Below, in pieces: positions 1 to 64,000 of a stretch of DNA of 64,000 bases (position 1 is its first letter; every line of letters begins with the position of its first letter). The stretch lies in assembly GCA_000091205.1 (NCBI GenBank), contig AP006484.2; one strand, written 5' to 3'. The stretch comes from Cyanidioschyzon merolae (lineage: Eukaryota). Both the position numbers and the translations under genes were made by a program. The notes under the pieces were generated by a model. It did not search any database. It saw only the letters and a list, made by a program, of their open reading frames with translations, and was not told the origin of the DNA.

Positions 1-3
1 GTC

Positions 4-552
4 TTGCACTTTATGGTTAAGATGAGAAGTCCTTCGTGTGCGTACCTGGCACTGCCTGCTCCTAACAGCACCCTGCGACATGGGAGCAGGCGGTGCCGCC
101 ACGCTCTCCAGTGTGCACGCCCGCGTCCTGAACGAGCAGCCGTGCTAGGGACTGCGTCAGCGACGCGCTACCGCAGGGAGCATGCGCGTTTCCTTGTCGC
201 TTGTGGGGCGCGCGCTCTAGATACCCCCGATCCTGAGGACGACCTCGGGGGCTTCTCACGGAGCGGAAGCGCTTCCCCAGCCACGGACGCCCATTGCAAG
301 GCAACAGAGCCGGTCAGCGACTCGAAGATCGCTGGTGAGGCTCAGCCTGCACCTGCGGACGCACGCGACACCGCTGAGGTATCAGAGCTGACTGGTGCGA
401 CCGACGCATCCAAGACATCCGAGTGGTCTATTCGTACCCCGAATACAAGAAGAGGGACGAATATCACGAATGCGATGCCCGTTGAGGAGCCGATCAATCT
501 TTCATTCGGTTCATCCGTCATGATACCAGAGCATCAGCATACGAACGGAGAG

Positions 553-584
<32 letters not shown>

Positions 585-2247
585 TGGTGCTGGTGCCAAC
601 GAAACACGCCCTCGGAGCCCAGATCCGTACGAGTGGCCTATCGCGAACTTTCAAGCCTCGAATTTGAGTTGGATTTCAGCGGCAGAAATGACACAATGGA
701 CGCAACAAGAAATGGCTTCCAAGCTCGGGATATCGAATGCGTCCGAGACGCGACCAACAGCAGTCCCGCCTTTACCAAATAGTTGCGATGCGTTTGTTGC
801 CTTTCTCCGGAACTGTTCACCCTACATCTATGCCCATCGAAACAAGACGTTTGTGATTCATATTCCAGGGCAAATGCTCCTCGATCGGGCCCTTTTTGAA
901 TCATTTATGCAGGATGTGGCGCTCATCAAAAGCCTTGGCGTCCGAGTGATCCTCGTAGGCGGCTGTCGTCCGCAGGTAGATCGCGCGCTTGAACGTTACG
1001 GCATTCAGCAGCGCTTCGTTCGCGGTACCCGCATCAGCTCGCCGGAAGTGATGCAGGCTGTTCTCGAAGCGAGCGGGTATGTGCGCTTCTCCATCGAGAG
1101 TGCACTGCAGAGGCGACCCAGCAACAGTGTCTCGCTCCGCACGCCGAACGTGGTATCGGGAAACTTCTTCACTGCTCAACCCGTTGGCGTTGTTGAAGGC
1201 GTCGATTTCGGGTACACCGGAAAAGTCCGGAAAATCGATGTGCAGAAGATCATGAAGCGCCTCGATGAGGATGAGATCGTGATTCTCAGCAACGTTGGAT
1301 TCGCTCCGAGTGGTGCGCTTTTTAATTGTCAGAGCGAGGAAGTGGCTAGCTCGTGTGCATCTCAGCTGCAAGCCGACAAGCTCATCTTTATGACGGACGG
1401 TGAGATGCTCGCTGATTTGCGAACGCGAACGATTATGCACAATGTGCCGCTTCGGGCTGCCATGGAGTTTTTGCAGCTGAATGGGCAAGCGAGTCCGTAC
1501 GACGCGAATGCAAGTGCGACGACGTCAACGTCAACGTCAACGATGACACCAGCAAAGAGCATGACGCAGCAAGTGGATGAACCCCGAGCTTCGCGTCCGA
1601 TGCCAGAGCGCTTTCACGTGTGCCTGCAGGAGAGCGTTCGCGCGCTCCGCGGTGGTGTCACCCGAGCGCACCTGATCAACATGTTCGTAGACGGAGCGAT
1701 CCTTATTGAACTGTACACGAGAGATGGCGTTGGTCTCATGATCAGTCGCGATATCTACGAGGGTATACGAAGCGCGAAAATCTCCGATATTCCCGGTATC
1801 ATGGAACTGATCCGGCCACTACAGGAGGAAGGCATTCTGGTACCGCGCTCACGCGAAGCGCTCGAGGCTGAAATCCATCGCTTTCTCGTTGTGGTTCGTG
1901 ACGGTATGGTGACTGCTTGTGCGGCGCTGGTACCGTACGGCTCTGGTGAGGCAGCAGAGATTGCGTGTTTCGTGGTGAGTCCTCAGTACCGGGGTCGTGG
2001 CAAGGGCGACGCGTTGCTGGGCTTTCTGGAACGCCGAGCACTCTCCCAGGGTATTCGACGAGTTTTTATTCTGAGTGTGCGCGCTTTTCACTGGTTCCTA
2101 GAGCGCGGTTTCCGGGAAGGAACCATTGATGACTTGCCGCCGGAAAAACGCAAAACATATAACTTTCATCGGAGATCCAAGATCTACATCAAAGACCTGA
2201 TCTCACAGCGAGAGGTTGACGAAGAAGAGCTGCTGCGTGGTTTGTAG
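4..2247 (+). CDS. Bifunctional N-acetylglutamate synthase (amino-acid kinase domain + GNAT acetyltransferase domain), ArgA-type. N-terminal ~250 aa is low-complexity (poly-Ala encoded by (CAG)n at 556-590) and may be a targeting or disordered region. The ORF is open to the window start, so the true start may lie upstream.
   Basis: AAK-fold motifs: FVIHIPGQMLLD...LGVRVILVGGCRPQVD...VSGNFFTAQPVGVVEGVDFGYTGKV...VILSNVGFAPSGALFN. C-terminal GNAT: VSPQYRGRGKGDALLGFLE. The order and spacing match plant/bacterial NAGS. Confidence 0.8.
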
Positions 2248-2622
2248 AATGCGATGCGAGCGCCGGTCTAGTGAGCGCCCCGTGTCGATCGGTATCTGCA
2301 AGACGCTTTGTATCGTGCCGATAAGCGCTGCAAAGGCTTGTGGAATAAGCCTGGAGCACCAGGCTTGCTGGAGCCGGAGCAGCGTGCCGGCTGTCGCGAA
2401 GCACCGCAGAAACGATGCAGCAGTACGCAGATGCCAAACGAGAACAAGCGTCATGGTAGCGATTTGTTTCGCGTGAATAATCCCCTGGGATGCTATTCGT
2501 GTTGTCGCTGTCTCGTTGAATCAACAGGTGCTTTCCGGTCGCTCGCGCTCCATTGCCAGAGATGTTCATTGTCCAAGGCGATAAAAATACGCTTCAAACG
2601 TCGCGCATCCAGCCGACACCAA

Positions 2623-4596
2623 CTAGTCGTCACCACGTCTCGTAGCGACGTGATTCTCGAGAGCGCCTCCGTCAGCACCGGGGGAAGGTGCTGGTGATCC
2701 ATCTCCGCGGAGTGCCTCATTCCAGCGCAGCGAGGTCACGTCATCGTTCGTGGCGTACAATACGTCATCCCATGGGTGTCGATACAGAGGCTGCTTCATC
2801 CTCCTCTGATCGATGATGTGCCCAATAATACCGATAGAGCGAGCGAGCACGAAGAGCGCATTGAGCGCGCCGAGCTCAATAACGCTCCTTACTGCGGTTG
2901 TGCAGGCCACGGGATCCATGTTCGGTTGATGGAAGAGGATATCGGAGACGCCTCGCAGGAGGTCTGCAAACAACGCCCCGATACATCCATCGATATTCAG
3001 GACTAAATGCGGCGACTTCTGTAACGTGTATGCTTCGATGGCCTCCGCATAGGTCAGGTACCGCACCGAGGGAAAGTTCTCGCGTGCATACTGCGAAAGC
3101 AGTTGGACTCGTCGGTCGCGACTGGAAGCGGATTTGATCCGATGCCCGATGCCCTCAATACGTCTACCAGATGCTTTCAGGGATTCTACAAACTCGTCGG
3201 GTGGGATGCCTTCGTCGGCTCCGCGCATGAAATTCAGTGCAGCATCATCAATAGCACCACCAAAGCGCGGCCCGATGGTCAGCAAACCCGAGCACAAGCT
3301 CGAAACGACGTCTTTGCCAGCTCGAGCCGTCACAATGGCATTGTGGGCCCCACTCACACACGGCCCGTGATCCGCTGCAATGACCAAGCACATTTCAATG
3401 AATTTTGTGGCCCAGCGAGGAAGACGTCGCTTGAACCACAAAAGCGAAATCACATCGCCAACGCCCAGGTCATCCCGAATAATGGTGCTAATCGGCATGC
3501 CAGCATAGGTGACCTCGTCACCACGATCATCGGAGATGGTGCAGACGATATTGGTGGCCTTGCGTAGTTTTCCACTGCGCAGCGCCTCTGCCATATCCAG
3601 GGGCAACGGTCGCGGATCACGTTCGGGGACAGGTTGTCGCTTCAGCGATGCAAACGTGTCACGAATAGCGGTGGCGAATGACTCGAAGCTCTGCGGGACG
3701 ATGGCACCGGCAGCTTTGAGCGCTGCATTCTTCGCTGATGCTGACTCGCGGTCTTGTTGGCCTGCTCGGGCACCAGCGTGTCCGAACTGGACCTCCGTGC
3801 TTTGGAAGCGCGTAGCGCAGGTTCCGCTTACCCAGGCGACAAGGGGTTTGGTGATGTCGCCCTTGCGTATCGCTTCGGCTACACGGAGCTCATCAACGCC
3901 TCCGAGTTCGCCGAGCATGACGATCATGGCGATCTCCGGAATGCTTTCGAAACGTCGCACATGATCGAGTAGCGTCGAGCCCGGGAACGTATCGCCCCCA
4001 ATGGCGATACCCTCGAAGATGCCATCGGTCTCTCGTGCGAGCACATTATACATCTCGTTTGAGAGCCCCCCCGACTTGGAGACGAACCCTACGGAGCCGG
4101 GACGATGCAGTCGGCAGCGAAGGATATTGTCCAGCGTACCAGCGGTGTCGGCGACTTTGAAGGCCCCAGCTTGAATCGCTCCGACAGTGGCCGGTCCAAT
4201 GATCAGCTTGTTTCGGGCTCCGGCCTCCGCGATGAGCCGTTTCGTCTCTCGTTCGGGAACACCCTCAGCGATAATAACCACCGTCTTGATGGTTGCGGTT
4301 CGGAGTGCTTCCAGCGACGAGTCGAAAGCGGACCGGTACGATGCGAAGTTGATCAGGACGTCTGCCTCAGGGTGCAGACGTGCAGCCTCCGCTAGACTAC
4401 CATATTCGGGAAGCGTGATCTCCCGGTGTCCGAAGAACGCTTTCCGAAAGCCGCCGCTCGTGGCGCCCGGGGTCACCACGGCGGCAACAGACGGCGTCTC
4501 GCGGTAGCACACATAGTCAAAATCGAGCATGTTCTGGATCGGTGCCGGTTTGTAGTTATAGAAAATCGCCTGCGTCTCTCTTGAAAAAAGCGCCAT
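2623..4596 (-). CDS. ATP-citrate lyase, CoA-binding plus citrate-synthase-like subunit (fungal Acl1 / plant ACLB type; the two-subunit form of ACL).
   Basis: 657-aa ORF. N-terminus: MALFSRETQAIFYNY...MLDFDYVCYRETPSVAAVV (ACL CoA-ligase domain). C-terminal citrate-synthase-like domain: GHRIKSASSRDRRVQLL...IDGCIGALFADLL. ATG start at 4596. Convergent with the NAGS gene. Confidence 0.85.
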   Translation of the reverse strand: MALFSRETQAIFYNYKPAPIQNMLDFDYVCYRETPSVAAVVTPGATSGGFRKAFFGHREITLPEYGSLAEAARLHPEADVLINFASYRSAFDSSLEALRTATIKTVVIIAEGVPERETKRLIAEAGARNKLIIGPATVGAIQAGAFKVADTAGTLDNILRCRLHRPGSVGFVSKSGGLSNEMYNVLARETDGIFEGIAIGGDTFPGSTLLDHVRRFESIPEIAMIVMLGELGGVDELRVAEAIRKGDITKPLVAWVSGTCATRFQSTEVQFGHAGARAGQQDRESASAKNAALKAAGAIVPQSFESFATAIRDTFASLKRQPVPERDPRPLPLDMAEALRSGKLRKATNIVCTISDDRGDEVTYAGMPISTIIRDDLGVGDVISLLWFKRRLPRWATKFIEMCLVIAADHGPCVSGAHNAIVTARAGKDVVSSLCSGLLTIGPRFGGAIDDAALNFMRGADEGIPPDEFVESLKASGRRIEGIGHRIKSASSRDRRVQLLSQYARENFPSVRYLTYAEAIEAYTLQKSPHLVLNIDGCIGALFADLLRGVSDILFHQPNMDPVACTTAVRSVIELGALNALFVLARSIGIIGHIIDQRRMKQPLYRHPWDDVLYATNDDVTSLRWNEALRGDGSPAPSPGADGGALENHVATRRGDD

Positions 4597-6889
4597 AGCT
4601 GCACAAGATGGTAACCGTCCTACAGAATAAAGAGAAAGCCAAGGCGATACGTAGGTCGCGAGCGACCGAACGCACCGTGGCCCTGGGCGTATGCGGCGCT
4701 CTGGGTACTGCGGAAGCGGACAAGGGCATCGCTGGGTTACTCGTGTTCCATGGAAGTGGAAGACTGAATTGCTCGCAATGTTCTAGCTTGACGATAGTTT
4801 TTAGACAAGCTGGATTCAGGTTCAAAGTGCAAAGATAAGGGCTTTAAGATGCATAGGTAAGTTTGAGATTCTTGATCGGAGGTTTCGGAGCGAGGCTGCT
4901 GCCTTCGCTTGTTTCCTGTGGAATGCGTTTCGTCGTCGCATTCAAGATGATTCGCAGCACCCTCGAACAAGCGTCCGTGCTGTAGCCGAATTCAGTGTCG
5001 AGTTCATACGTGTATTGCTTCATTCTTCCCCGTTCCTTATGAGACGCATGCCCAACTCCAGCATGTTTCATGTACTCGGTATTTCTGTTTCAAGGCAACT
5101 GGGCGGCAGAGCGATTCGCGCCGCTGGATCGAGAAGCGAGAAGACTCGGTGTCGTGCCTGGGCGACTCGGAAACAAGTTCATACTGAGAGTTCATTGAAC
5201 TTGTCCCGCCAGCGAATAGTTGATTGTGTTCGAAGGACAGAGCCCGGCTCTCTTTTGTGACCACAGTTGAAACAGCAATCTACGGCAGTATGATAGCTCA
5301 CAAGGGATACGTTGCAAGAAGATACCGTCTATTCTTTTTGCATAGAAAAAGGGTCTAGTACTCGGATATTACCATCGGAGAAATCTTTTTCAATGGAGAA
5401 AGCGTTATAACTTTACAAGAAGAGAGCGAGGACGTCTCGAAATCTGTAGACTTGATCGCCAGCCAGCATTTGCCGTACAGAACTTGTTGCATCAGAGACA
5501 CCGCCGCACGCTACAAGTCCCCTGTCGACGGAACAATGAGCGATTGCGTGCCCGGCGGATGGAGTTTTCACCATGGGGATTGCATAGAAGAAGCCCATGA
5601 TCTTGGAGTGCGGCTCAGGGTGCGGAAACAGAGAAGGAAATCGACTGAAGCTTCTTGTACCTGTCAAGCGCATGCGCCAAGCGATGAAGCAAGCGTTCAC
5701 GGACAAGAGCAGGCGCCCTGGGGAAGCGATACCCCAGACGTATGGGCATACGCGACCACAGTCATGTGTCACTGTTGCGAAGCTCGCACCGATGCCATCC
5801 ACAGAGACGATGCGTTTCGTGAGCGATGCGTCGATCGCAACGACCTCCTGTATATGAAACGCGTCCATAACCACAGGACGCATTATCATCTCTATTTGAA
5901 CGCGCTCATCAACATATTTCGAACGCTGACAGCAACACTGAAGCCCGAGAAGAGACCGATTTATTCGAATCCGGCGATAAGAAGGCGGAGAATGAAGCAT
6001 TCGCAGAAGACGCTCGTAAACTCTAGTTTTCACCGAATTGGTACCCGACGCAAACAATGGTCTATGCAAGCGCTCGCTGAACGATCTGCCTGACTTTATT
6101 CTGATGTGACATGAAAAAGAATCCGGCGGTGATCGGACGCACATTGCCTCCACCGGGGGCGCTCCGGCAGCAATCGTCCATGCGGCGCTACCACAGCTCG
6201 CACGACATCCTCAAAAGCCCTCTCCGCATCGATGCCAGGCACCCAAGCGTCCATCCGTAGCCTCCACGTCTGGGAGGATATGGCGCTCATCATTAGAACC
6301 TCATGCCAGTTGACTGAAACGAGGTCCTCTTGGCAACCCAGCACCAGAATTCAAGTGCGTACCCATGAATCAACAGCTGTAGGAGGACACCCGCCGATCC
6401 TGCCCTTCATGACCAGATAACAGGATCGGAGTTTCGTACGCACGTGTTCGTCTGGCGTTCAACACAAAGGTAAGCTCAGTCAACGAATTCGCTTCACACA
6501 AAAGCACACGCTCGCACTTGCACCTACGTCTCCCAATACTGACCTGCCTAGGTGGCCAGGGGCCGCGCTAGCAGGTCCATTGTCGCGGCATCCAATGGAG
6601 TCACGTGCGGCAGCAGATGCCGCTGCCTCCACGATCCCATTGGTATCGACGATGACGTGAACAGAGGACTTGATGCAGCACCGCATTCCCGCTTCAATAT
6701 CGCAAAATAAAGCAGCAAAGATTCCACGACTCCATTGCTTCTACCTGTTTTTGACGGAATCACTTGGTGGACACCAATGGTCTGCCGATCAGGTGGCTCC
6801 CCCGACAGGGACGCGTAGCGCCCATGAGCAACGCCCTGAAAGCGTGCTGCTGATCGCTATCGCCGCCGTTGGCGTCTCGCCCGAGGCAC

Positions 6890-7075
6890 GCTGCTGCGGA
6901 TGCTGCTGCTGCTGCTGCGGATGTGGCTGCTGCTGCTGCGGATGTGGCTGCTGCTGCTGCGGATGTGGCTGCTGCGGATGCTGCGGATGCGGATGCTGCG
7001 GATGTGACTGCTGCTGCGGATGCGGATGTGGCTGCTGCGGATGCTGCGGATGCGGATGCGTTCCCGAGTGCGCGC
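6890..7075. repeat. Tandem repeat, ~21-24 nt unit (GCGGATGTGGCTGCTGCTGCT variants), followed by a short (GTGCA/GTGCT)n stretch at ~7088-7140.
   Basis: Direct reading shows repeated gctgctgctgcggatgtggctgctgctgctgcggatg... units. It yields poly-Ala/Asp or Cys-rich translations in several frames. Coding status unclear. Confidence 0.7.
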
Positions 7076-7197
7076 GTTGCTACGAGTGCACTGCAGTGCT
7101 GTGCTGTGCCGTGCAGTGCAGTGCAGTGCAGTGCTGTGCCTCGGCGTCATGTGTTAAACGGGGGTTCCGCCTCAACCTCGCCTGATCGACCACGGGT

Positions 7198-8097
7198 ATG
7201 TGTGCGCTCGTGGCTGTGGTCGTTTGGCACGAGGGACGAAACCAGAGGCCTCGGGGAGTTCGTGGTGCGTTTGCTTCCGAAAGCGCAGACGCTTCGACGG
7301 CTACAGCGGAGCACACACAAGGCGCTGCCGAACGGGCACCTGATATTGTTGCCGAGACGCTTGCTCCATATGGGGATCCTATAGATCCCGTAGATTTACG
7401 TCGTTTGATACGGATTTTAACCCAGTTTGCGAGGGATATTTCTGCAGGCTCGGTTCGCCGCGCCTTGCTCCTACCAGATGATGCCAGTCGTGAGGAGGCG
7501 CTCTTTCCTCAGCGGCTATCGCATGGTGTGGAAGCAGGTAGCGCTCGGCTGACTTCATCTTGGTCACAAAACGATTCTATCGGGGGAAACCTTTATTCAC
7601 GACGCGGACCGCATCACGTGTCCGCGAAAACGTCCAGCGATCCAGGCACGTCGCACAGCAGTCTCGACACAGGGACTGCTCCCGGTCAGCCGACCTGGAC
7701 TGAGACAGCACTCGACCGGCCCACGGGCACGAAAGAGCGAGAAAAAATGGCGAGGACGACGGCGACGAGGACAGCGGTGCCGTCTGGCGCTACGGCCTAC
7801 CTGGAACCGGGCACACGCGAAGCTTCGGGACGCCCAACCGAGGCTGTCATTCCAAGCACAGGTGAAGCATGCGAGCTCACTAGAGAGCCCGTTGCGGTCA
7901 GTTATCGCGCGCAAGCGAGCTGGCATGTCGTTATACTTGACCAAAATACCCCTGGCGATATGGATCGAAGCCAGCTTGTCGCACAACGTGTCCTGGAGCT
8001 CCTGGCTGACATCCCTGACCCCCATGAATGCGATCCTGAAATGCTACGGTACCACGTTCGAGAAGCAGTGGCTGAGGTGCGGCAATCACTCACGTGA
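7198..8097 (+). CDS. Hypothetical protein (Ser/Thr/Ala-rich, no recognisable domain).
   Basis: 299-aa ORF in GC-rich context. No conserved motif recognised. Could be a chance ORF. Confidence 0.2.
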   Translation: MCALVAVVVWHEGRNQRPRGVRGAFASESADASTATAEHTQGAAERAPDIVAETLAPYGDPIDPVDLRRLIRILTQFARDISAGSVRRALLLPDDASREEALFPQRLSHGVEAGSARLTSSWSQNDSIGGNLYSRRGPHHVSAKTSSDPGTSHSSLDTGTAPGQPTWTETALDRPTGTKEREKMARTTATRTAVPSGATAYLEPGTREASGRPTEAVIPSTGEACELTREPVAVSYRAQASWHVVILDQNTPGDMDRSQLVAQRVLELLADIPDPHECDPEMLRYHVREAVAEVRQSLT

Positions 8098-9072
8098 TTC
8101 AGGGTCAGCGGCAAAGGGAACCTCTGAAATACCACTAGGGCCCCGGGTGCCTGTCAACCAAGAACTCGGTTCTTCGTGCGGCGTACCTGCGGCCTCCACA
8201 CAATGTTTATTCGAGTTTTCCGTTAGAATCGCTGACTTGCCATGTTAAAATAGCGGCCCTGCTGCATATGCAACATGCGTCTCCGCCACTGACGATGACG
8301 AAAGCGCAAGCCCTGCGCTGTTTATTCTGCGGGAAACCGGTCCGCTGATGCGCCGTATCCACTCTCTTCCTATTGCTCCTGATTTCACAGCGACTTGGAC
8401 ATCGCAAGGTATCCAGAGAATCGCGCGCTCCTTGCGCGAAACGAATGCTCCACATGGTCGAATGCGGGTGCATGAAAAGGGCGCTTTTCGCCACTGCGAA
8501 CAGTTGCCCAAAACGCTGGCTTGTTCCCGAGTTTCGAAAGTGCACCAGAGTTGCGCATCCGCGCTACTGGATGTTGTCAGGAGCTTCGCCTCGGCCGTGC
8601 TCGATAGAGAGCACTCTGCCCGTCATTACGTATCTCTTCCAGTCAAGGCGTGAAGAAGACGTCACCACGCCTCGCTCCTCGAAGAAGGCCCAGCGGCTGC
8701 CGCTCCAAACCAGCTACGCACCGCTACCTGTTGCGAACACCTGGATACGAAGCGCAGCACTTCTGTTGCGGCCTTGGTTACAACTATGGCGTCATCCATT
8801 GATCCAAGCACAGTAAAGGAACAGTTTCGGGGAACTCGCCTCAGATACGGACCATGCTGGCTGTGGCTCGTGCGGCCCAGCGAATACCTGAACTTTCGGG
8901 AGCAGTGTGCATGCACCAGGTCGTACAAGAGAAATCCATGATTTTTCGACTACGATGCGCACATAAAATACACACGAAGAGTTGCAAAACATCGTGCTCG
9001 TCGCCTTTCATGACCATCCAGGTGCACGAGCGCTCTATTCACTGGACTCCGACCCGCTCGGCACGTGTACGC

Positions 9073-9378
9073 CTACTTCATGGTCTGGGTTTCCTTCGTC
9101 GCCGCTGCTACGCGCCGCGTCGCTTCTTGCAACAACTCGGTATCAACTTTCTCTACTGGTAGGTGGATGTAGCGGATGCAGGAGCCTCGCACGGTGCAGG
9201 AGCCGTGCAAGAGCTGCAGCACAGGCGGAGCTGCCGCCGTATGAACCTGCACCTGCGCCAAGCGCACGTTCAAGTACTGATCAACAGCCTCTAGACGCCC
9301 TCGAATGCTAAGATCATTTTTAAGCTCCACGGTAATGTCCTCTCCGATGAGCGTCCGCAAAATCGCGGTAAAGAACAT
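9073..9378 (-). CDS. LSM2: U6 snRNA-associated Sm-like protein LSm2 (single exon).
   Basis: MFFTAILRTLIGEDITVELKNDLSIRGRLEAVDQYLNVRL...VRGSCIRYIHLPVEKVDTELLQEA aligns nearly residue-for-residue with human LSm2 (MLFYSFFKSLVGKDVVVELKNDLSICGTLHSVDQYLNIKL...IRGSVVRYVQLPADEVDTQLLQDA). ATG at 9378. Confidence 0.8.
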   Translation of the reverse strand: MFFTAILRTLIGEDITVELKNDLSIRGRLEAVDQYLNVRLAQVQVHTAAAPPVLQLLHGSCTVRGSCIRYIHLPVEKVDTELLQEATRRVAAATKETQTMK

Positions 9379-9767
9379 GGGGTTTCACACACGCACGCTC
9401 GTGCGCACACCAGGAAAACGAGACGCGAGCACGTGACGGCGTTTCGGTTCCACCAAGTCGAGTACCGTCTTATCCTGGTTTACCCCAGCGTCTTCGGTTT
9501 CCCAGTTGATGCCAAGCGGGCAATACCTGGTCACCGCGCCGTACCTGTCGACGCGACTTATACAGTGCGTCGTCGTGTGCAGTGACGGCACACGGACCCC
9601 AGCGTAGCCGCTGGTTCAGTTTCCGGCGTAAAAAGCGCTTCGAGCCGCACCCTCTTGAATCGGGCGTGATGCAGAAGCGATGCACTGCGTCAGTTCAGGT
9701 ACTTTCCGACGTTGCGTACGAACCGTCGCTCGTCAGTGTGCAGAGGAGTTGCCTGGAATATGCGGCA

Positions 9768-10355
9768 CTAGAGCGGCGGCTCAAGCCAGAGCGGCTTTGC
9801 ACATAGCGGGCACCTGTTCGCGTGCTGACTCCAGCGCTTGATACAGGCAGTGTGAAAGGGATGCAGGCAACTGATGAGCAACCAACTTGGCTGATGATCA
9901 TCAAGTCCAGGTGATGCGTGCATCGGTTCAGTGAGCGGTTGGGTTACCTTCAACGACTCGAGGCAGATGACGCAGGTCCACTCGTGAACACCCAGTGCTT
10001 GCGGCGAAGAGGGCAACAGCGGGAAACTGCCGCGGGGGTCTAGGCACGGAGTCGGTTTCGGACCCGCGAATATTGCATATTCTGCAGTTTGTAGGTCCAA
10101 ACTGGTAGTGCGAATCGCCAGACGAGGCGCTGTAAAGTCTGGCGTTTGGTTTCGGAAGGCAGACTGGCGTGATTCAGCTTGTGCGAATTGCCTCCGGTTT
10201 TCGCGTTCGCAGTGGTTTTCCCAGGCTATCGAGAGCCATAGCGTCGTGATCAGTACGTGTAGAAGCATGAAATCTTTCCCGTTGAACAATGAGTGCGGTG
10301 AAAATGACAAGCTCAAGGAGTTATCAGGGCGCCATGTGCACTGTTTACTGGGCAT
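9768..10355 (-). CDS. RING-H2 zinc-finger protein (C-terminal RING); N-terminal extent uncertain.
   Basis: C-terminus: WTCVICLESLKV...CLHPFHTACIKRWSQHANRCPLC = C-x2-C...C-x-H-x2-H-x2-C...C-x2-C RING-H2 spacing. Confidence 0.55.
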   Translation of the reverse strand: MPSKQCTWRPDNSLSLSFSPHSLFNGKDFMLLHVLITTLWLSIAWENHCERENRRQFAQAESRQSAFRNQTPDFTAPRLAIRTTSLDLQTAEYAIFAGPKPTPCLDPRGSFPLLPSSPQALGVHEWTCVICLESLKVTQPLTEPMHASPGLDDHQPSWLLISCLHPFHTACIKRWSQHANRCPLCAKPLWLEPPL

Positions 10356-11024
10356 AGGCGGTGCTTTCGGTTTCGTGATAACAAGCGCGCTTTGCGAAAC
10401 CTCTGTTCAGGTCAGAGCGTATTTCTGTTACGTGCCCTGGGAACGCGAAACCGTTCGGATGGATGATGAAGACTGGAGACGTGCTTTCAGCAGCGTTATT
10501 TACAACGCGGCAGCAGCAGCAGCAGCAGCAATACGTCAAGATCCGTCGGTTCGTTTCGTGTTGAGCTGTGCCGGTGTGGGCGTGCATCGTTTCGTGCGAA
10601 AGTCCGCGCCAGAGGCAGGCATATGTCATGGGGTGACCTAGAATGCCTTTCGTTTCTCTTTTAAAGAGCAAGGTACACGTCTGTACAGGTATGTAGCGGC
10701 GGGCACTCTAGTGCTAAGCTCTTGGAACTGTTCGTCAAGCTGTCATAGGGCCTGGTCGGTCTTTCGCTTGGTGCTCCTCTCGTATTGCTAGCGCATTTGG
10801 GAAAGATTCCGCAGAAACGTAGAAAATCTCTAGGTTTCGTTGTCCTTCTCATAAGGTAAATTTTTGCTTGGTCGGGAAATTGGGACCAGATCGGTATCGC
10901 GAATTCATGGAGGCATGGTCGCAACGTGGCTCCGGGTCGCGGACGAGCAAGGCTCTAGAGTTTTACTCATCGGACACTTCGATCCGACGGATTACAGTGC
11001 GCTTCGAATGCGCCTTTCGTAGTT

Positions 11025-13433
11025 GGCATCTTCCTCTGCGCTGAACGCATGAAAACGAGTCTCATCGCTCGACTCACGATTAGGATTCATAAAGCGAATG
11101 CACATTCGCATGCCATCCGTCGCCATCGCCTCTGTAACCACCCTTTCCGTTCATCGATCCGAATGAGGGAAAGCGTTGAACGAGCGCCTCGAATGATCTG
11201 GGCGAAGTTGTTCCAACGTATCATCCTGGCGTACGCAGTGCAACCGGAGCTCACTGAACTCGCTCTACAAGACACGAAACAAGTGTCTCCGGGAAATGCA
11301 AGCGGCCTCGAGGCGAGTTACCGGGACCGTATCGCATGCCCCGCGAGAACAAGATGCAACGCTCGCACAACTGGAGTCACGCTGACGTGCTATGGAGGGC
11401 TCTGCTCATGACTCCATCGTCACGCGAGATGCAAGCACGGCAGGTATCGTGTCTCAAGCATCCTTTCGATACGACATCTGCCGGTTCGAGTTCCAGAGCA
11501 GCACCATCAGCTTGCACGAGATGAGCCGACGCTGCCTCTCGTCTAGACTGTGCTTGCAAAAAGTCGCCTCCATTTCGAATGGTATCGGTAGCACCAGCTT
11601 GTCAGTTGCCGCCAGCGACATCGAGAGGAAGCACTGCATCTCTCCAGACTCGTTTGGTCCCGGCAGCGTGAGGCTACAGCGCCTCCAGGGAGCGCCTCAT
11701 GAAGCGCTAGAGAATGACCTGCATGCGGTTGGAGTTTTTGAGGGTTGTTCCATCGTTATCGGCATCTGTGGTGTAGATGTTCAGGTCACCGGGTTCGTGT
11801 CGCAAAGCGTCAAGCAGCGGTCAGAAACATGTGTACGAACCTCTGATCCTACGATGAGACTGGCTTGCGTCTCCGGTGCCGAGTCTCAGATGTGTTGTCG
11901 CACGAAGGTTTCATCGAAAGACTCCGTAGGAATATGGACAGCTGGCTGCCCTGCATCTGGAACGGGTAGGAACACCGGCTCCTCGATGTCCACCAAGGCG
12001 AGGGAGGCTTGACGAAGCCCCTTCGTTTAGGGCGCTATGGTTCCCCTGATAGCGTCCTGCACGTCGCTTTCTGGCAGGTTCTCCGCGTTCGCGTGCTCTT
12101 GTAGCGAAGCCTTGATAACCAACACAGACCGCCCTTTCCGATCCGACTCTCGATCGTTTCAGTCGCTGCCCGTCCTCTTTTGGAGAGGAGTCTTTCTCTC
12201 GCTGGCCTGGTGGTTTCGTCTCGTTTTCGTTGACTGCGACGGCTCGCAAGGATATGCTTGGGACGCTCTGCCATCCTCGTATGCCCTTGGAGTTCGGACG
12301 GACCTGGTGGGCAGCAAAACTGAAGCTCGTCTTTTACTTGTACGATTCTATTATTCCTTAGGTGCCGCTCCGTCACCAGGTCTATTGCCAGGGCGCCTGG
12401 CGACTGCAGCGCGCCTGACCGCTTCCTCCCGCACACGAGCAGAGAGGGAGCGCAGTAGTTGGCGGCTGATGAAGGCCGAAAGCAACTTGTCGACGAACTG
12501 GGGTGTCACGGATGCGAACGACTCGCCTCTTCAACCCGGAGCGTAACCCTGGCGTTCGACGGCAGAGAAGCCACTGTCGACCGGACCGAAGTAAAGAGCG
12601 CTGGCTGGCGTCACGGGCAGCTCAACGTCAACCGCTGGTGCGTTCTCCTCGACACCTGGTGAGTGATGGAAAGCGACTTTATGCAACATCAGGACATGTG
12701 AATACGGGGAGCAGACTCCTCGAGGAAAGCCCCGACGACGAGGCATGAGGCATTGAACGACAGGGCCCGCTTGGCGAGTTGTAGGCGACCTCACGACTGA
12801 CTCGCTGCTGGGGCTCATGTTGATACGATACTCGCTTGTTTCTGCGCTGAAGCCAGGCGTTTGCCACTCCTGGACGACGCACATCTCGTGCAGGAGTGCG
12901 GGTCCTCCCGAACAGACGCTGAAGGCGTTAGACGATCCCCCGCGCCCCCTTTCTATCATATGGTATGCGTCCGCGAGGAAGTGCCCATGCAACAGTGGGG
13001 TATTCACCGTGCAGCGGTCTCCGGTTCGAGCGTGCGTTCTCCTTTGTCTGTTCGCGTATCGTTGTCAGCGTTCGGATCGTTGGTATGCGGGCCTGAGATT
13101 CTGCGGCTTCTTTAGACGTATTTCTTTGAAAACGTCTTGACTGGCGAGGATTGACAAGGACCCGATCTTTAGACAACGTTCTAGGAGTTCATTTCCAGGT
13201 GCACAACGTTCAGAGCACGGACGACGAGAAATACCGCTCATCCACTTGCTGTCAGTAGAATAACTGACCTGTACAATGAATTCTGTTTTCCGCCAGCTGA
13301 CACAGACTGTCATACAACGTTTCTGCGACCTATCCCCGATCGACACCAACCAATCCCTGTGTTGTACGCCTGCGAGAGACACATACGCACACAACAGGAT
13401 CTTTCTGGTACAGGTGTTCCGGAGCCACTGCTC
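11025..13433. repeat. Inverted-repeat copy A (~2.41 kb), partner at 24809-27220.
   Basis: Identical-length ORF translations appear on opposite strands at coordinates summing to 38242 (e.g. 11392-12012(+) matches 26230-26850(-); 12531-13007(-) matches 25235-25711(+)). ~97% identity; one 3-nt indel near the left edge. Overlapping ORFs on both strands and no conserved protein motifs, so probably non-coding. Confidence 0.85.
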
Positions 13434-13692
13434 CAGTTTAACACCGCACCATAGCTCCAAAAATCTGCCGTCTTCGTTGTTGGAGTTTACGCAGTATATC
13501 CCCCAGATATGCTACCATTACCACCGCACTCCGGACGGAGACGCTCCGCCACAGACCAACGCTCTATCGACCGCCAGGCGGCGTGCCCTCAGTGATCTCA
13601 CCAGCGCTCGGCAGCGCACTTCGTTTGGCCTTCAGTTCAGTTCGTGACCTGTCCGTGCACACAACCAACGAACTGGAACGTTTCAGAAATCT

Positions 13693-15132
13693 GTGGAGTG
13701 CATGTTTGTGTTGCCAGTACATCTGGAGAAACGACACTGCAGTCCGTTCTGCAACGTTCGGTTGGTGGCGGCAAGTCCTTGGAAACGCTTCGCGAAACGT
13801 CGCCTTTGGCTGTGCGGGGGCGCAGGTGGCCCGCCCTCCTTCGGTCGGGGAAACACCGACGATAATGACGATGACGACGACGACCAGAACGATAAAAACC
13901 GCTCTAATGGACCAAACGAACACAAAGACGACGCGAGCGACGGCCTAAACTGGTCACTGCTGCAGCGGCGGGTGCGGGAACTGCGAGCAGCTGCTGCGCA
14001 CGAAGCGAACGCCTCGGAGCGCAACTGGCAAACGGGGCGCTGTGAGCGGCTCGCGCTCCTTGTCTTCGAAGACGATGACGTTGCAGGCTTCAAATACGTC
14101 AACTCGGAGGTTCTGGTCGGCTCCAGGTCTGGTCAAGTTCGTTGGGTCGACCTGGAGCACCGACGCCTGTTGCGCACCCTCGAAGCACCGTGCTCTCGCA
14201 TCGACCCGTCGACTGTAGCGGCAACGAGTGCTCTCGACTTTGATGGTTCCGTAGCAGCGATTGGCTATGCAGACGGATCTCTCCAGTACTGGTTTCTGCG
14301 TCAAGAGACGCCCGTGAACTTTTTATCGTGGCCAAATGTGTTTCAAGCACCGGTGGTGGGTATTGCGTTGCTCCCGGGGGGCCGCTTCGCTGCCGCATCC
14401 CTCGAGGGACGCCTACGAGTCTACCCAGCGGAACCGCCTCGCCCGGGCGAGCTTGTGGTTCCAGTGCCGCCACTCGTAGACATCGACGTGCAAGTGCCGG
14501 TGCTGTCGATGGAAGCAACGACCCAACACTGTCTTATTGGTTGCCTTGACGGTACCATTCGCGTGTACTCCCTTGCGAACGGGAGCTGCGTGCTGCGTCT
14601 CAACCCCAGCGCAAACGAAGAGCGGGCAGCTGGAATTTCTGCTATCTATTACGAAACATCGACTGAAACGCTCTGGATTGGTGATGAGCTTGGACTGGTA
14701 CGCGCACTGAACCTCCAGCAAGGGGAGCTCATCCAGCGTTTCCAAGCGCATCGTGGTGGAGTTCGTTCCATTTTTGCGGATGCCACGAAATTGGTCACAG
14801 CTGGACGTACTTCCGTCCCTGGAGAGAAACCCATAGACTTTGTGGAAGACGTACTCCGAGTCGCCGAAACAGCCCGGAAGGAGACGATTCCCATTCCGGC
14901 TGTAGGAGCGGAAGTGGACGACGCAGGCGCATCGTTCCCGCATATCGAAAGTAATATTCCGGGGCTGTCGGGTGGAAGCATTCGCGTCTGGTCGCAGACG
15001 TATCAGCGACCGCTTTTTGAACTCGTTGGTCACTCCGAATCGCTCTCCACTGTGCAGTTTGATCAGAACAAGATGGTAAGTGATGGTCTGGGTAGCGTGC
15101 TGCTGATCAATCGCTTTGGTCTGAAAATCTAA
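13693..15132 (+). CDS. WD40-repeat protein with acidic (poly-Asp) N-terminal region; function unknown.
   Basis: Repeated WD-like blocks (...DGSLQYW, ...DGTIRVYSL, ...GGSIRVWSQ, SESLSTVQFD) across ~300 aa. The listed start is GTG; the first ATG is at 13702. Confidence 0.55.
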   Translation: MECMFVLPVHLEKRHCSPFCNVRLVAASPWKRFAKRRLWLCGGAGGPPSFGRGNTDDNDDDDDDQNDKNRSNGPNEHKDDASDGLNWSLLQRRVRELRAAAAHEANASERNWQTGRCERLALLVFEDDDVAGFKYVNSEVLVGSRSGQVRWVDLEHRRLLRTLEAPCSRIDPSTVAATSALDFDGSVAAIGYADGSLQYWFLRQETPVNFLSWPNVFQAPVVGIALLPGGRFAAASLEGRLRVYPAEPPRPGELVVPVPPLVDIDVQVPVLSMEATTQHCLIGCLDGTIRVYSLANGSCVLRLNPSANEERAAGISAIYYETSTETLWIGDELGLVRALNLQQGELIQRFQAHRGGVRSIFADATKLVTAGRTSVPGEKPIDFVEDVLRVAETARKETIPIPAVGAEVDDAGASFPHIESNIPGLSGGSIRVWSQTYQRPLFELVGHSESLSTVQFDQNKMVSDGLGSVLLINRFGLKI

Positions 15133-15905
15133 AGTCTCCGAGGACCTCGACAGAGCCATTGAATTCATCCAGGCTTCGTACCCGCGCACTCAGACTTGCA
15201 GTGTCTGTCAGTTTCTCATGAGGAGGATCGGCTACTCGTGGACATGCAACAACTTCACCCTGCAGATCAGTGCTTCAGTGCGGCTGAACGCTGGAGTCAC
15301 TGCTCGCTATTGCGGTATCCAGTGGAACTGAGGCAGAGGCTCAATGCCGTTGTGATTGAAAACGCAACTCGATATCTCCGCCCAGTCTGCGGCCGCAGAC
15401 CCGAAAAATCGTGTACTTCTGTGTATTGTCGGCGTGCCAGGTGCGGGACAGGCACCACGGTATGAGTGTGTCAATGTTTCTGGGCATTGGCAGCGTTCGG
15501 TGCCGAGACGGACGTCTCGGGAGAGGATGCAGTGTCGAGCACAGTTCCCAGCAATGGGCTCTGGGCAGACTAGAGGTGCCCGTTGCGCGCACAAACGCGT
15601 TGAATCATGGTATGGCGTCAAAGTCTACAACAAGAACAACAGCAAGGTCGGGAAGGGTAAATGCGCTGACGACCCCAGAGCGAGTGAACCGGTGGCCGGC
15701 GCCTAAGAAACGTTGCTGGCGCTGCGTAGAGCACTACGGATACGAGCGAATACCCAGTGAACCAAAGGACCTTCCATTCAATGGGGCACGCCGGTACCAG
15801 AATGCGCTCCACAGTGCGACATTCTGGCGTACCAGGGCCCTCTTACCGCCACAAGCTCTTGAGTCCGCAACGCGCATCATACTATCGGTGAACCTCTGCA
15901 GCATC

Positions 15906-15998
15906 CTATGAGTGCCACAAGGTTTGAATCCCGAAACGCTGGCGGGCATCCGTGAACCACTGATGTGTCCCAAAGTAGGGGTCCCAGTCGTCGTCCTC

Positions 15999-16030
<32 letters not shown>

Positions 16031-19000
16031 CGACGTCGTCGTCATCGTCGTTAGGGTCTGCGTCATCATTGTCTCCGGTGCCCGCTGAAGTCGTGGGAGC
16101 GGTCGTAGCGGCTTCGACGCACCCAGGGGCCCCATTGACAGCATCTACAACCGCCTGCCCGGTCTGTGCCTGCATCGTCGAGAATCCGTTATGCGGAGCA
16201 GTGGACAATCCAGACGCCTGGTTCGGGGAAAGCGCTGCTACCTGCATTGACCGCTGCCCAGCGCTCGTGTCTGCGCCGTGCCCTACCCAATGACCTTCGG
16301 GCAGTGGAAGCAGGGCCAGCGTCCGTTCGCTGCCTCTGCTTCCATGAGACGACAGTACACGAGCCGGAGAGCGACCCATTTCAGCTCTCAAAAGCGGCAT
16401 TTCAAGCGCATCCGATGTCGAGCACGCTGCAGGGTGTATTGTAAAAGCGACGGAGATGAGGTACGGGAACGCATGCAGCACGAGCCGGGTGTAGCGGTGC
16501 AGATCTGCAACCACATGCTTGCGATCCTCAAAGTGCTCCAGCTGGGACTCTATGTGCCCACTGGCTTCTGCTGCGGCAATGGACGACTCGAAGAGGGCCA
16601 GTTCGGCACGCTCGCGAGGTAGGAGGGTCCTGCGCTGACGGCGCGCAAACGCTAGTCTCATAGCAATATGCGCTCGCATACCGCGTACCGTCTCACGACG
16701 AATCGGCACATAGACAAAGCATTGGACGCGTAAGACGGACCTTGCTTCCACAATGACTCGCTCAAACTCATTCAAGTAGCCAAGTTCCAGCAGCAAATGG
16801 CCGAGTCGTGCCACCAGTTCAGGATCACGTTCCAGCTCTGCAGCGTGCTCGGTCTCGGCGAGGTGCAGTTCAATCTCCGCACGGCGTCTGTAGCGAACAA
16901 GTTCGGCAGCGTAACTGATAGGCCCTGCCTGGATAGTCCATAAACACGACTGCAGACGGCACGGACAAGGTTCGTTGAGCGCTTCAGCAGCAGCCCGAAA
17001 CACGGCTTCGATCGCCTCGTACTCCCTGGCGTTGAGCGTGAGACGCCCTGAACCGCCGAGTAGCACTTTTTGCATATGTGTATCAACAGTGATCCGCTGA
17101 GATGTATCCGGATGAAGCAGGTTATCGAGAAAAGCGGTGACTTTGCTCCCACTGGGGACCCCCAGACAACCCGCCAAATAGTTCAGCAATGAATTCATGG
17201 GATAAGAGCCGAAGCGCGGTCGCCTCACCTGCGAAATCGCCCGATAATTGAGCAGTGCGTTGATCGTATTTGCCGCAATCGATGAATTCGGTGAACACGT
17301 TGCAAGGAGCGAAAGGAAAAGATGCATTTCGAGAGCGTTTCCGTATGTCGCGCCCTGAACTACATCGTGGAGGTCCTGGTACCACGTGTACATGGCTGGA
17401 TGCGTTGCGCGGATGCGCTTCAAGTGGTCGCCCAGTGTCTCCAGGGTCGGTGGAGGCCTCTCGAAACGGTGTTCCCCGAGAACCTCGATACAGGTGCGTA
17501 ATGCAGCTTCAAAAGGCAACGGCTTGCTGGACGCTGCAGTAGGTGGTGCAGGTTTCACCAGCGTCTGTGAGTCGAGTCGTTGGCGTCGAGCCCATTCTCT
17601 GCGCGCTTGCATCCCATTAGCGACTGGATTGAACCGCACCAGCTCCTCCAGAGCATGCCGGACTGCCCGCAGCTTCCGCGATGATGCCCACTCGTCCGGT
17701 ACACTGAAGACCCGCGGATGTGTTTCGTAGATGCACTCTCGAAGAGCGTGCTGAACGTGCGCCTCGGCAGAGAGGCGGGGTGTAGTGTCCGCAACCGTCC
17801 CGCGTTCCCGCAGGATGCGTCGTTCGTACGCATGTTGGACGCGTACGTAGAGCAGCACGTGCTCCTGTCTGCGCAGCTCGTTGGTGATCGCTGCGAGGCT
17901 CTTTTGTGTGGCTCCGAGGAGTTGCTCCAGGCGGTCGCGACCTTCCTGGACGAGAGCATCGATTTCCTGACGATGTTTTTGACGGAGTCGTTCACCTTCT
18001 TCACCGGCAGGGTACGCATTAGAGCGAAGATATTTCGTAGGGTTTGGCGCAATCGCAAGTGAGCCAAAAGTCTTCGGACTGCCTCCAGAGGTGTCGCTTG
18101 TGGTGTGCATGAGTAGCTGCTCCTGGCGATGGCCGACGCGTTCCAGCCACTGCTCCCGTATGCTCATGAGCCATTGTTGATATAGGGCAACATTCTGCAG
18201 CGGCCAGAGAGCACGACATGTGTCATCTGTTGTTGCGACGTGATCAGGAGCTGTGCTCTTGATCCCGCCCTCAGTGGTCTGCGTGTGTGCCGCTGCCTCC
18301 GCTGCTGCTTCACGGACAACCGATTCGGCTGCCGTCTGTATCTTTGCGTCTTGTTCGGAGTCCTCAGTGCCGCTTGATCGGATGCGCTGCTGATCCTGAA
18401 TCCAAAGCAGGGCACGGGACCAAGCGTCTTCCATGCTCGCGTCAGTTACAAGCGAAGCGACGGTAGCATCGGCGTCGACCCTGTGCGTTTGAGGATCCTC
18501 GATGCCGCTGATGCCCCCGTTCGATGCACTGCTCGCTGCTGGTATATTTTCGATTATAGACGGCCGCCACGGGGTGAAAGCGTGTTCCTCTAATCTCGCG
18601 TTCTGCAGCTTTGCTGACGACGGAAGGGCATCACATGTTGAAATAGCACTGCAATCGTTCCGCAAGCCCGCGGAAGCCTGCTTCATTGGTGACTGGAGCA
18701 CTTTGGGCGGTCTCCAGGGCGGTGCTTCGCGTTCACGAGCTCTCGACAAGCACAGCCTAGGACGCCGCGGCCCAAGCTGGTCACGTTCAGGTCTGGTTGA
18801 AGACTTTTGGCCGCTGGCAGCAACGGTAACGGCTTCCTTATTGCCAGGGCTACAAGCGTCCTGGCCGTTTCCCGGCACAAGGGAGCTGCGCTTCTTCGGG
18901 GACCAAAATGTCTCACAAGCATACGATTTGGCTTGCACGCTGTTTTTTTGTACGTCAACCATATTGCTTACTTCTGACGAACGCGAACTGCTGCCGCAGC

Positions 19001-19262
19001 GCACCGGTGTAGCAGCGGGCACAGTCTCGAGGCCCAGCGCTTTAGCGGCCTTCAGAAACGGATTTTCGCACGCGTTAGGTGCGAGCACCCTATCCAGTAA
19101 TGGTGTCGCCACTCTGCCTGAGTCGGTTTGCGGGGAACTAGTCGGCGGCACGAACGCTGGACCTGGTGGAGCTGATGCCTCTTCCTCTGACGTCTGCATC
19201 GCGGGGAAAAGCACAACAGCTGGACCCTTATTTTCCCCAAATTCTCCGCTTACAGCAGCCAC
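15906..19262 (-). CDS. Large orphan protein (1118 aa) with a ~60-aa poly-Asp/Glu tail encoded by a (GAT/GAC)n microsatellite at ~15987-16052; no recognisable domain.
   Basis: Long uninterrupted ORF with the GC-rich codon bias typical of neighbouring genes. No motif recognised by eye. Confidence 0.4.
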
Positions 19263-20432
19263 CTATGCAAATACAGTATTTTAAGGTCGGTCTCTGGAGA
19301 TTATGAGCCAAAGATCACAACTAAACACCGCAAGTTCCCGAAAAGCTCAGATAGCGCATTCTGATACCAGATCGCTTAGAGCGCGATCCAGTACGCAGTT
19401 GTTCGCGAGGCGCATCGGCGGCTGGAGGCGGCGGTTGATCTGCAGCGATCCATCGCAGTGCGATGGCTTTGTAGTGTCTCCAGCCTAGGCTCTTGAAACT
19501 AATCTGATATAGTAGACCGGGATACAGTATGCGCTTTTGTCGGGTGCCTCGATCGTTCCAGGCGAGATGCAAGGATCAAACGTCGTGGCAGATATGGACG
19601 CTACAAATGTGCTATGCCTCTGCCGAGATCACCAGATCCGGGGGACGTAGCGGGCATCATAACTTGGACAGCGACGATAGCATGGAAATGACTTGAACTA
19701 TCATCGGTTCTAGCCCATGACGCGGGATAGAAGCAAAATTCAGGTCAGGTCCTTATTCCAGCGTCCGTGCGGCATGCATAACAAGCATAGGGATTAAACG
19801 TATATCCGTGTTCAGGAATCCTACCGTGCCTTGTTTGTTTACGATCAATAAAACTAACGAAACTCTTCAAGGCTAGAGTGATGCGTACCTTATCCAGACA
19901 AGCGTAAGCCGCAGAGAACGCTACGCTTTTGATCGAAGCGTCGAGGGGTATCCTGCCAGGCCCCTACATCTCCATGTATGTCAAGGCGGTACTGCGATGG
20001 GCAGTAGCTTCGGCACCAGCGACAGACCCTATAGCAAGAGATTATTCTACGTGAGTTTCCAATCTACGATACTTTATTTCAGCTGCAGCGCGATACAAAC
20101 ACGCATGTGCCAAGGCGGGGTGTCGGACACGTGTCCTTCATCGATCGATGAGGCGTCTCGCGCAGCGCATGCATCGCGCTCGATGAGGGTACCTGGGAGT
20201 TGGGGCAGATATGAGACACGACGCGCGTGCCGCCGTTGAAGGGAAACGTGATCTTGATCTTTAGCGTCTAGCTCTCGTGTAAAAGTTGTATTTTCGTTAA
20301 CTTCATAGGCAAGTATAGTTTTTAGTTCGATTGTGTTTCAACCCTCAAGTGAAAATATTCGATTGATTTTTCGCAGTGTATAAGAGAAGCCTTCACAGAG
20401 GGTTCATTTGAAAAAACTCAAAAAGGAAAGTT

Positions 20433-21230
20433 ATGGAAGAGCAAGTCGACGATCCTGGAGGCCCAGGGTCGCAGGCTGCCAGAAAAAACAAAAAAACAGT
20501 GCCGAGTCCAGAAGAAAAGGAAGAGAAGAAGACCCAAAGGGGGAAGGTCCTACGTCGAAGGCGGCAGGAAAGACGACTGTACAACGAGATGGTGGTGAAT
20601 ACCTCTCTTCTTGGACATATCAAGGATCCGTACGAGCAAAATTTGCGAGACGCTATCAGAAACCGTGTCGATTCGGACTCCAGGAGTATTATAGAGGCGT
20701 CGCCAGGACTGATGCATTTAGCGAGGGAGGTGTATCGCGACGTGACGCACATGGAAACGGTCGAGATTCCGGACGAGCTCTTCGACCAGACTTTTATTCG
20801 TCACCTAATGCTTGGCACAGGGGAAGCGCGGAGGGGAAATGAGCGGGTGCAAGTCCTCCACGAAAACTTCGCGGAATTCCGCTTCGAGGGTAATCGATAC
20901 AGGGGTGACGGGGATATTTACATACGCGGCGCCATGAAGTACCTCACGAATCTGAAGAACCATTTAACAGTGAACCTCGAACGTTTCATGATACGCACCG
21001 AGTTTGCACTTTACCCGGGCATCTCTCGCAAGGGGATATCGGCGATGATCAATGGAATCACGAACGATCGCCAGCGAGAAGATGAGATCAAGTTCGTTGA
21101 CAAGAAGCCGTCACACAGGAGCATGAATGAAGTCTCTGTAATCCGTGCGCCTATACAAGAGCACCGTGCAGTCTTGGGGCTGGCGAATCCAACAGACAAG
21201 ATATCAGAGTTGAAAAATGATAAGGAATGA
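20433..21230 (+). CDS. Fanzor-like gene, N-terminal segment: basic NLS-like tract followed by a helical (REC-like?) region.
   Basis: ATG at 20433. KNKKTVPSPEEKEEKKTQRGKVLRRRRQERR resembles the NLS-rich N-termini of Fanzor proteins. No catalytic motif. Assignment to the same gene rests on collinearity and a phase-compatible GT-AG candidate intron at 21209-21308. Confidence 0.3.
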   Translation: MEEQVDDPGGPGSQAARKNKKTVPSPEEKEEKKTQRGKVLRRRRQERRLYNEMVVNTSLLGHIKDPYEQNLRDAIRNRVDSDSRSIIEASPGLMHLAREVYRDVTHMETVEIPDELFDQTFIRHLMLGTGEARRGNERVQVLHENFAEFRFEGNRYRGDGDIYIRGAMKYLTNLKNHLTVNLERFMIRTEFALYPGISRKGISAMINGITNDRQREDEIKFVDKKPSHRSMNEVSVIRAPIQEHRAVLGLANPTDKISELKNDKE

Positions 21231-21303
21231 TGTTATCCCCTCATCCTACGCTACTTCGTGCTTCTGGAACGAGAGCTCGAACGCAAGGCGGAGATGAAGC
21301 TGA

Positions 21304-22634
<1,331 letters not shown>

Positions 22635-22707
22635 GGCGCGTTCGCCGCCACTACTCTACTCGGTCGGCGTCCTTCGCCTTTAGGACGGAGTTCGTTGGTG
22701 CTCGTTG

Positions 22708-23445
22708 ATGTTCGGCAGCAGCCGACGCGCAACGGTGAGGAAGAGCTTGTCTATTATCGAAGAGGATGAAGACGAGGCAGTCAGTGAATGCGACAGTCCT
22801 GCGGAGCTCCGGCACCGGATCACTGACGGACCGAGGAAGTTTGACGCTGTCGGAGTGACCGGTCACGGCGTGGAGAGCGACGAGTCCAGTGCTGGTAACG
22901 AAACGATGCCCTCGAGAGCACACAAGGTGCCACTCGGCCCGGTGGAGCAATCACGTCTGGGAACGAGTGCGCGCTCGAGACGCCAAGAGCAGCGCGGGCA
23001 AAACACTGACCAGATTCGTGAATTCCAAGTACGGTTACAGGAAACCCAAGATGCGCTGAGAAAAACTCAGGCCGAGGTAAGTATGCTCCGGGCTCACGTC
23101 TCGGCCCTGGAGATGGCACTGGAGGAGCGGAACACTGAAGTGCGGCGGCTACGTGAGCAGCTTGCATCCAGCGCACCAGGCGCTAGTGGGACTTTGAATG
23201 TACAGCAGGGGAAAGTGGCCTCGGCCGTAGGTCGAGACCTGCTCGGACTCTTAAGAAGTAGCCATGCGTCCGCAGCTGATTCGCCGATATCGATTTCCAC
23301 TGTCTCTGAGGGCGCACTGAAACCGTCGCTGCCATCACGACTTGTCGAGCTGCGCGCCAATACTTCTCCAACAGCGAGCTCATCTGCGTCGAATATCTTG
23401 CTAGGTACTCCAGATACTGGAAAATCTTCGATGGGCAAACGTTGA
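22708..23445 (+). CDS. Hypothetical coiled-coil protein (acidic N-terminus, heptad-rich centre).
   Basis: 246-aa ORF (ATG at 22708) with ...IREFQVRLQETQDALRKTQAEVSMLRAHVSALEMALEERNTEVRRLREQL. GC-rich like host genes. Starts 70 bp after the Fanzor-like ORF stop. Confidence 0.3.
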   Translation: MFGSSRRATVRKSLSIIEEDEDEAVSECDSPAELRHRITDGPRKFDAVGVTGHGVESDESSAGNETMPSRAHKVPLGPVEQSRLGTSARSRRQEQRGQNTDQIREFQVRLQETQDALRKTQAEVSMLRAHVSALEMALEERNTEVRRLREQLASSAPGASGTLNVQQGKVASAVGRDLLGLLRSSHASAADSPISISTVSEGALKPSLPSRLVELRANTSPTASSSASNILLGTPDTGKSSMGKR

Positions 23446-24808
23446 CGCCGGTGCCTCTAGGCCGGCGAGAGCACGCCAGATAAGTCTTCTGTAGTTGATG
23501 AGGTACCGTGGCGCTGCTCCTTGTACACTGACAGGCATTGGTGTGGTCTGCGACCGCCCTTGCCGCCCGAAACGGAGCGGATTTTCGTTGCGCTGGGAAG
23601 TGCCCGCTGCAGAGGTCGCTCTCTGGGATGTACTCGAGCCCTAGATATTGTATTAGAAGCGGATTATCCCGTATGAAGACTATCGAAAACGCTTTCACGA
23701 GACAGGCCATGGATTATGGGAAGTTGCACTGGGGAATCACTGCCTTGCAGGTTTCTTTTGTTGCATCATCGGAATCGTAAGCTGGCACTCTTGTATCTCT
23801 CTGCGACGACCTGAAAAAGAGCGTTTCGTCTGCGAAATCTTACGAAATCATGGACCACAGGGTGTGGTCGAGCGCAGAGAAGCGTTGCCGGCTTGCATTC
23901 GGTCCCGTATGTTCGTACTGTCTTTTCTAAATGTCGCCTCATTGCTCCAGCTCTATGTCGCTAGTCATGCGTGCAAAGATTCAAATGTGCAGGCAGGTCT
24001 ATGTCCAGTTCCAAGTCCGCGACGCATGAAAGCAGGTAAGGCAGCAGGCATGGATGCATGTGTACGCGTTTGTTCGCATCCACGCGGGCAGGTAGGCAGG
24101 TAGACACGCTGGTACACAGGAGCTGGATTCTGCATCTGCGCTCTGCGAAGGCTATCCAGCAAAAAGATCGGGATACGTGCTGGGTCCCAGTGCTAAAGAT
24201 CAGAGCGTGTACCAAATACAATGTGCAAGGAGTTGATCAATGGCATGCAAAGGCGACCGCCACGCCCTCAGGTCATGTTGTTCACGGCATTTTGCGACAA
24301 TTGCATTGAGGTACTCGTTCGCATCCGTTCCATCTATTCCAGCTTCTGGAAATCTAGCTTGAAAGGTATCATATTAGGAAGGGAGCAAGCATTGATGATG
24401 CCTTGCACCTGACAGCTCTTCAAATCCTCGATCGCAAAAAGTACGCATTGGAGGTTTAGACGAGGCGCAACCTTGATGTGTCGAGTTTTAGGGAATAACG
24501 TGGGCGTTTACCAGCAAATCTTAACAAGCTAGTTCTTTGCGCTGGGGATGGGGGGTGTCGCATTGCGGCTGCTGCGATCAATTGGGCGAAAAACTCGTGC
24601 CATGATTGGTCGGCATTTTTCATCTTCTAGGATCGAAGAGAAGAAACAGGGACAACATGGGTGCGGCATTGTTGTTGGTTTCCAGGGACCTGACCACCAG
24701 GCCGATCTAAAACCACAACTTCCACGAAACACGAACCAGACCTCGCAAGGTGGGTGCAACGATGCTGACCGTTGTCAAGGGCCGGTCCGTTGACTTTTTT
24801 TTGGTTCA

Positions 24809-27220
24809 GAGCAGTGGCTCGGGAACACCTGTACCAGAAAGATCCTGTTGTGTGCGTATGTGTCTCTCGCAGGCGTACAACACAGGGATTGGTTGGTGTC
24901 GATCGGGGATAGGTCGCAGAAATGTTTTATGACAGTCTGTGTCAGCTGGCGGAAAACAGAATTCATTGTACGAGTCAGTTATTCTACTGACAGCAAGTGG
25001 ATGAGCGGTATTTCTCGTCGTCCGTGCTCTGAACGTTGTGCACCTGGAAATGAACTCCTAGAACGTTGTCTAAACATCGGGTCCTTGTCAATCCTCGCCA
25101 GTCAAGACGTTTTCAAAGAAATACGTCTAAAGAAGCCGCAGAATCTCAGGCCCGCATACCAACGATCCGAACGCTGACAACGATACGCGAACAGACAAAG
25201 GAGAACGCACGCTCGAACCGGAGACCGCTGCACGGTGAATACCCCACTGTTGCATTGGTACTTCCTCGCGGACGCATACCATATGATAGAAAGGGGGCGC
25301 GGGGGATCGTCTAACGCCTTCAGCGTCTGTTCGGGAGGACCCGCACTCCTGCACGAGATGTGCGTCGTCCAGGAGTGGCAAACGCCTGGCTACAGCGCAG
25401 AAACAAGCGAGTATCGTATCAACATGAGCCCCAGCAGCGAGTCAGTCGTGAGGTCGCCTACAACTCGCCAAGCGGGCCCTGTCGTTCAATGCCTCATGCT
25501 TCGTCGTCGGGGCTTTCCTCGAGGAGTCTGCTCCCCGTATTCACATGTCCTGATGTTGCATAAAGTCGCTTTCCATCACTCACCAGGTGTCGAGGAGGAC
25601 GCACCAGCGGTTGACGTTGAGCTGCCCGTGACGCCAGCCAGCGCTCTTTACTTCGGTCCGGTCGACAGTGGCTTCTCTGCCGTCGAACGCCAGGGTTACG
25701 CTCCGGGTTGAAGAGGCGAGTCGTTCGCATCCGTGACACCCCAGTTCGTCGACAAGTTGCTTTCGGCCTTCATCAGCCGCCAACTACTGCGCTCCCTCTC
25801 TGCTCGTGTGCGGGAGGAAGCGGTCAGGCGCGCTGCAGTCGCCAGACGCCCTGGCAATAGACCTGGTGACGGAGCGGCACCTAAGGAATAATAGAATCGT
25901 ACAAGTAAAAGACGAGCTTCAGTTTTGCTGCCCACCAGGTCCGTCCGAACTCCAAGGGCATACGAGGATGGCAGAGCGTCCCAAGCATATCCTTGCGAGC
26001 CGTCGCAGTCAACGAAAACGAGACGAAACCACCAGGCCAGCGAGAGAAAGACTCCTCTCCAAAAGAGGACGGGCAGCGACTGAAACGATCGAGAGTCGGA
26101 TCGGAAAGGGCGGTCTGTATTGGTTATCAAGGCTTCGCTACAAGAGCACGCGAACGCGGAGAACCTGCCAGAAAGCGACGTGCAGGACGCTATCAGGGGA
26201 ACCATAGCTCCCTAAACGAAGGGGCTTCGTCAAGCCTCCCTCGCCTTGGTGGACATCGAGGAGCCGGTGTTCCTACCCGTTCCAGATGCAGGGCAGCCAG
26301 CTGTCCATATTCCTACGGAGTCTTTCGATGAAACCTTCGTGCGACAACACATCTGAGACTCGGCACCGGAGACGCAAGCCAGTCTCATCGTAGGATCAGA
26401 GGTTCGTACACATGTTTCTGACCGCTGCTTGACGCTTTGCGACACGAACCCGGTGACCTGAACATCTACACCACAGATGCCGATAACGATGGAACAACCC
26501 TCAAAAACTGCAACCGCATGCAGGTCATTCTCTAGCGCTTCATGAGGCGCTCCCTGGAGGCGCTGTAGCCTCACGCTGCCGGGACCAAACGAGTCCGGAG
26601 AGATGCAGTGCTTCCTCTCGATGTCGCCGGCGGCAAATGACAAGCTGGTGCTACCGATACCATTCGAAATGGAGGCGAGTTTTTGCAAGCACCGTCTAGA
26701 CGAGAGGCAGCGTCGGCTCAGCTCGTGCAAGCTGATGGTGTTGCTCTGGAACTCGGACCGGCAGATGTCGTATCGAAAGGATGCTTGAGACACGATACCT
26801 ACCTTGCTTGCATCTCGCGTGACGATGGAGTCATGAGCAGAGCCCTCCATAGCACGTCAGCGTAACTTCAGTTGTTCGAGCATTGCATCTTGTTCTCGCG
26901 GGGCATGCGATACGGTCCCGGTAACTCGCCTCGAGGCCGCTTGCATTTCCCGGAGACACTTGTTTCGTGTCTTGTAGAGCGAGTTCAGTGAGCTCCGGTT
27001 GCACTGCGTACGCCAGGATGATACGTTGGAACAACTTCGCCCAGATCATTCGAGGCGCTCGTTCAACGCTTTCCCTCATTCGGATCGATGAACGGAAACG
27101 GTGGTTACAGAGGCGATGGCGACGGATGGCATGGGAATGTGCATTCGCTTTATGAATCCTAATCGTCAGTCGAGTGACGAGACTCGTTTTCATGCGTTCA
27201 ACGCAGAGGAAGATAATGCC
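24809..27220. repeat. Inverted-repeat copy B (~2.41 kb), reverse complement of 11025-13433.
   Basis: See copy A. Mirrored ORFs have near-identical translations with a few substitutions (e.g. MKTSLIARLT vs MKTSLVTRLT). Confidence 0.85.
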
Positions 27221-29509
27221 GTCGTGGAGGGCGCGAGTCCCCTGCCTGAAAATACCCTGGCCATCGCCGTACCTCCGAATCAAGAGAACGGAGCCGACGA
27301 CCTCATGAGGAAAGCCGATGACGCTTCTTAGCTTTTCCAGAGTTCCGCTTGATCGAGATTCGGGCATCTTCGACACCGGCAGGGACACCCAGATGAGAAG
27401 AGTCGGCGTCTGGACCCATGTCGATGCTCGTTGCAACGTATCGAGCATATAGCGATGCTTTATTCGCTTCATGGAGATTGGCCGTGAGCACCCGTATGGC
27501 TCAGGGCCACGACCTCTGGCAGGGGGATATGGGATCGTACTGGGTCGCCAACGCTATCGGTTGTATGGGGGCAAGTAGTGTGCATTCACTTCCCTTTTCA
27601 ATGAGTTATGAGAGGAAATCACGCGGAAGGCGCGTCATTTGGTGGTATCCTATGGCGCTGGATGTGCTGCGGCATGCAATGCTTGCACTCCTGCTCCCCC
27701 TCTGACGAGAGAGTACAACGACTGCAGGGATCGATGCTGTACGATTTTTATGGATGCATTCTTGTCGACATACACGCATCACGAGCAGTGCTGCACCACG
27801 AAAACTATGAGGGAGGAATCGAGCGACACAGTATCCGAAGCGCGAGATGACTGGCGGGCTAAGCTGACCGAACGATAGATAGCGAGCGAATCAAAGATGA
27901 TAGGCTTGCTATGGTGTATTGTCACCAGTAAGAGAACGCGCAAGCATTTCCTCTACCAATACCGCAACGTTGCGATCAGCAAACGGAGTAATCTCGTGCG
28001 TTCGGAGCGTTTAGCGGCACGGCGTCGAACGAACTTCTAGGGAATCGTTTCGTACTCCGCATGGGCAGTGTGCTTGGACACGGACGACGTCCCGTGACGG
28101 AACCTGTTGTCAAATGCGAGGGTATTGGATTCTGGGCGGAGCTACGTACGGGCATGGTAGGAGTCAGCACCCGAATAAGGCTGGAACTCCGTATTTAGGT
28201 ACATACAATGGGAACGAGTTTTCAGGGCAATTCATGAACGTTCGTATTTGCCCATGATGCGACGTTTCTGTTGATGAGCAAGCAAATGTGAGTATCATTA
28301 GGGAGCTCACTTCTGGACAGCATGATGCTGTGACTCTACGCATAGACCTACGCTTCTCGAAGGCAGCCGCTTTATGACACGGGGCGATAAAATCAACGTC
28401 GATACCCGCCAGCATCCAAAATACTATCTGGATTGTGGTGCCTCGCATCGTTCAAGCGTTCCGAAGGGTGCGTTGCTTCCAAAGCGTTCCAGGTATTCTG
28501 CGTTACTTTCGCAGATGCAGCATGCTGTCTCGCTAGGTGCAGAGCGATCACGGGCAATTCGGCTTAAGGCGCATGATGGAAGCTTCCGATCTTGCAGTTA
28601 TCTCGAGTGCCGGTCTTCATGGCCAGTGCACGTGGAAACGTTGTCTTTGAAAAGTTTCGTGAGAGCGATCGCACGGAACTCGACGGGTTTTCGGAGACAC
28701 TTCAACACAAGCACCTTGCCGCAGACGTGATCGATCTAGATGCGGCTGGGGCATAGCATCGTGCATCGATTCGAAGCATTGCTCCACAATAAGCAGCAAA
28801 TGAGCAACGCAGCTGTGGATATCGGGGAGAGGTTCGCGATCGACACGCCTCTTCGCGCAAAGAGCGCTCCATCGCGTCGACATTCACAGGGGTCATCGTG
28901 CTGGTAGACCCGCCTTGGAACACTAGCAATGCATTGTCTCGATGGATACGTATTCGTCACGAGGATTGATACCTTGGCTTTGAAGCAGCAGTCTCTTCAT
29001 GAGACAGCTGCTTCAAACCAGTGCCGCCTCGGCCAGCAACGTCAGCAGCGTATCGATGCGCTGACCCATAAACCATCCACACATGCACCACTGTCGGTGA
29101 AACGCTTACTCACCTTCCCTAGCTTCCACCGAAACAAAAACTTTCATTTAATTGGCGTATTTAGAACTAGATAGTCACTCAGCTCAGAAACGATATAGAA
29201 TCATTCCGTCGTCCTGAGCAAGGGGTAGTTTGGATCCAGTGCATCTCTGGCCTTGTGCGACGCTCGCGTTCCCCTGATCGGCTTGCTTACGAGGCAATTG
29301 TTACTCAAGAGTCACGGTCCACAAGTGAAAAGCAACGGTCGCTGGTACAGAGCCGAAAATCCCCACCGATTCGAGTGCAACAGTTGCTTGGGCGCACCGA
29401 ACCCGAAGCAGTCAAAGCCAATCATCACTTGAAGACTGCACCTCTTGCCACGCTGCTTGACCCTTATCAGCGACATAGACCTTGACTGGAATCTGTCGTC
29501 AAGAGTTAC

Positions 29510-30520
29510 CTAGTGCTCGATCGTGCCCACCCGAGTCAGCGGCCAGTAACGAAATACGGCACGTCCGATGACGTTACGCTCGGGGAGGAAACCCCAAACA
29601 TGCGAATCCAGCGAGTTGCTCCGATTATCGCCCAATACGACCAGATAGCCGTCAGGGACCTGGACGGGACCCCATTGATAATCCGGACTTTCGGCAATGT
29701 AGGTCTCGATCTGCGCCTCTCCGTTGACATAGAGTCGCCCGTCGCGAATCTCGACAACATCACCACCCAGAGCAACCACACGTTTAATCATCGCATCTCT
29801 AGCACCATACTGGTGCGCACCTGTCTCTCCCGCAGCGTTCAGTGCTTTTGCGGTCTCTTTGCTGGCCTCAATGAGTGCCGGCGGCGGGTAAAAGACCACA
29901 ACGTCGCCTCGTTGGATATGACGACCGAGTTTCAAGGTGACCTTGTCCACAAGCAGCTGATCGCCCACATCAAACGTCGGATACATGGAGAGCGATGGAA
30001 TGTAGCGTGGCTCTACGACGAAAGCGCGAATGAACACAGCTGCTAAAAACGAGGCCGTAAACACGCGCACGTCCGCAAACTTGTCGTCGCGCCACAAGCG
30101 CTGCCACCAGACTTGCCACTGCTGCACAACAGGGATTTTTTGTGTCGCTGACGTCGCTGCTGGCGCTGGAGACGTATCGTCCGACTCCTCACTAGTCGAC
30201 CATCGTTCGCGGACTTTCTCAACGAGCTCCTCAGTCGCTTGCTCGGTGAGCATGCGCTGCTCTATCGAGCTTGTCCCCCAGGCGACGTCAGGTAGGCTCT
30301 CTGGCTTCCCGTTCACTTCACCAGGCACCGCTGCGGTGTTCTGCCGCTCATCGTTGCGCGAGATGCGGGCCAAGCAAGGTCGGAAACGCGACCCAGCCCG
30401 AGACGCTCGCCAGCGAAGTGATAAACACTTTGAAACGCTCCGCGCTGCCCGGGGCCGCAGCACGAACGCCCCCGAGCAAGTGCTGAACGCACAAAGTTGT
30501 CGTGAATTGTACCTGTCCAT
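29510..30520 (-). CDS. Type I signal peptidase (S26 family, LepB-like; organellar processing peptidase such as thylakoidal or inner-membrane peptidase) with a ~150-aa N-terminal extension.
   Basis: Catalytic Ser box IPSLSMYPTF. Lys box AMIKRVVALGGD. GDNRSNSLDSHVWGF box. C-terminal VFRYWPL. Confidence 0.8.
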   Translation of the reverse strand: MDRYNSRQLCAFSTCSGAFVLRPRAARSVSKCLSLRWRASRAGSRFRPCLARISRNDERQNTAAVPGEVNGKPESLPDVAWGTSSIEQRMLTEQATEELVEKVRERWSTSEESDDTSPAPAATSATQKIPVVQQWQVWWQRLWRDDKFADVRVFTASFLAAVFIRAFVVEPRYIPSLSMYPTFDVGDQLLVDKVTLKLGRHIQRGDVVVFYPPPALIEASKETAKALNAAGETGAHQYGARDAMIKRVVALGGDVVEIRDGRLYVNGEAQIETYIAESPDYQWGPVQVPDGYLVVLGDNRSNSLDSHVWGFLPERNVIGRAVFRYWPLTRVGTIEH

Positions 30521-30744
30521 ACACGTATTTGGCTGGCAAGCACCCGTTTTCCCTCAAGCTCAACTGACCACGTACGCTTCACAAAGCGCTTGTGCAACGT
30601 TTGACACAAACACAAACGCAAGCTAAAGAACGTTGGGTGTGTGTGTGTGGAGATCGTTGCATCACGCGCCTGTCAGGGCGCGCCGGCGTGATAGTCGCCG
30701 GCGCGCTTCTCCAGCGCACACCTGGGTGCCGTGCGATATACCTG

Positions 30745-31090
30745 CAGGTGCTCCTGCTGTGTTTGCTGCGTTCATGGTATTGTGCGAGGTCCCGTAGGTA
30801 CGCGACTGCGTTGAAAGCAGGTTTAGGCTTCTGCTCCTTCAGTGTTTGCTGCGTTCATGGTATTGTGCGAGGTCCCGTAGGTACGCGACTGCGTTGAAAG
30901 CAGGTTTAGGCTTCTGCTCCTGCAGTGTTTGCTGCGTTCATGGTATTGTGTGAGGTCCCGTAGGTACGCGACTGCGTTGAAAGCAGGTTTAGGCTTCTGC
31001 TCCTGCAGTGTTTGCTGCGTTCATGGTATTGTGCGAGGTCCCGTAGGTACGAGACTGCGTTGAATGCAGGTTTAGGCTTCCCTCGCGGAG
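30745..31090. repeat. Minisatellite, ~84-bp unit x ~4.
   Basis: Units start at 30761, 30844, 30927 and 31010: gtttgctgcgttcatggtattgtgcgaggtcccgtaggtacgcgactgcgttgaaagcaggtttaggcttctgctcctgcagt. Preceded by a (GT)n tract at ~30641-30652. Confidence 0.85.
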
Positions 31091-33509
31091 CATCATCTGC
31101 TTGCTCTATTCATATCATTCGATTTTTTAGATCATTTTTGTAAAAGGAATCCATTGGGACTTGAGGGCAAGTCATGAGGGCTTCAGGGTTCGCGGAACGT
31201 TTCAGGAATCCGGTCGTATTTTGGGGCTGTCTCAACCTAGGGTTTGGTACAGCATTTCGTGACGTAGCCGGAATCAAGATGACTCCCGACAACCTAGATC
31301 ACGGGGTTGTAAAATCACATCGTTCACGATCCAACGCTGACGCGCGAATGCCTACGCTTCTCTATTCTTACGTGTCGCGCGCTCAGATCAGACTTGCCTC
31401 AAGTGCTCATTCTTTATGTTTGAGGGTTACGGTTCAGTGCAGCCATTCGCACCAATGGACTGACGAAGGACACATCTCGATATGGTGCCTAGGCGACTTG
31501 CACAGAAGCTCATGTCGAAAAGCTCACCGTTCTTGTCACTACCAATAATCGATTCCGTTCGAATGTCAAGGATTCATTTCCTGATGGCGATCGGCGAGAC
31601 TGCAGTTCAAAGACGCACGATGCCTTTCACGAAGTAGGCATCCAGAGGCTCCCGAATACTATGTTTGTATGGAAACTTAGCTTGGACTCTGAGTCGAGTT
31701 ATGGTAGCGCTCACTTCCGATGGAGCATGCGTCACAGCTTTACATCAAGGGATCCTAGACAGATCGAATTTTCTCGCCTTGTTTTGCAGGTTGGATTTTC
31801 CGTCCAGTACTTGTCCCATGATAAACAAATTCGCAATTCGCAACACCTCTGTATCGAATGGAACAGCGTGCGCTCGCTCGTGCAATGGAAAAGGACTCGC
31901 CAGCGGGACCATTCATCGCAGGTCTCTGATGGATGGGTACGCCCCCCGTCGCAAATAGAGCGAGAGCACTCAAGTGAGCCCTCTGTACCCGTAACGCTCA
32001 TATAACGAGCAGGGAAGCGAACAATTACGCATAACTTGGTAGCCTTGAGTAGCGGAGGTTTCTTGGACATGCATGAACACCTGAATACATTCAAATGTCA
32101 GCGGAACTATGGGCTCACTGAGGCTGTCTTCAAAGAGGGTGAAATTGGCAAGCGAATCGTCGATTTCAACACACCCCTGTGAATCATATGCGTCGACAAG
32201 AATCGGAGGCATCTAAATCGTGAAGTCAACGTCTATCAAACATCCTTCGACCGCTAACAACGGAGCTCGAGAGGCTAGAGACGCAGACGCTTTTAATCCA
32301 TGAGATGAGCTCGGAGAAAAGGTGTCAATTGGAAGGAAATCGCCCGCAAAAAGCTCGTGCTCATGACAGCGGCAAGAGCCCCAAACTTTACTGTGCATAC
32401 TCATGGCAAAGGGGCATCTTCCATTTTATTCCGACAATGGTGGAAGTTCGATCGCCATGCGTCTAACGCGCGCCGCCGCCGTTTCCAGCGCTGCGTAACA
32501 CAGCACTAGGATCCTGTAAGACAAGGGCGAGGAATTCCACATAAAAACTTATCTGTTCCATGACATGCGGACATTTCGTCGTACATTATGGATTCGCGGA
32601 CGCTCCGAAGCTCCATGCTTCTGCAACGAACTCCTGTACAACACATCTCCAGGTTCGGCGCTGGATAGGATACCCATGCGTTTCGCGTATGCGATGCTCA
32701 GTCACAGATGACGTCCTTGGCTTGCACTTTTGCATCCGCTTTCGTGCTCGCCCACTGTTCATCGCAGCGTAGAAATAGACGATCAAGCGCAGTCGAGTGC
32801 AAAGCTACAGTCGGATGCGTCGGAGCGTCAGGCTCCCGGTTGCCGCGGCGAGCACGCGTTCAAAACCAGCGCGCATCGCCCAACGCTGCCTGTTGCAGCA
32901 CATCGTTCCTATACCTCAAATACGTTAACATTCGTGAACAGCGAGTATCACCCGGTGATTCCTGGGGCACGCATATCTTCCCTCTATCCCAGGTGAATAC
33001 ACGTTTTCGCAGCTTCCTCTGCATACCTGGTGACATCAGCGGAGCCAGCGCTACGGCACCACGCTTGGCGGTGCTCGAGGATCCGGAAGTGCGAGGCGTG
33101 TCGACGACCAGAATTTTCTAGGCGCGACATCCATACAATACGAAGAATCCAGCGTTGCATCGCCTCATCCGCACGAACACCACAGGCGTCCGTCAAGAAT
33201 CAACGCGAGAGTTCGGGATCACTTCTGCCCGACTTCTTCGAAGTGAAACTATCTTCGAGGCTTCTCAGAGCATCTCATGCTCGATCAGACACTACGAAAT
33301 GCATCTCAAGGGGAGACCGTCTTCATCTGCCCTCTTCATGCTATGCGATGGAGGACGTAAACGGAGAAAACACCCCGCAGGGAGGTGCGTTCGCCCCGCG
33401 CCTGCGCAAAAGCGCCTGCGCTTCCCCGTTGGGTTAATGGACGCCGGCAGCTCGCGGCACTTATCCGGAGACTCTGTGTGAGCCTTTTACGACTACCTAC
33501 TTTTCAGGT

Positions 33510-34289
33510 ATGCTACCAGTTCAAAGCTTGCCAATTCAACGCTTGGGATTCGTGCTGCCGTCACCCTGTCAGTTGCAGTCGCGTGGAGTTTCGCACTTGC
33601 CTCGCCGCCAAGCTGGTGCAGCGGGGTCTCGGAGCGCTCGCACAGCGCGTAGGTGCGTACCTCCAGCCAAGTTACGAATGAGCACAGCGGAGCGCGACAA
33701 CCCTGGATGGACCGGGCAAGACGCACTGGATCCCGACACAGCGCTGGCTGCTGAGATATTGCGGCAACTCGTGGAGCGTTCAGCGGGAACGGAAGAACGC
33801 AATCAGAACGAGGCGCTGCCGCGGGAGACACTGCGGGAACTCGGAAGCCGCGGAGCGCAGTCGCTCGGTCGTATTTGGCAACAAACCGATGCAGACGCTA
33901 ACCTATCCGAGTTCACGCTGGCCCAACAGCTGACAGAGAACACCAGGGCGGCGCTGAGGGAACTCATCGAACGTCGAAGCGCTGCGGCTACGAGTGCGTG
34001 GCTAAGGATGGAGCGCGAGCTCAGCCGCTTCGAGACCGAGAAAGAGCACGTTCGTGCGCTCATCCAGGAGCAGAATCATCCCCTTGCACTGTTACGAGCA
34101 GTTCCGCGTTTCATCCTGAACTCTGCACACCTAAGAAATCTCTGTCTCGCAACAGCTTTCACTGCGATAGCCTTGGTTTACGTCACCCTGGGAACCATTC
34201 AAGGTGCACCATACCAGAACGCAACAATTGTTTGCACAGTGGTAGCCGCTGGCAGCATGCTCTATGCGAGCCAACGACGAGAATATTGA
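33510..34289 (+). CDS. Hypothetical protein with a C-terminal hydrophobic segment (possible tail-anchored membrane protein); likely true start is the ATG at ~33678.
   Basis: ORF with helical, charged body (...RELIERRSAAATSAWLRMERELSRFETEKEHVRALIQEQ) and a C-terminal TM-like LCLATAFTAIALVYVTLGTI. No family recognised. Confidence 0.3.
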   Translation: MLPVQSLPIQRLGFVLPSPCQLQSRGVSHLPRRQAGAAGSRSARTARRCVPPAKLRMSTAERDNPGWTGQDALDPDTALAAEILRQLVERSAGTEERNQNEALPRETLRELGSRGAQSLGRIWQQTDADANLSEFTLAQQLTENTRAALRELIERRSAAATSAWLRMERELSRFETEKEHVRALIQEQNHPLALLRAVPRFILNSAHLRNLCLATAFTAIALVYVTLGTIQGAPYQNATIVCTVVAAGSMLYASQRREY

Positions 34290-34444
34290 AGTTTAGGCAC
34301 TGCCGTCGTCAGAGACACAAACGTCTCCCCATGGCGTTGTGTCTGAACCCGGGGGATTCACGACGTCCATGAGAGCAGTCAGCGGCTGGACGCATCCGTA
34401 CTCGACATGCGTCAGCCGTTTGTTGCATGCAGCAATCACACATT

Positions 34445-36328
34445 TCACGTGGCAGCTGGACCAGGTGCGTCGCCCTCTTTCTCCCCGGAGAGGAACACCA
34501 GCGCGGCAAACCGCTCACACACCGGCTGGTTTCGAGCAACGTGCTGATAGTTTTCATCTACAAAGACTTGGCGGCTCGTAGCGGCGCATTTGGGTAGCCA
34601 CTGAAGCAACGCCAGCGACGGGTTAGGGTCGCGCGAAGCCCGCGTCTGCTCGAGGTCGGCAAGCATTTGCCGCCAAACTGCATCAAAGATGGCCTCTGCA
34701 AATTCAGCGAAATCCATACTATCGATGACATCCAGGGTCTCGTCCAGAAGAGCGTTGAGCTGCAGCGCTGCCTGCTGCGCCGCCGTACCCCGAAGCGTAT
34801 GCTGTGTTCTGGGGCCGGCACCATGCGCCTCGACGTCGCCGCGCGGGGGCCCCGTCAACAGCTGATCAGCGTGCAACTGCTCGAACAGGCTCTGACGCGT
34901 CGCCTGAATCAAATGTTCGAGTACGGACGCCATCCAGAGTCCATTCGGTGAAACAGACGTTTCCAAGTGGTAACTCATGGACGCATGGCTCGCTGACCCC
35001 GAAGCTTTTTCCGCATGCGCTTCCCCGTCTGTTCCCGGATGCGAGGGCGCTTGGGAGTCGGCCTCGCGTCTGCATAAACACCGATGAGCGCTCTCCCATA
35101 GGCTAGCCAAATCGTGGATCTGCAGCGGCGTCTGTAGATCCCAGCGCCGCTCCTCCAGTTCATGCTGCACCCTGCGCATGATGTTCTCTGTGATGAGCGT
35201 TTCGAGAAACTCCACGTCGCCGAGTTTGCGTGCGAGGCGCAGGTACGCCCTCTGTACCTGCCGCATTGGCTGTTCTAGGTTCGCTCCAGGTAAAGCCAGG
35301 AGTTCTGTGAGTAGCTCCTTCTCGGTAGGAAGTGAGTGCTGAACACTGGAACGGCGTTCGCGGCGTTCGTAGCGTTCGCTGTTCGCCAGCGCCGCCGCCA
35401 AACTCAGATACCGACCAAGTAAGTTGACTTGCACGCACACAAGGGCCTGTAAAAGGCAGTAAACATAAGCAGAAGCCAGAACACGGGTAAGCGAGAGCAC
35501 CGTGAGTTGCTTCCAAAGCAGCTGCGTCGAATGCCCCGTTGTCGGATCCTCTGAAGGCCGGTCGTTGCAACTCGTATCCTCGGTATGAGCACGGAGCTTG
35601 CGAATGATACCTGCGGTATCAAAGAAACGTTCCAAACGCTGTTGTAGTAATCCGCCTAAGGATACAATAGTCGCTGTCATGGTCCGTTTGTTTGTCTCAT
35701 ACTGCTGGCGGAACACTTGGAACGCAGAAACGACAGCGGATGATGCTTCTTCGTCGCTTGTTGGGGTTCCGCTGGGGTCTCCCGCGGCACCGCTCTGCAC
35801 AATCGTACCCAGTGAGTGCGTCTGCGGAGACGTCACACCGCTCCAAGCCGACCAGAGCTTCCACTCCGCCTCCTTCTTCGTGAGCCAGCGGCGTAACGGC
35901 CGCCATGCGAGATACCCTAGACCGGCAACGGCCACCGCTCCCGTGAGGTAGTAGGTCCAACGACGCGCTCGTCGCATAGAAGTAGCTACCCAGTAGGAAA
36001 GAGGAAGCTCTACGTCTCTGAAATTACTTGGTTGCGCAGCAAACGAGCTTTCAGGGGGCAACCCCTGAAGAAAAAAAGCTGCCTGGGTTGGCGTGTACCC
36101 GTTGTGACGTGCTGGTCTTCGGGTGTCTCGCGACTGAAAAGCGCAGACAGCTCGAAACGCTCTACTGCGACGCTTATTCCGTTTTTGCCAGCGACCTGCA
36201 AGAAAAGCTGCTGCTGCTGCTGCTGCTGCTCGAACTAGTCTAAGGACCGCGTCTTCTGTGTCCAGCGGTGAGCCGCAACCCTTTCCGCAGAATAGCGCCC
36301 AAGTCTTTGGAACTGGAGCTCGAATCAC
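34445..36328 (-). CDS. PEX3: Peroxisomal biogenesis factor 3 (Pex3). Probable true start is Met118 of the ORF (~35979), giving ~511 aa.
   Basis: Aligns with human PEX3. MRRARRWTYYLTGAVAVAGLGYLAWRP is the N-terminal TM. LLWKQLTVLSLTRVLASAYVYCLLQALVCVQVNLLGRYLSL aligns with [41 protein letters not shown]. C-terminal LLQWLPKCAATSRQVFVD aligns with LAKIIPIVNGQIHSVCSE. Confidence 0.6.
   Translation of the reverse strand: MIRAPVPKTWALFCGKGCGSPLDTEDAVLRLVRAAAAAAAAFLAGRWQKRNKRRSRAFRAVCAFQSRDTRRPARHNGYTPTQAAFFLQGLPPESSFAAQPSNFRDVELPLSYWVATSMRRARRWTYYLTGAVAVAGLGYLAWRPLRRWLTKKEAEWKLWSAWSGVTSPQTHSLGTIVQSGAAGDPSGTPTSDEEASSAVVSAFQVFRQQYETNKRTMTATIVSLGGLLQQRLERFFDTAGIIRKLRAHTEDTSCNDRPSEDPTTGHSTQLLWKQLTVLSLTRVLASAYVYCLLQALVCVQVNLLGRYLSLAAALANSERYERRERRSSVQHSLPTEKELLTELLALPGANLEQPMRQVQRAYLRLARKLGDVEFLETLITENIMRRVQHELEERRWDLQTPLQIHDLASLWESAHRCLCRREADSQAPSHPGTDGEAHAEKASGSASHASMSYHLETSVSPNGLWMASVLEHLIQATRQSLFEQLHADQLLTGPPRGDVEAHGAGPRTQHTLRGTAAQQAALQLNALLDETLDVIDSMDFAEFAEAIFDAVWRQMLADLEQTRASRDPNPSLALLQWLPKCAATSRQVFVDENYQHVARNQPVCERFAALVFLSGEKEGDAPGPAAT
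36207..36231. repeat. (CTG)8 microsatellite.
   Basis: gctgctgctgctgctgctgctgct read directly. Confidence 0.9.
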
Positions 36329-36628
36329 CAGTTCCGCTTCTGGAAGTTGTTACCCAAGTACCTCGACCGGCTACAACCTGATACGTACCCCCGTTTCCAC
36401 TGCGTTCGTTGTGCGTACAGCGTCGATCCCGCGAGCCCTGGGCAGCTCACGAACAGCTGCAGACGGCTGGTCCCAGACGCCTCACAGGTCCTCGGCCTTT
36501 CTAGGCGCAGTGCGAAGCCAGAGCGGTCCCAGTAGGGTAACGGGCTTCAAAAAGCAGCCCCGAACACTCTTGGTCGACACTACAAGCACGTGTCTGGGAT
36601 TTCAATGGACTGCAGTCAACAAGAAGCA

Positions 36629-36657
36629 AACACACACACACACACAGAGAGAGAGAG
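36629..36657. repeat. Compound (CA)n(GA)n microsatellite.
   Basis: aacacacacacacacacagagagagagag read directly. Confidence 0.9.
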
Positions 36658-37052
36658 CGAGGGCAAGAGAACGTCAAGTCGTTTTCCCTGGAAAAGTCGC
36701 ATCGAGGCGTTGTTGAGCAGGGCGTCCAAGCGCGGCAGCTGCTGCGGAGGGAGTCGTCACACCACCGGGACGTTTGCTTTGGTGTCTTTCCATAACAGCT
36801 ACTTGCAGTTCATCTTGTCGAATGGAAAGCACGCTCTAGCCAACAAGCAACTTTATAGGTCTGTGTGAAGAACTTGCAGTCCCTACCGGCGGAGCGGAGG
36901 CAGCCAACGCTACCTGTTTCGCTCGGAGCAGAAACGGAGCACTGAACAGCAACGAACGCCGCCCTGTACATCACTGCTACAACTACTATTTCTCCGCTAC
37001 TACTACTACTACTACGCTATCACTGCTGCTTCACTGCCGCTCTGGGGGTGCC

Positions 37053-39161
37053 TTGTGTTTCACGCGCTACCTTTGCGACACAGCAGCTTTCCATAGAGAC
37101 CGCCACCGTCTTTACGGGAAACGAGCGCGCTGCGTGTCCCCACTGGATATATCTCAAACTCTTTGGGCCCGAGCAGCGCTTTTCAAATCGAGACTTTGTA
37201 ACTGTGCGACTGGAAGCACTCACTGGCGACCACTTTCCTGCCAACAACGCGCTGTATGCCCTGGACCAGCTTCAAAGCATCTGCGTCTCGTATCACAACG
37301 CTCACCGGCACGCTATCTGCACAGCACCATTGTCGCTATGGAGCACTCCGGGCCACTACTTGCCTTTACCTGTCGTGCGTGGGTCACTATATTCCTTCTG
37401 GGCAAGAGTGTGGATGTGTTGACCCGTCGTCGATTCTCCCGATGGTTGAGCCAACACCACATAACCTGGGCGCTAGGCGTGTTCATATACCAACACGCTT
37501 TCGCCGCTCCCAATCCAGATAGAGCAATACTGCAGCCTGCAATCGAGAGGAACCAGAGAAATGCTCCGAGGCAACGACCAGCTCGTTTTCGCCGACGAGT
37601 CGAACGGATGTTGCGATGGAGCTTCGAAATTGGTGCGTATCTGACCTTGCTGATCGGCTTGGTGTGGATCGTCTGGGTCCTATCCCAGTTGTTGCAACAG
37701 GTGCACCTGCGCTCTGCGTGCCTGGTATCGCGTAGTGTGAATCGCGCCTATGCGCCTCTAGACGACAGAAAAGCCGTGGCAATCAAAATGTCTACGTCGC
37801 TCGAGGAAGCGAGCCCGAATCCGAGAATTCCCCGCGCTCCTTCGAGGATGCATCCCGGAGATGCCGCTCCCGGTAAAATGCGTGAGCGTGGTGGTGTGAA
37901 GGTTCATTTTGGTACCGCGAAAGCGGTCGCACTGTCTCCATTTGCCAATAGCAAGCCAGTCGAGGATTCCGGAGCGGAGCATTTCGCAGAGGCTCCGCTT
38001 GCGTTACCCGCAGCACGGCCCGGTGAGCGTGCGTATCGCGGGGGATCCACAGCACCGGCAAGCCACCCATCGAGCAAGTACTGGTACACGAACGGTGCTG
38101 GACAACTGCTGGATATGGGCTTGCTAATTCTGGCGATTGGACTGGCAGTAATCGCCCATGAACTGGGTCACGCGGTTGCTGCTTCCCTGGAGGATGTGGC
38201 GCTCACACACCTGGGTCTATTTGTTATAGCCTGTTTCCCTGGTGCGTATATCCGGTTGGAGTCGCGCACGCTTCACCGTCTGAGTCTGCGTCAGCAGCTG
38301 CGCATCTACGCTGCTGGTTGTGTGCAGAGTCTGCTGGTAGCCATGATATCGCTCGGCATGCTGAACGTGTTGCCGCTCGTGGGGCGCTTCAGCGGTTACG
38401 TGGCCTCCGATCGTCACGAAGGTGCTGTTGCGGCCTGGATTCATCCGGATTCTCCCTGGAGAGCAATCACTGAGCCCGAGAGTCTCTTGATTGCCATCGA
38501 TGGTGAACTGGAGGCTCCCGCTGGTTACATTTGCTTGCGACATGTATCCGCACCAGTTGTGACGCGTTGTGAAGTTACCTCTGGTCGATGCGCTTGCGTT
38601 ATCGAAAGCGACAAACTGCCGGAGACGCGTATCCATGACTCGGTAACTGCCGCTGGCAAGCAATGGCATTGTATGGTCTTTGAAGCGCCCCGCCGACGGC
38701 TTAGTGAAAGCACAGCAAGCTCGCTGCTCACTGGCGGTCAAGTTGCGCGGCTCATGTCGATGGACACGTTACCAGCAGCAGCGTCCCGTTTGATGTGGTT
38801 TGATGAGACCCCCGAGCGTATTACGCAAGAGATGCGCTTCAGCGACGACGTCCAGCAGTCACCACGGCCGTTTATGGGTCACAGTTTGCTGCATACCGCG
38901 GAAACGTTGCTAGCGTATTTGTTTCTTGTCTCGCTTGGACTAGGCCTGCTGAATATTATACCGGCTTTGGGGCTCGATGGTGCGCATCTGCTGCGACTCG
39001 TGGTGGAGGCATGGATTCGAAAACTCAGTCCGGAGCGGGTGCGGCTCATTCGCACGCTGCGGCTATTTACCCGAGTGGTGCTAGTCGGTCACACGCTGCT
39101 GCTGGTGGCGCTCGGACTTGTGGCAGTGCTCACGCAGCACTTGCCTATTGGCGCAGGTTAA
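37053..39161 (+). CDS. Site-2 protease (M50 family intramembrane metalloprotease, MBTPS2/S2P-like). N-terminal extent uncertain; listed start may be upstream of the true start.
   Basis: HExxH zinc site in a TM helix: IAHELGHAVAASLEDV. Followed by FPGAYIRLE (compare S2P PGAFV). C-terminal LDG motif LLNIIPALGLDGAHLL. Multiple hydrophobic segments. Confidence 0.75.
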   Translation: MCFTRYLCDTAAFHRDRHRLYGKRARCVSPLDISQTLWARAALFKSRLCNCATGSTHWRPLSCQQRAVCPGPASKHLRLVSQRSPARYLHSTIVAMEHSGPLLAFTCRAWVTIFLLGKSVDVLTRRRFSRWLSQHHITWALGVFIYQHAFAAPNPDRAILQPAIERNQRNAPRQRPARFRRRVERMLRWSFEIGAYLTLLIGLVWIVWVLSQLLQQVHLRSACLVSRSVNRAYAPLDDRKAVAIKMSTSLEEASPNPRIPRAPSRMHPGDAAPGKMRERGGVKVHFGTAKAVALSPFANSKPVEDSGAEHFAEAPLALPAARPGERAYRGGSTAPASHPSSKYWYTNGAGQLLDMGLLILAIGLAVIAHELGHAVAASLEDVALTHLGLFVIACFPGAYIRLESRTLHRLSLRQQLRIYAAGCVQSLLVAMISLGMLNVLPLVGRFSGYVASDRHEGAVAAWIHPDSPWRAITEPESLLIAIDGELEAPAGYICLRHVSAPVVTRCEVTSGRCACVIESDKLPETRIHDSVTAAGKQWHCMVFEAPRRRLSESTASSLLTGGQVARLMSMDTLPAAASRLMWFDETPERITQEMRFSDDVQQSPRPFMGHSLLHTAETLLAYLFLVSLGLGLLNIIPALGLDGAHLLRLVVEAWIRKLSPERVRLIRTLRLFTRVVLVGHTLLLVALGLVAVLTQHLPIGAG

Positions 39162-40176
39162 GTGCTTGTTTCCGTGGATACGCTTTGATGTTCACAGGAG
39201 ACAGAACTTGTCTTTTCACTTAGAGACGGATGACGTATGCTGGTACCGCCAGAGGCAGTGTGCGTTTCCCTAGGAAGGCGTAGGTTTTTTGAATCTGGAC
39301 GCATCCTTGTTTTCCAGTAGACATCGATCTTTCGTTCGAGAGTCTAGACGCAACTTATTTCGTTCCTCTCCGTTCCTGGGTGCTGCATAGGCTCTACTAG
39401 AACAGCGCGCAGTCCGCGCATGTTGACATCTCCATTACTGGTACCGAGAAACCAGAAGATGACCGCTGAGCGGCGAACGTGCATCTACAAGTCTAGACAA
39501 TGACGACGACGACGACGACGAAGGCCTCCGGTTAGGCATCCAGTTCGTGATCCAAGTACTGGCGATGCAGGTGTCGCTTGCAGGCGAATAGCTATGCAAG
39601 CGACGCCGACCAAGCGTCGCTAGAGACATTTTGTCTATGCGCTGATCACAAGGTGCACCGCTTGTGTATCGAATAAAGACCTTTGCTTTGGTAATTATGC
39701 GGATGCGAGAATGCGTCGTGAGATGCGTCCTTCGATTTTCACAGGATCCTCTAACAACCTCTTTGCTAAACGTTGGACGTGCATGCTTTTTTTTGCTTTA
39801 CGACTGCGTTTCCTCGCACAAGGTCACGCAATGTGCGACTTTGGTAGCCTGCAACAGTTGCATGTGAACCGGTCGGCACGTACGTCATTTGCAGGGTTCT
39901 GTTCATGCTGCCAGCATGGACGTAATGGAGACTCGTTTTCGTCATCGACACCACGCCTACGATGTACGCTTATCGCTTTGAGCAAGCACTTCAACCTGGC
40001 TTCGTATTCAGGGGACCGGTCGCTTCCAACCCGCATACGCGTCAATGTATTCGGGCTGCACCTGAATAGCGCGCTTCTCGGCGTTGGTGTATGACGCCTC
40101 GAAAAGCGTGCTTCCTCATGCGCCTGCATATGATGCCTTGTTCACGCAGCCGTTCAAAGTGCACCCTCAGAGGCAT

Positions 40177-41760
40177 TCAGTTCGCATCCAGCAGAACAGC
40201 ATGCACGAGTGTGCCTGCGGGTAGCGGCTCAGTTCCCGGTGGCACATACACCAACACATCGGCGTGAACAACGCTCTGTAGTCGAGTACTTGATTGATTT
40301 CCGGTTATGGAGAACAGTGGCAGATAGGACTCGGCCTGTTTCGAATCCAAGGCGGACGTCAGAGATACCTCCGTCATTCGTGCAAAGCAGCTGAAGGATT
40401 CGCTTGTTGCGCTGCTCCGACAAAAGCTCCCCAGACACGTCGGTGCAAGCAGGTGCGCTCGTTGAAACTCGGGGCGCTCCGCATCAGGTACCACGACATG
40501 CGCTAGACGACCGATGATGCAGCGCGGATAGGCTCGTTCTATGGAGACACCTTTCAGCAGTTGAATTGCTGGGACGACAAGAAGTGCGAAACAGACGCTG
40601 CTACTCACTGGGTTACCGGGGAGCGCGAACGCGAGCCAGGGCCGCTTCGTTGAACAAAGATTACTTGCAAAGGTCATCGGTTTGCCCGGTTTCATCCGCA
40701 ATCGACCAAAATGAATGCGTCCATGCTGAGCCAGGAGCGGTTTCACGACATCACTGAGGCCCATGCTCACACCGCCGCTGATAATGAGTACATCCTGCTG
40801 TGCATTCGTCAAAAGTGCCGCGAGATTGTCAGCGACTTCTTCGTCAGAAGCGATACCGGCATCAATGATATGCGATGGTGGTAAGTAGCGCCGTAATAGA
40901 CCCAGTAGCAACGGACGATTCGAGTCGTAGACGCTTCCAGCGGTGAGCGAGGATGGTGACGCCGACGGGTCGCAAAGTTCGCTGCCAGTAGAGAGCACGG
41001 CAACTCGCGGAACTCGTTGCAGCGGTATCGATCGTTGAACGCCAAAGCTACAGAGAACACTGCGTTCAACAGCACCCAGTTGTTGACCTCGTTCTAGCAC
41101 GACTTGACCGAAAGCGACGTCGTCGCCTTGGTGGCGCACCTCGGAGCCGGCTGGAACGCTGTAACCGGATGCAACCAGAATATGGAAAGACTCAAACGGT
41201 TCGTCTGAGCTTTTCGGGGCGCTTCCTGATGTCTCGTTCTCAAGCACCTGCACCTGCTCGACAGGAACGACAGCGTCTGCCCCTGGTGGTAGCGGAGCTC
41301 CCGTGGTGATGTACCTGCAGGTGCCCGCAGCGAGGCCGTCGACCTTTGGTGTTACCTGCCCAGCCACCTGACAACCTATACAGCGCAGTGTTCGGCTCGA
41401 AAGCAAGTCTTGACTACGGACAGCGTATCCGTCCTTTAGTGCCATATCAAAGCGTGGTACCGGCCAGGGAGCGGTGATAGCGTCCGCCAAAACTGCCGTT
41501 CCCGACTGCAGTGCGGCATCATCCCAGTTTGCGAGAACGGGTCCAGCTTGCTGCAGTCGTTCCGCCAAGGCAAGTGCCACTTCTTGGACAGTTCTCCAGG
41601 CCTCCTCCATCGATACCATGGGGTACGGTGACTGACCCTGCCGTCGATCTTGCATCTGGAAGAGGCGTTGCATACAAGTCCAAGAAAATGCCGTGGGCAC
41701 GTGCTGTGCGGTTGCAGGTCGCCGGCGACGCCTCACAGGTGTCGCGTGAAAACGGAACAC
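40177..41760 (-). CDS. Molybdopterin molybdenumtransferase MoeA (gephyrin/Cnx1 E-domain homologue), stand-alone E-domain with a ~45-aa N-terminal extension.
   Basis: SPYPMVSMEEAWRTV...LKDGYAVRSQD...ITTGAPLPPGADAVVPVEQV...VAVLSTGSEL...DSNRPLL...ISGGVSMGLSDVVKPLL...IHFGRLRMKPGKPMTFA...ALPGNPVSSSVCFALLVVPAI aligns block-for-block with the gephyrin E-domain. Confidence 0.85.
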   Translation of the reverse strand: MFRFHATPVRRRRRPATAQHVPTAFSWTCMQRLFQMQDRRQGQSPYPMVSMEEAWRTVQEVALALAERLQQAGPVLANWDDAALQSGTAVLADAITAPWPVPRFDMALKDGYAVRSQDLLSSRTLRCIGCQVAGQVTPKVDGLAAGTCRYITTGAPLPPGADAVVPVEQVQVLENETSGSAPKSSDEPFESFHILVASGYSVPAGSEVRHQGDDVAFGQVVLERGQQLGAVERSVLCSFGVQRSIPLQRVPRVAVLSTGSELCDPSASPSSLTAGSVYDSNRPLLLGLLRRYLPPSHIIDAGIASDEEVADNLAALLTNAQQDVLIISGGVSMGLSDVVKPLLAQHGRIHFGRLRMKPGKPMTFASNLCSTKRPWLAFALPGNPVSSSVCFALLVVPAIQLLKGVSIERAYPRCIIGRLAHVVVPDAERPEFQRAHLLAPTCLGSFCRSSATSESFSCFARMTEVSLTSALDSKQAESYLPLFSITGNQSSTRLQSVVHADVLVYVPPGTEPLPAGTLVHAVLLDAN

Positions 41761-44040
41761 TGAACGAACTACCCTAAGTGTGCCTTGTGATGTCGGGGGA
41801 ATTTTCTCATGCGTACCGTCTTGACATTCGACGTGGAGGAGTCAAGAATTATTGTGGATGCGTACGTCGTTTTAGGATTCTGGATTGTCTTTTGGGAGCT
41901 GCTGTTTAGACTCTTGGATACTGACATTCGTACAATCAACGGTATCAAGACAGTTCGTGAAGCGCTCGAACAAGGATTCCTAACGTGCATGGAATCGCTG
42001 TCCAATGCATAGGGGCAGGCTTCTATGCTTCTCGCCTCCTTACGTATGGAACGTTCAAATCCCGGATTCTTCAAACTTCGATCGTTCTGGTGCAAGGCAA
42101 CGCCTGGGTACAGTGTTTGGTGCTACTGAAATGCCGAGGAGAAATACTCGACAGCATCCTTCGGCGACTTGATGGCAAGCTCTTGCGAAACGCTTCCCGT
42201 ACTTTGCACGCCAAAAAATGAGTTTCGTAACCAAGCCAAATCACCATATCTTTGTAGGCGGAAACAGAACAAGACTCGACAGCTGCATGGTACCGCGTTA
42301 GAGGTTCGCTACCAGAGACTCCGACTCTTCGGTTTGCGTAGACGGAGGTCCTAGATTTGGACCTGAATCCTAGCAGCAAGCTCTTTCAGCGCAAAGGTTG
42401 TGACTGCTTTGCGTGAAGGGATCGTGAACGGATCGAAGTTTCTCGACTTGCTCTCCAGCATGGATTTTGCTTCCAGTACTCGTCTCGTCATGGACAGCAT
42501 CGCATTCGATATATCTTCAATAGCCTAGAAGTGCGGATATCTGCGTGTTCGGCAGCCAATGTACTCACCGTGGACTTTGCCCCGCAGAAGCCCGCGATTC
42601 CTGTGCACGGCACTGGACCATGAAACGGTGGAGGGCATTCACGATAGCCCGGTGAACCGATCGAGTAGATGAACCGAGCGATACACCAAGCGTTTATGCT
42701 CCAGGAGCGGTCTTCAGACGAGGAAAAATAGGTAGTCATGGTGCGTTATGGTGCACTCCTAAGGAGATACCGCACCATAGCAAATAGTCGGCGCTATCAA
42801 GGGCGCTCCGATGCTGTAAACAAAGAGAATGAACATGGCAAGAAAAGTCGAGAATGCATTCGCTCATAGCCCTCCTGATCATGCTATGCGCGGACAACAG
42901 CCAGAGGCGACGACATGGTGTCATGAAGCCTGCCATCAACGTCCTCCAAGTGATGCAAACCGAACTGAAGAGACAGGAGACACCCACGAGATTCAAGCCG
43001 GAGGTACGAGAGCTCCGAAGAAAGCAGTCGCAGAAAAAAGATCGCAAAGGCTACCACGAGCACCAGCTGGTAAAAGCTGCAAACTTCACTATGTACACTC
43101 GAGTTCGCTAGGTGTGCGCCCGTCCCACTTTTATTCTACAAGTGTCATAAGCGCGCTTGGACTCAAGTATCCCGGAGAATACAGGACGCAAGATATGAAC
43201 CGAGTTCTATGGATTCCATCGAATCAGGAAAACTCCAGGTCTGTTCAGGCTCAACGATCTACCGGCACAGCGGACACTATAGCTTAACTCCTTTCCGCCG
43301 ATCCAAAAGCGTGCAGGAGACAACAACAACAACAACTAGAGCAACAACGCTACCCGACTTTCTATCCCTGGTGCCGTACGCTGCACTGCAGCGCTTTGAG
43401 CGGCGTTCCGTTCAGTGACGTTACCAAGCGCGTTTCGCACCTGCTTTCTTTCCGCTATCGTACTTGTCGGGTACGCTCATAACATTGACTAGGTGCACAT
43501 TGAACATACTCGGGTTCCCGCGGAACCCTTCGAAAGGCTTCGCTTTGAAGACAGCGTGCAAGCGAGCCGCAGCTCGAAGAACAGGATCCGTAGCTGCTCG
43601 AAGCGAGCACACCTAGTCCGCTATTCCGCTTAGGCTTGGATAGCTATCGAGTCGTCGTTCGCGTTCGGGTGGAGTCTGTGGGACCAGGAGACCTCCGGCG
43701 CTAGTTTAGGTCTGGTCTCGAACAGGTACTGTGCATATATTTGTCTTGGAGTCCGAATAAGCCGGTGTGTCGTACGACTTTAGAAACTCCGAGACCTACC
43801 ATTGTTGACGGGTGGGTGTACGGCGGCTGGTGCCTAGTTGTGCTTAGGAATCGTCAACAAGCGCATCGGAGGTCAAGTTTCTTGCACGCTGTCACAAGAC
43901 TCGCTGCCCAGGGGTCTCTTCACGGCACACGGCGGCTCGAAGGAGCGTTTCGTGAACCAGAGAGAACGCGGCTTCTGTGGCTGCGTTTTTAGAGACGCCT
44001 GCTCGCCGACTCTATTCCAAGTGACCCCGAGAGCACCGCT

Positions 44041-47000
44041 ATGGAGCCCGTTGAACACACAAACAGCAGCGAGGTATCCGCTGCCGCTAGAGCGACCCAA
44101 GATCACAACGACGAACGAGAGGGAGCACCAGTGAGCGGGGCGGTGGTTCCTGCGGAAGCTGATCCGCTATCCCATCTAGTGCAGGAACAGAGTGCCCTAC
44201 AAGCGCTGCACAAACGGGCGCCCCGAATCATGGACGACCCGGATTTCGAAGGGGAATCCCGTGACCCAGTGCTCCAGGTTGACAAAGATGACGAAGGTCC
44301 ACGACCAGCAGCCGCTGAGCCTACAACGCTCCAGCGTGTCGCAACCACGTCGGACGAAAGCATACTGGGAAACGCTTCACCGGCCAGCGAGCGCGGACTT
44401 GTTTCAGACACATTGCCACATGCAACAGATGCAGACGTGACCGATGAATGGGCTCGTCGCCGCAAACGTACGCGTTCGAGTCCAGAACTCGCCGAGGGTG
44501 ATATCGAACTCCTGCGTGAAGCCGGTGTTGTGATTCCAGAGCGACAGTTGCATCCAGGAGGTCGTCGGTCTCGCCGGCGTCGACGACTTCGCCAGGCCGC
44601 AGACCTGGAGATGACCTCTGAGAACGACGATGACGAAAACGACAAGATCGAGGCTTCCCCTGATACGACCTCCGTAGCACCGTTTGGCATGATTGGCGAC
44701 AGAGACGAAGCCGATAGAGCTGCAGGCGCTGTGGACGCTCAAAAGTTCACGTCTGTCGGAGAAAAGCAAGCGTCGTTGCCTGCTAGTCCTCATCAAGCAG
44801 CGAATGCCACGGTGGGTGCTTCAGGCCTGGGTGCCGGCATCGGCGGCACCGATGATCAGAATCTCGCAGATGAGGCGTCGATCGACCAAAACTCTGAAAT
44901 AGAGGAAGAAGAAATCGGCAGCGACGATGATGAGGATGATTTAGCCGACTTCATTGACTATGGTGATGGGGCAGCTGGGCAACGTCGCCGCCGCCTCGCC
45001 CGTGAACGAGCGAGAGCTGCTTTGCAAGCCTCACTCCGAGGCGGGCGCCTGTCCAGCGAACTGGATCCTTACGCTGCAGCACTGCTGCGAGAGCTCTTCG
45101 GTGATGCCGATTCACTTGAGAACTACCGCGGAGAGCCGCTTCTCTATCACGATGATCCCGAGCAGATTCGCAAATGGCTCCAGAGAATCGGCGTCAATGA
45201 TCCACGCGATATTGAGAACGTCTTGTCGCTGGAGTCGTGGGCAGTACCAGAGCCGTCGTCAGCGGAGGAGGATGCATCGACGGGTGCGGAAGCCTCCAAG
45301 AGCGCCGGACACGAGAGCCTCTCCGTCGAGCAGACAGAGCTGCTCGCGGAAATGTATGCAACGCCTCAGGATGATGCGATTCGTGCACTGGATTTGCCGG
45401 AGTACACCCAACTCTATCACTGCGGGCGGGATCAAGCGGGGAATCCACTCCCTCGCGAGCTCATGGACGAGAGCGATATTCGTTACGAGGCAGAGTGGAT
45501 CGTCACCAACGGACTCGTGGACCTGCTTCGGTCGAGTAGACAGGCGGCTCCAGAGTCATCGCTCGTGGATCAGGTCGCGCATTTGCTGCGCTTCCTGCAT
45601 CTGGAGCACCTGGACATCGCCTTTATCGCCATGTATCGACGAGATTACCTGGAACCCGATCTTCTGCCTCCGCTCGAGCGAGGCACTGGCGAGCAACAAG
45701 CTCCAGTGCTGGAGAGTCCGACACATTTCGTGGGCGACTGGACACGCCTCTGGCGAGTCCTCGACTGGGACCGATACTATTTCCAGTTCCTTCAGCAGAA
45801 GCGCCGCCTTATGGACGTTTATGAGGAACAGGGTGAAGAGGAGCTTTTGCAGCTGGCTACGGCAGCATTCCGCCGTGAGATGCTCCAGGATGTGGAAAAA
45901 TACGCGCGACTGCGTCGGGAGCTAGCTCACGGGGACAAGAATGGATCGGCATCAGCGTCAGCAGGTCGTGAAGAGGCTGCAAGTCCCGAGTCGCTGCGTC
46001 AGGTGGCAGCAGAAACTCTGCTGGCGCCCAGCACCGACGCCTACCAGCGACAGGAGCACCGCACCGCAGCTGCAGCTGCGGCGGAAGCGGCAAACGGCAG
46101 CATCCACCCTGAAGTCGGCCTTGATTCCGAAGCTGCTGGTACCGTCTCCGACGACGCAATGGATCAGTTGCAGCAAGCAACCGCTGCAGCTGCTTTGCGA
46201 CACGCGTCAGACGACGAAGAGCACCGGGATGCGGCACCTGTGCACTCGACCGAGACCCTAACGCCAACAATTGGGAATGCCGAGGCCATGCAGCCGCGAG
46301 CACGCGCGAAGAACAGCAACAGCAGTAGCAGCAACAGTCGTAGCGATTTGCAGCGTACCAACGCTGAGATAGCGACTTCAGCGGAACAACCGGGAACACT
46401 GCAGCCTCGACAGGTGCACCCGCAAGCCCCTGGTCGTCGCAGGGCTGGTCGCACTCCGTCGCGTCGTGATGCGCTTCATGTGGCGATATCCTGGGTTGTT
46501 GCACACCAGCTCGATGTAGAGGCGCTCTATGGCATCAAGGCTGCCGATTTGGCCTCCAACGTGCTCTCGGGTGGCAGTCTCATCACCGAACCTGCTGATC
46601 ATCCAAACAAGCCGTCGCTCGAAGAACTGCTTCGATCTACTGATGTTACCGAGAGCACTGCTGCCGTCGGTATCGAACGGTATCTGCGCTACGTTCGTCA
46701 GGTAGCTGGGGCGCTTTATGCGGCACACCCGCGCCTTCGGCACTTTACCCGGACGCGTCTGCGCGAAAAGGCGCACCTCACCGTGAAACCGAGTGCGCGT
46801 GCCCTCCAAGACCTCGATATACTGGATCCTTTGCGTCCGTACTGTTCAGTGGAAGCGCTACCGGTTGCAGCCCTGGACCCAGCAGAAATGGCTCGTTTCA
46901 TTTACGCTGAACGCCTTGGCCTGGTGGAGCACATGGAATGCTCGCTAGCGGCGCCTGATGAAGCGGAGCTCGAGTCCATCCTGGAACGCGCGCTCCTCAG

Positions 47001-47456
47001 CGACAAGTTGTACGAGTCGGCACAAGTCTGGAATGCTGCACGCCGGCAGATGCTCACCGAGCAACTGCTGCGGGTATGGTTGCTACCGCCGCTGCTCGCG
47101 GAACTGCTCGAGTGTCTACGCGAGGAAGCGCGAGGTGCTTGTGCGCTCGCGGCAGTCAGCGCCCTGGAACAGCAACTCGTCATCGGTGGCGCGAGTCCCA
47201 GCAGTGCATCGACAAACGCACATGAACCTGGTGCGTTCGGTGTCCTCTCTGGTACCGCTGCTGGTGGTGTGCTCGCGTTTGTAGTCTCCGACGAGTCCGA
47301 GTACCCGACGACACGCTCTCGTTGGATCTTTGGTGTTGCCCTCGATGCCTACGGCCAAGTGCTGGACACGCTGCGTCTGGGTTGCCATGGCTGGCTGCCC
47401 GGCGACGAGCGGCTCTTAGGGCAACTGGTTGCAGCGCAACAGGCAAAAAGTGGTGG

Positions 47457-47490
<34 letters not shown>

Positions 47491-47932
47491 GCGGGCGCTT
47501 CAGCGTTGGAGATGCCGCCGCAGGTGCGCTCGCGACTGGAACGCTTCCTCCAGCGTCATCCGCACCGGCAATGTGTCGCTATTGGGGTCGCTTCTGGGAG
47601 TCCTATTGGCGTGAATGCGGCAAGTCTCTGGCTCTACGAATGGATACGCGGAATAGAGCAGCGTCTCGGTAGCAGGCGTGAGCAGGCGGTTGGGCGTCAG
47701 CCGCATGTGCTGCGTATCGACGATGATGCTGCTCGCCTGTACGCGAAAACGAAGACTCTGAGCGCTTCACTCGGAGGCATGGTGCCTCCCGAGTGCGACG
47801 GTCTGCCCTTGCGACGGGCTGTTGGTGTAGCGCGACTCTGTCAGGAACCGCTGGCGGTGTATGCAGCGATTGCAACAGAGGCATCCCTGGGTGCATTGCT
47901 GCGCCTCACTGTGCGCTGTCGTCCGCAACACC

Positions 47933-47966
<34 letters not shown>

Positions 47967-50382
47967 GATGCTGGATTCTACCCGCCGTACGGATGAAACT
48001 GGTGATACCACGGCTACGGCGGACGCTGCAGGCCATGACGCTACAAGCTGGCAGCAAGTCACGGACCCGAGTCTGCATACACAACTGGACCTTGGCCTCG
48101 ATGGCATGGTGACCTCGCCCAGTGATCGTCTGCTGGTCGTGGAACGAGCACTGCGTCATGCGGTCGCCTCACTGGGCCTCGACCTGAACCTCTTGTTGCG
48201 CTATCGTCATCTGCAACCTCTGATGGCGTTTGCGCCCGGCCTTGGGGTTCGCAAAGCATCCCTTTTCATCCAGACGCTGCGAAACCAGTTTTCCAGGGGC
48301 GCCACACGACCCCCAAGCGTCCCGTCACGTCAGGCAGTATTGCGCAGCAAGGCAGCGACTCGGCGGGTGCTCGACTCGCTCATAGCGTATCTGAGGGTTT
48401 CGAGCGGGATCCACGGGACGACTAGCGGCGGTCCAGGCGCCACAGGCGAAGCGTCGACGACACTTCAGGGTGCTTCGGCGGCAGCGTATGCACGTGAACG
48501 ACTTGCCCAGTGGAGACGACGTGCTTCCAGCGTCGATGTGTCGACCTGGCGACCACTAGACGAGACCCGCATCCACCCGGTAGACGAACCGCTGGCGATG
48601 AAGATCGTTGTGGAGTCGTTGCGGGAGCACGATCCACGGTACTGGAATGCAGAGCGTTTAGCGTCGACGCCTGCAGCGGTGTTGGTGTTGCATTTGTTGG
48701 AGCATCCCGAAGCGATCGAGGAGCTCGACTTGCCCGGCTACGCAGCGCACCTGGAACAGGCTGGACACGGTCGTAAGCGGCACATTCTATTCCTGATTGC
48801 GAATGAGTTTTACCGACCATTTGCGGATTGGCGTCGGACGCGCTCCTCGTTACAAGGCAAAGCGCTCTTCTATGCCTGCACCGACCTGGATGAGTGCCTG
48901 TTTGGCTATGGAACGCGGGTGCACGCCTTTGACGGACGTCCTGTAGAGCGCGGTAGCGCTTGGCGTTGTCGTGTGGTTCCCGCAACCGCCTCGGTTGCCA
49001 GCGACTGGCTTCCTGGTCGTCTGGAGGCAGCACAAGTGCCGGCAGTCTGGCGACAAGTCCGCCAGGCAGCGACATGGGGCAGCATGTGGCCTGCTTCTGT
49101 GCATGCACGGGCGGAGGAGCGCTACTTCGGAACGCCCTCGGTTGCTGCCCTGGGGCAAGTGCCGCTCTTACCGCTTCGCGTTAAGGCTGTGGACGGAGAG
49201 GCGCTCCAGGTGCAGCTCATGGCGCTGGAGCCGTTACCAGCCGAGCTTGCGTGGTTGGCGGAGCGAATGGCGCACCTGCCGGGTCGAGTGCCGCTGGAGT
49301 CGGTGTCGCGAAGCGCGCCTCCTGGTACCACCGCAGGCACTGCAGGTGTTGACGCTTTTAACACATCGAGTGCTGCTGCTGCTGCTGCTGCTGCTACGAA
49401 TCATTTGTCCTCTTCGACGCTGCTATCCCAAAGAGCATCACGTGTGCTTCCCACGGGCCTGTTGCGCCATCCTGCGTACCGTGCGCTTAGTGGGCGTCAG
49501 GTGGTGCAGGAGCTTGCCCAAGCGCCGCCTGGCACCGTCTATTATCGTCCCTGTTCCCGCGATGCCCAAGCGGTATGTGCTTCGTTCAAAATCCACGACG
49601 AGGCGCCCATTGTGCACTTGGACTTGTTGGTGGTGGAGTCTGTGGGGTCCGGTTCCGGTGCGGTTGCCGGAAACGCCACTGGTGCTAGTGCTGGTGCTGC
49701 TCCTGCTGCTGCTGGTAGTGGCGAGCACGTCACACAGCAGTGGCAGCTGCGTCTGGATGCGGAGCTCTTCGACGACTTGGACGAGGTTTTTGCACGCTAT
49801 ATTGAACCGATTGTTCAGCTCGCCTGGAGAGCGACGCAGCATCCCAAGTTTATGCTTGTTGGTGAACACGACAACGCTGCGGCGGCTACCACGGCACTGG
49901 AAGCCTTACTACGGCAAGAGAAGGCCAAAGCTCCCAGCACCATCCCCTATCGACTCGCGTTTTGTCGACATCGTCCAGCGCATTTGGTGTTTGCGTATCT
50001 ACCGGGTCGAGCGACTGTGCTGTACGAGCCCATTACCCTCACCCCAACAGGTTACCGACTTCGTGATCAGGTGTTCTCGTCAGTTGATGACTTGGTCAGC
50101 TGGTTCAAACGCAACTGGCAGCGTTTGTTGCGTTCGCAAACCGGACCACCGCGACAACAAGCGACAGAGGCTGATTCAGATGCGGTGCTGGCGTCACTGG
50201 GAGCAGGAGCAGTTGCCGTGGGTGCATCGGCTGGAAACCGTTACCAGAGCGAGGCCTCTGCTGCGTACGGGGCGCAAGTTGGTGTCGACCAACGGGTACC
50301 TGTTGTGGGTTCTTTGGTGCAACTCGCGCAGCGAGCCCTTGAGCGTTCCGGAGCGGGCACTGGTCGGCATGCACCGCGTTAA
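44041..50382 (+). CDS. SPT6: Transcription elongation factor SPT6 (2113 aa; unusually long owing to homopolymer Ala/Gln and other low-complexity insertions).
   Basis: Acidic N-terminus (EEEEIGSDDDEDDLADFIDYGDG). HhH-like PLMAFAPGLGVRKASLFIQTLRNQFSR. C-terminal tandem SH2-like LLRHPAYRALSGRQVVQELAQAPPGTVYYRPCSRDAQAVCASFKI...IVHLDLLVVE resembling the Spt6 SH2 region. (GCT)n at ~47455-47490 and (CAA)n at ~47929-47967 encode poly-Ala and poly-Gln. Confidence 0.7.
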
Positions 50383-52255
50383 GGAGTGTGGAAAAGCGGG
50401 TTCCAGGGCTCGGCGTAGGCGGTTACCCCGGTGCTTATCCAAAGCGTACAGTGAGATAGGTTTTTATTCTAGCTGCGATGCGAGCATCGATTCCATAGCA
50501 CAATAGCATTGCGTGGAAGCACGGGGCGAACTGTATCCATGGGAGCCTCTCGAACCGGAACCTGGTGTACTATGCTATGGATGCTAGCCTTGGATTCGTC
50601 TAGCTTTCAACGCATATCTCAACGCGCATGGCATTGGTACGTTCCAGGCCGATGGTATGGATCCTGGCCTTGGATGTGTGTATCGCTTTTACCATAGGAA
50701 TAGAAACTTTTTGCGCAAGTACTTGCAGTCCGACGTTCTCGTGCATGAGCGACACCCGTTTCAGATTCAAATGGAGCACTGAACTGTTCGGTGTGTTCCA
50801 GTATTTCGATAATTTGCCAGTTATCTTCCGAGGTACAATCGCGACGCAGCAAGTGCATCAATATCGGGGACCAACGGCTTCATATGTCGTTTCTGGCAAT
50901 CCAGGCGCCATTTCGGAGTGACTCATTCGACGCTCCGTCACTGGAATTTATTGCTTCTCCGGAATCAAGCGAAATAGCGACGCCATGGAGAAAAGGTTCG
51001 TAAAGTAACAGGTATCATGATGCAATGAATAGGGGCCTGGCTTCCACGCTTCCCCTTGTGTGCACAATGCCGAAAGTATGTGTGCTTCAACTTTCCGATC
51101 TTTGTATTCAATGACAACGGGGATGCATGGCAACACAGATTGCCGAATAAGCGACACGTAAGCCTCGACGTCGTGCCTTGGCGACTTCCGCAAAAATTCA
51201 TACGGATCATTCACCGAACATGTCACGTTAAATCATGGATTCCGTTTGACTGACACATGCTCCTTTCATGTACGAAACGCCAATTCATTGCGGCAGGGTA
51301 CCTCACACACGAGGTGTGCGCTCAGAGGACCGAGCGCCATCCATTTGCATCGCAAGGTATCTTGGACTCCGACTCTAGTCATCGTAGCGATCGCTTCGAG
51401 TGGAGGTTGGATCGACGCCTGGCAGGACGGCTGCGTCGACGCATCCTCTTTGCTTGCACGGGACGCCTCCTGGGATATTCCCTCGGGCACTTGATTCATC
51501 ATGGACGACTTCACGGCGTTCTGCAAATTCTCTGTCGAATACGACACTGTGCGCTTGTACAAGCAGCGCACAGTGTACGCTCCGAGCGGATCACCCAGAA
51601 GAGGCCCGTCATCATCGAGTACAACACGCCGTGCGGAAACAGAGGCGAGCATCGACGAGGAGCCCTCTGTACCCGTCATGGGCGTGTACCGAGCAATAAA
51701 GCAAGAGCTCACGTGCAAAGTGACGGCGCTCAGCGTAGAACGTGTGGTGGAAATAGCTGTACAATGAATCGCAGTCACGTATAATACCGCTGTGAGAAGC
51801 GCATCGAAGCTGTCGACAAACAACATGAAAATGACATGCAAAGCATACATCGCTACCTGCGCCTCTTCATGGAATGCATCGACAGGAGCCGAACGTACCA
51901 GAAACCAGTATGGAACGCCATCATCCATATCCTCCTTCGACCGCTGTCAACAGACCTATCAGGCCAAAAGACACGCGCTTCGTTCAAACCGAAGATATGG
52001 AAAGAGAGGGCGCGTTCGAACGAACGCTGTCACACGAGTATCCCACCAAACCTATTATCGATGACATTGGAATCAGACCCAAAATTTAAACCCTTGTTGG
52101 CGTACCTGAGTTGCATTCTATGCTATTTCACGGGGCTCGATCCCCGCCAGGCCACGCAGTTGATGTGTTCCGTGGGTGCTCCACGATGCGAACTTGCGCA
52201 CCAACCGCTGCACTCGGGATTGCGCGCTGTTCTCTGTGTGGAGCACGTTCTCGGC

Positions 52256-52495
52256 ATGTCGTCTTCGTGTCGAGAGCTTTTCGAGGAAATGGTTCGGTGT
52301 CTTTCGGACTCGGAGTGTGTGCGTTCGCATCCTGACCCAACGCGAGCACTGAGCGACTGTGCTCGACGCGACGCCGCTGGAGTACCGGACACGTGTCGAG
52401 GGACGATTGAGGCCTACGCAACCTGTCGAAGAGCCCAGATCGATCCTGCTCGTCGGATCATGGGTAATCCAGCAGCTCGTGTCAAGCACGAATAG
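52256..52495 (+). CDS. Small twin-Cx9C (CHCH-domain) protein, probably mitochondrial intermembrane-space. The ORF track extends it upstream to 51836, but that N-terminal portion looks non-coding.
   Basis: MSSSCRELFEEMVRC...CRGTIEAYATC gives two Cx9C pairs in a helix-loop-helix arrangement. Confidence 0.35.
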   Translation: MSSSCRELFEEMVRCLSDSECVRSHPDPTRALSDCARRDAAGVPDTCRGTIEAYATCRRAQIDPARRIMGNPAARVKHE

Positions 52496-52620
52496 CATAC
52501 GGGAATACGCACACAGGTCAGGGCGAAAGAGGCTGCCGGACGTGGCCCCGGTTAGAGCGCAGGCCGTTCGGAGGAGCGCTCGCGTCCTCCGAGCTGGTCC
52601 CCGAACCAACGGGATCGCGT

Positions 52621-54573
52621 TTAGCGATGACTACGCGTACCAAGGCTCATCTTGCCCGCAAAGAGGTGATGCGGTTTGCGCGTACCGATGAAACGATCAG
52701 ACTCGCCTTGGCGGTGCTCTCGTCCGCTAAACGCGCGACGCAGCGTCCGCTGAACGAGTTTCTGGGCGTGGCGAGCCTGCACAACATCACGCAGACCAGC
52801 AGGAACCAGGGACTGATCGCTTACAGCTCGAGTTCGATAGACAACTGGTGCAGAGTGAGCTGCTTTTCTGGTCTGCTGCTTGGTGGTGCTTGGGTCGACA
52901 GCGCGCCCCCATGGTCGCTTTGCAACCGCCTGCGACGTCTTGCGTACCTTGAGAAGCGCTTTGCGCGATAGCTTAGGTCGTTGGGTGCGGTCTCGGGCAG
53001 CTTGCTGCTGACGAAGCCGTCGCTGGTTGCGAGCTTTCTCCCGAATCAGCGCGACATCGGTGTCTGACGGTTGATCAACCGGGACGTCTGCACGCGGCTC
53101 GTCACCGACGGCGTCTGAAAGCATACTCTGACGCATCGTTTCCTCTTGCTCAAGGGCAAGCAGCCTCTGATGAATCTCCGGATCAACATAGTCCGCTATG
53201 TTCTTGCCGTCTACGATCTCCGGAATGTAGTCATAGCGCCATGCTGGGTCTGTTAGGTCGTAGTGCTTGCGCCAGTCCATGCTGTAGACGCCTGCACCTC
53301 CGTGGTCGCGTTCCAGTTCACGCTCCGTCTTCCGGCCTGCTCGGCTTGTCGACAAGGTGCAGGCCAGTTCAGGTGCGGTGTTTTGGTTAAGTGCATCGTC
53401 CGCATCGCGCAGAGCCTGGCGGCGTTCGAGGACTGAAGCGGGAATCTGCGGTGTGCGAACGAGCTTCGGCTCCGCGACGTGCAGCCGGTTCAGTACAGAG
53501 TCCGTTTGTCTGCCGCTAACTTTGAGAGAGACACGCAGCGCTAAAAGTCGTTCACAAGCGCGATTACGAACCGCGAACACCGATGCATATCCGTCGTCGC
53601 CCATCGTGGATGCCGTCATCAGCTCTGCGCCCACTTGTTCGGCGGTTTCCCGTATCGCCGTCCACGTTGCCGGATCGAGTTGCTGTTCCCAGCCAAGATC
53701 CGTCTTATTGCATACCACGAAAAGAGGCTTGTCAGCGAACAGCGGTTGAAGGGAACGAAGCAAGGCCAGTTGCTGGGCTATGGCGTAGCCACAGGTCTCT
53801 GACGGGTCCACGAAGAACAGAATCGCCGCCTGGAGATGTGCCAGCGCTGTAATCGACTGCATCTCGATGGTGTTGCGCTCATCGAGGGCGTGATCCAAAA
53901 GACCAGGTGTGTCGATGACCTGCCAACGCAGGTACTGGTAATCCATATGACCGACAAACAGGGACTTTGTGGTGAACGCATACGGTTGGACGTCGACTTT
54001 GGCGTTGGTGACGCAGTTCAAGAACGATGACTTGCCAACGTTCGGATAGCCCGCAATCAGCAGCGTTCGCGTCATAGGGTCGATACTAGGTAAGCGCGCC
54101 ATATGTTGGCGCACTTGCTCCAGATACGCTAACGCTGGGCGAAGGTGTTTCACCGTTGTGCACATTCGACCCAGAGCGGCTCGTTTGAGGCACTTGGCAC
54201 GGTAGAGAGAGTCTGCGTATTTGAGTTGGCGCACGTAGTCGCGTGCAAAGCTGTCCACAAGGCTGCGTATCCGACTTACTTGACCAAGGGCCAGTTTGTA
54301 GTGATCTCGGTCATACAGCACATTCAAAATATCCGCATAAAAGGGATGTAGTTCCTCTAAAATCGGAAAGTCGCTGAGGATCTTTGTCAGGCGCTCATGA
54401 AAACATGACTGAGCATAGCGCACCTTGCGTATGTAGAACGTCCGAATCCGAGTGATCGCATACCCTGGGTGCACAACGGTGGGGGTTTTGCGCTGTGTCT
54501 GAGAGAGTACGATATCGATGAGGTCCAGTGCCTCCGGTACCACCTGGATGTGCTTTAGACCCCCTACAGTCAT
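52621..54573 (-). CDS. NOG1: Nucleolar GTP-binding protein 1 (NOG1/GTPBP4). Probable start is the Met at 54573; the ORF track extends to 54732.
   Basis: MTVGGLKHIQVVPEALDLIDIVLSQTQRKTPTVVHPGYAITRIRTFYIRKV...HPFYADILNVLYDRDHYKLALGQV matches the human NOG1 N-terminus almost residue-for-residue. G1 GYPNVGKSS, G3 DTPGLLD, G4 CNKTD. Confidence 0.85.
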   Translation of the reverse strand: MTVGGLKHIQVVPEALDLIDIVLSQTQRKTPTVVHPGYAITRIRTFYIRKVRYAQSCFHERLTKILSDFPILEELHPFYADILNVLYDRDHYKLALGQVSRIRSLVDSFARDYVRQLKYADSLYRAKCLKRAALGRMCTTVKHLRPALAYLEQVRQHMARLPSIDPMTRTLLIAGYPNVGKSSFLNCVTNAKVDVQPYAFTTKSLFVGHMDYQYLRWQVIDTPGLLDHALDERNTIEMQSITALAHLQAAILFFVDPSETCGYAIAQQLALLRSLQPLFADKPLFVVCNKTDLGWEQQLDPATWTAIRETAEQVGAELMTASTMGDDGYASVFAVRNRACERLLALRVSLKVSGRQTDSVLNRLHVAEPKLVRTPQIPASVLERRQALRDADDALNQNTAPELACTLSTSRAGRKTERELERDHGGAGVYSMDWRKHYDLTDPAWRYDYIPEIVDGKNIADYVDPEIHQRLLALEQEETMRQSMLSDAVGDEPRADVPVDQPSDTDVALIREKARNQRRLRQQQAARDRTQRPKLSRKALLKVRKTSQAVAKRPWGRAVDPSTTKQQTRKAAHSAPVVYRTRAVSDQSLVPAGLRDVVQARHAQKLVQRTLRRAFSGREHRQGESDRFIGTRKPHHLFAGKMSLGTRSHR

Positions 54574-54959
54574 GGTGTCGTCGTAAGCAAATACCAATTG
54601 GAAGCGAGCTCTTCGTGTGAAGTGAGGGCAATGGTACCCAGGGAGTACTGGCTGCTCTCGAACGCCGCGTAGTGTAGGTACGCTGTGAACGGGTACGATA
54701 GACGTGTCCCCTGGAGCCGCCTCGTTGTGCACTCACGAGGAAACAGGTGACCCGATCGCTTCGCTCGATATCGGTATTTGTATGCAGTGGAGGTCCCTTG
54801 TTCAAAAAATTCGACACCACACCGTCCCTGGTGCACTGCTTTTGTCAGGTACGTTTCCTGAACTCGGCCGGCGACATCGGTATATCCGCAGCCGACGGAG
54901 AGTGCGCTGCGGACGGCGGCGGCTGCTGCTGCTGCGGGCGGCGCGCCCCAGACGCGAAA

Positions 54960-56615
54960 GCGGGGCAGGTGCCTGGAGGCACTGATCCTCGACACGGGAA
55001 CTCGAAGCGAAGCACGGGGGAACTGTTTTCCGTATTGTGGAAAGATCACCTTGTAGGCAGGTGCCTGGAGGCACTGATCCTCGACACGGGAACTCGAAGC
55101 GAAGCACGGGGAAACTGTTTTCCGTATTGTGGAAAGATCACCTTATAGGCAGGTGCCTGGAGGCACTGATCCTCGACACGGGAACTCGAAGCGAAGCACG
55201 GGGGACCTATTTTCCGTATTGTGGAAAGATCACCTTGTAGGCAGGTGCCTGGAGGCACTGATCCACTACAGGGGAACTCGAAGCGAAGCACGGGGAAACT
55301 GTTTTCCGTATTGTGGAAAGATCACCTTGTAGGCAGGTGCCTGGAGGCACTGATCCTCGACACGGGAACTCGAAGCGAAGCACGGGGAAACTGTTTTCCG
55401 TATTGTGGAAAGATCACCTTGTAGGCAGACTGGAGGCAATGATCCTCGACACGGGAACTCGAAGCGAAGCACGGGGAAACTGTTTTCCGTATTGTGGAAA
55501 GATCACCTTATAGGCAGGTGCCTGGAGGCACTGATCCTCGACACGGGAACTCGAAGCGAAGCACGGGGAAACTGTTTTCCGTATTGTGGAAAGATCACCT
55601 TGTAGGCAGGTGCCTGGAGGCACTGATCCTCGACACGGGAACTCGAAGCGAAGCACGGGGGAACTGTTTTCCGTATTGTGGAAAGATCACCTTGTAGGCA
55701 GGTGCCTGGAGGCACTGATCCTCGACACGGGAACTCGAAGCGAAGCACGGGGAAACTGTTTTCCGTATTGTGGAAAGATCACCTTATAGGCAGGTGCCTG
55801 GAGGCACTGATCCTCGACACGGGAACTCGAAGCGAAGCACGGGGGACCTATTTTCCGTATTGTGGAAAGATCACCTTGTAGGCAGGTGCCTGGAGGCACT
55901 GATCCACTACAGGGGAACTCGAAGCGAAGCACGGGGAAACTGTTTTCCGTATTGTGGAAAGATCACCTTGTAGGCAGGTGCCTGGAGGCACTGATCCTCG
56001 ACACGGGAACTCGAAGCGAAGCACGGGGGAACTGTTTTCCGTATTGTGGAAAGATCACCTTGTAGGCAGGTGCCTGGAGGCACTGATCCTCGACACGGGA
56101 ACTCGAAGCGAAGCACGGGGAAACTGTTTTCCGTATTGTGGAAAGATCACCTTGTAGGCAGGTGCCTGGAGGCACTGATCCTCGACACGGGAACTCGAAG
56201 CGAAGCACGGGGAAACTGTTTTCCGTATTGTGGAAAGATCACCTTATAGGCAGGTGCCTGGAGGCACTGATCCTCGACAGGGGAACTCGAAGCGAAGCAC
56301 GGGGGAACTGTTTTCCGTATTGTGGAAAGATCACCTTATAGGCAGGTGCCTGGAGGCACTGATCCTCGACACGGGAACTCGAAGCGAAGCACGAACGTGC
56401 AACAAGGTCGTTCTATCCTTATGGTAAGCGTTGCACGGGGGAACTGTTTTCCGTATTGTGGAAAGATCACCTTGTAGGCAGACTGGAGGCAATGATCCTC
56501 GACACGGGAACTCGAAGCGAGGCACGAACTTACAACAATTTTGTTTCCATCCTTATGGTAAGCGAAGCACAGGGAACTATTTTCCGTATTGTGGAAAGAT
56601 CACCTGGTAGGCAGA
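54960..56615. repeat. Tandem satellite, 92-bp monomer x ~18, organised as a 7-monomer (~641 bp) higher-order repeat; sits 0.2-0.4 kb upstream of the NOG1 start.
   Basis: Monomer: gtaggcaggtgcctggaggcactgatcctcgacacgggaactcgaagcgaagcacgggg(g)aactgttttccgtattgtggaaagatcacctt. Predicted mini-ORFs recur every 92 nt (55037, 55129, 55221...). Variant monomers (GKLF..ARGTYF, GDLF..IHYRG, PLQGN) recur exactly 641 bp later at 55678, 55770 and 55862. Degenerate copies run to ~56615. Confidence 0.9.
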
Positions 56616-59600
56616 AGGTTTCGTGAGCTAGACGAGTCTGCTAGGCTGGTGCTTCACTCTCTAGACAGTGGCAGGTGCTGTGGCGAGCTCTGAGCAGCTC
56701 GTCTGCAACGCAATTCATTCTGGGACTAGGTGCAGTTAGGCTGAGTCTGGGCTTCGCACTGGTCGTGGTTGACTCCTAGCTTATCGATTCGTGCTGTCGC
56801 AGGCAGTCGGTCTGCCTGTACACTTTACATGCTCCCAGAATAGCTATGTACTCCGACTCCTTGTCGAATGGAGCAGGCATCGAGCCGAAACCCCGCCCCC
56901 CCACCAGTGGTGTGGCAAAGCCGTTCTGGCCCCGTGCTACGTACGCACTACCAGCACAGGCGCTACTGCGGGTGCTCATGGCAAGTACTCGGCGCACGAT
57001 AGACCGTACGAAACAACCAGTATATTCGAGAGGAACTAGGGGTCATGGAACCTGGAGGCCGGATGCTGCATGACGAACTTTTTTTCGAATGCTAATATCC
57101 ATCCCACAGCCTAGGAACCATGGCCAATGTAAATGCTTTTTTCAGAGAGAAACACGCGCCCAATGGAGCGATCATTACGTTTCAAAATAGAAAACAATTC
57201 TTTCATGGGATTCAACCACGGAGCGCACGGAGGAATAAAAAGCAGCTCTGCCCTTGATAGATTCGGCAAAAGCTCGAACGCGAGTCGAATGGTGAAATAC
57301 CACGTTGTCCTATAGAGGGATGTCGCCAGACGCCAGCGGAAAAGTCTTCAATGATTCGGCAAAGTCGTTGGTGCCATCGTATGAATCCTCTGTACCAGCG
57401 AAACCGCGGCCGGCAAATGAATCCACTACCGCTAGGACAGATGATGTCGTCAGAGTTCTCTTCGAGATCCATCGCGCACACAACGGGCTTCCTGCTCTGC
57501 GAGTAGTCACATGCGCTCCAAAGGTTTCACTTAACGGAGTTCTCATCGACTGAAAAAACCACCCCAAGTCCCAGTGCTTCATACCGATCGCTGAGTTCCA
57601 GGAATTCTGTTGTTGCGATTTCAGTGGAAGATGACTGTGCATAAACTAGGACTTGTTTCTGCGACTTTATGCCAGTGTTTCAGGATCACACGAATAAGAC
57701 GTTGAGAAGTATAGACGCACATGACGAATGATATCTTTGCTTTTGCTTTCCGTTAAGTGATCAAAGATTCGCCTTTGACGATGGACCGCAAGCACGCCTT
57801 GAGACGATCGGGTTTTCGCGCGGGGCATATAGTCGTGTTTCTTTCAGGGTTCCGCAGCCATCAGAGTATTGTGTTATGACTGACCTGATTCAGAAATGCA
57901 GTCCTTGTTGCGCTCTTCAGTAAAGCATATATCCTGCAGGCAATTCGACTACGATCTGTCCGGCACGTTGCATCGTGCTTTCGATCAGCTGCTATACCCC
58001 GCAGCGGAGGTTGCACCAACATTGAGTTGAGAGCCCATAAGCGAGCGCTGCGATACCTGGTGATTCATTGATGTGCGTCGGTGTAATTTTTTATCAAAAA
58101 GTGTGTGCCATAAAACCAGGTCATCTATGGGTGTGCGGGCATAGCTTCTGGCCTATCGCAACGCGCCGCTAGTCTTGGTGATGCACTGTTATGTGTTGCG
58201 ATGTCCTTTCATTAGTCAGCATGCTTCGTGGAAACCAGGATGGCTGTGAAGAACTTCACCGTGTGCACGCCCTGATGTCTGGTATGTAGTGTAGCGGGTC
58301 GTTTGGCGCAGCCACGTATGCACACGGAAACATCAGAACGCAGCTCCATACGATTACAGCTCCCGCTTTTTAGAATCAGCGTCGTGTCTGGCGATGCTGC
58401 ACAGCGCTATGTGCACAAGGCGGGGCAGTCGCACAGTAACATCGAAAGGTTTGCCTTGTGCCTTGAAGGACTCCGCACGTTGTGTTGCGCTGTTGTAATG
58501 CGCGAGACTGGGGTCCGCGTGCGTCTGTTCTCGACGGATTCAAGGCAGCGCGCAAGCATGAGCGCAAGGCGTCTTCCGCGTCTTCCGCGTGCTTCTGGGA
58601 GACTGCGCGCGCTAGCCTGTTCGTATGGACGAGGCGGATCGTAGACCAAGCCGAACAGCAATGGCAGGTTTTTTCAGAGCTCTCCCGTACTCGGAATCGT
58701 GCGCCCTTCGCGTCTCAGAGGCGTATCTGGTCGATACGCAGCGCCTGCTAAACGGTATAAAACTCGGGTTCGAATCCGTCCATGATTATCGGATGCAGCG
58801 CACGCTGCACATCAGTGGCGTTTCGCGGAGCCCCAGAAGAGCGCCTAGCTGCGTTGCGCCGGGCGAACGATGCTAGATGTTTGCCGCCCAGCGCGTTATT
58901 GCCTAATCTGGGCATCGTTGACCGCAAAAGGGTCATTCACCGGGGATACTTGCTACCTCGTGATATCTGTGATGACTTTTAGCAGATGCCCAGCGGAGCC
59001 AACATCTCGATATAGCGATCTGGGCATTACAAATCACAAAAGCCTAAAGTTCGACATGCAGCAGACAACCCCCCGGGTCGATTAAGATAGCGAGCTCTCA
59101 TACGAACGGGTTGTACGGCTGGATCAACTCGGGTTTCTCCAGATGAGCAAAACAGACTAGAGCGAAATGGCATGGGATCTGAGAGACATCCACTTGCATT
59201 CAAAGAGGGCACTTGTCTCGCATGATGGGCCGAGCCCTCGAATCATGCTTCCAAACCAAAAACGATATCTACTGAACGGCATCCAAATTTCGCAAGAGAG
59301 CTCGTTTCGCTACGAAAAGTAGAGCAAAACACCTCTGTGGTCGGTGAAAAACGCCACCAGCTCGATATGGCTGTAAACTGATGCAATCCATGGCCTGCTG
59401 GAGAGACACCGCCCCGCTTCAATTCATCTGCCCGATACTGACTCGGAACGAGTGTTACGGAAGAAAATTCGATTGAGCCGAAGAAGCAACACCTCAAACA
59501 ATCGCCAAAGAAGCTCCAGTGCGATCATTGGCGATGGAACAATGAAGATAAGAACATGACTGAGGCTCGCTAGTATCCTGTACCAACTTACACCACTTTT

Positions 59601-59911
59601 CTGGTGCAAAGAGATCGATGCATCATGCTTGAGACGCAGCTACTGCTACCTACCATAGCTGCTGCCGCAGCGAGCACTGCACCCTCTTATGGGACCGCAC
59701 CTAGTTCGACTCGAGCGCGATTCACTGAGCTACAGTGCCACTCGCATAGAGTCACCCACAGGTATTATCAAGTCTCTGCGCGTTCCGTTGATTAACTCGA
59801 AAACAACGCCACCTCAGCGGTCCCATTCACCAGGCTCCACTCGCAGCGGTTTATCCGAGTGTCGGCGCCAGCTCGCTGTACGCTGAAAGATCCTCGACGC
59901 GCACATACCGC

Positions 59912-60166
59912 CTACGACCGTTGCTGTCGCTCTATCATAGCCTTGCTAACAACTCCCATGGACTCAATGTACCTATCGACACACTTGGCTAAACAGGTCT
60001 GCTCCCCGGAGGTCAGCGTAGCGCTTGGTTTGGTCACGCACTTCTCAAAGCACTTTTCCGTCACTCGTTGTACGAGATCCTGAAACGCCTGCCGCAGCAT
60101 CTCATTTCGAACACGATCTTCAAGCTCCGCCCGCTGTGATGGCGTCAGTTGATCTATTTTATCCAT
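59912..60166 (-). CDS. TIM9: Mitochondrial import inner-membrane translocase subunit Tim9 (small Tim, twin Cx3C).
   Basis: MDKIDQLTPSQRAELE...VTEKCFEKCVTKPSATLTSGEQTCLAKCVDRYIES. CX3C...CX3C with the Tim9-diagnostic LTSxEQTC. Confidence 0.8.
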   Translation of the reverse strand: MDKIDQLTPSQRAELEDRVRNEMLRQAFQDLVQRVTEKCFEKCVTKPSATLTSGEQTCLAKCVDRYIESMGVVSKAMIERQQRS

Positions 60167-63100
60167 AGGTAACGGTGGTAAACGTCCAGTGAAGCCGGAA
60201 TGCGGCGGTTACCTCGTTGTGTGCAACTGCAGGCACCCAAGGCGACGTAAAGCTATTGAAGTGCATCGGCGGCGCCTGTGGTGCCGGCGCCCGGTGCGAC
60301 GGCACCATGGATGCGCTGTCGGAGGTTTGTATGCTCGGGGTCACGGGGGATGCCCTGCTCTTTTCTCCAAAAGTATTGTGGATCGAGTAAAATGCCGGTG
60401 ACTGGCCCGCAGCACGTATGCAGCGCTTATACGGCTGCCAGGATAGAACTGCAACGAGTTCACTGACTCAACGAGGGCGAACACGCGCAAGTTTGCGTTA
60501 TTTCATATCGTCAACTGCACCAGAACTTGGGGGTTGGTTTTTCGGTCTCCTGTGTCGCGTCTCCAACTTTAAATACGCTGGTCTCTCGTTTCGCTCCGAT
60601 TTCGTGAGCATCAGTCAGAGGATCGTGATAACAGGGCCAAATTCTCGTTCATAGGATTTCCGGTTGGCATAGACACGTGATAGGCGCAGGCGAAAGTTTC
60701 GATCGAATCTTCATTGGCCATGCTCACCTATTTGTTTGCGGCATCGGCGTACGCTTTGCAGCGATCACACCCGACTATGGTCAGATGCTGCCTTGTCTCC
60801 AGCGTGCTTCCTCGTACGAGTACTGCCCTCCGGCGCTTGAACTGTTGCTGCATCGCTCTGTACACGCACTAGACGAGTACAGAAGACTCCCCGTCGATGC
60901 CCTCGACCGTTTTCGCGTCTGGTGCCGTACCCGAAGATCACGAGCTTCGTCAGTGGCGATGCCCCCGACGAGTACTCTGTATGCGTCATATGCGAGTGCG
61001 CACTGTTCCATGCCATTGAAGATTTGTGGATTGCGGTGTTCGCCATGGTGGTAGGGATTTGGAAGGAAAATGCAGGTTGGAGAACTTGCCGAGAACTATC
61101 GATCCGGTGGCGTTCTCTTCATGGAAACCTGTGAAGCTTTCCCCATTGGAAGCCGTCTCCGCTATGTGTAGAGTACGAATCCATGAACACTTTTCATGCA
61201 AACAGAAGACAGGGTAGCCTCTCTGGGAGCATATCCCCTGAATTGTATCGTGCTGCGGTTGAATCCGCCGATTCATCGACGGGCACACAGAGAGAAGCAC
61301 CTGTCTTTCGACCCGCGTCGAGTATTTGACATGCGCTTGGGAAGAAGTCGTCAAGGAAGGTCGTCGAGATTCTCTCCTCATCGAAGCAGGGACGCGCATA
61401 GCTGTGCTCCTCGGTTACCTTGAAACAGAAAGATCGAGTTCTAGGAAACTGTATGAATTGAGCACGCGATATTTACGGAACGGAGAAGAGTCAAGGCTTG
61501 TTGTTCTGCATTGCGTTAAAATATCGGTTATTATAAGAGCCCTTGTACGAATCTGTCGCATGTCACTGTGATGATGGTGAGGTGACGAATTCTACTGGGA
61601 CTTTGTCGAAGGGGCCGTCCCGGAGAAAACAACCGCCGAGAATCGTAAACCAAGGTATGCATCCAAGAACGCCAATTCCCGCACTTCGAAATTAGAGGCG
61701 CAATATCAACACAAGTTCGCAGAGAAAATCGACAGATAGAAACAGAACGAGCAGTTCAGTTCGCGATGGTAGTTCGACACCATTGTGGAGCGCAGCAGCG
61801 TATCGCGCTCGTTCGACTGTACCTGGACGAGTTCGGATAATGTGCAGTCGGGCACACGAACCAGCCCGGGCAGAACTTGGTCCAGGCTCACCTGGGATGC
61901 TGGAGTGTCCTGAGGCGCAACTGGGTATGCCCGTTTGCCGAAACGATTCATTGTCGTTCGTTGGCACTCGTTTAGAGAGACACCCAGCTGCTAGACATGT
62001 GTGCACCATGCGTCCTTGGTGCGTGCGAGCGACGAATATCCCAATGTCGTCGGATCCCGTGGATGACAACCACGCAGCATCGACTCGTTACTCGTTCGAC
62101 GCACTAGTTGATGCCGCGGGCGTGCCGCCATCGCGTGCTATAGCGCGTCCTGCGCCAAAGGCGAATACCGCACCACGTGACTTGTCGGTCATGTTCTTTG
62201 CCACTTCATTGATGAAGCCCGCAAATCTATGCATCTTGCCTCCATGCAACCGATACCGTTGGCGGCCCCAGCGAGGTCTCTCGGAACGCTGTCGAAAATC
62301 GTTCGCACGAGCCATGTGGACGCTTCTGCTCTGTCCAGTGCTGGGCGCTACGGAATCGATGTTGGCACTGTCACGCCATTTGTTGGTATATACGCTGGCG
62401 TCCATAATGCTCGACTACCCATAAACGCGAACAATGGAGAAATCAAGCCATATTACATATTCTGTCTGAGCATCAATTACCCTGTCATATGAAGGTTCTA
62501 TCGAAAATTTCGAGAGGCATCTGCTCAGCTGGTAGCCCTGCGTCCGGATCGGCTACAGCAAGTCGTTTGACGAGGTGCATCGGGGCGAGAGCGGTGCCTC
62601 GCGAGACTTTGTCGCGTAAGGAGCTATGCGATATCTGTTGGCGTCCTGAATCTATCGATTAGCCGGAGACGAACTTGTTGGCTAGTGATCTATGCGCGTA
62701 AAAACCGCGTTTGCCGATAGTGACAATGCCGTACACTGGATAGAAGCTGGGAGCATGGGCTGGTACGAAGACCAGGTCCAGCCAAATTCCAGCTGTATGC
62801 TCCCTGTTTCTTGTTCAGTCATGGAACGCGACATTGCTAACGAGCAGGACAGACGAATTTGGTAAGGAGGAGCTTGGCAGAGAGACTCGATGAACGACGC
62901 GTCGTCGAGCAATCCTAACCGTTCGGCGATTTGGGGCCGGCCTCACGCTTGACTCCCCGCTGGGCCTGAAGCCGTTGTCGCACGTGCTTGACTCCTCTTT
63001 ACGGCCGGAGGTCTGCCCCTACTTCATCAACGATGCACAGACCTGCCAGTCTTCCCGAATCAAGACTCATCGAATGAGACGAACACCATCCAAACCTGTA

Positions 63101-63747
63101 CTGACAAAAATTCGCTTCTCAGTACGAAATCAATCGTGTCTTGTGCAACGCATGGCGCTCTCCCATACAGGCGTGCTTTGCCTCAACGTCCGCCCGTGTC
63201 CCTTCGTCACCGTTCGTATCGAGGGCATAGAGACGTCTCATTCGACGGCATCGTGAACATTGTCTCTTACACATCATATTCAGTAGAATACCTTTCGAAG
63301 GAGATCGTCGTCCATTTCGTCAGAGTTTGACCGGTTCTCCTCTAGGATGCGTGACGTTCAGAGCCAGCGTCGACGACGAGCAGCGTCATTCGACGTTGCT
63401 ATGCCCGTTGAAATACTGACAAGTAACGCCATTCTATATATGACAGCGATGACACCTTAGAGCCTTTCCAGGACCTCTGTCCAGACATCATCGCCACCAC
63501 CATCATCAGATATTCTATTCATAGAATACCTAGAAGAAAAAAAAACAGCGTGCTCCCGCAGGTATTCCAGCATGGACCGCTCCCGCACTGTAACGGACTC
63601 GCGGAGGGCGGCAGCGCGCGCACTTTGCGCGCCCCCGATGTGCTGTCCGTTTCGCCGCATCCGCCGGTGCCAGGCGCAGAGAAAAACGTTTCGCCTAGCG
63701 GAACTCGTACGTAGAAGCAGCGGAAGCGCGGCCCAGCGGCGAGCGTC

Positions 63748-64000
63748 ATGCTGCATAACGATAATAGTTTCAAGGCGAACAACAACAACAACAACAACAA
63801 CGAAGCAGGATCGTCTCGTGGTGGTGTTTACTGGCACGAGGGAAGCGTCTCGCGAGGTGAACGGGCGTCTCTGCTCGGTCAGACAGGCTGCACGGTGTGG
63901 CTCAGCGGGCTCTCCGGGGCGGGCAAGTCGACGATCGCTTGCGCTTTGGAACAAGCGCTTCTGCATCGTGGATACTTCGCCTACCGTCTAGATGGCGACA
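63748..64000 (+). CDS. Adenylyl-sulfate (APS) kinase, N-terminal part; the CDS continues beyond the window end.
   Basis: Frame 1 from the ATG at 63748: [84 protein letters not shown]. Matches the APS-kinase P-loop region ([34 protein letters not shown]...LDGDNVR). Confidence 0.75.

Follow-up and report, generated by a model that had tools for sequence, protein, structure and literature searches.

The locus analysed here lies on chromosome 2 of the nuclear genome of Cyanidioschyzon merolae 10D, within a 64-kb stretch of DNA that is referred to as the window. Of ten proteins from the window, eight are identical to entries for this chromosome (457,013 bp). Repeat search and blastn identify a pair of inverted-repeat arms of 2,406 nt each (11028-13433 and 24809-27214), which differ at 35 positions with no gaps (98.55% identity) and are separated by a spacer of 11,375 nt. 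This is the sole inverted repeat of at least 60 nt found in the window by repeat search, and it cannot be due to chance. The two approximately 2.4-kb inverted repeats of a preliminary description are thereby confirmed, while its figure of about 97% identity is to be replaced by 98.5%, and the 3-nt indel that it placed at the left edge is unneeded, positions 11025-11027 ('GGC') being alignable solely via a 3-nt gap that is not significant. The mismatches are unevenly distributed: the outer 705 nt hold 21 of the 35, a divergence of 3.0%, as against 14, or 0.8%, over the inner 1,701 nt. A sensitive search of the left against the right flank, and of the left against the right inner flank, detected no similarity past the arm edges. 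The features of the window are the following:

11028..13433, minus strand (sense strand of the element): left arm, which repeats nucleotides 1-2,406 of element B in inverted orientation
13702..15132, plus strand: WD40-repeat host gene (BAM78934; Pfam WD40), exact match to a C. merolae 10D protein
15906..19199, minus strand: host gene CMB136C (BAM78935), containing DUF7178 (Pfam), match to a C. merolae 10D protein
20170..22681, plus strand: element A, the 'Fanzor island', a CMe-1A copy (published Fanzor1 element) separate from the arms
22708..23445, plus strand: coiled-coil ORF of 245 aa, shortly downstream of element A
24809..27214, plus strand: right arm, first 2,406 nt of element B, a dead Fanzor1-type element
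27215..28043, plus strand: 3' remainder of element B, outside the repeat, decayed C-terminal (RuvC) half of a Fanzor1 gene
61965..63521, minus strand: element C, an old member of the arm sub-family and its third copy here, about 60% identical and with internal deletions

The content of the bracketed segment had been given correctly as a WD40 gene, a 1118-aa orphan gene (CMB136C), the Fanzor island and the coiled-coil ORF. The WD40 gene starts 269 nt from the left arm, and Rfam and tRNA scans of the window gave no matches. The coiled-coil ORF is absent from the NCBI annotation of 10D, and its protein adjoins unrelated loci in three environmental contigs (L048-L050). The ORFs of the island (element A) match the published CMe-1 protein (734 residues), and the published CMe-1A consensus (3,169 nt; PMC3627910, supplementary file 2) aligns by nhmmer from position 643 to 3160 with 20170-22681, and by blastn with 86.7% identity over consensus positions 676-3135 (window 20204-22659). 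This copy lacks the first 642 nt of the consensus, is frameshifted and, according to the alignment, has lost two of the three RuvC acidic residues. Proteins of the CMe-1 type are abundant in hot-spring metagenomes, with more than 200 related clusters at 65-80% identity.

The same family accounts for the arms. The right arm consists of about 1.1 kb of 5' non-coding sequence followed by the decayed N-terminal part of a gene, whose C-terminal half continues beyond the repeat. The CMe-1A consensus (positions 1075-2958) aligns with 26110-27999 (nhmmer, E 1.9e-25), and 26178-27819 is collinear with the CMe-1A copy at 20641-22293 (nhmmer, E 7e-14), in an alignment that passes the arm edge at 27214|27215 uninterrupted. 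At the protein level, tblastn places three collinear pieces of CMe-1 on element B: residues 31-124 at 26048-26347 in the right arm, residues 371-458 at 27095-27319, straddling its outer edge, and residues 457-699 at 27312-28043 (33% identity, E 2.5e-25), while family members from metagenomes match the 3' remainder with E values of about 1e-21. Pfam and PDB gave no significant match for this Fanzor-like family in sequence and profile searches, and its Fanzor1 status rests on PMC3627910; its identity is nevertheless settled, because the published CMe-1 sequences match. The arms had been described as having no recognisable protein-coding content, but the outer 1.1-1.2 kb or so of each is a stop-ridden Fanzor1 N-terminal remnant; none of the arm ORFs is intact, and a Pfam search with them gave no match. 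Duplication of a promoter or 5' region, or a non-coding RNA family, were also considered for the arms and are ruled out by the collinearity with the Fanzor1 element.

Element B extends from 24809 to at least 28043 (about 28,050-28,200), i.e., over about 3.2-3.4 kb, and no terminal inverted repeat (TIR) was found within the unit. Its 27215..28043 part carries stop codons and a frameshift and has lost the catalytic residues: the RuvC-like D-E-D motifs of TnpB/Fanzor are not retained, with GASPLPEN and DAFLSTYTHH in place of GADPGNTN and DEFRTS of the family consensus, and a degenerate third motif (NRDFNAAINI in the consensus). Judged by these sequence features, element B is a dead relic and not a functional Fanzor. 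It shows the hallmarks of Fanzor1 elements (a length of about 3 kb, no TIRs and dispersed relatives) and is a full-length but dead member of the alga's Fanzor1-bearing interspersed repeat family, of which about 150 CMe-1A copies without TIRs have been reported (Bao and Jurka 2013, PMC3627910). The 253 copies of a 3.2-kb interspersed element described by Nozaki 2007 (PMC1955436), whose ORF is truncated and WSV486-like, probably belong to the CMe-1A family as well.

The arms and 27215-28043 thus resemble CMe-1A in their collinearity with both the DNA consensus and the CMe-1 protein, as well as in size (about 3.2-3.4 kb), lack of TIRs, host genome and a state of decay shared with most copies. In contrast, element B has only about 30% amino acid identity to CMe-1 and a 1.1-kb 5' non-coding part without detectable similarity, and therefore belongs to a divergent, older sub-family related to published CMe-1A. 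Two further differences concern the left arm, which is a partial copy, and the pair that it forms with element B, which is 98.5% identical, as opposed to the roughly 80% identity to consensus that is typical of family members. Elements B and C are the only members of the sub-family seen in the window. Arm positions 852-1035 and 1482-2343 align with 62466-62651 and 62664-63521 of element C (nhmmer, E 2e-37 to 1e-38), element B 27327-27755 aligns with 62447-62059 (E 8e-18), and CMe-1 residues 462-591 match 62447-62091 (tblastn). Similarity between elements B and C fades about 60-85 nt before the inner edge of the arm, which leaves an uncertainty of about 85 nt in where element B begins at its 5' end.

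The left arm carries the corresponding pieces of the gene (CMe-1 residues 31-124 at 12194-11895 and 371-389 at 11147-11091; tblastn) and is cut off at 11028, around residue 424 of the 734-residue Fanzor1 consensus and just before the first RuvC motif. The break is abrupt and falls inside the decayed reading frame, and no element similarity was found to extend into the left flank. Two stop codons are common to both arms in the sole coding stretch aligned for the two, that of CMe-1 residues 31-124; the left arm would therefore have been copied after the element had died.

Both arms are present in independent hot-spring assemblies of wild relatives. The right arm is spanned by the 76-kb contig L010 and the left arm by L001, L002, L016 and others, while three 11.65-kb contigs (L045-L047) extend over the inner segment and a further 140 nt into each arm, and L063 stops on reaching the left arm. 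The break points of DNA assemblies coincide exactly with the arm edges, and all junctions of the reference are recovered in independent assemblies. As these contigs between them reach or span both arms, an assembly artefact in the 10D reference, which the preliminary description wished to see excluded and for which no supporting point was found, has a negligible probability. A junction in L010 with a dehydrogenase gene (adh_short) at 19486 was considered as a real rearrangement and is more probably an assembly switch within a repeated element, because the sequence just inside is about 75% identical to the window. A pattern scan retrieved three loci in metagenome contigs and none in viral contigs.

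These observations bear on how the pair arose. As an alternative, it had been proposed that the 16.2 kb as a whole form a single large transposon bounded by TIRs, with the host genes and the Fanzor as cargo. Such a unit has in its favour the geometry only, i.e., long terminal inverted repeats around a segment, which is also the only likeness to Polinton-like and other giant TIR-bounded DNA transposons. However, the right 'TIR' is part of a longer element that runs at least 830 nt beyond it, the interior consists of conserved single-copy host genes, and a single locus is present in all assemblies, with no other copies among the contigs. No target-site duplication was found at 11028/27214 (flanks ...GTAGTTGGC before the left arm and AATGCCGTC after the right arm), nor any transposase, integrase or polymerase inside 11028-27214, where Pfam gives only WD40, DUF7178 and coiled-coil matches; the earlier statement that integrase and polymerase genes are missing thus stands, and the capsid genes of Polinton-like elements are missing too. 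As the arms derive from a Fanzor1 element themselves, the proposal is unsupported, and we regard it as very improbable.

We therefore favour, with good confidence, a transposon-derived inverted duplication of a dead Fanzor1 element that thereafter served as a passive recombination substrate. The left-arm copy would have been made after element B had lost its coding capacity, and copying at that stage would make it a secondary duplication of dead transposon DNA; we infer this order of events, as no empty site lacking an arm was found in any lineage. The route may have been a segmental duplication, local and inverted, or else mobilisation in trans with a 3'-truncated copy as its outcome. The latter would make the left arm a separate B-type insertion, truncated at its 3' end, rather than a segmental duplicate. 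Consistent with two independent insertions, the inner ends of both arms lie at the same element position, near the end of the similarity to element C, other family members appear alike at the 5' end with varied 3' ends (L048 breaks at 24205, L049 and L050 at 23941), and the family has neither TIRs nor a defined target-site duplication (PMC3627910). An inner edge coinciding with the transposon terminus would favour transposition, and one that includes flanking sequence a segmental duplication, but the 5' terminus is resolved only to about 85 nt. In addition, the arms share 98.5% identity and the same two stops, as opposed to about 60% identity in the only other B-type copy seen, and about 45 arm-bearing environmental contigs with flanks read (of about 50 placed) show no flanks beyond the four known from this window, and no third recent copy. 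Two insertions consequently appear rather unlikely, though far from negligible. No host function for the arm pair is implied by the favoured inverted duplication.

Once formed, the pair would constitute a passive 2.4-kb inverted repeat, within which homologous recombination could exchange arm sequence, and a crossover between the arms could invert the 11.4-kb segment with the WD40 gene, CMB136C and the separate CMe-1A copy. An inverted pair of this length and 98.5% identity is a plausible substrate, and homologous recombination is efficient in C. merolae, where it is used for gene targeting. The environmental contigs give the reference junction from the left flank through the arm to the WD40 side 11 times and that from the right inner flank through the arm to the right flank once, while four contigs (L034, L004, L036 and L003) carry a flipped junction from the right flank through the arm to the WD40 side; in L034, 3.4 kb of right flank and the arm are followed by 4 kb of the WD40 side. 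The start of L003 is odd. The reciprocal junction, from the left flank through the arm to the right inner flank, was not seen among contigs sought via the 299-aa ORF, the coiled-coil ORF and arm-ORF variants, and the 14-kb contigs from this search ended at the arm. The way in which the flipped contigs are numbered, together with the description of the project, points to short-read metatranscriptome assemblies as their probable source. Such contigs could be chimeras, because an assembler's path through a repeat follows read coverage.

A static inverted duplication, in which the segment does not detectably invert, the flipped contigs are chimeric and the shared arm variants reflect collapsed arms or old polymorphism, is somewhat favoured on this evidence. 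Arm-spanning contigs come mostly from series that point to short-read metatranscriptomes, the two that appear DNA-based (L002 and L010) are both in reference orientation, the reciprocal junction is absent, and the four flipped contigs versus one reference contig in their population fit random resolution. On the other hand, the flipped junction occurs in four independent assemblies produced by at least two assemblers, including the Logan contig L036, random chimerism is not general, because all ten spanning contigs of the other population are in reference orientation, and efficient recombination is established for this alga. A link between orientation and lineage through inner-flank variants was initially clean and was broken by L055, which has the same inner-flank haplotype as the flipped contigs, yet the reference orientation. 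Actual inversion in nature is accordingly quite possible, if somewhat doubtful, whereas a segment that is naturally invertible via dead Fanzor1 copies, with an orientation varying between or within co-occurring Yellowstone Cyanidioschyzon populations, must be considered unlikely. Of the flip-flop inversion claimed earlier, there remain a plausible substrate and a flipped junction in four contigs, set against probable RNA assemblies and an unseen reciprocal junction. The accompanying claim that gene conversion keeps the arms similar fares alike: variants that distinguish the arms in 10D occur on both left-linked and right-linked arms of other strains, with assembler collapse as a confounder that could mimic exchange, and arms group by population and not by position, a within-population likeness that may also come from assemblers collapsing both arms. 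Sequence exchange between the arms is thus suggested by the shared variants.

Among known systems, the locus is reminiscent of Ty- and IS-mediated inversions in its near-identical opposed copies around unique genes, the suggested exchange and the flipped junction in some assemblies, but differs in that a truncated part of a dead element, rather than an intact insertion, makes up one of the copies, and in that the signs of inversion come from assembled contigs and not from long reads. A long inverted repeat around a unique segment with two possible isomers is likewise found in organelle genomes and the yeast 2-micron plasmid. Those flip-flop systems invert frequently, in some cases by means of a dedicated recombinase, whereas the present locus is a single nuclear one that lacks a recombinase gene and gives no sign of equimolar isomers.

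The genome of C. merolae is extremely streamlined and famed for its near absence of transposons. The present analysis leads to a different reading of this locus, in which the 'anonymous' repeats turn out to be relics of a transposon and the Fanzor island to belong to a family published in 2013, and indicates that Fanzor1 elements of a divergent, older sub-family (B and C) coexist with CMe-1A in a nearly transposon-free genome. It reveals no new kind of mobile element and no new mechanism, and its practical value is modest. It does point to a possible inversion of two genes on chromosome 2 by ectopic recombination, a matter relevant to the engineering of C. merolae by homologous recombination and to the population genomics of Yellowstone Cyanidioschyzon. 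If true, an invertible segment would be the first documented transposon-mediated structural polymorphism in the C. merolae genome.

A repeat search over the whole window recovers one inverted pair, 11028-13433 and 24809-27214, with 2,406 nt per arm and a spacer of 11,375 nt. The arms give a single ungapped 2,406-nt alignment with 35 mismatches (98.5% identity), unevenly distributed, the outer 705 nt holding 21 of them and the other 1,701 nt 14, and no similarity past their edges (blastn, 300-nt margins). The inverted repeats of the preliminary description (11025-27220) are real, except that its extra 3 nt match only through a 3-nt gap and are not meaningful, and that its identity of ~97% is too low. 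The outer flanks, GTAGTTGGC (left) and AATGCCGTC (right), share no direct repeat, and there is thus no target-site duplication.

Of ten ORFs from the window, eight match C. merolae 10D chromosome 2 proteins exactly. The neighbouring genes encode ATP-citrate lyase (BAM78932), LSm (BAM78933), a WD40 protein (BAM78934), CMB136C (BAM78935) and signal peptidase (BAM78936), and the surroundings hold Spt6, NOG1, Pex3, Cnx1 and other housekeeping genes of an ordinary eukaryotic kind. Rfam and tRNA scans of the window return nothing. Gene calls for CMB136C (DUF7178; 15906-19262) differ in length among wild relatives, at 1,116-1,118 aa or 840-842 aa. All related contigs keep a 299-aa ORF at 7198-8097 intact, in 15 protein variants differing at ~6 positions; it is missing from the NCBI proteins of 10D and may be an unannotated gene.

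The features on which the identity of the arms rests are as follows, the CMe-1 pieces being tblastn matches.

11028-13433 (-), left arm
20170-22681 (+), Fanzor island between the arms
24809-27214 (+), right arm
26048-26347, CMe-1 residues 31-124, in the right arm
27095-27319, CMe-1 residues 371-458, in the right arm and flank
27312-28043, CMe-1 residues 457-699, in the right flank (E 2.5e-25)
27209-28052 (+), decayed Fanzor-like gene copy directly adjoining the right arm (tblastn, Fanzor-like family members as queries)
61965-63521 (-), element C, related to the arms

The one Fanzor1 family described in C. merolae, CMe-1A, is 3,169 nt long, with ~150 copies, no TIRs and an undetermined target-site duplication (Bao and Jurka 2013, PMC3627910); its DNA consensus and the CMe-1 protein were taken from the supplement of PMC3627910. 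Consensus positions 643-3160 match 20170-22681, with 86.7% identity over 20204-22659 (blastn), so the Fanzor island is a CMe-1A copy, and one independent of the arms. The arms have no intact ORF and no Pfam match. By nhmmer, 26178-27819, i.e., the right arm's outer 1 kb and 600 nt of flank, is collinear with 20641-22293 of the island, in an alignment continuous across the arm edge 27214|27215, and the CMe-1A consensus matches 26110-27999 (E 1.9e-25). The three CMe-1 protein pieces are collinear over right arm and flank, with stop codons and a frameshift within, and the protein alignment shows loss of the acidic RuvC residues. In reverse complement, the left arm carries this first piece too, interrupted by the same pair of stop codons (tblastn), and breaks off at 11028, at about residue 424 of the 734-residue protein. 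Copies within the window, the published DNA consensus and the published protein thus all show the arms to be transposon relics, contrary to the view that they hold no recognisable protein-coding content: decayed Fanzor1 coding pieces are present, though no ORF is intact. The right arm is the 5' 2,406 nt of a Fanzor1 element (B), now dead, of ~3.2-3.4 kb, from 24809 to ~28,050-28,200. The left arm is an inverted copy of that 2,406-nt part only, probably made when B had already decayed.

With the arm as query, a sensitive nucleotide search finds a third, ~60% identical copy of the arm sequence at 62466-62651 and 62664-63521 (E ~1e-37), directly adjoined by a decayed Fanzor-like gene at 62450-61965 (-) (tblastn). 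This element C is an older sibling of B, relative to which it has two internal deletions. At the protein level B and C are only ~30% identical to CMe-1, and no similarity of their 1.1-kb 5' part to CMe-1A is detectable; they thus indicate a divergent sub-family beside the single C. merolae family listed in 2013. In size, B fits the 3.2-kb element for which Nozaki et al. 2007 (PMC1955436) report 253 interspersed copies and a truncated WSV486-like ORF, and white spot syndrome virus is among the Fanzor1 carriers of Bao and Jurka (PMC3627910).

Further repeated DNA lies in the inner segment, as indicated by the sequence just 3' of the Fanzor island, including the coiled-coil ORF, which is joined to unrelated loci in three environmental contigs (L048-L050), and by the many contigs that break at 19.36-19.49 kb. 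The coiled-coil region 22372-24205 recurs there at 98-99% identity, with a break at 24205, ~40 nt upstream of a ubiquitin-S27a gene, in L048 and at 23941, beside an 843-aa ORF, Pex2/12 and ALAD, in L049 and L050; either the DNA was copied recently and its 3' ends vary, or the assemblies switch there. The 245-aa coiled-coil ORF is intact in many strains and missing from the NCBI annotation of 10D. Many contigs end at 19.36-19.40 kb, and at 19485|19486 contig L010 (positions 1-1371) passes over into a locus for a short-chain dehydrogenase. Just inside this junction, 55 nt are only ~75% identical to the window, which suggests that another repeated element starts at 19486 (TAGGCTCTTGAAAC...), ahead of the CMe-1A copy, whose own start is only at 20170. 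Elsewhere, a tandem array of 92-bp units (at least 16 copies, 54872-56548) abuts a CMe-1A 5' fragment at 56518-57144 (-), ~the first 624 nt of the consensus, a part equated by its authors with the 635-bp TE-N2_CMe element (PMC3627910). Since the unit itself matches consensus ~514-566, a transposon fragment seems to have expanded into a satellite here. An imperfect GCTGCTGCGGATG-type microsatellite (6869-7087) is the start point of many environmental contigs, and an 83-bp tandem repeat (4 copies, 30666-31080) apparently differs in copy number in L010.

Exact-protein look-ups in JGI, ENA and Logan yielded 69 wild Cyanidioschyzon contigs, 98-99% identical to the window, which cover the locus as follows.

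L010 (part of a 76-kb contig), inner segment, right arm and right flank
L001, L002, L016, L025-L029, L041, L042 and L055, left flank, left arm and WD40 side
L045-L047 (11.65 kb), inner segment, extended on either side by exactly 140 nt of arm
L063, ends at the left arm

Since independent contigs span either arm, both are present in nature, and the earlier caution about an assembly artefact falls away. Flanks were read in ~45 of roughly 50 placed arm-bearing contigs, and only the four flanks of the window were encountered, so the 2.4-kb unit is two-copy at this level of identity. The proposal of a giant TIR-bounded element with the Fanzor as cargo is not supported by this single locus, with conserved host genes inside and without target-site duplication. 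The right 'TIR' of such an element is only part of a longer element, and the unit is without transposase or polymerase.

Sequence exchange between the arms is suggested. In other strains, both alleles of the 35 sites distinguishing the 10D arms occur on left-linked and right-linked arms, only the innermost site, 13421, strictly tracking its flank, and in a neighbour-joining tree arms cluster by population, not side, the L010 and L011 right arms joining the 10D left arm, and the L002 left arm joining the 10D right arm. Gene conversion or paired crossovers would give this pattern; part of it could also arise if assemblers collapsed the two arms.

Flip-flop inversion of the segment, also proposed earlier, finds its support in four contigs that run from the right outer flank across an entire arm into the WD40 side, the junction expected of the inverted isomer: L034 (3.4 kb of right flank, 2.4 kb of arm and 4.0 kb of WD40 side), L004, L036 (a Logan contig) and L003 (which starts oddly and has just 67 nt of flank). 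All four carry one WD40-side flank haplotype, and ten reference-type contigs from another sample series carry a different one; L055, however, combines the reference arrangement with the 'flipped' haplotype. The reciprocal junction was never found in repeated searches among environmental contigs. The Lemonade Creek data consist of 12 short-read metagenomes plus many Poly-A/RiboMinus metatranscriptomes (PMC11662350, PMC11003980), and judging from contig numbering the series Ga0504770-781, whose contigs break at the arms, would be DNA assemblies and the series giving arm-spanning contigs RNA assemblies, in which the path through the repeat follows read coverage, making chimeras likely. L002 and L010, arm-spanning contigs of apparently DNA-based assemblies, are both in reference orientation. 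Natural inversion is therefore only suggested, given L055, the missing reciprocal junction, the likely RNA assemblies and the reference orientation of DNA-type contigs.

If the series Ga05065xx and Ga05560xx (~30 assemblies) are metatranscriptomes, as contig numbering suggests, RNA would cover the left arm (11028-13433) and its flanks without interruption from ~7.0 to 17-19 kb, in agreement with the transcription reported for these elements. Overall, the inverted duplication is real, derived from a transposon and of an ordinary kind, in a genome and an element family that are both published; its one mildly interesting aspect is that it may drive an inversion polymorphism in wild populations.

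What the first reader, a model, noticed from the sequence alone, without database searches (positions are those of the whole stretch)
54960..56615. 92-bp satellite with a 7-monomer higher-order repeat abutting the NOG1 promoter; each monomer carries two short dyads
Seen in sequence: ~18 tandem 92-bp monomers. Monomer variants recur with a 641-bp period (e.g. variants starting 55037/55129/55221 reappear at 55678/55770/55862), i.e. a 7-monomer higher-order repeat of about 2.5 copies.

Each monomer contains the dyad GTGCCtggaGGCAC (overlapping an E-box-like CAGGTG) and a second dyad TTTCCgtattgtGGAAA.

The array begins ~230-390 bp upstream of the NOG1 (nucleolar GTPase) start codon on the same side as its promoter. 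It is preceded by a GC-rich (GCGGCGGCGGCTGCTGCTGCTGCGGGCGGCGCGCC) tract.

Higher-order repeat organisation is typical of centromeric or otherwise homogenised satellites and is unusual immediately upstream of a housekeeping gene. All ORFs predicted inside it are periodic artefacts.
Basis: seen in the sequence. Interest (0 to 1): 0.5.

Follow-up and report, generated by a model that had tools for sequence, protein, structure and literature searches.

The report
Variable intergenic minisatellite upstream of NOG1
This is a real but ordinary single-locus 92-bp tandem repeat in a non-coding spacer of red-alga (Cyanidioschyzon merolae) chromosome 2; it varies between strains, lies far from the centromere, and its "higher-order repeat" is one recent internal duplication.

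Summary
The repeat is real: 17 head-to-tail monomers (14 of 92 bp, one of 89, then 136 and 133 bp) at window 54964-56609. The window is Cyanidioschyzon merolae 10D chromosome 2, 352,001-416,000, so the array lies at chr2:406,964-408,615. It starts 391 bp upstream of the NOG1 (CMB146C) start codon, in a 5.3-kb unannotated spacer before Tim13 (CMB148C).

The 7-monomer higher-order repeat is only partly supported. One exact 424-bp duplication (monomers 1-4 = 8-11, offset 641 bp) produces the whole lag-7 signal; there are no 2.5 repeating units.

The published chromosome 2 centromere (212.6-213.5 kb) is about 194 kb away, and C. merolae centromeres are reported to be short, low-GC and repeat-free. 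A metagenome scan with a 22-nt invariant core found five contigs, all from this same locus. They carry 3, 5, 6 or more monomers with different variant orders.

The nearest sister lineage keeps the gene order but has a 1.7-kb spacer with no trace of the monomer. There is no RNA-family match, no fold beyond shuffled controls, no coding capacity and no transposon domain.

Best reading: a young, copy-number-variable minisatellite made by slippage or unequal exchange, probably near-neutral. A regulatory role is not excluded but has little support.

The parts
54964..56340 (.). Fifteen short monomers: 14 of 92 bp and one of 89 bp (monomer 6, at 55424-55512). The 89-bp monomer has a 3-bp deletion that destroys the first palindrome.
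   Evidence: Mean pairwise identity of the 92-mers is 97.4%, with 6 distinct sequences.
56341..56609 (.). Two long terminal monomers of 136 and 133 bp. Each is a 92-type unit plus a roughly 44-bp segment bracketed by the 11-bp direct repeat AAGCGAAGCAC / AAGCG(TT/AA)GCAC. The array ends in a partial unit, GGCAGAAGG..., that runs into unique sequence.
   Evidence: Long units sit at the right end of the array in every strain.
54964..55387 (.). First copy of the exact 424-bp intra-array duplication (monomers 1-4 plus 56 bp of monomer 5).
   Evidence: the longest exact run at offset 641 bp.
55605..56028 (.). Second copy of the exact 424-bp duplication (monomers 8-11 plus 56 bp of monomer 12). This is the only source of the '7-monomer' periodicity.
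54908..54948 (.). GC-rich triplet tract (GGC/TGC runs) immediately left of the array. One metagenome contig (L002) ends inside it.
52621..54573 (-). NOG1 nucleolar GTPase gene, CMB146C (chr2 404621..406573). Its 5' end faces the array, with 390 bp lying between the ATG and the array.
56616..59911 (.). Unannotated non-coding spacer between the array and Tim13. It includes a low-GC patch (48-49.5%) at about 57.0-58.5 kb. It diverges between strains about 3-4 times faster than the NOG1 coding sequence.
59912..60166 (-). Tim13 (small Tim, zf-Tim10_DDP) gene, CMB148C. It is the next annotated gene to the right, and its 3' end faces the array.

Best explanation
The array is a young, single-locus, copy-number-variable minisatellite (VNTR). 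It sits in an unusually long non-coding spacer upstream of NOG1 (CMB146C) on C. merolae chromosome 2.

Inferred history: a unit of about 133-136 bp was duplicated. A deletion between 11-bp direct repeats (AAGCGAAGCAC) produced the 92-bp form. The 92-bp form then expanded by replication slippage and unequal sister-chromatid exchange. One very recent out-of-register exchange, 7 monomers out of step, duplicated 424 bp in the 10D lineage and mimics a higher-order repeat.

The array needs no function to exist. NOG1's working promoter most likely lies in the 390 bp between the ATG and the array.

Shown: the array's anatomy, its chromosomal position, its restriction to this locus in the data searched, its difference between strains, its absence from the sister lineage, and the lack of RNA, coding or transposon signals.

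Inferred: the mutational mechanism, the direction of the 136-to-92 change, and near-neutrality.
For: Anatomy: 17 monomers with 97.4% mean identity.

Higher-order signal: it reduces to one exact 424-bp duplication.

Position: five gene coordinates in the chromosome 2 GFF match window ORFs at a constant offset of 352,000. Chromosome 2 is 457,013 bp. The centromere is at 212.6-213.5 kb.

Single locus: the 22-mer scan of JGI metagenome contigs returned only 5 contigs. All are this locus, with flanks 98-99.7% identical, and two of them are 65-76 kb long. There are no viral hits.

Variation between strains: arrays spanned by unique flanks on both sides have 3 (136-89-133), 5 (92-92-136-89-133) and 6 (92x4-136-133) monomers, against 17 in the window. 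They carry variants absent from the window, such as GGCAGAATGGAGGCAC and CACCTGGTA.

Lineage restriction: the sister lineage (NOG1 74% identical) keeps the order Tim - NOG1 - Spt6 but has a 1.74-kb spacer with no similarity to the monomer. Cyanidium has only a 380-bp spacer upstream of NOG1.

No sign of constraint or product:
- The spacer diverges by 0.9-1.4% between strains, against 0.26-0.36% for the NOG1 coding sequence.
- Rfam gives nothing.
- RNA fold z-scores run from -0.8 to +0.2.
- ORFs inside the array are 81 aa or shorter.
- There are no Pfam domains in the spacer's ORFs.

Other unrelated 83-97-bp minisatellites sit in neighbouring intergenic regions of this genome and of the relative, so this kind of repeat is common here.

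NOG1 is steadily expressed at about 107-148 TPM (supplement of PMC13353863).
Against: - The monomer has more 5-bp dyads than shuffled controls (6 against 0.97, P = 0.004).
- A 26-nt block, TTTTCCGTATTGTGGAAAGATCACCT, is invariant in all 35 monomers from all strains. This could reflect constraint. However, overall divergence is only about 3%, and the contigs were found using 22 nt of this block.
- Copy numbers in short-read metagenome contigs are lower bounds, because identical monomers can collapse in assembly.
- The full C. merolae genome itself was not searched, only metagenome assemblies of close strains.
- No expression or chromatin data were examined across the array.
Confidence: 0.8

Rival explanations
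1. The array is a multi-copy cis-regulatory module. Each monomer offers palindromic binding sites (GTGCCTggAGGCAC, and GGAAA/TTTCC/GGAAA) for a dimeric transcription factor, and copy number tunes or insulates NOG1 transcription.
For: The array lies on the promoter side, from 391 to about 2040 bp upstream of the ATG. Dyads are enriched over shuffled controls, P = 0.004. A 26-nt block containing the second dyad is invariant in 35 of 35 monomers across strains.
Against: - Copy number ranges from 3 to 17 between very close strains.
- The first palindrome is destroyed in 8 of 35 monomers.
- The array and its motifs are absent upstream of NOG1 in the sister lineage and in Cyanidium, where the whole upstream spacer is 1.7 kb and 0.38 kb respectively.
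- Neither dyad nor either sub-block of the invariant segment recurs anywhere else in the 62 kb outside the array.
- Because all monomers are copies of one sequence, 'each monomer carries it' counts as one observation, not 17.
Confidence: 0.1
2. The array and the surrounding 5.3-kb spacer are the remains of a mobile element or another inserted sequence, and the tandem repeats were internal to it.
For: The spacer is about 3.6 kb longer than in the sister lineage. It is unannotated and has lower GC than its surroundings.
Against: There are no reverse-transcriptase, transposase or other Pfam domains in its ORFs, no second copy in the window, and no hit to the monomer core in viral contigs or at any other metagenome locus. 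No terminal repeats were seen.
Confidence: 0.05
3. The monomers encode a tandemly repeated small RNA (for example a snoRNA cluster serving ribosome biogenesis) or form part of an unannotated non-coding transcript. The gene ID CMB147 is missing between CMB146C and CMB148C.
For: The monomer length of about 92 nt is typical of a snoRNA, and the neighbouring gene is nucleolar. One ID is skipped in the current annotation.
Against: No Rfam family matches at gathering score or at E <= 1 inside the array. Neither strand folds better than shuffled controls in two registers. I saw no C and D box pair on reading the monomer. Copy number is unstable. The meaning of the missing ID could not be established.
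Confidence: 0.04
4. The array is a centromeric or heterochromatic satellite with true higher-order organisation.
For: Monomer identity is significantly higher at lag 7.
Against: - It lies about 194 kb from the CENH3-defined centromere of the same chromosome.
- C. merolae has one CENH3 region per chromosome, low in GC and without repeats.
- The array is 1.65 kb, single-locus and 53.5% GC.
- The lag-7 signal comes from one duplication.
- Its neighbours are not in the H3K27me3 target lists held for PMC5405695 (weak evidence).
Confidence: 0.01

Closest known systems
Minisatellites / VNTR loci (tandem units of tens of bp, single locus, copy number polymorphic through slippage and unequal exchange)
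   Same: Head-to-tail units of 89-136 bp. One locus. Non-coding. Different copy numbers and variant orders in closely related strains. Divergent units at the array edge. Internal block duplication.
   Different: The unit is at the long end of the usual minisatellite range. Polymorphism is inferred from short-read metagenome contigs, not from sized alleles.
Centromeric satellites with higher-order repeats (for example primate alpha satellite)
   Same: Tandem monomers, with one multi-monomer block that recurs exactly.
   Different: Only about 1.6 copies of the would-be unit. 1.65 kb in total. Single locus. About 194 kb from the mapped centromere. C. merolae centromeres are reported to lack repeats.
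Other intergenic minisatellites in Cyanidiophyceae seen here (window 30749-31080, 83 bp x 4; relative L009 9482-9663, 83 bp x 2.2, and 12347-12527, 97 bp x 1.9)
   Same: Similar unit length, an intergenic position within a few hundred bp of a gene end, and high identity between copies.
   Different: Unrelated in sequence and far fewer copies. The NOG1 array is the largest seen in the sequences examined.

Membership tests
Minisatellite / VNTR | Head-to-tail tandem units of about 10-100+ bp | tested here: met
   17 units of 89-136 bp, 96-97% identical.
Minisatellite / VNTR | Confined to one locus rather than dispersed or shared by several chromosomes | tested here: met
   no other copy in the window, and all 5 metagenome contigs with the 22-mer core map to this locus. 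The full 10D genome was not searched directly.
Minisatellite / VNTR | Copy number and internal variant order differ between individuals or strains | tested here: met
   3, 5 and 6 monomers in contigs that span both flanks, against 17 here, with strain-specific variants. Caveat: short-read collapse makes the contig counts lower bounds.
Minisatellite / VNTR | Non-coding | tested here: met
   ORFs of 81 aa or less, periodic; 92 is not a multiple of 3; nothing annotated there.
Centromeric higher-order-repeat satellite | Located at the CENH3-binding region | tested here: not met
   the array is at 407-408.6 kb and the chromosome 2 centromere at 212.6-213.5 kb. This rests on a published ChIP-qPCR position and on GFF coordinates.
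Centromeric higher-order-repeat satellite | Several complete multi-monomer units, more alike between units than the monomers are within a unit | tested here: not met
   only monomers 1-4 recur (as 8-11). Pairs 5/12, 6/13, 7/14 and 8/15 differ by 1, 4, 1 and 2 changes. There is no third copy.
Centromeric higher-order-repeat satellite | Long arrays, usually shared among chromosomes | tested here: not met
   1.65 kb, single locus.
Centromeric higher-order-repeat satellite | Occupied by centromeric histone | not testable with these tools
   This needs the CENH3 ChIP-chip or ChIP-seq track over chr2:406,964-408,615.
Tandem small-RNA gene cluster (snoRNA-like) | Match to a known RNA family, or a conserved stable fold | tested here: not met
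   no Rfam match in the array; fold z-scores from -0.8 to +0.2.
Tandem small-RNA gene cluster (snoRNA-like) | A discrete transcript from each unit | not testable with these tools
   No RNA-seq coverage is available here.
Promoter-proximal array of transcription-factor sites | Upstream of a gene, within promoter range | tested here: met
   391 to about 2040 bp upstream of the CMB146C ATG.
Promoter-proximal array of transcription-factor sites | Motif conserved at the orthologous promoter, or recurring at other promoters | tested here: not met
   absent from the sister lineage and from Cyanidium, and no recurrence in the other 62 kb of the window.
Promoter-proximal array of transcription-factor sites | Bound by a factor, and affects transcription | not testable with these tools
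   This needs ChIP or footprinting, and deletion of the array.

The most novel reading that the evidence does not exclude
The array is a strain-variable regulatory or chromatin element. Multiple copies of an invariant 26-nt dyad-bearing block (TTTTCCGTATTGTGGAAAGATCACCT) recruit a dimeric DNA-binding protein upstream of a ribosome-biogenesis gene, so that repeat number tunes or insulates NOG1 expression, or seeds repressive chromatin, in a genome otherwise almost free of repeats.
Probability: 0.07. Interest if true: 0.4.

Novelty: new member of a known kind. Interest (0 to 1): 0.1.

Why it matters
It matters little biologically: the array is an unannotated minisatellite in a finished reference genome.

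Practical value:
- It is a ready-made polymorphic marker for telling Cyanidioschyzon strains or populations apart.
- Anyone cloning the 'NOG1 promoter', or assembling this locus from short reads, should know it is there. Short-read metagenome assemblies may under-represent it or break in or near it.

It also shows that a significant lag-k identity signal in a short array can come from a single block duplication, and should not be read as higher-order satellite organisation.

Tried and rejected
- Trypanosomatid-style polycistronic context: rejected, because genes alternate strands and the NOG1 relatives are red algae.
- Exact-protein lookup for the chromosomal coordinate: failed for the C. merolae proteins. 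The coordinate came instead from a GFF in a paper supplement.
- Kanesaki 2015 (the primary centromere paper) is not held, and the supplement of PMC3744952 is not held. The centromere position therefore comes from the main text of PMC3744952, and the centromere properties are second-hand.
- Subtelomere idea: rejected. There is no AATGGGGGG repeat in the window, genes continue to the window's end, and the array is about 48 kb from the chromosome end.
- The low-GC patches at 19.5-22.5 kb and 57.0-58.5 kb were considered as candidate centromeres. They were dropped once the window was placed at 352-416 kb.
- Metagenome contigs carrying NOG1 (L001-L003) were uninformative about the array. One ends in the GC-rich tract and two end in fold-back chimeras.
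- Relatedness between the 92-mer and the other minisatellites (window 83-mer; relative's 83-mer and 97-mer): none above the shuffled null.
- Recurrent minisatellite upstream of NOG1 across genera: rejected, because Cyanidium has only a (CGC)9 run in a 380-bp spacer.
- The identity of the skipped gene ID CMB147 was not found.
- H3K27me3 target lists held for PMC5405695 do not mention CMB146-149.

Full report
**What is there.** Tandem Repeats Finder reports a 92-bp-period array at 54964-56393 (15.6 copies, 96% matches), followed by a 133-bp-period tail to 56615.

Cutting at the recurring GGCAG gives 17 monomers:
- fourteen of 92 bp;
- one of 89 bp (monomer 6), with a 3-bp deletion;
- two long terminal units of 136 and 133 bp.

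The fourteen 92-mers are 97.4% identical on average and comprise six distinct sequences. The 25-mer TTTTCCGTATTGTGGAAAGATCACC occurs 17 times in the array and nowhere else in the window, with none expected by chance.

The long units equal a 92-type unit plus about 44 bp. That extra segment is bracketed by an 11-bp direct repeat, AAGCGAAGCAC ... AAGCG(TT/AA)GCAC. The 92-bp form is therefore most simply derived from the long form by deletion between those repeats. This direction is my inference.

ORFs inside the array are all 81 aa or shorter, start with GTG and recur every 92 bp.

**The higher-order repeat claim.** I compared all pairs among the first 15 monomers.
- Mean difference is 1.0 at lag 7, against 2.8-3.1 at most other lags (2.25 at lag 11, n = 4); permutation p is about 0.0008.
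- The whole effect comes from monomers 1-4 being identical to monomers 8-11. This is one exact 424-bp duplicate, 54964-55387 = 55605-56028, at an offset of 641 bp.
- Pairs 5/12, 6/13, 7/14 and 8/15 differ by 1, 4, 1 and 2 changes. That is not distinguishable from random monomer pairs.
- The diagnostic 89-bp variant does not recur at position 13, and there is no third copy.

The array therefore holds about 1.6 copies of a would-be unit, not 2.5. The signal is a single recent out-of-register duplication, not an established higher-order repeat.

**The dyads.** GTGCCTggAGGCAC, with the overlapping CAGGTG, is in 15 of 17 monomers. TTTCCgtattgtGGAAA is in all 17.

The consensus monomer has six 5-bp dyads with a spacer of 10 nt or less, against 0.97 in dinucleotide-preserving shuffles (P = 0.004). 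They form two alternating three-arm clusters, AGGCA/TGCCT/AGGCA and GGAAA/TTTCC/GGAAA.

Against reading function into this:
- Neither strand folds better than shuffled controls as RNA, in two registers (z from -0.8 to +0.2).
- Because the monomers are copies of one sequence, the dyads count as one observation, not 17.

**Organism and position.** The minus-strand ORF 52621-54573 is NOG1 (Pfam NOG1_N, NOG1, NOGCT, MMR_HSR1). Its 100%-identity cluster includes XP_005535229.1 / BAM78943.1 of Cyanidioschyzon merolae 10D, on a 457,013-bp record. That is the length of chromosome 2 (Table 1 of PMC1955436).

A GFF in the supplement of PMC13353863 lists genes that match window ORFs at a constant offset of 352,000:

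| Gene | chr2 coordinates | Window coordinates |
|---|---|---|
| CMB140C | 385510..386289 (+) | 33510..34289 |
| CMB146C (Nog1) | 404621..406573 (-) | 52621..54573 |
| CMB148C (Tim13) | 411912..412166 (-) | 59912..60166 |
| CMB149C | 412765..413046 (-) | 60765..61046 |
| CMB151C (APS kinase) | starts 415748 (+) | starts 63748 |

The window is therefore chr2:352,001-416,000, and the array is chr2:406,964-408,615. Nothing is annotated between CMB146C and CMB148C.

The array starts 391 bp upstream of the NOG1 ATG. About 3.3 kb of ORF-free sequence follows it before the 3' end of Tim13.

**Not centromeric, not subtelomeric.** CENH3 ChIP-qPCR defined the chromosome 2 centromere at 212.6-213.5 kb (PMC3744952), about 194 kb from the array. 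C. merolae has one CENH3 region per chromosome, 2-3 kb long, of relatively low GC (48.4% against 55%) and with no other apparent pattern (10.1101/096016 citing Kanesaki 2015 and Maruyama 2008).

The array is 53.5% GC. There is no telomere repeat in the window, and genes continue to its right end.

**Single locus, variable between strains.** A scan of JGI metagenome contigs with the invariant 22-mer TTCCGTATTGTGGAAAGATCAC returned five contigs. All five are this same locus, with flanks 98-99.7% identical to the window. Two come from contigs of 65 and 76 kb, so close relatives of this genome are well assembled in those samples, yet no second locus appeared. A viral-contig scan found nothing.

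Contigs that span both unique flanks carry different arrays:

| Source | Monomers | Order |
|---|---|---|
| L006 | 3 | 136-89-133 |
| L004 | 5 | 92-92-136-89-133 |
| L007 | 6 | 92x4-136-133 |
| Window | 17 | 15 short, then 136-133 |

The contigs also carry variants that are absent from the window, such as GGCAGAATGGAGGCAC and CACCTGGTA. Short-read assembly can collapse identical monomers, so the contig counts are lower bounds. The differing variant content, however, is a real sequence difference.

Across all 35 monomers the first palindrome is destroyed in 8. A 26-nt block, TTTTCCGTATTGTGGAAAGATCACCT, is invariant in all 35. I treat that invariance cautiously, because overall divergence is only about 3% and 22 nt of the block were the search key.

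**Comparison with other lineages.** The nearest other lineage (NOG1 74% identical; not named by the tools) keeps the order Tim - NOG1 - Spt6. Its Tim-to-NOG1 spacer is 1.74 kb, against 5.3 kb here, and shows no similarity to the monomer by blastn or nhmmer. It has its own unrelated 83-bp x 2.2 repeat 340-520 bp upstream of NOG1, and a 97-bp x 1.9 repeat downstream.

In Cyanidium caldarium (NOG1 60% identical) the spacer upstream of NOG1 is only 380 bp and holds just a (CGC)9 run. So the array arose within the Cyanidioschyzon lineage. A NOG1 promoter can also evidently fit in under 400 bp, which is about the distance left between the ATG and the array in C. merolae.

The window itself holds another unrelated minisatellite (83 bp x 4, at 30749-31080), 229 bp upstream of CMB139C. 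Repeats of this type appear to be an ordinary feature of intergenic DNA in these genomes.

**No sign of a product or of constraint.**
- Rfam gives no match at gathering score across the window.
- At E <= 1 there is nothing inside the array. The only hit in the spacer is a 22-bit C/D-box match (family threshold 100) at 59017-59111.
- The spacer's ORFs have no Pfam domains, and the spacer has no second copy in the window.
- Neither dyad nor either sub-block of the invariant segment recurs in the other 62 kb.
- Between strains, the NOG1 coding sequence differs by 0.26-0.36%, the 390 bp between the ATG and the array by 0.5-1.4%, and the right-hand spacer by 0.9-1.4%. That pattern fits weak or no constraint on the spacer.
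- NOG1 is steadily expressed, at about 107-148 TPM, and is not differentially expressed between ploidy stages (supplement of PMC13353863).
- H3K27me3 covers about half of the annotated repetitive elements in C. merolae (PMC5405695), but CMB146-149 do not appear in the supplementary lists held for that paper. This is weak negative evidence only.

**Verdict.** The best explanation (confidence about 0.8) is a young, single-locus, copy-number-variable minisatellite that is probably near-neutral. It was generated by slippage and unequal exchange in an expanded non-coding spacer, and one recent 424-bp internal duplication mimics a higher-order repeat.

A role as an array of transcription-factor sites for NOG1 remains possible (about 0.1), on the strength of its position, the dyad enrichment and the invariant block. 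Against it stand the copy-number instability, the loss of one palindrome in many monomers, and its absence from related lineages.

The remaining rivals are each unlikely: a transposon relic (0.05), a small-RNA cluster (0.04) and a centromeric satellite (0.01).

It is a new, undescribed member of a well-known kind. Interest is low.

Noticed in passing
window 30749-31080: A second minisatellite: 83 bp x 4, 97% identical. It lies 229 bp upstream of the start of CMB139C (S26 signal peptidase, minus strand, 29510-30520). It is unrelated in sequence to the 92-mer.
   Followed up: partly
window 54574-59911 and 60167-63747: Unusually gene-poor stretch for this compact genome. A 5.3-kb unannotated spacer and then a 3.6-kb spacer contain only Tim13 and the doubtful 93-aa CMB149C (no Pfam hit, about 0 TPM in a published table). 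The sister lineage has 1.7 kb and 1.6 kb at the same places. The gene IDs CMB147 and CMB150 are skipped in the current annotation.
   Followed up: partly
window 57000-58500: Low-GC patch (48-49.5%) just right of the array. This is similar to the GC reported for C. merolae centromeres, but it lies about 195 kb from the mapped chromosome 2 centromere. No ORF or domain is present.
   Followed up: partly
window 59017-59111 (-): Weak match to the C/D-box snoRNA family GlsR13 (22 bits against a family threshold of 100; E = 0.24). Probably chance.
   Followed up: no
window 19500-23500: Low-GC (49-51%), strongly purine-skewed stretch with three consecutive plus-strand ORFs (20433-21230, 21585-22634, 22705-23445). 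They give only weak coiled-coil-type Pfam hits. It may be one gene for a low-complexity protein, or a frameshifted one.
   Followed up: partly
L009 9482-9663 and 12347-12527: The sister lineage has its own unrelated tandem repeats flanking NOG1: 83 bp x 2.2 upstream and 97 bp x 1.9 downstream. Cyanidium caldarium (L013) has none, only a (CGC)9 run at 7853-7879.
   Followed up: yes
L001 and L003 (right ends, window ~54790 and ~54853): Two metagenome contigs carrying NOG1 end in joins that jump back into the NOG1 coding region. These look like assembly or template-switch chimeras just short of the array.
   Followed up: no
window 554-584, 15997-16031, 47458-47489, 47926-47966, 49371-49395: Several perfect or near-perfect trinucleotide runs (CAG, TCA, GCT, CAA, TGC; 8-14 copies). 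By position at least four fall within long ORFs: 4..2247, 15906..19262 and the Spt6-like CMB144C.
   Followed up: no
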